Part shown: positions 1-35,633 of the stretch, in pieces
How the letters are laid out: each line of letters opens with the position of its first letter
How positions within the stretch are numbered: position 1 is the stretch's first letter
Assembly: GCA_965649205.1 (NCBI GenBank)
Contig: CBFGJV010000022.1
Span: 1-35,633 of the forward strand
From: a candidate division WOR-3 bacterium
GTDB taxonomy: Bacteria > Hydrothermota > Tepidihabitantia > Tepidihabitantales > Tepidihabitantaceae
Length of the DNA: 35,633 nucleotides
Direction of reading: 5' to 3'
Translations under genes and position numbers: made by a program
Notes under the pieces: generated by a model
The model's input: the letters and a program-made list of their open reading frames with translations, nothing else
Told to the model about the DNA's origin: nothing
The model's database searches: none

Positions 1-398
1 AACGACCTCAATCCGGCACAGCGGAGTAGAAACCCAAGTCCCATAAGAGCATAGCTACCCTGTTAGCAAGATAACGACCTCAATCCGGCACAGCGGAGTA
101 GAAACGTAAAGTACCCACAATCGTTTCAGCTCGTCCTTCCGCCTGATAACGACTTCAATCCGGCACAGCGGAGTAGAAACATTAACAACCCTGCCCCCAA
201 AACACGTATCTTTGTGGATAACGACCTCAATCCGGCACAGCGGAGTAGAAACGTAAAGTACCCACAATCGTTTCAGCTCGTCCTTCCGCCTGATAACGAC
301 TTCAATCCGGCACAGCGGAGTAGAAACTCTTTCTGTTCTTCTTCAATTAAAACCCCGTCTTCTATGATAACGACCTCAATCCGGCACAGCGGAGATAC
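1..398 (+). CRISPR. CRISPR array, trailer end: 6 repeats (first cut by the window edge, last degenerate) and 5 spacers
   Basis: Repeat GATAACGACCTCAATCCGGCACAGCGGAGTAGAAAC (36 bp) at 1-33 (partial), 70-105, 145-180, 217-252 and 292-327. The copy at 366-394 loses its last 7 nt. Spacers are 36-39 nt. The 3' GAAAC end and the degenerate final copy give + orientation. Internal TCCG/CGGA stem. Adjacent to cas1/cas2. Confidence 0.97.
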
Positions 399-470
399 GA
401 GTGACAGGTGACAGGCGACGAGTGACAGGTGACAGGCGACAGGGATAGGGAAGGGGGTGACAGGTGATAC
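394..470 (+). repeat. Degenerate 7-bp tandem repeat tract (GTGACAG-type)
   Basis: GATACGA GTGACAG GTGACAG GCGACGA GTGACAG GTGACAG GCGACAG GGATAGG GAAGGGG GTGACAG GTGATAC, all in 7-bp register. Confidence 0.85.
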
Positions 471-502
471 GATACGGGTACCAGACAGAAAGGAGGAACA
501 CG

Positions 503-2755
503 GTGTCAGGACATCTTTATGGTCGCATCTGCGACCCGAGTACGCTCTTTCGCGCCTGGTCTGCTGTGAAGGCCAATGCCGGCGTGGCCGGTGCGGATGA
601 GGTATCACTTGGCGCGTTTGAGCAGAGTTTGAACCAGAACTTAGCTGGCCTTTCCCGGTCGCTCTTGAATCAAAGCTACGTGCCCGAGCCGACAAAGGCG
701 GTGATGATTCCGAAGTCGGATGGCACGAAGCGACGTCTTTGCGTTCCGTCGGTGAAAGACCGGGTGGTACAGCAAGCGACGCGGACGGTGCTGGAGCCTT
801 TGTTCGAAAGCAAGTTTCTGCCTTGTAGTTTTGGATATCGGCCCGGAATGGGACCGCTCCGAGCAGTCGGCAGGGTGGAAACACTGCTTCATGAAGGTCG
901 CGTCTGGGCTGCCGGAGCCGACATTGACGACTTCTTCGACTCGATTAGCCACACGATTCTGCTCAGGCTCGTGGCCGAGCGGGTTTGGGAGAAACCGGTG
1001 CTGAGGCTCATAGAACTCTGGCTTCGGACCGGCTCTGTACACATGGGTAGCTGGCGCGAGAATCTGGAGGGTGTGCCCCAAGGCGGTGTGATTTCGCCCC
1101 TGCTCTCCAACATCTACCTTCATCCGTTTGATATGGAAATGACCCGTCGTGGGTATGGTCTTGTACGCTATGCCGACGACTATCTGTTCCTTGAGCCAGA
1201 GCGGAACCGGGCAGTTCAGGCGGCCCGCGAAGCGGCTGGATTCCTCGCGCGCGAGTTGTTGCTCAAGACCGAGGCACCGGAAGTGACACACGCGGGCGAG
1301 GGGTTTGTCTTCCTTGGCTTCCTTTTTCAGGGCGGGAAGAAAACTATAGCCCCGGGTAAGCTGGAGGAAATGAAGCGGAAGGTGACAGAGGTGGTGAGAA
1401 GTGCCAAGACCATTCCGGACACCGTGAGCCGGCTCAATCTGCTGCTTGCCGGCTGGCGGAACTACTATGGCGCAGGCGATACCGAGGAGCAGTTGCGACT
1501 CATCGAGACCGTGGTGTTCCGCGAGCTTGGCACTAGACTAAAGACCCTGCCGGTTGACAGCCGGGCCGGAACCCGGCAATGCTTGGAAAGACTGGAGTTT
1601 CTGCTTCCCAAGTCTCAAGCAGGTCGGGCGAAGTTCATTAGTCTGCTGTTTGCGTCTGCCGTGTCCGGGCCTGGTCGTACAGAAAGCACGTCACCGCCAG
1701 AGCCTGCACAGGCCGTGAAGACAAGGCGTCGTCAGTATGAGCGGCTGGCAGAAGAAGAGTCGGTGTTGGTGGTGGACCGACCAGGGTCCTTTGTCGGCAA
1801 GACCAGTAGGCGCGTGGTTGTGCGCGAACGGGGCCGCCGCACGCGGGAGTTGCCCCTATTTCGGTTGCGGAACATCATCATCGAATCTAATGGGGTGGGC
1901 GTTTCCAGCGACCTGGTCCGGTTCTGCTCAGGCCAGGGCGTAACTATCAGTTTCCAGGATGAACGTGGCCGACCCTGCGCCTTCCTGGTTGGGGCTGACC
2001 GGGCCGCCTATCCATTGACCATCGCCCAGCTCGAGACGCAGAAGTCGGAGCGCGGGAACTGCCTGGCGCGTGCCTTCATAGAGGGTAAGGTTACGAATCA
2101 GATGAATCTCCTGCGCTACTATGCCAAGTATCGAGGCCGGGCCGAGTCGGAGTTCCGACAGGAGATACCCGGGGCGGTCGAGAAGCTGGCCGGACTACTG
2201 GAGCAACTGGCCGGTCTGGAATCGGACGAGCGGTTCGGCGGCCAGCTCTTTGCACTCGAGGGGCAGGCCGGAGGGATCTACTGGGGTCTGGTGAAGGCCT
2301 TGCTTGCATCGGATGCCTGCTTTGAGCGTCGGGAAAAGAAGGGAGCCACCGACCTTGTGAACTCGCTCTTGAACTACGGATACGGGATACTCTACTCGTT
2401 GATGCACCGGCTGTTGGTCCTTGCCGGGCTGAACCCTTGTGTCGGCTTCATCCATCGCGGTCCCGCGGACCGGTCCAACCTGCTGTTTGACGTGGTAGAG
2501 GAGTTTCGCCAGCCGGTCGTTGACCGGGCGGTCATCCGGCTCCTGCGCAAGAAGGCGCGGCTGGGGATGGACGGGGTGTTGCTTGACCAACGTACCAAGC
2601 ATCGCCTGGTGACCGCCGTGATGGACAACCTGGGTTCTCCGGTATATTACCGCGGAGGCCGATCGAGTCTTCGGAATGCGATGGAAGGACAGGTTCAGCG
2701 TCTGGTTGGCTTCATCAAGGGCAGGGAGCAATACCGGCCATTCATTTTTCACTGA
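503..2755 (+). CDS. cas1: Reverse transcriptase-Cas1 fusion (group II intron-like RT, thumb/X domain, Cas1)
   Basis: RT motifs: IPKSDGTKRRLCVPSVKDRVVQ, SFGYRPG, DIDDFFDSISH, GVPQGGVISPLLSNIYLHPFD, RYADD, FLGF. Thumb-like LAGWRNYY. Cas1 motifs: LEGQAGGIYW, VNSLLNYGYGIL, GFIH, DVVEEFR. Start moved from 464 to GTG 503, which follows SD AAGGAGG (490-496). Confidence 0.95.
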   Translation: MSGHLYGRICDPSTLFRAWSAVKANAGVAGADEVSLGAFEQSLNQNLAGLSRSLLNQSYVPEPTKAVMIPKSDGTKRRLCVPSVKDRVVQQATRTVLEPLFESKFLPCSFGYRPGMGPLRAVGRVETLLHEGRVWAAGADIDDFFDSISHTILLRLVAERVWEKPVLRLIELWLRTGSVHMGSWRENLEGVPQGGVISPLLSNIYLHPFDMEMTRRGYGLVRYADDYLFLEPERNRAVQAAREAAGFLARELLLKTEAPEVTHAGEGFVFLGFLFQGGKKTIAPGKLEEMKRKVTEVVRSAKTIPDTVSRLNLLLAGWRNYYGAGDTEEQLRLIETVVFRELGTRLKTLPVDSRAGTRQCLERLEFLLPKSQAGRAKFISLLFASAVSGPGRTESTSPPEPAQAVKTRRRQYERLAEEESVLVVDRPGSFVGKTSRRVVVRERGRRTRELPLFRLRNIIIESNGVGVSSDLVRFCSGQGVTISFQDERGRPCAFLVGADRAAYPLTIAQLETQKSERGNCLARAFIEGKVTNQMNLLRYYAKYRGRAESEFRQEIPGAVEKLAGLLEQLAGLESDERFGGQLFALEGQAGGIYWGLVKALLASDACFERREKKGATDLVNSLLNYGYGILYSLMHRLLVLAGLNPCVGFIHRGPADRSNLLFDVVEEFRQPVVDRAVIRLLRKKARLGMDGVLLDQRTKHRLVTAVMDNLGSPVYYRGGRSSLRNAMEGQVQRLVGFIKGREQYRPFIFH

Positions 2756-2790
2756 TGTGGTAGCTTGTCACTTATTACCTGTGAGGAGAT

Positions 2791-3042
2791 ATGGTTGTCG
2801 TTGTGAGTTACGACATCGTTAGCGACCGACGCCGGGTCCGGGTCTGCAACAAGCTGAAGGACTATGGCCGACGCGTGCAGTACAGCGTGTTCGAATGCAA
2901 TCTGGACGAACGCAGGCTGGCCGAGCTTGCGGCCGAACTCTCTGTTCTGCTCAACGTAGGGCAGGACAGCATTCGGTTCTACCGGCTCTGCGAACGGTGC
3001 GCCGCTAGGGTTGAAGTCATAGGCCATCCTGCCAGTCCTTGA
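2791..3042 (+). CDS. cas2: CRISPR-associated endoribonuclease Cas2
   Basis: VVSYDI..RRR.RV...L..YG.RVQYSVFEC and DSIRFYRLC..C motifs; 83 aa; SD GAGGAG. Confidence 0.96.
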   Translation: MVVVVSYDIVSDRRRVRVCNKLKDYGRRVQYSVFECNLDERRLAELAAELSVLLNVGQDSIRFYRLCERCAARVEVIGHPASP

Positions 3043-3066
3043 CAGGTATCCGTTGGGAACTAGTAT
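3039..3066 (+). promoter_or_regulatory. Putative sigma70 promoter upstream of the Clp-like ATPase
   Basis: TTGACA (3039-3044), 16 nt, TAGTAT (3061-3066); overlaps the cas2 stop codon. Confidence 0.45.
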
Positions 3067-3156
3067 GGATGGAGGCAAAGAATGACGGGTGGAGAGAGTC
3101 CCTTCGCCCAATGACTAGTCACTTGGAGCTGTTGTTCCTAGGACAATTTGGAGCAA

Positions 3157-3219
3157 GTACGAAGTGAAAAGAAACAAGTGACAGGCGACCGGCGACAAGT
3201 GAAAAGAGACAGGATAGAA
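3157..3219 (+). repeat. Second degenerate 7-bp tandem repeat tract
   Basis: GTACGAA GTGAAAA GAAACAA GTGACAG GCGACCG GCGACAA GTGAAAA GAGACAG GATAGAA; same unit family and strand as 394-470. Confidence 0.75.
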
Positions 3220-3277
3220 TCCGGTATTTTTTTGAGTGATACGAAGACCGTAACAAGAAAGAGAGGGAAGGGAAAGG

Positions 3278-5098
3278 ATGTTCACCGACGGACTGTTTCC
3301 TGATAAGGATATGGATTCAAACAACCGCGATAGGTACTATCCGACTACGGAACTGCCTGAGGATTCGATTTTCCGGCGCGTGGGCGAGGATTTGACTTTC
3401 AGGGTGAAGAACAATCCGCCCGGAGATTTCTCGGCCCGTGAGCCGGAAATGCGTCAATTGGTGCGTATCCTTGGCCGGCGAGCTAAGGCGAATCCGATGA
3501 TCCTTGGAGACGCGGGAGTGGGCAAGACATTCCTGGTGAAGTGTCTCGCCTGGAAGATCGTAAACAGAGACGTGCCAGAGTGGCTTCTGGGACGGAAGGT
3601 AATCAGGACCAGTTTCTATGATGTGCAGGCCGGTGTGCCGGGTACATACTGGGAGTGGGGAGCGTATTCAAAGTTGCTGAAAGAGTTGCTGGAAGCAGCC
3701 AGCAAGGAACCGGTCGTACTGTTCATTGATGAGATACATCAGATTTTCGGACATCCGCACAGCGCAAACATCCTGAAGCCCTACATTGCGGAGAATCGGG
3801 TGAGGCTTATCGGTGCAACAACGACCGAGGAGTTTCACCGTTTCGTTAGTCGAGACGAGGCGGTCAGGCGCCGGTTTCAAGAGGTGAGCATAGCTGAGCC
3901 GGAGGGAGAGAATCTCAGGCGCATTGTGCAGGCGGAGCTACGGGAATTGCAGAAGTACTACGGGGCTAGCGCCAAGCCGGGGCTGGTTGAGTATGCAATC
4001 AGGTTGTCAAATGAGTATTTGCCTTTCCGAAGGCAGCCGGATAAGACGATTGACCTTCTGGAGCAGGCTTTCACAGAGTGCCGAATGGCTGACAAGAAAA
4101 CTTGTGATGCGGCGAACTTGAGGGCCGCACTGGCCGAGATAACCGGGATTCCGGATGAGACGATTGCACAAGAGCAGGAGAAGACCAAGGGTCTGGAGCG
4201 AGCCCTGAATGCCAGAGTGCTGGGTCAGGAAGAGGCAATCGCAGCTATCTGCAGCCGCTTGACCGTGACGCGTTCCCGGGTGCAGATGAACCCGGAACGT
4301 CCCTTGGGCGTGTTTCTGATTGCCGGGCCGAGTGGGGTGGGCAAGACCGAGTTGGCCAAGGCGCTGGCCCTGCACTATACCGGCAGTGAGGATAATCTTG
4401 TGCGCATTGATATGTCGGCGCATCAGAGCCTGGAGTCGCTATTGGGCCGGCCTGGACCACCCAATGCGGAGAACCCGGAGTTCCTCGCACCTTTGACTCT
4501 GCAGTTGCGGCGGCATCCATTCTGTGTTCTGCTTCTCGACGAGTTTGAGAAGGCTGGTCAACAAGTACGGCTCGCCTTCTTGCAGGCGTTTGACTACGGA
4601 AAGCTGGAGGACTTGCAGGGCAACGTGATCTATTTCAGTGGCGCTATTGTGCTGATGACCTGCAATGTGGGATTTGGGGACCAGGGACTCAAGATTGCCG
4701 GGTTCGGACAAAATACGCAGACTGACTGGAGGAGCGCATACCAGGAGGTGATGAAGGCAGTCGAAGCAGAGTTCCCGAGAGAGTTTCTCGGACGAGTAGA
4801 TGAAATACTGGTATTCAAGCCGCTCACGCCGAAGGTGATGGATGGATTCATTGCGCAAAAGCTTAGCCGGTTGAGCATTCGGTTGGGCAAGAATATCACT
4901 TTGAGTGAGGAGGCTATTGAGCAAATCCGTAAGCAGGGTTTTTCAGATAAGTACGGAGCCCGGCCTTTGAACCGGGCGATAGATGCGGTAGTAGGCAAGG
5001 CTCTGGCGCAATTGAAGATGACAGAAGAGTGGGAGAGGGCAGGGACGGTTGAGGTAATTCTGAAGGATGGCGTCCCGGTTGCGCAGGTGAAGGTGTGA
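3278..5098 (+). CDS. ClpA/B-family double AAA+ ATPase lacking the N-terminal Clp-repeat domain and the M-domain
   Basis: NBD1: [35 protein letters not shown]2: [34 protein letters not shown]. Only about 35 aa precede the DLT motif. Confidence 0.9.
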
Positions 5099-5119
5099 GA
5101 ATGGCCCAGCTGGTTGCCG

Positions 5120-7804
5120 CTACTTTAGCACGATGGCTTTCTGGGCGAATATGCCGTCCTGGGTGATGAGCTGGAGCAGATAGATGCCGTTTGTCAAACC
5201 CGTGCCGTCCAAGTCGAAGCTAATCTGTTCGGCCAGTCTGGCCGGTCGTGACTGGGTTGCGACTATTCTACCGTCCATAGTGACAGTACGTAGTTCCACT
5301 TGCCCGGTGACCGGGGAGATGAAACTCACCCGGGAGTGGTGAGTGAAGGGATTGGGCGATATTTTGAGGACGTAGGGTAGACGGTTGAGCAGAGGAGGGG
5401 TTTCGGCGACTCCGGGTATGCGTTCGCCAAACCAGGCGAAGATGCGGCGAATGAGGGTCCATTTCTGCAGATAGCGGTTTGTATGGTCTATGGCTTCAAA
5501 GGGCACGGAGAAGTAGACAAGTCGGTAAGAGCCTTCGTAGCGGATGACTGAGTAAACCGTGGTGTCGCCATAGTCCTTGAAAAAGGCGCAGCCAATACCG
5601 CCATTGACAGCCCGTACGCCGTCAAGCGAAGAGCCGTTGTTCTGGCCGCCGCCACCACCTACAACCATTGTGTCGCCCCGGGTGATGGGGTCTGCGGGGA
5701 AACCGGGCAGATAGAGTTTGCCGGTGGATCCAGTGACCAGTTCGGCGCGCAAGTAGTTGGAGAGAAAGGGGTGGCCGGAAAGATTCTGGGCTATGTTCTT
5801 GCCGGAAATAATGAGGTTGCCGCCGTTGTCCAGATAGCCGGTCAGACTGGTTATCTCAGCGGCGGTAAGGGTGGTGAGGGAATCGTCGCCCGTGAACCAG
5901 ATGACAATCGGATAATGTTTGAGTGTGTCGGTTGAAGGCGCTCCCAGAGTCTGCACGTCAAAGCGATGGTAGAGAATACCGGAAGAGTCCAGGGCCGCAG
6001 TGTACCAGCGTTCTATGTTCGTGCCCAAATCGTCGTCCACCAGTAGAACGCGAGATTCCCCAGATAGAGTGGTGAAGAAGGTATCAGGATACGCCGGGTC
6101 AGGCTGGGCATTGACGGTAAGGTAGAAGAGAAGTTTCTGGGGTGCGTTGTCCGCCGGAATCTCGATGACAAAGGAGTCGGCTGAGCAGTCCCGGGTAGAG
6201 CCGCTGGGTATATGGGGGAAGGTGGCGGTGGCTTTGTGAATTCTTACCCTGGAGTTGGCGCTGGCGGTGAGCGTGGCGGTGACGTTGCCGGCATCGCGCA
6301 TATTGGGTTTGTTGCTGTAGCTGACAATGAGACCTACGATTTCGCCCGGGTCAGGTCGGCCATTGCCGTTGCCCGAAATGTCGTTGAAGCGCCAGCCAGA
6401 CAGACGCAGGTCACAATAAAAATGAGGCAGGATGATGTTGGCCATTGATACCCGGCCAGCTCCCAGTTTGCCCTGGCGGTAGAGGGGGTCGGGCATAGTG
6501 TCGCAGGTGGCGTGCATCAGAGCGGTGCAGGCTACATTGGTGAGTGACGGGTCGAATGATTTCATCCAGCAGGCGACAGCCGCAGCTGCCGGACAGGACA
6601 TGGAAGTTCCGTCCATTGAGCCGTAGTAGCCGGAAGAACGGTTGTAGGTGGCGAGAATGCCTGCACCTGGAGCGGTGACATCCACCCAGGGACCGTAGTT
6701 GGAAAAGCTGGCGCGGACATCAGAGGAGGTGGAGGCGGCGACATTTTCCACGCCCGGGTTGCAGGCGGGCCAGCGCTGGGCTTCCTGGCCGTCGTTACCG
6801 GCGGAGCCGTAGAGGACGCAGCCACTGTTCCAGGCATAGAGGCAGGCATCAGCCAGAGAAGAGGAGCGGTTGCCACCAAAGCTCATGGATATGGCCCAGA
6901 CTCCGGCCGGGACCGCGTGATAGATGGCGGCTACAGCACAGTTGATGTAGATGCCGCCGCCGAATCCGGCGCGTACGGCAAAGGAACGGGTGTTCCAGGT
7001 ATAACCGGCCACGCCAATGCCGTTGTTGGTGACCGCGTTTATATTGCCCCAGCAATGAGTGCCGTGGTCATCACCGTAGTCGGGCAGCGGGTCGGGCTCG
7101 CCTGATACATAATCAAAACCGATGACATCGTCATTGTAGCCGTTGGCATCCTGGTCAATGTCGTCTAGGTCTCCCAAGGGCGGAGGAGCGGGGTCAAATT
7201 GGCCGTTGCCGTTGATGTCCTCAGGGCGATTAATCCAGAGGTTGGCGGAAATATCCGGGTGCAGCCAGTCGGTGCCGGTGTCGATTACCAGATTCAGAAC
7301 CGCAGTGTCGCCTTTGGCCACGCCCCAGGCAAAGGGTGCTCCTACCTTGGCCAGATGCCATTGCGCGGAATACATGGAGTCGTTGGGCTTGGCGTCTACT
7401 TCATAGCGCAGGTTTGGTTCAGCAAACTCCACGAGTCCGGTGGCTTCATATGCTCGGCAGGCTTCGTAGACGTCGCATGCGGGGTCAAACTGTATTATGT
7501 ATTGCAGGTCACAACCGAGCTCCAGGGCTCTGGAGTCAGGATAGGGGTGGCGATACAGTTTGGTGATGTCGTCCACTTTGTATCTGCGGTTCAGCTGGTC
7601 CAGTTCAGGCACACCGAACAGCACGGTCCCGTCTGTTTCCTGAACCGAAACTCTGCCCCGCAGTGCAGACTTGAGTTCCAGGATGAGTTGACCGGCTACA
7701 TACTGGTCGTTGTTTGCCGCGGTCAAGACTGGCCGGGAAAGGTCGGGCCAGGCCAGAGACAGGGTAAAAAGGACAAGGGACATAGATATGAGTTTGGATT
7801 TCAT
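5120..7804 (-). CDS. Secreted S8 (subtilisin-like) serine protease with T9SS-type C-terminal domain
   Basis: Signal peptide MKSKLISMSLVLFTLSLA. Catalytic D (VIDTG), H (DHGTHC), oxyanion N (SAGN), S (GTSMSCP). C-terminal ISPNPF...GIYLLQL...K tail. Start set at ATG 7804 after SD AAAGGAG (894 aa). Confidence 0.92.
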   Translation of the reverse strand: MKSKLISMSLVLFTLSLAWPDLSRPVLTAANNDQYVAGQLILELKSALRGRVSVQETDGTVLFGVPELDQLNRRYKVDDITKLYRHPYPDSRALELGCDLQYIIQFDPACDVYEACRAYEATGLVEFAEPNLRYEVDAKPNDSMYSAQWHLAKVGAPFAWGVAKGDTAVLNLVIDTGTDWLHPDISANLWINRPEDINGNGQFDPAPPPLGDLDDIDQDANGYNDDVIGFDYVSGEPDPLPDYGDDHGTHCWGNINAVTNNGIGVAGYTWNTRSFAVRAGFGGGIYINCAVAAIYHAVPAGVWAISMSFGGNRSSSLADACLYAWNSGCVLYGSAGNDGQEAQRWPACNPGVENVAASTSSDVRASFSNYGPWVDVTAPGAGILATYNRSSGYYGSMDGTSMSCPAAAAVACWMKSFDPSLTNVACTALMHATCDTMPDPLYRQGKLGAGRVSMANIILPHFYCDLRLSGWRFNDISGNGNGRPDPGEIVGLIVSYSNKPNMRDAGNVTATLTASANSRVRIHKATATFPHIPSGSTRDCSADSFVIEIPADNAPQKLLFYLTVNAQPDPAYPDTFFTTLSGESRVLLVDDDLGTNIERWYTAALDSSGILYHRFDVQTLGAPSTDTLKHYPIVIWFTGDDSLTTLTAAEITSLTGYLDNGGNLIISGKNIAQNLSGHPFLSNYLRAELVTGSTGKLYLPGFPADPITRGDTMVVGGGGGQNNGSSLDGVRAVNGGIGCAFFKDYGDTTVYSVIRYEGSYRLVYFSVPFEAIDHTNRYLQKWTLIRRIFAWFGERIPGVAETPPLLNRLPYVLKISPNPFTHHSRVSFISPVTGQVELRTVTMDGRIVATQSRPARLAEQISFDLDGTGLTNGIYLLQLITQDGIFAQKAIVLK

Positions 7805-7855
7805 TAGGAAGTTCTCCTTTGCAGGCTGGTTGGATAGCCGCATAGTAGTAGTAAT

Positions 7856-10540
7856 TTACCTGACTACGGCAATCTTCTGGGCGAAGACGCCTTCGGGGGT
7901 AACCAGTTGTACAAGATAACATCCTGCAGGCAGGGAGGTTCGGTTCAGGGAGAATCTGACCTCCTGGCCCAGGGTGACGTCCCGGGTATTTGTGGAATGG
8001 ACCCGTCCGTCGAGGTCACAGATGCGCAGTTCGGCTGTGCCGGTTATGGGCGAGATGAAGCTGACGGTGGCATTTCTGGACAGGGGGTTGGGAGCAATTT
8101 CCAGTACATAGGGACGCAGGAAAGGCATGGGTGCAGGTTCGGCAGCGCCGACCAGGGGTTCGTCAAACCAGCGGAAGATGCGTTTTAAGAGGGTCCAGCG
8201 CTGCAGGTAGCGACTGGAGTGGTTTATGGCTTCGAAGGGAACAGAGAAATACACCAGACGATAAGTTCCCTGGTAGCGAATGACCGAGTAAACCGTAGGG
8301 TCGCCGTAGTCTTTGAAGAAGGCGCACCCGGTGCCGCCGTTTATGGCTTTTACACCGTCAAGAGAGGAACCGTTGTTAGCTCCTCCGCCGCCTCCAGCCA
8401 CCATGGTGTCGCCCTGAGTTATGGGGTCGCCCGGAATGCCGGGCAGATAGAGTTTGCCGGTGGAGCCGGTGACCAGTTCGGCGCGCAAGTAGTCAGAGAG
8501 GAACCAGTGAGAAGACAAGTTCTGGGCTATGTTCTTGCCGGAGATAATGAGTTTGCCGCCGTTGTCCAGGTAGTTCACCAGGCTGACTATGTCGTTCGTG
8601 GTGAGGGTGGTGAGAGAGTCGTCGCCGGTGAACCAGATGACTACCGGGTAATGTCTGAGCGTGTCGGCCGAGGGCGAACCCAGATTGCGGACATTGTAGG
8701 TATGGTAGACGATGCCGTTGGAGTCACAAGCGGAGGTGTACCACTTTTCGTAGTCCTTGTCCAGGTCGTCGTCCACCAGGAGTACCCGCGGTTCTCCGGC
8801 CAGAGCAGAGAAGCTGGTGTCCGGATACGCCGCGTGGGGCGTGGCGGTTACAGTGAGGAAGAAACGTACATTCTGCGGAGGAGCGTCAGATCTTACAGAG
8901 ACGACGAAGGAATCAGCGGAGCAATTGCCGGAAGAGCCGGCGGGAATCGGAGGGAAGGTGGCGGTGCTTTTGGTAATCGTGACCCAGGGGCTGGTGGTGG
9001 CAAGATTGGCGGAGATGTTGGAAGCGTTGCGGTAGCCGGCAGTGTTGCTATAGGTTACGATGAGCGCCACAGTCTCGCCGGGGTCAGGTCGGCCATTACG
9101 GTTGCCAGAGGCGTCGTTGAAACGCCAATTGGTAAGCCGCAGGTCGCAGTAGTATTGCTTGAGAACCAGGTTGGCAAGGGATACCCGGCCGGCACCCAGT
9201 TTGCCTTGGCGATAGAGCGGGTCGGGCATAGTGTCGCAGGCGGCATGGATGCGGGCGGTGCAGGCTACATTGGTGAGCGAGGGGTCAAGGCTTTTCAACC
9301 AGCAGGCCACACCCGCGGCCAGGGGACAGGCCATCGAGGTTCCGTCCATAGAGGAATAGGAACCGCTGCTGCGAGAGACGGTGGAATAGATGCCCACTCC
9401 TGGCGCGGTAACGTCCACCCAGGTGCCGTAGTTGGACCAGGAAGCTTTGACGTCGCTGTTGTTGGAAGCGGCTACGTTTTCCACGCCCGCATAGCAGGCA
9501 GGATAGCGCATGTTTTCCAGTCCTTCGTTGCCGGCTGAGCCGAACAACACCAGACCGGCATTCCAAGCTGCCAGGCAGGCATCGCGCATAGGAGCGTAAA
9601 CAGAAGAGCCGCCGAAGCTCATAGAGATGGACCAGATGCGTTCGTTGGTGGCGTATTGGATAGCGCTGGTAGCCTGAGACAGGTATATGGAGCCGCCGTA
9701 TCCGGCCCGGCAGGCAATAGAGCGGGTATTCCAGGTGGTGCCGGCTACACCGGTGGCGTTGTTGGTTACAGCGTTGGTGATGCCCCAGCAATGGGTGCCG
9801 TGGTCATCACCCGTGTTGGGCGCGGGGTTCGGGTCACCGGAGATGAAGTCCCAGCCGATAACGTCGTCCCGATAACCGTTGCCGTCCTGGTCAATGTTGT
9901 CCAAGTCACCGCTAGGAGGAGGAAAGGGGTCAAAGCGGCCGTTGTTGTTGATGTCTTCAGCCGCCTTTATGCGCAGGTTGGCTTCTATATCCGGATGCTG
10001 CCAGTCCAGGCCGTCGTCAATTACTGTGTTCACTACGCTGGCGCTGCCTTTGGCTATCTTCCAGGCAAAGGGAGCGCCCAGTTTAGCCAGATGCCACTGG
10101 TTGACATATCCCGGGTCATTGGGAATCTCGTCCAGCTGCAAGACGGCGTTGGGACAGGCGTAGTCCACTTCTTCCAGCCGGGCGTACATACTGCAAGCTT
10201 CATACACATCAAACTCTGGTCGGAATTGCACCGAGTACTGCAGGTCGCAGCCCAGTTCTACCAAGGCGGGATGAGGAGAAGGATGAGGGGTGAGGGGAGT
10301 GATGTCGTCCACCCCCAGTCGGGTGCTCAATTCGTCCAAGGCCGGGACGCCGAAAAAGGCCAAGCCGTCCTGATTGGACAGTTGTACGCGGCCGCGCAGA
10401 TGCGGTTTCAGTTCTATAATTACCTGTCCGGCCACATAACGTTCACCGTCTTTTCCCGTCAGGACCGGTCGTGTGAGGTCGGGCCAGGCCAGGCTGAGCG
10501 CGGTGAGCAAGGTTAGAACTGAGAGAATCCTGTTATTCAT
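7856..10540 (-). CDS. Secreted S8 serine protease, tandem paralogue of 5120-7804, with T9SS-type C-terminal domain
   Basis: VIDDG, DHGTHC, SAGN, GTSMACP; signal peptide; IAPNP...GCYLVQL tail; SD GGAGG; 894 aa. Confidence 0.92.
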   Translation of the reverse strand: MNNRILSVLTLLTALSLAWPDLTRPVLTGKDGERYVAGQVIIELKPHLRGRVQLSNQDGLAFFGVPALDELSTRLGVDDITPLTPHPSPHPALVELGCDLQYSVQFRPEFDVYEACSMYARLEEVDYACPNAVLQLDEIPNDPGYVNQWHLAKLGAPFAWKIAKGSASVVNTVIDDGLDWQHPDIEANLRIKAAEDINNNGRFDPFPPPSGDLDNIDQDGNGYRDDVIGWDFISGDPNPAPNTGDDHGTHCWGITNAVTNNATGVAGTTWNTRSIACRAGYGGSIYLSQATSAIQYATNERIWSISMSFGGSSVYAPMRDACLAAWNAGLVLFGSAGNEGLENMRYPACYAGVENVAASNNSDVKASWSNYGTWVDVTAPGVGIYSTVSRSSGSYSSMDGTSMACPLAAGVACWLKSLDPSLTNVACTARIHAACDTMPDPLYRQGKLGAGRVSLANLVLKQYYCDLRLTNWRFNDASGNRNGRPDPGETVALIVTYSNTAGYRNASNISANLATTSPWVTITKSTATFPPIPAGSSGNCSADSFVVSVRSDAPPQNVRFFLTVTATPHAAYPDTSFSALAGEPRVLLVDDDLDKDYEKWYTSACDSNGIVYHTYNVRNLGSPSADTLRHYPVVIWFTGDDSLTTLTTNDIVSLVNYLDNGGKLIISGKNIAQNLSSHWFLSDYLRAELVTGSTGKLYLPGIPGDPITQGDTMVAGGGGGANNGSSLDGVKAINGGTGCAFFKDYGDPTVYSVIRYQGTYRLVYFSVPFEAINHSSRYLQRWTLLKRIFRWFDEPLVGAAEPAPMPFLRPYVLEIAPNPLSRNATVSFISPITGTAELRICDLDGRVHSTNTRDVTLGQEVRFSLNRTSLPAGCYLVQLVTPEGVFAQKIAVVR

Positions 10541-10586
10541 ATTTTACCTCCATACATCTAAACTAGGTTTGGGGAGATGTGCAGGC

Positions 10587-11330
10587 TCATGTCTTGTCGG
10601 CGGCGAGGATGAGTTGCTCGGGCAGGCCGCGCAGGTTGGGAATTTCCCAGTGTTGCCGCACTTCGCCCACCTCTTCCAGGGCAGACAGGCGAAATCCGGC
10701 CCGCAACAGGAAATGGACATGGTCGGAGACCGTCCAATAACATTCCCGTCTGCCCAGCACATTTCCCGTCCCAATAGAGTCTTCTTCCGGTTCACACCAG
10801 CGCTGGAAGTAGGAGCGGGCAAGACGGGGCGAGCCGGGTTCCTGCTTCCATATCCGGCGCAAAGGGTGGTATTCGTTGATTATCAGGCGTCCGCCGCTCA
10901 CCAAGACGTGGTGTATTTCCGCGTAGAATCTGCCCAAGTCGGTGAGTTGGGTGGTGGTCTGGGCGGCATAGGCTAAATCGAATGAATCCGGCCGCAGGGA
11001 AGAAAGATTGCTGAGTTCCAGAGGAAGAAAATCCAATTCCAGACCGGTGATCCGGCAACGTACCATCAAAAGGTCCAATAGCGTATGAGCCGGGTCTATA
11101 ACTGTGGGGCGAGCTCCCAGCGCGGCGAGAGCAAGTGGAGCCAGACCATCTCCCACACCCAGTACGCAGACGCGGCGGCCGGCAATCTCGCCCAGCAGTT
11201 CGCATTCGGCCCGGTTGAGAGCTAAGGAAGGCAAGGTAGGCACCCGACGCCAGAGGTCGGTATCGTCCGGGTTACGTTCCCAGCTGGGAGCTACCGGTAT
11301 CCAGTCGCGGGAAGCGGATGGCTGTCTCAT
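10587..11330 (-). CDS. Class I SAM-dependent methyltransferase
   Basis: Motif I-like VCVLGVGDG, SFDLAY, VLVSGGRLII, YHP. Confidence 0.75.
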   Translation of the reverse strand: MRQPSASRDWIPVAPSWERNPDDTDLWRRVPTLPSLALNRAECELLGEIAGRRVCVLGVGDGLAPLALAALGARPTVIDPAHTLLDLLMVRCRITGLELDFLPLELSNLSSLRPDSFDLAYAAQTTTQLTDLGRFYAEIHHVLVSGGRLIINEYHPLRRIWKQEPGSPRLARSYFQRWCEPEEDSIGTGNVLGRRECYWTVSDHVHFLLRAGFRLSALEEVGEVRQHWEIPNLRGLPEQLILAADKT

Positions 11331-11364
11331 TCTTCTGGCCGCAACGGGGCAAAGGGCAGGCCGG

Positions 11365-11994
11365 CTAAGGGCCGATGCGGTAATAAGCCAGCTGTCTTTC
11401 TTCTGCTCCGGATGACCATTTTACAATTCCCACACCCGGAGCAAGCCATTCAGAGTAGTAGCGCACAGTAGTGTCCGGGTCGCGTATCTCTTCGGTGAAG
11501 TCCAAGCGGTAACATTGACTGAAACTGCCGGCAGGCGTGGCTATATCTTCCAGTTGGGTCACTACTGCTTCCAGGCGGTGATAATAGTGAATGGTGTCTG
11601 TGCCCTGAATAACGATTGTGTCCTGAAATGTCTCTCTCCAGAAGTTGCCTTTCACCAGCGGGAACACATACAGCAGCCGGTAGCGCTGCTCAAGCAGATA
11701 TTCGGTGCCGCCCTGGCTTTTCGTGTGGCGGTAGAATTTGCGCACCTGCGTGCGTTCCTTGTAGTAGAATTGGGGCGAAAAGTCCACGTTCACCACCGTG
11801 GCGCGCAGTCCGGCGATGGAGGTGTCGCCTGCGACCTGGACATAGATAGTGTCGTTTCCGGTCAGATATTTCCATTCGCTGCCCTGCACCAGCGGAAAGT
11901 AGTCTTCGGAGGAACGGAAGAAGAACAAATCAGAGCAGGAAAGCGCCAGAAAAACAACCAGACCCAGAAACAGAAGCTTGCTCTTAGAAAACAT
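11365..11994 (-). CDS. Hypothetical lipoprotein, beta-rich
   Basis: Lipobox LALSC after a hydrophobic signal; DYFPL..GSEWKY, TPAGSF..CY and WLAPGVGIVK patterns typical of beta-sheet lipoproteins. Confidence 0.7.
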   Translation of the reverse strand: MFSKSKLLFLGLVVFLALSCSDLFFFRSSEDYFPLVQGSEWKYLTGNDTIYVQVAGDTSIAGLRATVVNVDFSPQFYYKERTQVRKFYRHTKSQGGTEYLLEQRYRLLYVFPLVKGNFWRETFQDTIVIQGTDTIHYYHRLEAVVTQLEDIATPAGSFSQCYRLDFTEEIRDPDTTVRYYSEWLAPGVGIVKWSSGAEERQLAYYRIGP

Positions 11995-12496
11995 AGCTGA
12001 CTCCAGCCCGCAGGGAAAGCAAGGGGGTTACTGCCAGAGCAGGGGTGCCAGAGGCTCCCTTCTCCAGAAAGAAAGCAGGGACAATTCCGGCAGAGAGGCG
12101 ACTCTTGCCGGAATACTGGTAGATGCCGATGCCCAGTTCAGCCAGGCCGGTGTTACCGTTTTCCCTGCCCGTGCCGTAGGTTCTTTCCGCAAAAACGCCG
12201 CCCAGTCCGGTCAGAGCTTCCAGTCCCCAGTCGGGACGGCGCAGAAACGCGTAGCCACTGGTCAGGACAGTCTGGTGCAGAGAGAGTCGGTAGGATATAT
12301 TCTGCACTCCGGGAAGAGCGGCATAGCGATAGCTCAATTCCAGCCGCAAAGGGCCGGTAGTCCAGGCCGCACCTACTCCGGCAGCAGCGCTGGAGACATG
12401 ATAACGGTCCAGTCCGGCCAGAGGATAAACACCGGCAATCTGTCCGCCAGCTTCAAACCCGCGCAACAGCAGGATACAAGTAAGAAATAAACTCAC
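11984..12496 (-). CDS. Putative small outer-membrane beta-barrel protein
   Basis: Alternating hydrophobic beta strands; C-terminal LRAGVSYVF resembles a beta-signal. Confidence 0.6.
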   Translation of the reverse strand: MSLFLTCILLLRGFEAGGQIAGVYPLAGLDRYHVSSAAAGVGAAWTTGPLRLELSYRYAALPGVQNISYRLSLHQTVLTSGYAFLRRPDWGLEALTGLGGVFAERTYGTGRENGNTGLAELGIGIYQYSGKSRLSAGIVPAFFLEKGASGTPALAVTPLLSLRAGVSYVF

Positions 12497-12502
12497 CCTA
12501 GA

Positions 12503-12530
12503 ACTTTAGGTGCATACGGCCTGATGTCAA
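12503..12530 (-). promoter_or_regulatory. Putative sigma70 promoter giving a leaderless transcript
   Basis: Minus strand: TTGACA, 16 nt, TAAAGT, 6 nt, GTG start at 12496; no SD. Confidence 0.5.
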
Positions 12531-13441
12531 GGAAAAGTGGGAACAGCCAGCATACGCTCTATGGCGGCGCGGGCGGGAAGGACTACGGACGGGGGCAGGG
12601 TTATTTCTTCTACCTCTTCGCGCAGGGCAGCGAGTACCTTTTCCAAAGTGGTGAGTTTCATATTGTGGCAGATGGCGGTGCGGCGCAAAGGGAAGCATTC
12701 GTGGGCAGGAAAGTCGTGGCGGATACGGGCACACATACCGGCCTCGGTGCCCAGCACCAGAGAGCGGTGTTGTTGTGCCAGACGATACATACCGCCAGTG
12801 GAGGCACAGTAGTCGGCCGCCTGAATCACGTCCAGGTTACATTCCGGATGGACAACCACTTTGGCCTGGGGATATTGGCGCCGTGCCTGATTCACGTCCT
12901 GGACGGTGAAGACAGCGTGGACATAGCAGAATCCCTCCCAGGGTATAAGGTTGCGGCCGGTGCGAAAGGCCACATAACGGGCCAGATTCTTGTCAGGCAC
13001 GAACAGTATCCGACGGTCCGCAGGGAGCGAGTTTACCACTGCCACGGCATTGGCCGAGGTGCAACAGATGTCGGCTTCTGCCTTTACTTCCGCAGGTGTG
13101 TTGACGTAGGCGACTACTGTTACCGGGTCGAGTTCTTCTCGCCAGCGGCGCAGGGCAGCGGCACTTATCATATCTGCCATCTGGCAGCCGGCTTCGGCCG
13201 CGGCGAGAATCACTTTGGCATCCGGATTGAGCAGTTTTGCGGTTTCGGCCATGAATCTGACGCCGCAGAATACAATATGGCGGGCCCGAGTGGCGGCAGC
13301 TTGGCGGGCCAATTCCAGCGAGTCGCCGATGAAGTCGGCTATGGGATACAGTTCCGGCGGCTGGTAGTTGTGACAGAGAATGAGCGCCTGTTTTTCCTGT
13401 TTGAGGCGGATTATCTCGGCGAGCAGTGATTGTCGTTCCAT
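12527..13441 (-). CDS. nadA: Quinolinate synthase
   Basis: ILCHNYQ, ADFIGDSLEL, VFCGVRFMAETAK, AGCQMAD, YVNT, CTSANA, HPEC, STGGM, GTE, CHNMK. Start set at ATG 13441, overlapping the upstream stop (TGATG). Confidence 0.95.
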   Translation of the reverse strand: MERQSLLAEIIRLKQEKQALILCHNYQPPELYPIADFIGDSLELARQAAATRARHIVFCGVRFMAETAKLLNPDAKVILAAAEAGCQMADMISAAALRRWREELDPVTVVAYVNTPAEVKAEADICCTSANAVAVVNSLPADRRILFVPDKNLARYVAFRTGRNLIPWEGFCYVHAVFTVQDVNQARRQYPQAKVVVHPECNLDVIQAADYCASTGGMYRLAQQHRSLVLGTEAGMCARIRHDFPAHECFPLRRTAICHNMKLTTLEKVLAALREEVEEITLPPSVVLPARAAIERMLAVPTFP

Positions 13442-13920
13442 CAGTGACGGCGAGGCGGTCGAAAATGGCCGGGGCGTTCCTGTCTTTTGCTTGCAGGCGG
13501 GAAACGGGGCGCCCAGACCGAGGTTTCGTCCAACAGGTGCACGACTTCTATTCCCTGCTTGGCCAGTTCTTCGGCCAGAATGCGACGGGTGCATCTTTCC
13601 GGGCTGCGGCTGGCGCCCAAGAGGCACACGACCCGTTTCTCGACCTTCTTGCGGATGAGGCCCAGCCAGCGTTGAAAGTCGTCGGTTTTGACCCAGGCGT
13701 GACGGTCCTTGTCTTTGGTTCCGCCCAGCTCGTTTCCCAAAAATACATAGTCAATGCCTTGTTCTTCGCACAAGCTCTGGAGACGGTCGCGGCGAAAATG
13801 TTCCTCTTCCGCTTCCGGGTTGGGGCGCAGGTCCAGCACCACCTGGATGCTGTGTTTGAGGAGAATACGGGTGAAGTCGTAGGGAGGGCGATGGTCGGTA
13901 CCGAGAGTGAATATGCGCAT
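13441..13920 (-). CDS. DUF488-family protein (divergent)
   Basis: MRIFTLG, VVLDLRPNP, GIDYVFLGNELGG, P.RC.R, VVHL pattern. Confidence 0.7.
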   Translation of the reverse strand: MRIFTLGTDHRPPYDFTRILLKHSIQVVLDLRPNPEAEEEHFRRDRLQSLCEEQGIDYVFLGNELGGTKDKDRHAWVKTDDFQRWLGLIRKKVEKRVVCLLGASRSPERCTRRILAEELAKQGIEVVHLLDETSVWAPRFPPASKRQERPGHFRPPRRH

Positions 13921-14687
13921 CAGGTCTGGTTTGTGGTTTCTATCTGCTCTGCTGCCGGCTCTGGTGGGGAAGGGGTCGAATCGCGCAGTTCCAGGGTAAT
14001 GCGGCCAAACTGCTCTTCCTGTCTCACTTTCACTTCTCCCAGTCGCACCAGCTCCAAAAGACAGATGAACATGACGATGAGTTCGGTAATGCTGTTGCTG
14101 CGCAGCGCTTCTTCAAAGTCCACCTGCTTCCGCCCCCGCAAAATAGCGCGCAGTTCGGCCAGCTTGTCCTCAAAGCGGATTTTGACCGGCGCAACTTCCA
14201 CGACCCGGTCGGCAGCCAGTCGGGCCAGCAGGCGCCGGAAGGCGGCGGTAAGAAGCGACACTTCTGCCTGTTCTGCTATCTGTCCCTTCGGAACTACGAG
14301 CGGACGGGGGAATACGAGCCGGCGTTCCTGTTCTTTTTCCAAAAGGAGACGCGCGGCCTGCTGATAACGGCGGAATTCGTCCAGAATCGCATCCAGAGTC
14401 ACCGTGGGCGTGGTCAGGTCTTCTGTTTCCTTGGCCGGCAGGAGCCTGCGCATTTTCAAGCGCAGGAGCACACCGGTCATAATCAGGAAGTCGGCGGCAG
14501 ACTCCAGGCTGAGATTGACCGCGTGGCGCACAAAGCTGAGGAAGTCGTCGGTGAGACGGCCAATGGGCACGTCCAGAACGTCCAGTTCGTTCTTGCGCAC
14601 CAGATACAGAAGCAGTTCCACCGGGCCCTCAAACATTTCCAGACATACCGGAGGAACTGTTGCGGCGGGCTGCAGGGGAGGTTTCAC
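13920..14687 (-). CDS. scpA: Segregation and condensation protein A
   Basis: FEGPVELLLYLVRKNELDVLDVPI, AADFLIM...LLRLKMRRLLP, FICLLELVR, QEEQFGRI. Confidence 0.92.
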   Translation of the reverse strand: MKPPLQPAATVPPVCLEMFEGPVELLLYLVRKNELDVLDVPIGRLTDDFLSFVRHAVNLSLESAADFLIMTGVLLRLKMRRLLPAKETEDLTTPTVTLDAILDEFRRYQQAARLLLEKEQERRLVFPRPLVVPKGQIAEQAEVSLLTAAFRRLLARLAADRVVEVAPVKIRFEDKLAELRAILRGRKQVDFEEALRSNSITELIVMFICLLELVRLGEVKVRQEEQFGRITLELRDSTPSPPEPAAEQIETTNQT

Positions 14688-15715
14688 AGCTCCACCAGTC
14701 TGTATTCTCTGACCCCGGTACCGTTGTGGGCGCAGGCTTCCAAAAGAATCTCGGGGTTGACGCGTGGATACAGTTCGCGCAGTCTGGGGCCGATGCGGTC
14801 ATAGGCGGCCTGTTCGCAGGCTACCGGGTCAAGTGAGGCAAAAACGCCCACATCCGGCATCAGAGGCTGTTCTGTCTTGTTGTTGCAGTCGCAGTTGGGG
14901 GTGATGCGCAGGCAGAAGTTGAAGTGAAACGCTTGCCTGTTCTGCAGTACAGCGCGGCAGTATTCGGCCATCTTCAGTTGCACCATTTCCGAGGCGGCGT
15001 TCCAGTTTACCTGAATGGCTCCTTGGGGACAGACGGCCAGACACCCGCCGCAGCCGGTGCAGTTGCGACCTATCTTGGCCACATAGCCCACATAGCTGAT
15101 AGCGTCATGCGGACAGTATTCCACACACTGGCCGCAGGAAATACACTTTTCCGGATTCACATAGGGATGGGAGCTGGAATGCATTTCCAGTTTGCCGGCT
15201 TTGGCCGCCAGTCCCATCGCCAGGTTTTTGAGCGCGCCGCCAAAGCCGGTTACAAAATGTCCCTTGAAATGGGCCAGGTTGAGGAGATAGCGATATTGGC
15301 GGAGTTTGCGGCCGAGTTTGGCTTGGGGCACGATGCTGGAGTCCAGAGGCACGGTGTAGAACGCTTCGCCTCTTTCGCCGTCCAGAATTTCCAGCGGAGC
15401 CAGGATTCTTTCCACCGTGAAACCGTGTTCGCGCGCCAGCTCCAGATGCGTCTTGGCATTCTGCCGCCGGCCGCGGTACAGAGCGGTGGTTTCCACGACA
15501 ACAGGCTGGAGATTGTGGTGGCTGAGAGCGATGGCTGCTTCCCGCACTAGCAGCGGGTCTATGTGGTTGGAGTTTCCCGCTTCGCCAAAATGGACTTTTA
15601 TGGCGGCTTTGCGGCCACCTTTGACCAAGCGGAAAAAGCCGGAAGCCTCCAGGGCCTGGTGTATTCCTTCCCGGCTGCGTTCCGGAGGAAAGAAGAATAC
15701 TTCGGGTTTGTTCAT
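14684..15715 (-). CDS. DUF362-domain Fe-S protein with a 2x[4Fe-4S] ferredoxin domain
   Basis: KVHFGE.GN, HFKGH...GFGGALKNLAMG, CISCGQCVEYCP, CTGCGGCLAVCP, PNCDC, ASLDPVA. Confidence 0.88.
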   Translation of the reverse strand: MNKPEVFFFPPERSREGIHQALEASGFFRLVKGGRKAAIKVHFGEAGNSNHIDPLLVREAAIALSHHNLQPVVVETTALYRGRRQNAKTHLELAREHGFTVERILAPLEILDGERGEAFYTVPLDSSIVPQAKLGRKLRQYRYLLNLAHFKGHFVTGFGGALKNLAMGLAAKAGKLEMHSSSHPYVNPEKCISCGQCVEYCPHDAISYVGYVAKIGRNCTGCGGCLAVCPQGAIQVNWNAASEMVQLKMAEYCRAVLQNRQAFHFNFCLRITPNCDCNNKTEQPLMPDVGVFASLDPVACEQAAYDRIGPRLRELYPRVNPEILLEACAHNGTGVREYRLVEL

Positions 15716-15725
15716 ATTCCTCCTG

Positions 15726-16853
15726 TTACCATATTCCCGGAATTCTTGTCTGACAATAGCGGCAGCGACCCTTCTGCAGGTTGTTTTCGGTCACGGTGTA
15801 GCCCTGGCGGCGAATAAGCAGTTTCTTGCAGCCCGGACAATAGGTGTTTTCCAGCTGATGGCCGAAGACGTTTCCTATGTACACGAACTTCAATCCCTGA
15901 GACTTCGCCAGTGCGGCTGCGGTTTCTAGCGTCTTCACCGGCGTAGGCGGAGTGTTCTTCAGCTTGTAGTTGGGGGTAAAACGCGTGAAGTGGACGGGTA
16001 TGGTGTCACCCAGACTGTCCCGGATCCAGGCGCACATCTTTTTTATGTCCGCGGTGTCGTCGTTGAGGGCCGGGACCACCAGATTTACCAGTTCTAGGTG
16101 CGTGCGGCTGCGGGCTACCTGCTTGCAGGCCGCCAGCACCGGTTCCAAAGTGGAGTTGCACACGTTGCGGTAAAATGCGGGGGTGAAACCCTTGAGGTCA
16201 ATTTTGATGGCATCCACCAGCGAACACAGCTGAGCTAGGGGGGCGGGGTTTATGTATGCTCCGGTTACCACCGCAGTGCGAATGCCGTTTTTGCGGGCCA
16301 GGCGGGCGATGTCTGCCATATACTCGTAAAACACGACCGGCTCGGAAAAGGTGAAACAGATGGTAGGCGTCTTTTCCCGGACGGACAGGGCGACCACGCT
16401 TTCCGGCGGCATATCGGAAAAGGGAAGGTCTTCTACAGAAGACTGGGAGATTTCCCAGTTCTGGCAGTACTTGCACATCTGGTTGCACCCGGCTGTGGCC
16501 AGAACGATACGGCTGGTACCGGGCAGGAAGTGAAAGAAGGGCGCTTTCTCAATCGGCTCCTTGCCCAGCGCGCAGGGTCGGGCATATACCACTGAATACA
16601 GCGTGCCGTCTTTATTCTCCCGCGTCCGACACATACCCCGCTGACCCGGAGCAATGGTGCAGTAACGCGGACACAGCTCGCACCGCACGAGTTTGCGCTC
16701 CAGCTTTGAGTAGAACTCGGCTTCGCGCACCAGCGCCAGCCGTTTTCCGGCCGGGCCGGTTCCGAGCAGGAAAGCAGCTACCAGTGCCCAGAGGGCGGTG
16801 CGGAGATAGCGGAAAAAGGCGGAAGGAGCAGGGCAGCGAGACAGAGGCAGCAC
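15726..16853 (-). CDS. amrS: AmmeMemoRadiSam-system radical SAM enzyme
   Basis: CELCPRYC...G.C..REN, PIEKAPFFHF.PG, radical SAM motif CNQMCKYCQNWEISQ, FSEP, HFTRFTPNY, YIGNV, TYCPGC. Exact start uncertain. Confidence 0.85.
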   Translation of the reverse strand: MLPLSRCPAPSAFFRYLRTALWALVAAFLLGTGPAGKRLALVREAEFYSKLERKLVRCELCPRYCTIAPGQRGMCRTRENKDGTLYSVVYARPCALGKEPIEKAPFFHFLPGTSRIVLATAGCNQMCKYCQNWEISQSSVEDLPFSDMPPESVVALSVREKTPTICFTFSEPVVFYEYMADIARLARKNGIRTAVVTGAYINPAPLAQLCSLVDAIKIDLKGFTPAFYRNVCNSTLEPVLAACKQVARSRTHLELVNLVVPALNDDTADIKKMCAWIRDSLGDTIPVHFTRFTPNYKLKNTPPTPVKTLETAAALAKSQGLKFVYIGNVFGHQLENTYCPGCKKLLIRRQGYTVTENNLQKGRCRYCQTRIPGIW

Positions 16854-16856
16854 TTT

Positions 16857-17303
16857 CTAAAAGGCGAAGTGACCGATGAGCATACCCAACCCTACGCTGA
16901 CGAGGAAGAACCCTCCCAGACCGAGACCGGTCAACCACTTGGCCCGACAAGGCGCGGCCAGGATTCTTCCGTAGTCGATGAACACTTCCACCTGGGTGCC
17001 TGGTTTTATGTCCAGCTGAAAGGTGCCGGCGTCGATTGCCGCCAGCGACCAGACAGAGGATAGTTTCTGCCCCAGCCGGCCGGAACGGAAACGAGCATAC
17101 AGCACATCCAGGCTGTCGTTGGAAACGATAGTGAGATTGTAGGAACCGGGCTCCACGGCATACGCAGTTATGGGCGTACGGCCGATGTAGTCGCCGCCCA
17201 GCCAGATGGAGAGGCCGGGCAGACTGGAATTCACGGACACATAGCCGGAGTCGACCGGCGCTTGCAAGAGAACGGTCAGAAGAATTATACTGGTAGTCGA
17301 CAT
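16857..17303 (-). CDS. PEGA-domain membrane-anchored protein
   Basis: GYVSVNSSLPGLSIWLGGDYIGRTP...VEPGSYNLTI (PEGA-like); C-terminal TM helix. Confidence 0.7.
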   Translation of the reverse strand: MSTTSIILLTVLLQAPVDSGYVSVNSSLPGLSIWLGGDYIGRTPITAYAVEPGSYNLTIVSNDSLDVLYARFRSGRLGQKLSSVWSLAAIDAGTFQLDIKPGTQVEVFIDYGRILAAPCRAKWLTGLGLGGFFLVSVGLGMLIGHFAF

Positions 17304-17309
17304 CGATAG

Positions 17310-17337
17310 ACGATAACTGATTAGCGGTATAAGTCAA
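17310..17337 (-). promoter_or_regulatory. Putative sigma70 promoter giving a leaderless transcript
   Basis: Minus strand: TTGACT, 16 nt, TATCGT, 6 nt, ATG at 17303; no SD. Confidence 0.45.
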
Positions 17338-17383
17338 CCATTGTCATTTGGCTCTGCCGCTCTGTTCTGATGCTTCCAGAGGT

Positions 17384-17418
17384 TTGACAAGGTGTATTTT
17401 TTCGCTCCATAATACACC
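17384..17418 (+). promoter_or_regulatory. Putative sigma70 promoter overlapped by an inverted-repeat operator
   Basis: TTGACA (17384-17389), 18 nt, CATAAT (17408-17413); inverted repeat GGTGTATT (17391-17398) / AATACACC (17411-17418). Confidence 0.55.
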
Positions 17419-17495
17419 GAAGAGAGAAGCCTATGGAAAGGCCGGTAAGGGCCGGTTCAGCTGTCCTTTTCGGGCAAAAGAGGAGGGGGCAGTCT

Positions 17496-18848
17496 GTGCA
17501 TGCAAGAATCGGACTGGCGCTTCTGGTAGTGATGGCAGCAGGCAGTGCCCAGCCTATGGCCGGAACATATACTATTGACAATTCTGGAGGGGGAGATTTC
17601 GGAAGTTTCTCTCACGCTCTTGCCGTGCTTCTGGCGCGCGGAATGAACGGCGCAGTGGTGTTTGAAGCCTTGCAGGGAATTTACAACGATGGTCTTCTGG
17701 ATTTGCGCGGGCTGAGCACGAACGGAAAGACTTTGACTTTTCGCTCCCGGCCCGGTCACAGTGTAATCATTGACGGCAGCGGCTCGGCGGCCATTTTTCT
17801 GGCAGACGGCAATGAGGGCGCTACGCACAATGTGAAGATAGAAGGTCTCACACTCACCAATTCCTCACCCGGCGGCTGGCCCGTCTATGCCGTGAATAGG
17901 CTAAACGGTTGGAGAGTTTCCAACTGTACGTTTCTGACTTCTACCGGTCCCTGGTTCAACGGCTCCTATGATTCTGTTGTGGACTGTCACATCCGGCTGA
18001 GCGGTAATACCGGGATATACCTGTACAGCAGTTCCAATTGCTGGATAGTAAACAATTTTGTTTCCGGTGCGCGGATGATGTGCGTCTACTTCAATACCGC
18101 GTCGGGCAACACCATCGCCAACAACACTTTCATTACCGATTCAACCGCTGCCGGCGCTGTGGGTATGTATCAGAATCAGAGCAGCAACACCTTTTACAAC
18201 AACATCGTGGTGTCATCTTCCTACTGCCTGTACACCAGTTCCCAGCCGGTCAATTCTGATTACAACTGCTGGTATCGTCATTCCGGGGACTCCCGCCTGT
18301 TTTACCTCAGCAATGTGGGGGCAATGGGACTTTTGAGCTGGCGCAGCCGGTCGGGAAACAGAATAGATATGAACAGTATGGAAGCAGACCCGCTGGTTGT
18401 GGACAGGATTTCTGACCTGCATCTGCAGGCCGAATCGCCCTGCATTGATGCGGGCAGCGCCATCAGCGGTATTGCTCGAGATATAGATGGACAGATGCGG
18501 CCCCACGGAGCCGCCTGCGACATTGGCGCAGACGAGTACTATCCCGTGGGACTGGCAGGCGAGGCGGGATGTCGGTTGTCAGACAGCAGATTGCGCATCG
18601 CGCCCAACCCGGCGCGGTACAGAGCAACTGTCTGGTTTTCGTCGGATTTCTCCGCTGGCGGATTTGCTCCGGCGGCTGTTGGTCTTTACGATGCCTGCGG
18701 TCGCTGCGTGCGTGTTTTTTCCGCCTGCCTTGCGGACGAGGCAGGGTATAAGGTTGACCTGGATTTGAGAGGACTGGCGGCTGGCACTTATTTTGTGCAG
18801 GCTACCGTCGGTCGTTGCCGGATCGGGGACAAACTGCTGGTGAGGTAG
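17496..18848 (+). CDS. Secreted right-handed parallel beta-helix protein with T9SS-type C-terminal domain
   Basis: SD AGGAGG then GTG 17496; signal peptide; GTYTID..GGGDF; Asn-rich beta-helix repeats (IVNNF, IANNTF, FYNNI, SDYNC); DLHL...SPCIDAG...DIGADE motif; IAPNP...GTYFV tail. Confidence 0.8.
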   Translation: MHARIGLALLVVMAAGSAQPMAGTYTIDNSGGGDFGSFSHALAVLLARGMNGAVVFEALQGIYNDGLLDLRGLSTNGKTLTFRSRPGHSVIIDGSGSAAIFLADGNEGATHNVKIEGLTLTNSSPGGWPVYAVNRLNGWRVSNCTFLTSTGPWFNGSYDSVVDCHIRLSGNTGIYLYSSSNCWIVNNFVSGARMMCVYFNTASGNTIANNTFITDSTAAGAVGMYQNQSSNTFYNNIVVSSSYCLYTSSQPVNSDYNCWYRHSGDSRLFYLSNVGAMGLLSWRSRSGNRIDMNSMEADPLVVDRISDLHLQAESPCIDAGSAISGIARDIDGQMRPHGAACDIGADEYYPVGLAGEAGCRLSDSRLRIAPNPARYRATVWFSSDFSAGGFAPAAVGLYDACGRCVRVFSACLADEAGYKVDLDLRGLAAGTYFVQATVGRCRIGDKLLVR

Positions 18849-18851
18849 AAT

Positions 18852-20060
18852 ATGACAGTTTTCTGGCTGTTATGTCTGTTTACGGTAGTGCCGCGCTTTC
18901 AGGGACCTTTTCCGGTGCTCTGCGCCGGCACGCCCATTGATGTGGGCACCCACAGCATTCCCGATGTGGCGGACTGGGACGGTGACGGCAGAAAAGACCT
19001 GATAGTGGGACAGTTTGATTCCGGATTCGTCAGATGCTATCTGAACACCGGCTCAGACTCCAGCCCGGTATTCGAGAGTTTTTTCTTCATCACCGACATA
19101 TCGGGTACCCGTATCAAACTGCCGTTTGGTTGATGTATCGGTTCTGTTCCACAGGTTGTGGACTGGAATTCAGACGGCATAAGAGACCTTCTGTGTGGCG
19201 ACCGGGGCGGGTATTTGAATGTGTTTATCCAGACCGACTCCGGACTTGTGTCTTATCTGCGCCTGCGCAAGCAGAATGGGGATACGATTGATGTGGGCAC
19301 TAATTCCTGCCCCACCGTGATAGATTGGAACTCCGACGGCCGCAAGGATGTGGTGATTTCCCGCGAGAACGCCATTACGTTATTGTTTCTGAATATCGGC
19401 TCGGATACCTGGCCGGTGTTTCAGGATTCCATTATTGTGAGCGTGGGCGGCAGCTGGCTGGTTTTCAGCCGGGGACAGCCGCGCGCCTATGATTTGGATC
19501 AGGATGGCCGCCAAGACCTTATCTACGGCGAAATGTCCGGCTACATTCACTTCCTGCGCAATCTGGGACCGGACTCCTTTGCCACTCTGGCCAGACCAGA
19601 GACTCTGCGCACTGTGACAGGTAGCAGAATAATGCCGCCCGGCTCGCCAGCGCGGGAATCCAAGGTAGGCGTCTGCGACTGGAATAACGACGGCACGCCC
19701 GACCTTTTGGTGGGCGGCTATTCCGGTCTTATTGACCTTTATCTGGGTGTGCCGCAAGTGGGTCTGGCTGAAGACGCCGGATACAGGTTTTCCGAGGTAA
19801 GTTTCCGCATCCGGCCTAATCCGGCGCGGGACAAAGCCCAAGTCTGGTTTTCTCCTTTTGCCAGAGAAAACGGCTGTTGTCTGCGTCTGTATAACTCTGC
19901 AGGCCGCTGCGTGCGGTCGGTTTCGTTCAGCTCGGCATCCGCCGGGCCTGAAAACAGTTCAGTTCTGCTCGATTTGCGCGGTCTGCCCGCAGGCGTGTAT
20001 CTGGCATATCTAAAAAAGCCAGGCCGGAAGTCTGCGCAGAAGTTGGTGGTAGAAGAATAA
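18852..20060 (+). CDS. FG-GAP/VCBS-repeat secreted protein with in-frame TGA at codon 94 (putative selenocysteine) and T9SS-type tail
   Basis: Track ORFs 18852-19133 and 19158-20060 are in the same frame, separated only by TGA (19131-19133) and CIGSVPQV. DWDGDGRKDL / DWNSDG repeats continue across the junction. IRPNP...GVYLAYL tail. 402 aa if read through. Confidence 0.75.
19140..19170 (+). promoter_or_regulatory. Putative bacterial SECIS hairpin
   Basis: TCCACA (19148-19153) pairs with TGTGGA (19157-19162) around a GGT loop that begins 20 nt after the UGA. Bulged U at 19147. Lower stem GGTTCTG / C(T)GGAATT. Confidence 0.6.
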
Positions 20061-20062
20061 AT

Positions 20063-20095
20063 CCGCGCTTCCGCTTGAAGGAGTGCGCGGCTTTT
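20063..20095 (+). terminator. Putative intrinsic terminator
   Basis: CCGCGC-TTCC...GGAG-T-GCGCGG hairpin followed by CTTTT, just after the FG-GAP stop. Confidence 0.5.
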
Positions 20096-20099
20096 GCTC

Positions 20100-20128
20100 T
20101 TGACCACAGAAGCGCAGAGGGCCATAAT
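20100..20128 (+). promoter_or_regulatory. Putative sigma70 promoter giving a leaderless transcript
   Basis: TTGACC, 17 nt, CATAAT, 6 nt, in-frame GTG at 20135; no SD. Confidence 0.55.
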
Positions 20129-20134
20129 CACAAT

Positions 20135-22180
20135 GTGAAAGCACCGGGCCGGCGCGTGGACTGGCGGCAGTGGCTGGTATTCGCAGGGGTAGCCCTGCTC
20201 AGTGTTCTGCTCTATCTGCCCACGCGGAAATACGATTTTGTCTGGGACGACGGGCCGCAGATAAGAGACAATGAACACCTGGCGCGGCTGAGTCCGGTCC
20301 GCGTGCTTTTTTCCGGGTATGTTCTTGACCCCAAGATAGCGCTGCAGACCGGTACTTTCACCTACTACCGGCCTTTGCCCATTCTCAGCTTTCAACTGGA
20401 AAAGAAGCTGTACGGCAACAACCCAGTCGGGTACCATTTCCACAACGTTCTTTTGCACACAGTAGCGGTGCTGCTGGTATGTGCGGTGCTTTTTACCCTT
20501 TTCCGGTCAATCTGGTGGGCGGGTGCCGGCGGACTTCTCTTTGCTCTGCATCCGGCTTTGCACAGCGTGGTGACATTTGTGTCCAACCGTACCTATCTTT
20601 TGGCCGGTGTATTCCTGCTGCTGGCACTCTTGGCGCTTTTGCGGGGACAGAAAAGAAGGCAGACAACTCGCAGAAAACCGTCCGGCTGGTGGCCGTTGCT
20701 CTATGGTTTGGCGTTCTTTCTGGCTCTTCTGTCCTTGGAGTCCTGTCTGCTTTTCGTGCTGGCGGCACTGGCTTGGCTGCTGCTCACGCAGAAGAGCTAT
20801 GTCAGGCCGCCGGTCTGGTTTCTGGCGTCTGGGCTACCGCCGCTTGCTTATCTGGTCCTGCGTCTTTTGGTGGCGCGGGTTCCTTTTGCCGAAACTGTGA
20901 TAGGTGCGGGACTTGCCCAACCTCTGACCATATTCAACAACTTCGGTCAGCAGACATTGTCCTTTCTGGTGCCGGTAGGGTTGAAACTGGTTCATACAGA
21001 CAAAAGCATAGGCGGCCGTTTTTCCGGTTACACCCTGGTGGCTGGCTTTTTTCTGCTTCTGCCTCTGGTCTGGTATTTTGTTTATGCCCGACATCGATCG
21101 CAGGCTAGAGCTGAGACCAATAAGCTGCTTTTAGGCTTTGCCCTTGCCGTCTTCCTGCATCTGCCTTTTGCCCATATGCTGGAAAAAGGGCCTGCGGGTC
21201 GCATGCTGTATCTGGCCGGCCCGGGTATTATCATCGTTCTCTTGGTGCTGGCTAGACAGCTCAGCGTCAGGGTGCCACGCGCAGGGCCGGTTCTGGCTCT
21301 GGCGACGCCAGCTGTGGCTTTTGTGTTCTCTATTGTGACCAGACAGCAGATCGCTGCCTGGAACACAGACTTGAGCCTGTTCCGCACGATGCTTGTCCAG
21401 CAGCCTGACTACCTGCCCGCCAGTCAGAATCTCGCGTTGGCGCATATGCAGAAAGGGAACAAAGATTCGGCCTTGGTATATCTGGAACGGACCCTAGCTT
21501 TGGATTCCACCTATGCCAAAACCTATGAAGTAAGGGGTCTTCTATATGCGGCAGATGGAGACTATCAACGTGCGGTAGAAGATTTCACCCGGGCTATCAT
21601 CTACGACTCCACCTTTGTGACTGCCTACTACAATTGCGGCCTGGCTTATCTGCGGATGAACCAGCTGGAGCCGGCGCGAAAGAACTACGACCGCGCTATG
21701 CAACTGGCGCCAGATTGGGCAGATGTGTATCTGGGCCGCGGCACGGTAAGTTTACGTCAGGGGGAGACAGAAGAGGCAATAAGGTTCTATACACAGGCGC
21801 TGAAGCTCAAGCCGGAGTTTGCGGATGTCTGGGCCAATCGCGGCTGTGCGTACCTACTGCTGGGTAACCATAAGCAGGCTCTCGCCGACTGTAACGAAGC
21901 TTTGCGCCTGCAACCCGGGTCTGTGACTTTGCTGGTCAATCGGGCGATGGCGTATATGGGGGTAGGAGAATACGCACTGGCGCTGGCTGATTACGAAGAT
22001 GCATTACGCCGGGAGTCAGGGCTGGCGCAGGCACACTATGGCCGGGCCCGCTGTCTTGACCTCCTGAACCGAAGGGAAGAAGCCATAACCGCCTACGAGA
22101 AATTTCTCAGTCTGGGGACAGCTTCAGGTGCGCAGGCTGACACTGGCCGGCAAAGAATCAGAATTCTCCGCAGCAGGTAG
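20135..22180 (+). CDS. TMTC-like GT-C membrane protein with C-terminal TPR repeats
   Basis: FVWDD, YYRPL, GYHFHNVLLH and LLFALHP motifs in a multi-TM N-half; multiple TPRs (AYYNCG, VWANRG, AHYGRA). Start moved to GTG 20135 on promoter geometry. Confidence 0.8.
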   Translation: MKAPGRRVDWRQWLVFAGVALLSVLLYLPTRKYDFVWDDGPQIRDNEHLARLSPVRVLFSGYVLDPKIALQTGTFTYYRPLPILSFQLEKKLYGNNPVGYHFHNVLLHTVAVLLVCAVLFTLFRSIWWAGAGGLLFALHPALHSVVTFVSNRTYLLAGVFLLLALLALLRGQKRRQTTRRKPSGWWPLLYGLAFFLALLSLESCLLFVLAALAWLLLTQKSYVRPPVWFLASGLPPLAYLVLRLLVARVPFAETVIGAGLAQPLTIFNNFGQQTLSFLVPVGLKLVHTDKSIGGRFSGYTLVAGFFLLLPLVWYFVYARHRSQARAETNKLLLGFALAVFLHLPFAHMLEKGPAGRMLYLAGPGIIIVLLVLARQLSVRVPRAGPVLALATPAVAFVFSIVTRQQIAAWNTDLSLFRTMLVQQPDYLPASQNLALAHMQKGNKDSALVYLERTLALDSTYAKTYEVRGLLYAADGDYQRAVEDFTRAIIYDSTFVTAYYNCGLAYLRMNQLEPARKNYDRAMQLAPDWADVYLGRGTVSLRQGETEEAIRFYTQALKLKPEFADVWANRGCAYLLLGNHKQALADCNEALRLQPGSVTLLVNRAMAYMGVGEYALALADYEDALRRESGLAQAHYGRARCLDLLNRREEAITAYEKFLSLGTASGAQADTGRQRIRILRSR

Positions 22181-22254
22181 AGGACTAGCATATCTGCCTA
22201 AAAATGACAGCCAGTTCTAGTAAGCAGTCAGTATGCCTACTCTGCTTATGACCG

Positions 22255-22542
22255 GCATTCAAGGCAGTAGGCATACATTAAGGTTGAGCGCAGGGCATAA
22301 TTCCCCGCATAATGTACAGCGGACTATCCTTCCTTTATCTGTACCAGTCCTGGGTCTGGGTAGGGGACAGCTGGAGTGCTAGCCCTGGGGCTAGCCCCAA
22401 GGCTTGTGGTGCAATCTGTATAAGATGTGGCATGACATACCTTTCTGTAGCTGGTAGCTGTGTCCATCTATACCGTTGATTTACTGGTTGTTCGCTTTTC
22501 TGGGGGGCGTGCGTAATGCTGTTTATGTAGCATAGCTGGGCC
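22255..22542. repeat. Highly degenerate 12-bp-phased tract (~24 units)
   Basis: Every position 22260+12n (n=0-23) is a pyrimidine. The base 2 nt later is G in 11 of 13 core units (22351-22506) and is never C. Visible near-repeats: AGTGCTAGCCCT/GGGGCTAGCCCC, and GCATAAT at 22295 and 22307. Confidence 0.65.
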
Positions 22543-22544
22543 AC

Positions 22545-22573
22545 TTGACGGGATAGTGGGATGTGGGTAAACT
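22545..22573 (+). promoter_or_regulatory. Putative sigma70 promoter of the 22676 gene
   Basis: TTGACG, 17 nt, TAAACT. Confidence 0.6.
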
Positions 22574-22584
22574 TGTATTGCAGG

Positions 22585-22645
22585 TGCCTGTTGCCGTGAT
22601 GGCGGGCGCTGATTCGGGTCGGTTTCGCATCATCGGCACAGGACA
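22585..22645 (+). promoter_or_regulatory. Long imperfect hairpin in the predicted 5' UTR
   Basis: CCTGT(T)GCCG-TGATG(G)CG... pairs with ...CGCATCA(T)CGGCACAGG; lies between the promoter and SD GGAGG. Confidence 0.5.
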
Positions 22646-22675
22646 GGGTTGAATAAGGGCCGAAGGGAGGTAATT

Positions 22676-23044
22676 ATGCCGGTGAAGCCCAGTCCGGAAC
22701 GAATATACAACTATGACCTGAAGTATGATACAGAGGTCATAAAGAAGCTGACGGATAAGAGACGGGAGAGGATGTTGGCCAAGCAGACAGAGGCGCAGGT
22801 GGCTCTGGCTGAACTGGAGGACAGGGCCAAGGTGATTCTGGGAGCCCACGGCGCGCCTACCTATGCTTACCCCGCTTATTTGAATTTCTGTCGCGAGCTG
22901 TGGAAGAAGTCGCGCAAGTTTCACGATCAGACTCTGGCCAAGGAAGCCATAGTGATTCAGGAAAAATGGGTGGCGCGGGAGTTGAAGAAGGAAATACTGG
23001 TGGCGTTGCGTAGGGACCTTTTTGGTATTCAGGACCCGGTTTAG
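22676..23044 (+). CDS. 122-aa alpha-helical basic protein resembling rudivirus (SIRV2-fold) major capsid proteins
   Basis: SD GGAGG, ATG 22676. Patterns RIYNYDLKY, ILGAHGA, AYLNF, TLAKE...KW and EILVAL match my recollection of the SIRV coat protein (RYAKWQAKF, VLTQYGI, IYQGF, ALVNM...YY, QVLDAV) in order and spacing. The CDS is secure; the homology is inferred. Confidence 0.6.
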   Translation: MPVKPSPERIYNYDLKYDTEVIKKLTDKRRERMLAKQTEAQVALAELEDRAKVILGAHGAPTYAYPAYLNFCRELWKKSRKFHDQTLAKEAIVIQEKWVARELKKEILVALRRDLFGIQDPV

Positions 23045-23091
23045 GTCGGAAGCAGCTCGCAGTTGGCACAAGTCAGCGGAGGGTTCTGGCG

Positions 23092-23120
23092 TTGACAGGC
23101 GCAGGTTTCTTCTCTAGAAT
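23092..23120 (+). promoter_or_regulatory. Putative sigma70 promoter of pdxJ, near-leaderless
   Basis: TTGACA, 17 nt, TAGAAT, 9 nt, GTG at 23130; no SD. Confidence 0.65.
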
Positions 23121-23129
23121 GCGCAGCCC

Positions 23130-23858
23130 GTGAAAACACTTTCGGTAAATATTGACCACATAGCGACTTTGCGCCAAGCCCGGGGCGAGAAGTTTCCCGA
23201 CCCGGTGCAGGCCGCTGCTCTGGTGGAGCTGGGAGGAGCGGACGGCATTACCGTGCATCTGCGTCAGGACCGCAGACACATAAACGAGCGGGATGTATTG
23301 CTGCTGCGGGAAACGGTGCAGACTGAACTCACGGTGGAGATGGCGGCGACCGAGGAGATGATTCGCTTTGCCTGTAAGGTGAAGCCGGATCAGGTGACAT
23401 TGGTGCCGGAGTTGACCACCGAGCGCACCACCACCCGGGGGCTGAATCTGCTCCAGGAGCGTCGGGGGCTGAAAGCCAGAATCGGTCGGCTGCAGGATGC
23501 GGGTGTGCGGGTGAGCCTTTTTATTGAGCCTGACCCCAGACAGGTGGAAGTGGCAGTGGAGCTGGGCGCAGAGGGGGTGGAGCTTTGTACCGACAGGTAT
23601 TGTCGCAGTTTCCGCACCCGACCGGAGTTCTTAGAAGAGCTGGCGGCCGCGGGGCAGGCCGCCCGTGAGGCCGGTCTCGTGGTGCATGCCGGACATGGGC
23701 TTGATTATCTGAATATAGTGCCGATTCTCCGGCGGGGACTGGCAGACGGTTTCAGCATAGGTTTTGCCATCGTGGCCCGGGCGGTGTTTGTGGGTTTGAG
23801 AGCGGCGGTGGCGGAAATGAAACGGGTGATTGAGGTGAATTATGGGGAAAGAAAATAG
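23130..23858 (+). CDS. pdxJ: Pyridoxine 5'-phosphate synthase
   Basis: LSVNIDHIATLRQAR, PDPV, GADGITVHLRQDRRHI, VTLVPE, VSLFIEPD, HAGHGL. Confidence 0.96.
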   Translation: MKTLSVNIDHIATLRQARGEKFPDPVQAAALVELGGADGITVHLRQDRRHINERDVLLLRETVQTELTVEMAATEEMIRFACKVKPDQVTLVPELTTERTTTRGLNLLQERRGLKARIGRLQDAGVRVSLFIEPDPRQVEVAVELGAEGVELCTDRYCRSFRTRPEFLEELAAAGQAAREAGLVVHAGHGLDYLNIVPILRRGLADGFSIGFAIVARAVFVGLRAAVAEMKRVIEVNYGERK

Positions 23859-23915
23859 CGGTGTGGCCCCGGGAGCCGGTCCCGCGGCCTTGGTTTCACA
23901 GGCAGGAGGCTGGAT

Positions 23916-25622
23916 TTGAGATACGCAAGGTTGAAGTTCGGTATTCTTCTAGCGGCGGTCCTGCTGGGCCTCTGGGCTCTGTACCCGACTTTTGAGTTCT
24001 ACTTTATGCTGCCCGGTCAGGAGCGGGCGCTGGCGGCGCGACTGGCTGCGGCTAGCACCAGAAGCGACAGTCTGCGGGTACAGGCAGACATTGCCAAGTT
24101 TCAGAGGCACAAGACAGCGGTGCATAAACGTTCCATCCATCTGGGGCTGGACCTGGTGGGTGGAATGCACCTTACGCTGGAGGTGGACAAGACTGAGTTG
24201 ACCGCGGAGCAGGCGCGGGATGCGGGTGATCGGGCTCTGGAGGTTATCCGTAACCGTATAGACCAGTTCGGCGTGTTTGAGCCGATTATTCAGAAGGTAG
24301 GACAGGACCGGATTCTGGTGCAGTTGCCGGGAGTGGACCGGGAGCGGGCCAAGGGCCTGATTGGCCAGACTGCCCAGCTTACCTTTCAACTGGTGGCAGA
24401 AGAGCGGATGATGTACGAGGCGCTGAAGGCGATGGATGAGAAGCTGGGCGCCGAGCCGCCAGTCGAAAGCACTCAGGCAGCGACACAAGAATCTGTGCCG
24501 CAGACGCAGCCTGTGGCAAAAGAAAGCGCAGGTGCGGACACAGGTTGGAAAAAGCGGGTGGGTGATACGGTAGCGGGCAGCCTGGAAAGCTATGTGATGC
24601 GGGTAGGCGGAGATTTTGCCGTGGAAGAGGCGGATTATCCGGAGTTTTCCGCTTTGCTGGAGCGGGCCCGGCCCTACTGGCCCAAGGATTATGAGTTCCT
24701 GTTCGGTCCGCTGGAGACTTATCAGGGCCGGGGCATACGGAGACTGTACCTGCTGAAGGCAGAGCCGGAGTTGCGCGGTTCGGCGATAAAGGACGCGCGG
24801 CCGGCGCCGTATCAGGGTTCAGAGCCGGGACTGGTCAACACCTGGATAGTGAGCCTGAAGCTGGAGCGCAAGGATGCGGCGGTATTTGCGCAGGTGACAG
24901 GCCGCAATATCGGCCGCCGGCTGGCCATAGTGCTGGACAAGGTGGTAAGGTCGGCGCCGGTGATTCAGACCCGGATTCCGGACGGCAACGCCATGATTAC
25001 CACGAATGAGATAAATCCGGACGAGGCGCGGGATCTGGCCATTGTGTTGCGTTCGGGCGCTCTGCCGGCGCCGGTGCAGATTGTAGAGGAGCGTTCGGTC
25101 GGACCTTCTCTAGGCAACGATTCTATCCGGCGGGGCATTCTGGCCGGGCTTATCGGCGCCCTGGCGGTGATGGTGTTTATGGTAATCTATTACTCGGTGG
25201 GCGGAGTGCTGGCAGATATGGCTCTGGTTTTCAACATCTTCTTCCTTTTGGCGGTTCTGGCCGGTCTGCGGGCGACACTCACCTTGCCGGGTCTGGCCGG
25301 CATTGCCCTCACCATAGGCATGGCGGTGGATGCGAACGTCTTGGTGTTTGAGCGCATCCGGGAGGAGTTGCGCTGGGGCAAGACGCCGCTGGCCGCGGTG
25401 GACTCCGGCTATGACCGGGCGCTGGTGACTATTATTGACGCCAACGTCACCACCGTTATCACGGCTATTGCCCTTTATTTCATCGGTTCCGGGCCGATAA
25501 GGGGGTTTGCCATAACGTTGATTGCGGGTCTGGTCATCAATGTTATTACCGCCGTGTTTTTGACCCGGTTCATCTTTGACTGGTGGCTGGCAAGGTTTGA
25601 GGTCAAGAAGCTGAGGATATAG
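23916..25622 (+). CDS. secD: Protein translocase subunit SecD
   Basis: LGLDLVGG, RNRIDQFGV.EP, RILVQLPG, LRSGALPAP, VGPSLG, TLPGLAG...IGMAVDANV..FERI, DANVTT. Confidence 0.97.
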   Translation: MRYARLKFGILLAAVLLGLWALYPTFEFYFMLPGQERALAARLAAASTRSDSLRVQADIAKFQRHKTAVHKRSIHLGLDLVGGMHLTLEVDKTELTAEQARDAGDRALEVIRNRIDQFGVFEPIIQKVGQDRILVQLPGVDRERAKGLIGQTAQLTFQLVAEERMMYEALKAMDEKLGAEPPVESTQAATQESVPQTQPVAKESAGADTGWKKRVGDTVAGSLESYVMRVGGDFAVEEADYPEFSALLERARPYWPKDYEFLFGPLETYQGRGIRRLYLLKAEPELRGSAIKDARPAPYQGSEPGLVNTWIVSLKLERKDAAVFAQVTGRNIGRRLAIVLDKVVRSAPVIQTRIPDGNAMITTNEINPDEARDLAIVLRSGALPAPVQIVEERSVGPSLGNDSIRRGILAGLIGALAVMVFMVIYYSVGGVLADMALVFNIFFLLAVLAGLRATLTLPGLAGIALTIGMAVDANVLVFERIREELRWGKTPLAAVDSGYDRALVTIIDANVTTVITAIALYFIGSGPIRGFAITLIAGLVINVITAVFLTRFIFDWWLARFEVKKLRI

Positions 25623-25624
25623 CC

Positions 25625-26530
25625 ATGAGACTTATAGGGGAAACACATATTCAGTTTGTCGGCCGGCGCCGATTGTTCTTTCTTATTTCCGGCATACTGG
25701 TTCTGGCCAGTATTGCGGTGATTATTATCAAGGGCGGTTTCAACTACGGCGTGGACTTTACAGGCGGGTCTTTGCTGCAGGTGCGTTTTGAAAAGCCGGT
25801 GCCCATAGATGCGGTGAGAAGCGCCTTGGCCGCCGCCGGCGAAGCGGGCGCAGCGATTCAGCGGGACGAATACGGCGATTTCCTCATCCGCGTGAAACCC
25901 AAGACCGATGCGGCAGGCACAGGTCTGACCGAAAGAGTGCGTCAGCAGTTTTCCCAGACCTTTCCCGGCATTGGCTTTGAGATATTGCGGGAAGAGACTG
26001 TGGGACCGCATATTTCCAAAGAACTGCAGGGCAAGGTGTTGCTGGCGGTGCTCATCGGTATGGTGGGCATACTAATATATGTTAGCTTCCGCTTCGATTT
26101 CCGGTTTGGAACCGGCGCGGTGCTGGCCTTGATTCACGACACTTTGATAACCCTCGGGCTGGTGTCTCTTTTCAACCGCGAGGTGACGATAACCACCATT
26201 GCCGCGCTTCTGACCATGATTGGCTACTCGGTCAACGACACCATTGTGGTGTCAGACCGCATCCGCGAAGACCTGAAGAAGATGCGCAAGGAGAAGTTTG
26301 CGGATATGGTGAACCTAGCCATCAATCAGGTGCTGAACCGGACCCTTGTAACCAGCGGCACTACCTTGTGCGTCACTCTGGCCCTTTTGCTGCTGGGTGC
26401 GGCGGCGATAAAGGATTTTGCCTTTGTGATGACGGTGGGTATCATCGTCGGCACCTACTCCTCCATCTTTGTGGTGGCCAATTCGGTGGTGGAGTGGGAG
26501 AATAAGTTTCCTTCCAAGCGGCGGGTGTAG
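25625..26530 (+). CDS. secF: Protein translocase subunit SecF
   Basis: GVDFTGG, VGP, IHD, IGYSVNDTIVVSDRIRE, GTYSSIF. Confidence 0.97.
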   Translation: MRLIGETHIQFVGRRRLFFLISGILVLASIAVIIIKGGFNYGVDFTGGSLLQVRFEKPVPIDAVRSALAAAGEAGAAIQRDEYGDFLIRVKPKTDAAGTGLTERVRQQFSQTFPGIGFEILREETVGPHISKELQGKVLLAVLIGMVGILIYVSFRFDFRFGTGAVLALIHDTLITLGLVSLFNREVTITTIAALLTMIGYSVNDTIVVSDRIREDLKKMRKEKFADMVNLAINQVLNRTLVTSGTTLCVTLALLLLGAAAIKDFAFVMTVGIIVGTYSSIFVVANSVVEWENKFPSKRRV

Positions 26531-26559
26531 GGAACGGCACGACCGTCAGGCAGACGGCA

Positions 26560-27054
26560 ATGGTCCGGTCGCGCTGGTTCTGGCTGCAGGCGCTGGTGGG
26601 TTCTGGCCTGTTTACCGGATATTTTCCCATAGCGCCTGCTACCGTGACCAGCTTTTTTGTGTTGCCTGCCGCTTACTTTCTCTCGCCGCATCCTCTGGAG
26701 CATGCGCTAGTGGTGCTGGCGGTGTTTTTTCTGGGCGTGCCGGTGGCTACGGCTTTGGAAAAAGAATGGGGTCACGACCCCGGCAGAGTGACTATAGACG
26801 AAATAGCCGGCACGTTGGTTACCTTCCTTTACATACCCGTTTCGCTCTGGGGACTTTTGCCCGGATTTCTGCTCTGGCGCTTCTTTGACATAGTGAAACT
26901 ACCCTTTATCCACAAGTCGCAAAGACTTCCAGGCGGCTGGGGGATTATGGTGGACGACCTTTTAGCCGGAATCTGCGCCAATACCGCCTTGCGGGTCTTT
27001 TTGTGGCTATTGCTTCGCTTCTGGCCGGTGGCAGGTATGAGGCTGGTGAGATGA
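26560..27054 (+). CDS. pgpA: Phosphatidylglycerophosphatase A
   Basis: [43 protein letters not shown]. Confidence 0.92.
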
Positions 27055-27530
27055 GCGCAGAGCTAAAGTGCGTGCTTGGTGGTCAGGGTCTTACTCTGGC
27101 CACGGCTGAATCCTGCACTGGCGGCCTGGTTGGCGCCATGATTACCGATGTGGCTGGCAGTTTGGCTTATTACTTGGGCGGGGTGGTGGCGTATGCTAAC
27201 GAAGCAAAGGTAAAGCTTCTGGGCGTGAAGCCGGAGACTCTGCGGCGCTACGGCGCGGTAAGTGCCCAGACCGCCATAGAGATGGCAAAGGGCGTGCGCC
27301 GGTGCTTGGGCGCAGACATAGGCGTGGCAACCACCGGCATAGCCGGGCCCACAGGAGGGAGCAGGAAAAAACCGGTAGGTCTGGTATTCATAGCCGTAGC
27401 CACAGGCAGAAAACTCGGTAACCGGGTGGTGGTGCGGGAGTGTAGATTTCAGGGCGGCAGAAAGTCTAACCGCACTCAGGCTGCGCTTGCGGCGCTGGAA
27501 ATGGTGGTAGAGGTGGCGAACGAACGATGA
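27051..27530 (+). CDS. cinA: CinA C-terminal domain protein (NMN deamidase, PncC-like)
   Basis: [29 protein letters not shown]...KPVGLVFI. Start ATG 27051 overlaps the pgpA stop (ATGA). Confidence 0.88.
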
Positions 27531-28084
27531 GAGCTTTTGTGGCGGTGGAGATAAGCGAGCCGGTGCGAGAACAGGTCAGAGAGCTTCTTTCTCGGCTGCA
27601 GCAGGCTAAGGTTCGCTGGGTGAAGCCGGAACAGATGCACCTCACGCTGGCTTTTCTGGGCGAGGTTTCCGAGGAGTTCATCGGCGCGGCCGGGGACAGG
27701 CTGAATGCGGCTGCCTGCGCGCAAAGGTCGTTTTCCTGTCGGCTGGCAGGTTTGGGAGCGTTTCCCAGCCCGGCGCGGGCGCGGGTAGTCTGGATAGGAA
27801 TAGAGGAAGGAAAAGAGGAATTGAAACGGCTGCAGGCAGTGGTGGTACAGGAACTGAGCAAATTGGGCTACACTCCGGAAAAAAGGCCGTTCAGCCCTCA
27901 CCTCACTCTGGGCAGACTCAAGTTTCCGCAGGACCTGCGCAATCTGTGTCAGACCGGGTTCGGAAGCCAGTTGTTCGAGGTCGGTAAGGTAGTACTGTTT
28001 CAAAGCATTCTGCGGCCAGAAGGGCCGGAATATCGCCGATTGACCGAGGTCCGGCTCGGAACCGGGCAGGCAGAGCTGGCTTGA
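27527..28084 (+). CDS. thpR: RNA 2',3'-cyclic phosphodiesterase (2H family)
   Basis: MRAFVAV; two HxT motifs ([15 protein letters not shown]); GAFP...RVVW. Confidence 0.93.
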
Positions 28085-28108
28085 CCAGACCGGGGACTTG
28101 ACTATAGT
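28081..28108 (+). promoter_or_regulatory. Putative sigma70 promoter of the nfeD-SPFH pair
   Basis: TTGACC, 16 nt, TATAGT, followed by SD AAGGAGG. Confidence 0.5.
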
Positions 28109-28125
28109 GAATAAGGAGGTACGCA

Positions 28126-28569
28126 ATGCTTAAACCCTCGCCCGTGTTCTGGATTGTGGCCGGGCTGGTGATTGCGGCCCTGGAAATGGTGGTGCCGGGC
28201 TTTTTTATTATCTGGTTTGGGGTGGCGGCGGTGGTTACTGGCATTCTGGCTTTCTTTATTTCCAATCAGTGGGCCCAGTTTGGCATTTTTCTGGTTCTGT
28301 CTGCCGTGCTGATTGTTTTTTCGCGGCTGATAGCGGGGAAGCTGACGAGACCCGAGCCGGAGCCGGTTGGTTCCATGCGTCTGGACGGCGTGGAGGGCAT
28401 AGTGCTGAAGGCTATTGAACCGGCCAATCCCGGCCGGGTAAAAGTCATAGGCGAAGAATGGCGGGCCGAAGCGGAAAAACCCATACCCGCGGGAGCAAGG
28501 GTAAGAGTTATCAAAGTAGAAGGCACGCGGGTGATAGTTGAGGAAGTGAGTGAAAGGAGCGGAAAATGA
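28126..28569 (+). CDS. NfeD-family (YbbJ-like) membrane protein
   Basis: W.....LEM..PGFF..WFG TM region; OB-fold [12 protein letters not shown]...G.RV.V..VEG. Confidence 0.9.
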
Positions 28570-29486
28570 CCGCACTGATAATAGTCCTTTTTGTTTTTCT
28601 GTTGTTTCTTGCCCTTCTGGGCATCAAGATAGTCAGGCCTTACCAGCGGGCGTGCGTGGAACGCCTGGGCAAATATCAGCGCACGGTGCAACCTGGGCTC
28701 AACTTCATTCTGCCTTTCATTGAGAGAATGATAAAGGTGGATATGCGCGAACAAGTGGTAGATGTGCCGCCGCAGGAGGTAATCACTAAGGACAATGCCA
28801 CAGTGACGGTAGATGCCATTGTGTATTACGAGGTTACAGACCCGGTAAAGGTGCTGTACAATGTGGCAAACTTTCGACTGGCTACCATCAAGCTGGCGCA
28901 GACCAACCTCCGTAATGTGGTGGGCGATTTGACCCTAGACGAGTCTCTGACCTCCCGGGAGAAGATAAACGCCAAACTCCGGGATGTGCTGGACGAGGCG
29001 ACAGACAAATGGGGGGCAAAGGTCACGCGGGTGGAACTCCAGCGCATTGAGCCGCCCGGAGATGTAACCGAGGCTATGCACCGGCAGATGAAGGCGGAGC
29101 GCGACCGCCGGGCTCTGGTGCTGGAAGCCGAGGGCGTACGTCAAGCGGCGATCCTCAAAGCCGAAGGAGAAAAGCAGTCCCGCATCCTGCAGGCTGAGGG
29201 TCAGGCTCAGGCGATTCAGAAGGTTGCCGAGGCGGAAAGGTTCAAGCTCATCACTGTGGCCGAAGGAGAAGGTCAGGCTATAGAGCGCGTGTACGCCGCC
29301 ATTCACAAGGGCAATCCCACCAAAGACCTGATTACCATCAAATACCTGGAGGCGCTGGCCAAGATGGCTGAGGGTCAGGCCACAAAGCTGTTCATACCCT
29401 ACGAGGCGGCGGGCATACTGTCCGCGGTATCGGTAATTGCCGAGGCTTTGAAGGACAGGGAGACAGCCCAGAAATCTAAGGAATAA
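28566..29486 (+). CDS. SPFH/band 7 (QmcA/stomatin-like) protein
   Basis: [43 protein letters not shown]. Confidence 0.93.
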
Positions 29487-29523
29487 CCTCGCCGGGTAAC
29501 ATAGACGCAGCAGACTGGATACG

Positions 29524-30501
29524 GTGATACCATCAACTCTGGGTTTTCTGGCCTGCACGGTAGCTATCCTCTGGGCCGGCACGCGGCTGGCGCACTATGC
29601 GGACATAATAGCTCACCGCAGCGGTCTAGGTCATGTGTGGGCCGGCACAATGCTTCTGGCCCTGACCACCTCTCTGCCTGAGCTTTTCAACGGTATCAGC
29701 GCCGGAGCGCAGAACTTGCCTGACATAGCCGTAGGCTGTGTGGCCGGCTCCAACTTGTTCAATCTGGCCATACTGGGCTGTCTGGACTGGTACTGTCGGC
29801 AAGAGACCTGCCTACGCCAGCTGCATCGTTTTCACAGCCGGACTGTTTTCTATGTCATACTTATGTCTGGACTGGCTATTGTCGGTATTCTGTTGGGCGC
29901 ACAGCTGCCTGTCTTCTGCCGAGTATCGCCGATAAGCATAGTTATGATTGCCATTTATTTCATTCTGCTGCGCGGGGCGCGAGGCACGGCAGACGACTGG
30001 ATTCCCTCTGCTTCAACCGAGCAGATGGTAAAACTCAGTGCTGCGGTTTTCCGTTTTCTTCTGCTGGCGGCTGTGGTGATTACCGCGGCTGTGCTTCTGC
30101 CCGGTTTTGCTTCGCGATTGGCAACTGCCACGGGTCTGGGCGACACCTTTATCGGCGCCACTCTGGTAGCTGCGGTCACTTCTCTGCCCGAGGCGGTAAC
30201 AGCGATTGCCGCGGTGCGCATGGGAGCGATGGAGATGGCTGCGGGCGACATCCTCGGTTCCAATGTATTCAACCTTACCATCACCGGTTTTGCCGACCTG
30301 GCCCATAGACAGGGCAGTTTGTACGCGGGAGCAAGGCAGGAGCATATCATAACTCTGGTAGCCGGCATTATCGTGGTAGCGCTTTTCCTTCTGGTATTGC
30401 GCAATACCCCCCGGCGCCGGTTTCTGCGGCTTACCTGGTTTGGCTGGGTGGCTCTGCTCAGCTGGCTGGGTGTATCTTTTCTGCTCTATGTCCGCCGTTA
30501 G
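29524..30501 (+). CDS. Sodium:calcium antiporter (CaCA family)
   Basis: Two alpha repeats: TTSLPEL...GSNLFN and VTSLPEA...GSNVFN. Confidence 0.9.
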   Translation: MIPSTLGFLACTVAILWAGTRLAHYADIIAHRSGLGHVWAGTMLLALTTSLPELFNGISAGAQNLPDIAVGCVAGSNLFNLAILGCLDWYCRQETCLRQLHRFHSRTVFYVILMSGLAIVGILLGAQLPVFCRVSPISIVMIAIYFILLRGARGTADDWIPSASTEQMVKLSAAVFRFLLLAAVVITAAVLLPGFASRLATATGLGDTFIGATLVAAVTSLPEAVTAIAAVRMGAMEMAAGDILGSNVFNLTITGFADLAHRQGSLYAGARQEHIITLVAGIIVVALFLLVLRNTPRRRFLRLTWFGWVALLSWLGVSFLLYVRR

Positions 30502-30522
30502 GTATTCAGACGAAAATTTTAC

Positions 30523-30550
30523 TTGACACCGGCTTCTGGGGGGGTATAAA
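30523..30550 (+). promoter_or_regulatory. Putative sigma70 promoter of the giant surface protein, with a G7 run in the spacer
   Basis: TTGACA (30523-30528), 16 nt including G7 at 30538-30544, TATAAA. Alternative -10 TAAATT at 18 nt spacing. Confidence 0.5.
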
Positions 30551-30756
30551 TTATATTGGTTACATAAGCGCCATGGCACGAGGCGCTTTGCCTAGCCCGA
30601 AAACCGGAGTCCGGCAAGCGCACACGGCTACAAAGCCGTTTGTTCTATGTCCGGTCTCCTGCGGGTGAACAGCGTTAAGGAATACGTGCCGGAGAGAGAG
30701 CAGGAAACACAAGCAATATGGCCTGCAGAGATAGAAAATATCAACAGGAGGTTCGG

Positions 30757-33700
30757 ATGTCGAGACAAAGTCTCGCCGCAGTCCTCATCGGTCTGTTTGC
30801 AGTTGGCCTGGTTTTCACTGTCCAGGCAGCAGTTTTTACCAGCGTACAAGACGGTTCATGGCAGGATGGCGCAACCTGGGACCAGGCTGGGGCTACCCCT
30901 GGTGCCAGTGACGACGTGGTCATAAACCACGCGGTCACTACCAGCGCCAATATCACCATAACCGGAGTTACCATCAACTCGGGCGGGAGTCTTGCCCTGG
31001 GCACCTATACCTTGACCGCAACTGGTGCTTTTGTGGTTGATGGGGCTATTACCGGTACCGGTCTCATCACTCTGAGCGGTACCGCAAATGTGGGTGGCGC
31101 CGGCACTATTGCCGGGCCTGTGTCTTTCACAGGTTCCCGCACCATTCTGGCTACCACCGCCCTTACTATCGGCGGCAAGGTCACCACTTCTGTGGCTCTG
31201 ACGATTCCGGCTGGTGCCAGCTTGACAATAGGTGGGGGCATTGATATTGCCGGCACGGTCACGATTACCAACAACGGCACAGTGGATGTGACCGGGAGCA
31301 TTGAGCGTACCAGCACCTACACACCTACTTGGACTCAGGGTAACAACTCTGTATTGAAAGTGTCCGGCAGTTTACTTTCAGCTGCAGGAACCTTGAATGC
31401 TACAGCCAACGGCAATCTGGTGGAATACAAGGGTGCGGCTCAGACGGTCAAGAGCAACAACTACTGGCATCTTACACTTTCGGGCAGCGGTACTAAGACT
31501 CTGCAGAGCGGGACGACTTCCATATCCGGCAACCTTGTACTCGCCGGCACTTGTAATACAACAACTCCCACTACGACTGGCTTGACAATCGGCGGCAACC
31601 TTGTGGTGGGCAGCGGTACTACTTTCAACATTAATTATACAAGCGCTGTTACTTTCACTGTAACCGGCACCACCACGGTTGGCGGCAACCTCGTTTTCCA
31701 GAGTACCACCGGCACCAAGATATTCGCCGGTCTGGTCACGATAGAGAATGGCGGTGTGTGGAACAATAGCATAAACAGCGCGGTCACTTTCCGCGGCGGC
31801 ATTACCAACAACGGCACTTTCACCGCGGGCACCGGCACGCACACCTTTGCTACGAACGATCAGATTCTTACCGGAACCTTTGTCATTCCCAATATCACGG
31901 TCACCGTCATAACTCTGACAAACAAAGGTTCTGTCCTCTGTGCTACGAGTCTGGGCGGAACCGGCACTTTCCTCAATGATGAAAACGCCACTCTGGAAGT
32001 GAGAATGGCCACGGTGGGTGTTACGAACCTGAACGCGGGCGCCACCGGAAATACAGTTATCTACAGTGGAACTGCGGCGCAGACCATAAAGGTACCGGTA
32101 GCGAACACTTACCATAATCTTAGAATCAGCACCAGCTCCGGTATCGCGGCCACTGCGGGTGGAGCGTTTGCCATAAACGGCAACCTTCTGGTTACGAGTG
32201 GTATCTTTGCCGACGGCGGATATACGATTACAGGAAACTCTACCGGTACTCTGCAGGTTAACGCAGGGGCGGAGATCAGGTTCGGCGCAGGCGGTGCAAC
32301 TACGACAGATTTCCCGGCTAACTTCACTTCTGACAACATCATTCTCCAGCCTGGCAGCACGGTGCACTACAACCAGACCAGCAACATGACCCTTTCCGGA
32401 GTGAAGACCACCTTCCATCATCTTACTTTCTCCGCAGCCGGGACGCGGACTTTACCAGCGAATATCACGGTCAACGGCAATCTGACTCTGAACGCCGGCA
32501 CGCTGAATGACGGCGGCTATACCCTTGAGGTTCGGGGCAACATTACGAACTCTGGCACGATAACCGGTTCCGGCTCAGGCAAGGTACTTCTTGCCAACGG
32601 CACCGCCGTGCACACCCTTTCCGGCACCGGTTCGTATCGGAACCTGGAACTGAACGACCCCCTGGGCGCGAACATGGGTGCTGCGTTTACCATCAATGGC
32701 AATCTGACCATTACTTCCGGCCAGTTTGCCACCGGCACCTATGCCATTACTGTCAATGGCGTGACTACCACAGTCGCCGGCACGACGCCCGGTATCTTCC
32801 TGGCTAACGGTGCTGTGACTGGTACCCGGGCGTTCAATGGCGGTATCGTGAACGGCGGTCAGTTCAACATTACTACGGGAACAGCGACCACCTTTAGCAC
32901 CAGCGACCTCACCAGCACTGGCGTCTGGAACAATGCGATAAACCAGCCTATCACCATCTCCGGCAATCTAAGCGTCACGGGCGGCACCTTTACTGCAGGC
33001 ACGGGTACTTACACGATGAGTGGAAACAACAAGACGATTCAAGGCACTTTGGCCATTCCTAACCTCACCATATCTGCCGGCACAGTTTATAACCTTGGTA
33101 CCCTTACCAGCACGGGTACGATTTCGCTTTCTGCTGCTGCGTCCAAACTGGTCAATAATGGCGTAATCACTGCCGCGGCGATTACAGGCGGTGCGGCCGG
33201 TTCTACCTTTGAGAATGCCCAGGACGCTACCTTGAATATCAGAGGCGCCCTTTTGGCTACCGGTACGCTGATAGCGAATGCACCGGGCAACACCATAGAA
33301 TACAACGGTACTGCGGCTCAGACGGCCAAGCTGCCAACTCCGGCAGTGTATCACAACCTGCTGGTGAACAACACCACTACCGTCACGATGGGCGGAGCGG
33401 TAACTGTGAACGGCGACCTGACGGTGAACAGCGGTACGCTGTCGGACGGAGCCTACCAGATTACCGGCACCAGCACTGGCACGCTCACTGTTGCCAACGG
33501 CGCTACTCTGCAGATTGGAGCGGGTGGAGCCACTGTTACAAGTTTCCCCACAACCTTCGGTACCATAACGCTTGGCGCCACCAGTACAGTTAATTACAAC
33601 TACACAGAAGCCGGTTCTGTATCGCACGTTCCAACTTACGGCCACTTGACCGTGACCGGTGCTTCGACTAAGACCGCAACTGGCGACATCACGGTGGTCG

Positions 33701-35633
33701 GCAACCTGAATCTTGCCGGCGGCACTCTGGCTGATGGCGGCTTTACGATTACAGTAAGAGGTGACATTCTGGGCTCTGGCACGCGCAGCGGCACGGGCAA
33801 GATACTATTAGCGAACGGCACAGCTCCGCACAACCTCACCTGCACCGGTACTCTGGGCAATCTGGAGTTGAACGACGAGCAGGGAGCTACGCACAATGCG
33901 AGCTTCACAGTGGGCAGCCTCACAATTACTTCCGGTAACTATGCGATTGGCGCCTACAGTATTACCGTAACCGGCACCACCACTGTGGCTGGAACTCTCA
34001 CCTTTAACTCAACTACCGGCACCAAGATATTCGCCGGTCTGGTCACGATACAGAGTGGCGGTGTGTGGAACAACAGCATAAACAGCGCGGTCACTTTCCG
34101 CGGCGGCATTACCAACAACGGCACTTTCACCGCGGGCACCGGCACGCACACCTTTGATACAAACGCGCAGGCGCTGACCGGGACTTTCACTATTCCCAAC
34201 ATCACAGCGAACACAATTGTCACCAACAACGGCAGCCTGCTCTGCGCTAACTCTCTCGGCGGTACCGGCACCTTTGTGAACGGCGCGGGCGCAACTCTGG
34301 AGCTGAAGATGGCTTCGGTGGGCGTAACCACCTTTACTCCCAATGGTGCCGGAAATACAGTTGTCTACAGCGGCTCCGTAACGCAGAATATACGAGCGGC
34401 AGCTTACCAGAATTTGACCATAGCGCCTACTGCGGCAATCACGGTGAACCTGGGCGGCGCGACGACTGTGAACGGTGCACTAACGGTTGCGTCCCCTGCA
34501 ACAGTTACCACGACTACGAACAGCGGCTACACTTGGATAGTGGTCGGACCCACCAACATTTCCGGCACGATGACCATAGCCGTGTCGGGCACGCACACGT
34601 TTGGCGATGTGACGGTGAATACGGGCGGTACCTGGAGCAACCCGGCGAACTCATCTATAACTATCAACGGCAGTCTGTCCAACTCCGGTACCTTTACGCC
34701 GGGTACAGGGACCTACACATTGCAGGAAGTTGGCAAGACCATCTCCGGCACCTTCCCGACTGCGTTCAACGCCATTACGGTGCCCACGGGTGCTTCCTAC
34801 ACGAGCACGGCCACGATGAGCGTGGCTACGCTCACAGTCAACGGCACTGGCACATTCACCAACAATGGTGCTCTCACTGTGACCAGCTCGCTCACCGGCA
34901 CGGGCGCGTTCTACAACGGTGCAGGCAAGACTCTGTATCTGAGCGGCAATACGAACAACATTACGACCTTTGATGCCAGCGCCGAGGGCAACACGGTGGT
35001 GTTCAATGGTGGTACCCAGACAGCCCGAGGCGGTTCCTATGTGAACTTTGTGGCCAATGCCACTACCTCGGTGACGCTCCTGAGCGCAGTTACAGTTAGC
35101 GGCGATCTGACAGTGGCTAGTGGTATTCTGGATGATGGCGGATACCAGATATCAGGCGCCACGTTTGACGACGCTGCTTCGTTTGGCGAGAACAAGGCTC
35201 CCGGAGCGATTGATGCGGGTGGCACGCTGACGGTGAACAACGGCGCTACCCTGCGTTTGGGTTCGGCCACTGTGGCCACCACCTTCCCGACCAACTTCAC
35301 CACCGTTGACCTGAAGACAGGCAGCACGGTTGCCTACAATGCGGGTGTGGCGCAGACAGTAGCAGGTAGGGAATACTTCAACCTGACCTTGAGCGGCTCC
35401 TCGGTGAAGACCGCGGCTGGCAATGTTACGGTGAACGGCACCTTGAACATTGCCGCAGGCACTTTCAACGACGGCGGGTACATCATAACTGCCAAGGGCA
35501 CGGTAACCAATGCCGGCGCGCATGCCAGCACCGGTTCAGGCAAACTGCTGTTTACCGGCAGCACGGCCCCGCGCACGATTACAACCGCGGGTAACTTTGG
35601 CAATGTGGAGATTGACGATCCCCAAGGCGTGAG
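30757..35633 (+). CDS. Giant secreted Gly/Thr/Asn-rich beta-strand repeat protein (adhesin-like), partial, >1625 aa
   Basis: Absent from the ORF track because it has no stop in the window. SD AGGAGG, ATG 30757. MSRQSLAAVLIGLFAVGLVFTVQA signal, then SVQDGSW..GATW...PGASDDVVINH and repeated Y.G..AQT / YHNL / V.GNL motifs. Frame is still open at the right edge. Confidence 0.9.
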   Translation, partial: MSRQSLAAVLIGLFAVGLVFTVQAAVFTSVQDGSWQDGATWDQAGATPGASDDVVINHAVTTSANITITGVTINSGGSLALGTYTLTATGAFVVDGAITGTGLITLSGTANVGGAGTIAGPVSFTGSRTILATTALTIGGKVTTSVALTIPAGASLTIGGGIDIAGTVTITNNGTVDVTGSIERTSTYTPTWTQGNNSVLKVSGSLLSAAGTLNATANGNLVEYKGAAQTVKSNNYWHLTLSGSGTKTLQSGTTSISGNLVLAGTCNTTTPTTTGLTIGGNLVVGSGTTFNINYTSAVTFTVTGTTTVGGNLVFQSTTGTKIFAGLVTIENGGVWNNSINSAVTFRGGITNNGTFTAGTGTHTFATNDQILTGTFVIPNITVTVITLTNKGSVLCATSLGGTGTFLNDENATLEVRMATVGVTNLNAGATGNTVIYSGTAAQTIKVPVANTYHNLRISTSSGIAATAGGAFAINGNLLVTSGIFADGGYTITGNSTGTLQVNAGAEIRFGAGGATTTDFPANFTSDNIILQPGSTVHYNQTSNMTLSGVKTTFHHLTFSAAGTRTLPANITVNGNLTLNAGTLNDGGYTLEVRGNITNSGTITGSGSGKVLLANGTAVHTLSGTGSYRNLELNDPLGANMGAAFTINGNLTITSGQFATGTYAITVNGVTTTVAGTTPGIFLANGAVTGTRAFNGGIVNGGQFNITTGTATTFSTSDLTSTGVWNNAINQPITISGNLSVTGGTFTAGTGTYTMSGNNKTIQGTLAIPNLTISAGTVYNLGTLTSTGTISLSAAASKLVNNGVITAAAITGGAAGSTFENAQDATLNIRGALLATGTLIANAPGNTIEYNGTAAQTAKLPTPAVYHNLLVNNTTTVTMGGAVTVNGDLTVNSGTLSDGAYQITGTSTGTLTVANGATLQIGAGGATVTSFPTTFGTITLGATSTVNYNYTEAGSVSHVPTYGHLTVTGASTKTATGDITVVGNLNLAGGTLADGGFTITVRGDILGSGTRSGTGKILLANGTAPHNLTCTGTLGNLELNDEQGATHNASFTVGSLTITSGNYAIGAYSITVTGTTTVAGTLTFNSTTGTKIFAGLVTIQSGGVWNNSINSAVTFRGGITNNGTFTAGTGTHTFDTNAQALTGTFTIPNITANTIVTNNGSLLCANSLGGTGTFVNGAGATLELKMASVGVTTFTPNGAGNTVVYSGSVTQNIRAAAYQNLTIAPTAAITVNLGGATTVNGALTVASPATVTTTTNSGYTWIVVGPTNISGTMTIAVSGTHTFGDVTVNTGGTWSNPANSSITINGSLSNSGTFTPGTGTYTLQEVGKTISGTFPTAFNAITVPTGASYTSTATMSVATLTVNGTGTFTNNGALTVTSSLTGTGAFYNGAGKTLYLSGNTNNITTFDASAEGNTVVFNGGTQTARGGSYVNFVANATTSVTLLSAVTVSGDLTVASGILDDGGYQISGATFDDAASFGENKAPGAIDAGGTLTVNNGATLRLGSATVATTFPTNFTTVDLKTGSTVAYNAGVAQTVAGREYFNLTLSGSSVKTAAGNVTVNGTLNIAAGTFNDGGYIITAKGTVTNAGAHASTGSGKLLFTGSTAPRTITTAGNFGNVEIDDPQGV
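31708..31849 (+). repeat. 142-bp intragenic direct repeat, copy 1
   Basis: 139/142 identical to 34015-34156 by manual comparison. Confidence 0.9.
34015..34156 (+). repeat. 142-bp intragenic direct repeat, copy 2
   Basis: Offset 2307 bp (769 codons) from copy 1, same frame. Confidence 0.9.

Follow-up and report, generated by a model that had tools for sequence, protein, structure and literature searches.

Reading frame and genetic code

The window, i.e., the whole stretch of 35,633 nucleotides that was analyzed, contains a frame of 402 codons on the forward strand (18852-20060) with a TGA in its first quarter, raising the question of whether this codon ends a short gene or is read as selenocysteine (Sec) within an intact one. 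Recomputing the frame returned the TGA at 19131-19133 (codon 94) as the sole internal stop and TGT (Cys95) directly 3' of it, as the initial annotation had stated, and the translation around the site reads IKLPFG-TGA-C-IGSVPQVVDWNSDG with the core FG-U-C-IG. Judging from the sequence comparisons described below, the TGA is almost certainly decoded as Sec in one intact gene, and the composite reading, which takes Sec decoding, export and a five-bladed fold together, appears highly probable. The gene and its central site consist of the following features:

18852..20060, forward strand: read-through gene for a selenoprotein of 402 amino acids, predicted to be exported, with a propeller of five FG-GAP/VCBS repeats and a tail of the T9SS type (homology, AlphaFold2 model, purifying selection)
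19131..19133, forward strand: in-frame TGA, predicted Sec94 (site kept in all 24 inspected loci)
19134..19136, forward strand: Cys95, the chalcogen position common to the whole family (Cys in non-Sec homologues; TGA in the G-U and C-U subtypes)

The initial annotation had proposed to look for the Sec machinery, and all four genes, selA, selB, selC (tRNA-Sec) and selD, were found in the genome (G000; 2.15 Mb, 97.95% complete) with scores over curated cut-offs; the selD gene itself contains an in-frame TGA. The previous remark that TGA serves as a normal stop elsewhere also proved correct, as it terminates cas1, cas2 and the Clp gene and represents the commonest stop of the genome, ending 272 of 671 open frames of at least 400 codons. 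The sole tRNA with a TCA anticodon is tRNA-Sec, and tRNA-Trp carries the anticodon CCA.

Among the genomes of the phylum carrying the propeller gene, 57 of 58 contain at least one sel gene, and selA is present in 52 of 58 (33 of the 35 of high quality), compared to 122 of all 272 genomes of the phylum. Because the carriers are kin, we regard this enrichment as a sign of consistency and not as an independent statistical test. Five of the six carriers without selA have another sel gene. The gene occurs together with selB and a Sec-type selD in G173 (one contig, 90% complete), where selA and selC were not found, and it is present in G199 (76% complete), where none of the four sel genes was found. 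The listed families of the phylum without a selA match are also without a match to the propeller gene.

Distribution of the gene and conservation of the TGA

A search of 41 related genomes gave 45 matches, 27 of which contain one TGA and have E-values below 1e-37 (the window gene included), the other 18 being weak and partial. The site was inspected in 24 of these 27 loci, again including the window gene, and the TGA was located at the same site with a Cys codon next to it in every case. When the search was extended to 272 genomes of the phylum, one TGA was observed in 93 of 102 matches from 58 genomes, a figure that counts a TGA per match, with the exact site inspected only where the locus was retrieved. 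The nine matches without a TGA comprise two from a gene of G151 lacking the site-bearing blade, one N-terminal piece near a contig end in G029 and six weak partial matches.

Carriers also occur in Fermentibacterota, Planctomycetota, KSB1, Lentisphaerota, Verrucomicrobiota, Nitrospirota and others, and the record titles of homologues name Fermentibacterota, Stahlbacteria, Phycisphaerae, Kuenenia, KSB1, Victivallales, Verrucomicrobiota, Nitrospirota, Eisenbacteria and Cytophagia. Many carrier genomes hold several copies, including tandem arrays of five in L047 and three in L100. The best 80 loci from GTDB comprise 53 with U-C, seven with x-U-x-G, two with C-U, 16 with Cys only and two with neither residue; the best 80 metagenome loci comprise 49 with U-C, five with x-U-x-G, none with C-U, one with U-x-x-C, 22 with Cys only and three with neither, both sets being samples that share a few loci. 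A TGA restricted to this assembly had been named beforehand as an observation that would speak against a selenoprotein; a TGA at the same codon is instead shared by about 90 genes from 58 genomes and recurs across many phyla, and Cys-bearing homologues exist as well.

For further comparisons, we used 83 distinct U-C genes, all of which have the TGA by definition of the class; TAA or TAG never occurs at the site, and Cys95 and Gly97 are kept in 83 of 83. Purifying selection acts on both sides of the TGA, since pN was well below pS in all of the 11 hand-chosen homologue pairs.

The hairpin downstream of the TGA

The following structure was recognized by folding, frozen synonymous codons and a compensatory change:

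19141..19169, forward strand: predicted bSECIS hairpin, upper stem 19148-19153/19157-19162, loop GGU 19154-19156

The hairpin had been described before as having a GGU loop 20 nt downstream and a bulged U. The loop is indeed located 20 nt 3' of the TGA on a 6-bp upper stem formed by 19148-19153 with 19157-19162, with a folding energy of -8.8 kcal/mol. The bulged U was retained in part: U19147 is present, but the best fold shows it in a 1x1 mismatch opposite C19163, and this column varies in homologues. According to the criteria in the consulted sections of PMC13188914, a bSECIS has a loop of 3-9 nt with a G in the first two places, a stem of at least 4 bp, a spacing of 16-37 nt and an MFE of at most -7.5, and the hairpin of the window lies within these ranges for loop, stem, spacing and MFE. 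The hairpin of selD in the same genome has a comparable loop about as far from its UGA (AGUUG at 22 nt, compared to AGGUU at 19 nt in the propeller gene).

Folding energy does not set the single hairpin apart, as it was not significant against shuffled sequences (z -0.25 to -1.38), and of 4088 arbitrary TGAs in the genome, 671 also satisfy our simple version of the bSECIS rule. Because the rule is this unspecific, genome-wide bSECIS candidates are leads only, and it is the conservation of the hairpin that places it beyond chance. The same version of the rule accepted 79 of the 83 distinct U-C genes; at the four sister repeats within these genes it accepted 19-27 of 81-83, and among 18 genes without Sec it accepted 6-7. 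Among 71 fourfold-degenerate columns, those of Val103 (GTG in 63 of 63) and Pro100 (CCA or CCG only, 74 of 74) are the two most strongly frozen. Covariation in the hairpin had been named as supporting evidence at the outset, and codons 100 and 103 change together as one base pair, with CCA/GTG in 61 genes, CCG/GCG in 11 and CCG/GTG in two; the change to CCG/GCG alters the amino acid. The remaining nine U-C genes also contain a complementary stem, its register shifted by one or two bases. In addition, all 11 pairs showed a lower pS in codons 98-105 than in either flank, and in the alignment of 81 sequences 83.5% of the cells were paired, compared to 25-42% with slid partners.

Other measures gave a less uniform picture. 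Two of five whole-structure pairing measures failed to beat shuffled sequences, and the independent compensatory changes in the stem are few (4 pairs). RNAalifold returned no pairs for all 81 sequences, which may be explained by the nine register-shifted stems, and a 5-pair stem for 35 hand-picked in-register sequences. An Rfam scan of 17000-22500 yielded no match up to an E-value of 0.5. The contigs of distant relatives align to the window mainly at 19117-19177, i.e., at the TGA and the hairpin, and the best match among the four DNA sequencing runs compared derives from a relative differing at 154 of 1501 letters, which does not count here as evidence for the TGA. A paralogue without U-C (L092) still keeps the hairpin. 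Judged by this conservation, the downstream hairpin is under selection as a bSECIS. Together with the complete Sec machinery, the site-conserved TGA and the Cys homologues, it supports the selenoprotein reading of the initial annotation.

Predicted selenocysteine and conserved cysteine at positions 94 and 95

In a gap-free alignment of 124 homologues without Sec, position 95 is occupied by Cys in 111 and position 94 mostly by Gly, and a C-C pair at 94-95 was found in just one of them. Because the family Cys aligns with position 95 and Gly with position 94, U94 of the window protein stands beside the family Cys and does not replace it. The forms observed within the family are U-C, G-U, C-U, U-x-x-C and Cys-only. 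Members from Nitrospirota and Eisenbacteria have U at position 95, and a Sec/Cys pair at this position is represented by two sister sequences with TGA (L067) and TGT (L059), respectively. As a control, we determined the equivalent position in generic repeats from a profile search of 1.8 billion representatives, a set dominated by long generic repeat proteins, and found Cys in 3 of 1261.

The vicinal selenenyl-sulfide proposed in the initial annotation may form in the U-C and C-U subtypes only; it cannot be a property of the whole family, since the Cys of the non-Sec proteins aligns with position 95. A quick, unrooted tree with 145 rows, made up of 110 loci and every third public protein and including the trait columns, requires at least three changes for U-C and at least four for G-U/C-U on well-supported branches, indicating that Sec was gained, moved or lost several times.

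Fold and candidate pocket

The following domain was assigned based on an AlphaFold2 model, structural matches and Pfam:

18885..19760, forward strand: residues 12-303, a predicted beta-propeller of five blades containing five D-x-D/N-x-D-G loops

The model has a mean pLDDT of 90 and a pTM of 0.88. Five DW/DL-x-x-DG repeats (D-W/L-D/N-x-D-G-x-x-D loops) start at residues 41, 104, 158, 214 and 276, and the TGA is located in the loop ahead of the second one. The protein matches the Pfam family FG-GAP_3 (PF13517) with an E-value of 1e-21 and 77.6 bits (gathering score 26.9). A structural search of 48,161 chains returned GH43/GH62/GH159 glycosidase folds as best matches, the top one with a Z-score of 18.5 and an rmsd of 3.0 over 236 residues; a Pfam scan of the protein gave no glycosidase match. 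Searching the sequences of solved structures revealed weak matches to integrin alpha and CRTAC1 (E-values of 1.5e-4 to 1e-3), and the weak relatives detected by Foldseek include integrins, CRTAC1, other propellers and a fungal lectin. The fold matches listed contained no thioredoxin-fold proteins, rhodaneses or PQQ enzymes. In the model, U94-C95 directly precedes the first strand of blade 2 (residues 99-103). The entry loops of FG-GAP proteins lie on the face opposite to the Ca loops.

The equivalent loops of the other blades contain a conserved set of residues in the Cys-only proteins, namely Y34, R151, R207, R269 and R271 in 109-113 of 124. In the U-C proteins (n = 82), R118 is present in 56, R207 in 65 and R or K at position 271 in 75, and the basic residues of the window protein are R118, R207 and K271; the subtypes differ in their basic set. 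An Arg at position P-3 occurs in 121 of 1261 repeats of the generic control, compared to 111-113 of 124 Cys-only relatives. We infer that the equivalent blade loops may form a basic pocket surrounding the chalcogen.

Export and gene neighborhood

The ends of the protein and its surroundings contain these features:

18852..18884, forward strand: probable signal peptide, a short hydrophobic N-terminus (about residues 1-11; hydropathy of about 2.5 over the first windows)
19815..20051, forward strand: T9SS type A sorting domain, residues 322-400 (TIGR04183, PF18962)
17433..18848, forward strand: gene for a beta-helix/choice-of-anchor Q protein with a similar tail, ending 3 nt ahead of the start codon of the propeller gene
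17384..17413, forward strand: sigma-70-like promoter match (11/12, a consensus match only) ahead of the two-gene unit
20063..20097, forward strand: hairpin resembling a terminator, located downstream of the stop and followed by a U-rich stretch (-16.4 kcal/mol, z -1.83)

The N-terminus of the window protein has no basic n-region, and most homologues possess clearer signal peptides ending just ahead of the same mature start. The T9SS-type tail recognized initially passes the curated cut-offs, if barely (24.9 bits vs. 23 for TIGR04183 and 27.6 vs. 27 for PF18962). SprA and seven PorV-family genes were found in the genome with scores over cut-off, and about 30 frames of the genome code for a similar tail. 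The homologues in other phyla have other, lineage-specific tails, passenger domains, or none of these.

The beta-helix gene and the propeller gene are probably co-transcribed. The second genome from the genus has the two genes side by side as well, in tandem, but the other related loci tested do not. The terminator-like hairpin was not called by the scan that gave the promoter match. Across 86 loci from several phyla, we detected no conserved neighbor and no reductase partner, and metal-resistance genes do not recur as conserved neighbors. The largest cluster of neighbors in these loci was rejected because it consists of low-complexity shadow frames.

Proposed mechanism and alternative explanations

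We propose a four-step model for the synthesis and action of the protein. In the first step, SelB with Sec-tRNA would bind the hairpin 20 nt 3' of UGA94 and have the codon read as Sec; judging from the sequence, we consider SelB-dependent insertion to be nearly certain. In the second step, the N-terminal signal would mediate passage through the inner membrane, and the C-terminal tail would deliver the protein to the T9SS-like SprA/PorV system, a route that seems quite likely. Ribosomes terminating at the UGA would yield a 93-aa fragment comprising one blade. Because the sorting tail lies 3' of the UGA, only the Sec-containing form would be secretable; for E. coli, the consulted part of PMC4513850 gives a recoding efficiency of 30-40%.

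The third step, which we regard as highly probable, would be folding into a propeller of five blades whose acidic loops probably bind Ca; in the model, U94-C95 is located in the loop entering blade 2. In integrins, the acidic FG-GAP loops bind Ca2+. In the fourth step, the U94-C95 loop would join its counterparts from the remaining blades in a single pocket lined with basic residues, where the selenolate or thiolate may attack a bound anion, the likeliest candidates being a disulfide, a persulfide, a thiosulfate-type compound or a metalloid oxyanion. Cys95 would then resolve the adduct as a vicinal Se-S ring, to be reopened by an outside reductant. Mammalian thioredoxin reductase with its Cys-Sec ring provides an analogy for the vicinal Se-S pair. 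The Sec-dependent reduction of polysulfide by MccSep offers another one, as far as described in the consulted part of the preprint (bioRxiv 10.1101/2025.11.18.688581). The protein may act as a surface redox or sulfur-transfer enzyme, an assignment that we favor tentatively and rate slightly below an even balance. Speaking against the fourth step are the differing basic sets of the subtypes, the failure to find a reductase partner or conserved neighbor in the 86 loci, and the paralogue L092, which lost U-C and yet retains the hairpin.

Two alternatives accept the selenoprotein and assign it another role. In the first, U-C would bind soft metals or metalloids (Hg, As, Cu, Cd) at the surface, so that the protein would serve in scavenging or detoxification and not in catalytic turnover. 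Adjacent Cys and Sec residues are reported for the MerB-like SaoL and for HgcA, SaoB and MbdU in the consulted parts of PMC13188914 and 10.1101/2022.07.06.499078, and the U-C, C-U and U-x-x-C forms each hold two chalcogens close together. The Cys-only and G-U forms, however, still keep the Arg set with a single chalcogen, and metal-resistance genes are missing as conserved neighbors from the 86 loci, so we regard soft-metal binding as rather unlikely. Somewhat less likely still is a non-catalytic adhesin or lectin whose basic pocket binds an anionic glycan or a mineral, with Se-S serving as a redox switch or covalent anchor. Integrin alpha heads, CRTAC1 and the fungal lectin among the sequence and Foldseek relatives would fit such a role, and tandem copies (as in L047 and L100) and varied passenger domains are typical of surface proteins. 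It is at odds with the near absence of Cys from the site in generic repeats of this type and with the use of Sec mostly at catalytic or redox sites in selenoproteins of known function, as stated in the consulted part of PMC13188914.

The remaining alternatives question the decoding itself. If the TGA were a true stop, the locus would represent a conserved pair of genes, one for an exported peptide of 93 aa and one for a protein of 300 aa with the following start codon:

19158..19160, forward strand: GTG from which gene callers begin a false downstream gene of 300 aa, identical to Val103 and part of the 3' arm of the SECIS

Public databases indeed store the gene as two proteins, the 93-aa piece and the 300-aa piece from GTG 19158; the public proteins representing the C-terminal half start with MDWNSDG, and a relative of this half with 70% identity was found in candidate division WOR-3. 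An ATG, GTG or TTG occurs within 20 codons after the TGA in 77 of the 83 U-C genes. However, six genes have no start codon nearby, the GTG itself is replaced by GCG or TGC in 20 of 83, and the stop at the site is always TGA. The codons between TGA and GTG are conserved as protein, including the invariant Cys95 and Gly97, the second half would hold a secretion tail without a signal peptide, and unbroken Cys homologues are known. Taken together, we regard a split gene as very improbable.

Equally remote is decoding of the TGA by a route without Sec, i.e., insertion of Cys or Trp or a changed code. It would agree with the prevalence of Gly at position 94, which leaves almost no direct Cys counterpart (the single C-C protein among 124). 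It conflicts with TGA being the commonest stop, with the CCA anticodon of tRNA-Trp and with tRNA-Sec as the only tRNA with a TCA anticodon; moreover, the hairpin agrees with the bSECIS model and is similar to the one in selD from the same genome, and the families of the phylum without a selA match also have no match to the gene. A nonsense pseudogene or assembly error, suggested by nothing except the stop itself, is practically negligible given the same TGA in about 90 genes from 58 genomes and many phyla and the purifying selection on both halves. Even in combination, split gene, other read-through and pseudogene appear improbable.

Returning to the Sec-containing surface enzyme, the complete picture would be that of a large selenoenzyme family on the surface of anaerobic candidate phyla, exported via T9SS or other lineage-specific tails, in which a vicinal Se-S ring acts on extracellular sulfur species or on metalloid oxyanions, Sec moves between neighboring codons under one SECIS, and secretion is gated by Sec. 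We consider this full combination conceivable rather than probable. The family is common, occurring in 58 of 272 genomes of the phylum plus other phyla, and its series of U-C, C-U, G-U and G-C forms represents a natural experiment on the gain, movement and loss of Sec. Because the gene is split into a 93-aa hypothetical protein and a T9SS protein without a signal, the candidate catalytic site is invisible in public annotation. Functional tests could do without selenium, since the Cys-only relatives are annotated like any other protein and contain the highly conserved Cys together with four Arg.

Comparison with known systems

Compared to the bacterial SelB/bSECIS genes of the E. coli fdhF type, the locus is alike in its UGA, the hairpin within the coding sequence, the G-led loop, the selA, selB, selC and selD genes and the Sec/Cys pairs among homologues at position 95, and it differs in that Sec sits at one or the other of two neighboring positions, depending on the family member. 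The protein shares the repeat motif and the acidic loops with the FG-GAP/VCBS proteins (PF13517, PF01839). Generic repeats of this type are without the Sec/Cys site and the Arg set of the five-bladed protein, and weak sequence matches link it to integrin alpha heads and CRTAC1. The heads of integrins have seven blades. GH43, GH62 and GH159 glycosidases are five-bladed like the propeller modeled here, and their active site uses carboxylates. The likeness to them (Z 17-18.5) is one of fold only, at an identity of just 5-14%, and the candidate pocket positions of the selenoprotein are occupied by conserved Sec/Cys and Arg, unlike the glycosidase carboxylates.

A vicinal chalcogen pair like that of the U-C proteins is present in the adjacent Cys/Sec selenoproteins SaoL, SaoC, SaoB, HgcA, KCU-star and MbdU (CU) of Table 1 in PMC13188914; none of them appears there as a propeller or as cargo of the T9SS, and the NCBIfam scan described below showed no sequence relationship. 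The single precedent for the U-C order in Table 1 of PMC13188914 is form 1 of the (2Fe-2S)-binding CopZ-family protein (GxUC), and this table of 119 families contains no FG-GAP, VCBS or propeller entry. No selenoprotein model of NCBIfam 20.0 was matched by the 1 + 16 + 23 family sequences scanned. Likewise, the terms FG-GAP, VCBS and propeller do not occur in deep-Sep (PMC12013277; text and four supplements), BSepDB (PMC13326102; text and one supplement), the text of SelCysML (PMC13745706), the text of the Haft preprint (10.1101/2022.07.06.499078) or the Olavius paper, and neither FG-GAP nor propeller occurs in the GOS paper. An NHL-repeat selenoprotein was looked for in the GOS and Olavius papers and not found. 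Searching the literature for FG-GAP, VCBS or propeller selenoproteins listed nothing relevant within a scope lying mostly outside subscription journals, and the combination of selenoprotein and type IX secretion gave one unrelated paper. The family is apparently uncatalogued, with Haft and Tolstoy 2025 covered via the table of PMC13188914, although candidate lists in Deng et al. 2026 or in bioRxiv supplements may name it.

An exported propeller with a vicinal Cys-Cys pair at the central active site is also known from the PQQ methanol dehydrogenases (XoxF/MxaF), as described in the consulted part of PMC13573614, and offers an analogy for the possible placement of the U-C pair. These enzymes have eight blades and PQQ, are absent from the 50 listed fold matches and show no sequence link; a search for pqqC gave no match in the genome and none in the controls either. 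The C-terminal domain resembles that of T9SS type A cargo (TIGR04183), in line with the presence of SprA and PorV in the genome. The decoding route is already known, and as far as checked, the propeller family adds to the bacterial selenoproteins a predicted fold and cellular location absent from the catalogues consulted, together with a shifting position of Sec that is new for selenoproteins within the same catalogues.

Variation at the U-C site and tandem copies

Members of the propeller family in which the predicted U-C site is altered or lost were located as follows:

G151 (a genome of the phylum search), contig C39, 1500-3300: family member (locus L121) without the blade bearing the U-C site
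Locus L092, 4171-5379: tandem paralogue in which E-T replaces U-C

The frame of L121 is intact over 369 codons, encoding four repeats and containing no TGA. The L092 paralogue, which adjoins a U-C copy, retains the hairpin sequence despite its E-T motif, and this replacement probably represents a recent loss of U-C. The same hairpin accompanies a U-G-S-C (UxxC) variant of the family at locus L200. TGA-containing propeller copies were also found in tandem arrays of five (L047) and three (L100).

Selenocysteine machinery and further TGA candidates

In G173, another genome of the phylum search, assembled as one contig and 90% complete, the propeller gene is present together with selB and a TGA-containing selD, while searches of this assembly for selA and tRNA-Sec found neither. 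Scanning the source genome of the window, G000, for in-frame TGA codons yielded the following candidates:

C6:78193, plus strand: long gene with a G-U-G-G-C (UxxC) motif
C13:2856, minus strand: long gene with a G-U-G-G-C (UxxC) motif
C16:18999, plus strand: further site
C10:41455, minus strand: further site

The C6 and C13 genes are paralogues with similar hairpins and constitute a candidate second selenoprotein family in G000. One of the two further sites has a U-P-S-C motif similar to that of thioredoxin-like proteins; the other has U-C ahead of a 329-codon open frame.

Other genes in the window and type IX secretion

Pfam and NCBIfam scans assigned most of the following features:

464-3042, plus strand: reverse transcriptase-Cas1 fusion (763 aa), Cas2-like gene and Clp ATPase, in this order
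5120-10540, minus strand: two tandem S8 serine proteases, both with T9SS-type tails (NCBIfam)
15726-16853, minus strand: radical SAM enzyme of the AmmeMemoRadiSam system (score above the TIGR04337 cut-off)
30718-35633, plus strand: open reading frame, 1638 codons or longer, extending beyond the window

The Clp ATPase appears truncated. The in-window portion of the long open frame gave no Pfam or NCBIfam matches. Throughout G000, a WOR-3-like genome, SprA and seven PorV-family genes scored over cut-off, and about 30 proteins carry T9SS-type tails.

Follow-up and report, generated by a model that had tools for sequence, protein, structure and literature searches.

The window, meaning the whole 35,633-nucleotide stretch of DNA that was analysed, is a 35.6-kb contig of housekeeping genes in which a TPR membrane protein gene, the window gene and pdxJ-secD-secF follow one another. 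The window gene is an intact ORF on the forward strand (22676..23044, ATG start) with host-like GC, encoding a 122-amino-acid protein predicted to adopt the Adnaviria (SIRV2-type) major-capsid-protein fold. Its upstream neighbour, on the same strand, encodes a membrane protein with TPR repeats (20075..22180; Pfam TPR matches); this gene was not found beside orthologues of the window gene and is treated as context outside the system described here. Downstream, also on the forward strand and likewise context, lies pdxJ (23130..23858; PF03740), for which a promoter scan predicts a promoter of its own (23092-23120).

A Shine-Dalgarno sequence read from the DNA, GGAGGT (22666..22671, forward strand), ends four bases before the ATG, and GGAGG is common to six of seven aligned orthologous loci. 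A consensus scan predicts a sigma-70-type promoter, TTGACG-17-TAAACT, at 22545..22573 on the forward strand, with three such sites in 22180-23200 against 0.8 expected. The promoter is of housekeeping type, no sigma gene is nearby, and directly upstream runs a degenerate 12-bp-periodic tract of about 26 units (22231..22542, forward strand, ends approximate) that stops at the -35 box. The first-pass annotation of this DNA had described a stand-alone bacterial gene of about 120 codons with its own promoter and a strong Shine-Dalgarno sequence. Length, ribosome-binding site and, as a prediction, promoter hold, and the gene does stand alone at this locus, but genome-wide it is one of a multicopy, order-wide family.

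Elsewhere in the window, a CRISPR-like array with repeats of about 35 bp occupies the contig start (1-394), its second spacer recurring as the fourth, and is followed at 464-3042 by a reverse transcriptase-Cas1 fusion (763 amino acids) and a small 83-amino-acid ORF. Two tandem S8 subtilase genes of about 900 amino acids each (5120-10540) both carry a weak secretion-system C-terminal sorting domain. An ORF of at least 1,638 amino acids that is open at the contig end (30718-35631), rich in Thr, Gly and Asn and with a signal-like start, looks like a gene for a beta-helical surface protein or adhesin.

Searched singly, the window protein gave no meaningful match in Pfam, NCBIfam or the PDB, chance-level matches only in PHROGs and nothing useful in the ESM Atlas; a narrow 15-sequence profile also had no match in the PDB. 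Fourteen close relatives were found, one of them labelled candidate division WOR-3, and a profile of these 14, searched against 1.84 billion representatives, matched 543 clusters at E<=0.001. An alignment of 107 full-length members served as the family profile, and it is through this profile that homology to Adnaviria was detected, the single sequence giving nothing. In the PDB, it matches the coat protein of SSRV1 (6wq0, E 5.8e-7), that of SIRV2 (3j9x, E 8.5e-6), SFV1 (6d5f, E 1.7e-3) and AFV1 (5w7g, E 0.017-0.03), ahead of the best unrelated chain at E 0.16. Among the 107 members, 34 match PF12193 (Sulf_coat_C), five match PF21660 and two match PF25647, and a viral coat protein from IMG/VR is matched at 98.9% probability. 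A scan of IMG/VR with the canonical-paralogue alignment recovered five archaeal-type viruses at 29-32% identity, and a scan with the window subfamily recovered none.

The predicted model of the window protein (pLDDT 94, pTM 0.75) consists of a long N-terminal helix and a C-terminal bundle, with helices at residues 6-16, 19-57, 62-81, 84-100 and 105-116. When 48,161 chains were ranked by structural similarity, the first seven ranks were all Adnaviria capsid proteins (Z 14.0 down to 7.7), and the first unrelated chain followed at Z 7.5. Foldseek also placed 3j9x first (TM 0.74), with an E value of only 0.012; neither the PDB nor BFVD yielded a match at E<=0.001, although the top rows were Adnaviria proteins. 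A homodimer prediction scored 0.01 against a mark of 0.42, a score that speaks neither for nor against dimerisation.

The protein is basic (pI 9.4, net charge +6), with a net charge of +3 in residues 1-45, in keeping with the basic N-terminal helix noted at first pass. The basic or aromatic character of R9, Y13, K16, R30, K52, R73, W98 and R101, positions spread along the helices, is kept in 85-100% of the 107 family members, and in the family-profile alignment R, W and K of the N-terminal segment of 3j9x align with R9, Y13 and K16. The likeness to the SIRV coat protein had originally been drawn by eye from five motifs, of which I54-L55...G59, Y68..F71 and I107-L108-x-A110-L111 lie as described; the spacing of the other two was off, R..Y..KY being in fact R9-x3-Y13-x2-K16-Y17, and the leucine of L......K(W/Y) being L87, nine residues before K97-W98. 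The likeness itself is borne out by family profile and fold, including the suggested search against viral coat-protein profiles, and neither a match to an unrelated cellular family nor a fold without the C-terminal bundle appeared. By profile and predicted structure, the window protein truly belongs to the fold family of the Adnaviria capsid proteins.

It nevertheless belongs to no Adnaviria virus. Adnaviria have archaeal hosts, whereas relatives of this protein are labelled candidate division WOR-3 bacterium and the host genome (2.15 Mb, 98% complete, 0.14% contamination) carries bacterial genes for sigma-70, HU/IHF and ParB; in place of a linear viral genome, the gene is flanked by the TPR membrane protein, pdxJ and secDF genes. 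A replacement of HU by the coat-fold family is unsupported, HU/IHF being still present. In a class-wide search, one HU/IHF match occurs in 24 of 34 genomes of the window's family and two in nine, whereas all 20 genomes covered from other families of the order have two; these counts are compatible with a possible loss of one paralogue in the window's lineage.

Within the phylum, every one of the 58 genomes sampled from the window's order has the coat-like family and none of 193 genomes of other orders does, the 251 genomes being a sample in which kin are not independent. Each genome of the order has from two to 17 or more matches. The paralogue count proposed at first pass comes to 14 profile matches in the host genome, the window gene and 13 more; some are intact canonical copies, and others are shorter, diverged types, fusions of two domains or broken; some copies lie at contig ends. 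The window subfamily is patchy, with orthologues in seven of 66 order genomes at E<=1e-30, and its other loci are never syntenic with the window, none having the window's neighbours; gene order is poorly kept in these genomes generally, the upstream neighbour of pdxJ differing in five of five relatives. The subfamily is under purifying selection, with dN/dS of 0.06-0.30 in 15 of 15 pairs and of 0.09-0.19 between the window gene and five orthologues.

A GTDB-wide scan yielded 41 loci, whose recurring neighbours are other family members, an ECF-type sigma factor and a small protein. The sigma gene is present in 17 of the 41 loci, nearly always just upstream and on the same strand, and the small protein directly follows it in nine. 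By inspection, no integrase, Rep or packaging gene is found among the neighbour clusters recurring in at least three of the 41 loci, no mobility, replication or lysis gene recurs among the neighbours of the 41, and no viral gene recurs near the 36 cellular-type loci. The fullest arrangement runs from a tract through short paralogues, sigma gene and small protein to the canonical copy. Paralogue types include short A and B forms without the N-terminal helix, fused double domains, helix-turn-helix fusions and copies beside the ECF sigma gene. In the host genome, the motif TTACGAA-N14/15-GCATATA precedes the sigma gene on contig C12 and family genes on contigs C12, C17 and C43, which suggests a possible private regulon.

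On contig C12 of the host genome (69210-70912), an ECF-type sigma gene and a short ORF are followed by a canonical coat-like gene, and the promoter-like motif stands before both the sigma gene and the coat-like gene. A tract and a three-paralogue cassette on contig C43 (5163-6680) directly abut the far end of a CRISPR array that has 37 repeats and adjoins cas1-cas2. Locus L047 (1039-1698) encodes a fusion protein, its XRE-type helix-turn-helix joined to a C-terminal domain that matches the bundle of the coat proteins (92% probability). A coat-like domain considered for a gene in the XRE region of contig C1, which is in two frames with a tract before it, is unsupported (1.5% probability).

The 12-bp-periodic tract in front of the window gene is a candidate binding lattice. 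Its core (22378..22398), a candidate nucleation site, comprises two GCTAGC boxes 12 bp apart and is closed by a 12-bp palindrome, GGGGCTAGCCCC (22387-22398), that occurs once in the genome; Tandem Repeats Finder reports period 12 at 22378-22404. The motif GCTAG-N5-GGGCTAGC (22378-22395) is invariant in seven of seven aligned orthologous loci, whose upstream regions are otherwise only 52% alike. By autocorrelation the window tract is weak (z 3.0-3.3 at 22171-22470) and falls below the genome-wide cut-off, and all seven other loci of the window subfamily have a tract 380-480 bp upstream with z of 5.4-11. Scored with a matrix derived from flanking units at five other orthologous loci, the 20 flanking units of the window reach 0.81 in register, whereas the other 11 phases give -2.4 to -7.7; none of 5,000 shuffles reaches the in-register score, which homologous tracts may inflate. 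Because the in-register score exceeds those of all other phases and all shuffles, the window tract is taken to be real. A dyad symmetry of the lattice is unsupported, the correlation between the matrix and its reverse complement being r = -0.27.

A similar predicted promoter follows the tract in all eight orthologous loci. The distance from core to -35 box is 155, 166, 107 (four loci) or 143 bp (two loci), and it leaves a remainder of 11 modulo 12 in seven of these eight non-syntenic loci and of 10 in one. The agreement in phase among four distinct distances has a probability of about 0.005 by chance, the -35 boxes having been picked by consensus score and not by phase.

Tracts of this period extend well beyond the window. 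The host genome has 16 tracts of period 12 at z>6, dispersed over the chromosome, compared with 0-1 for each of periods 7, 9, 10, 11, 13, 14, 17, 18 and 21 and three for period 15; periods 8, 16, 20 and 24 have harmonics in common with 12. In 1.10 Mb drawn from three relatives that lack the family there is one such period-12 tract, these control genomes being few and related. Of 42 family loci, 14 have a tract at z>5 in the 1 kb upstream and none has one downstream; the set had held 44 loci, of which two were left out because their flanks were short, and it includes some near-duplicates. The remaining 28 have no tract within 1 kb, though some have one further up, at the head of the operon. The idea that the tracts are genes for tetrapeptide-repeat proteins was ruled out: the type on contigs C1 and C43 has a 4-bp sub-period, and the tracts are mostly intergenic.

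Of 20 tracts inspected in the host genome, only two are next to an intact family gene. Some are placed between convergent genes, where there is no promoter for them to regulate, two lie inside coding genes, and some are relics that carry a promoter and the first codons of a truncated gene. Duplicated tracts have diverged by 10-23% through substitutions with few gaps (77-90% identity). Copies of one tract are dispersed over contigs C1 (64741-65311), C5 (931-1501), C6 (11761-12301), C8 (34471-34951), the end of C10 and C20 (14401-14971), and those on C1, C10 and C20 keep the promoter motif but only the first codons of the next gene. Relic copies end raggedly, with neither terminal repeats nor target duplications seen, and no mobility gene, defined ends or target-site duplication was seen at the window locus or in seven aligned tract copies.

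Relatives of the family also occur on small virus-like contigs. Five contigs from the GTDB scan carry two or three tandem coat genes that are 35-43% identical to the canonical bacterial paralogue; they are filed with Thiobacillus, Phycisphaerae, Syntrophaceae and one further bacterial bin, where only one or two contigs of this kind have family matches, and a bin can contain stray contigs. A metagenome scan added 77 virus-like loci (circular-element set: L101-L106, L110-L186). Five metagenome loci have 127-base terminal overlaps, which implies circles of 7.0-9.1 kb. The circular elements are GC-rich (60-66%; for example, L144, L155, L160, L164, L165 and L103) and have genes for two coat proteins, for fibre-like and small membrane proteins and for one small regulator; no replication gene was recognised in them by eye. 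L103 also encodes a D12-class (Dam-type) methylase, a glycosyltransferase and a peptidase M15, and the peptidase M15 cluster is found in seven of 82 loci. The first coat protein of these elements matches the window subfamily at 98.7% probability, and two scans of IMG/VR gave no match to their coat proteins. As to hosts, 55 spacers from the host genome gave only 15-16-base matches to the retrieved loci, and no host link emerged. The peptidoglycan peptidase M15 points to bacterial hosts, and the elements are candidate bacteria-infecting adnaviruses.

The phylogeny with coat proteins that had been suggested at first pass took the form of a quick unrooted tree, in which 29 of 30 rows from the order fall outside the branch (SH-aLRT 90) holding the virus-type proteins; no direction of transfer between virus and cell is drawn from it. 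Order locus L015, where a coat-like gene lies next to an M15 gene, groups with the virus-type proteins. In one order genome (L107:469-2908), a sigma factor, a 271-amino-acid protein and a coat-like gene are followed by a peptidase M15 gene, an arrangement that by its gene content links the cellular cassette to the circular elements.

The structures of related virions suggest how such a protein may act. In AFV1 virions, a dimer of the SIRV2-type fold wraps A-form DNA with a 12-bp repeat per dimer, and in SIRV2 the two-fold axis of the dimer passes through that of the DNA, according to the structural account cited (PMC5517147). We consider that there is an even chance that the window protein is a domesticated nucleocapsid protein that polymerises on the 12-bp lattice and regulates its own and other promoters; it would likely coat DNA to control genes, not to build a virus. 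The protein would dimerise and load at the conserved core, and the filament would spread from there along the upstream lattice by 12 bp per step, wrapping the DNA as in a virion and converting the tract to A-form. The filament end would fall at a fixed promoter position, reaching the phased -35 box, and binding would repress, likely damping the window gene's own promoter.

Paralogues and dispersed orphan tracts may be parts of a wider, chromatin-like system made up of loaders, caps and polymer units. A correspondingly broader reading, which we hold tentatively and rate short of an even chance, is a programmable chromatin in which coat-fold dimers read chromosomal 12-bp lattices, A-form filaments act in promoter phase, and private sigma factors serve as switches, the whole originating in small circular Adnaviria-like viruses of bacteria. 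Several observations weigh against the regulatory reading: the window tract is weak by autocorrelation (z 3.3) and its matrix test involves homologous tracts, a tract within 1 kb is lacking at 28 of 42 family loci, the patchy, non-syntenic subfamily and the truncated relics fit a mobile cassette equally well, and HU/IHF and ParB are still in the genome. Two alternatives, a mobile cassette and a bulk protection of the genome, stay live because so few inspected tracts adjoin an intact family gene and because of the truncated-gene relics, the convergent and intragenic tracts and the ragged, 77-90% identical copies.

The first of these, which we regard as somewhat unlikely, is a selfish mobile cassette or satellite, with the tract as packaging signal and a protein that would coat the excised cassette into a filament moved by a virus or by host recombination. 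Such an element would account for orthologues at a different site in each of the seven genomes, the high copy number per genome, the dispersed tract copies with truncated genes, the existence of small circular virus-like relatives and the order locus with a family gene beside an M15 peptidase, as in the circular elements. However, the changing sites count for less in genomes whose gene order is poorly kept anyway, no mobility, replication or lysis gene recurs near the 41 loci, and the ragged relics show neither terminal repeats nor target duplications. The circular elements, moreover, are mostly without 12-bp tracts (three weak ones in 41 contigs of at least 4.5 kb), and presence in 58 of 58 genomes would be unusual for a satellite.

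SASP proteins of spores and Dps protect DNA in bulk, and by analogy a stress-activated ECF sigma factor might turn on the paralogues so that many lattices would seed an A-form coating of the chromosome, a reading that we judge unlikely. It would explain the ECF-type sigma gene in 17 of 41 loci, the promoter-like motif common to sigma and family genes and the roughly 16 strong tracts dispersed over the chromosome, and the viral fold is described as insulating DNA in A-form (PMC5517147, in the part cited). Against it, the window copy has a housekeeping-type promoter and no sigma gene near it, and Spo0A (PF08769), as a sign of an endospore programme, has no match in the 98% complete genome. A sequence lattice would also be unneeded for bulk coating, and the phase-locked promoter would go unexplained.

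We find it improbable that the family is an antiviral decoy, in which host coat-like subunits would co-assemble with and poison the capsids of filamentous viruses of these bacteria, by analogy with Fv1-type restriction. The many diverged and truncated paralogues, the related virus-like circles and the one cassette abutting a CRISPR array suit a decoy, but the 55 host-genome spacers have no match longer than 16 bases to any retrieved locus, purifying selection is strong, and lattice and phased promoter again find no explanation. A provirus remnant or contaminating viral DNA, to which the broken copies and those at contig ends might point, is hardly credible, given an intact gene of host-like GC inside a 35.6-kb housekeeping contig, a dN/dS of about 0.1-0.2, a family that follows taxonomy exactly and genome contamination of 0.14%.

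The capsid proteins of this fold have been described as exclusive to an archaea-specific realm (PMC13700489, in the passages cited), and the cited portion of a recent preprint treats SIRV2-like proteins only in archaeal viruses (bioRxiv 10.1101/2025.08.23.671958). In the titles and opening lines of abstracts covered, with few subscription papers among them, no description of bacterial or cellular homologues of this family was found. Nothing was found linking Adnaviria with WOR-3, and titles and abstract openings contained no report of 12-bp periodicity with A-form DNA describing this family. A cellular, order-wide bacterial family breaks the archaeal-virus exclusivity of the fold, and the origin of the fold, from virus to cell or from cell to virus, becomes testable. 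With the circular elements, the Adnaviria lineage may have its first bacterial members. If the lattice model is true, local B-to-A conversion on a sequence-encoded 12-bp grid would be a new way to organise and regulate bacterial DNA, and a small soluble protein with a defined 300-bp substrate would become available for studying the nucleation of A-form nucleocapsids.

Protein, lattice and phased promoter together form a cellular system for which no match among described kinds was found. The closest comparison is with the rudivirus coat proteins (SSRV1, 6wq0; SIRV2, 3j9x; the SIRV C-terminal domain, 3f2e; PF12193), which are likewise of about 120-135 amino acids and share the long basic N-terminal helix and the C-terminal bundle. 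They superpose on the window model at Z 14.0 (121 residues, rmsd 5.0) and Z 11.9 (79 residues, rmsd 2.1), with TM 0.72-0.74 and about 10% identity in the structural alignment. Unlike the rudivirus coat gene, the genes of the window family are chromosomal in a bacterium, number many copies and lack viral neighbours, and the window protein is paired with a 12-bp lattice and a phased promoter, for which no report was found for these viruses. The heterodimeric capsid proteins of AFV1, SFV1, SIFV and PFV2 (3fbz, 3fbl, 5w7g, 6d5f, 6wq2, 6v7b) have the same fold (Z 6.2-13), and the bacterial family similarly has diverged paralogue pairs and fused double domains; the bacterial loci, however, are without envelope or virion genes, and in their operons an ECF-type sigma factor accompanies three or four types of paralogue. 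The circular elements differ from the bacterial family in their tandem coat genes and fibre-like genes, sometimes with M15 and methylase genes, and mostly lack the 12-bp tract.

Among cellular systems, the spreading nucleoid proteins H-NS and ParB (on parS) and the A-form-inducing SASP offer an analogy in working only. They combine site nucleation, polymerisation along DNA and autoregulation or protection, but their fold is unrelated to that of the window protein, HU/IHF and ParB coexist with the window family, and we know of none that uses a 12-bp lattice extending over several hundred bases. Gene transfer agents and encapsulins, whose shells derive from HK97-type proteins, are likewise cases of a virion protein kept by cells under purifying selection. 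The bacterial family differs from them in that no particle-assembly operon was seen and in that its fold is of the DNA-wrapping nucleocapsid type.
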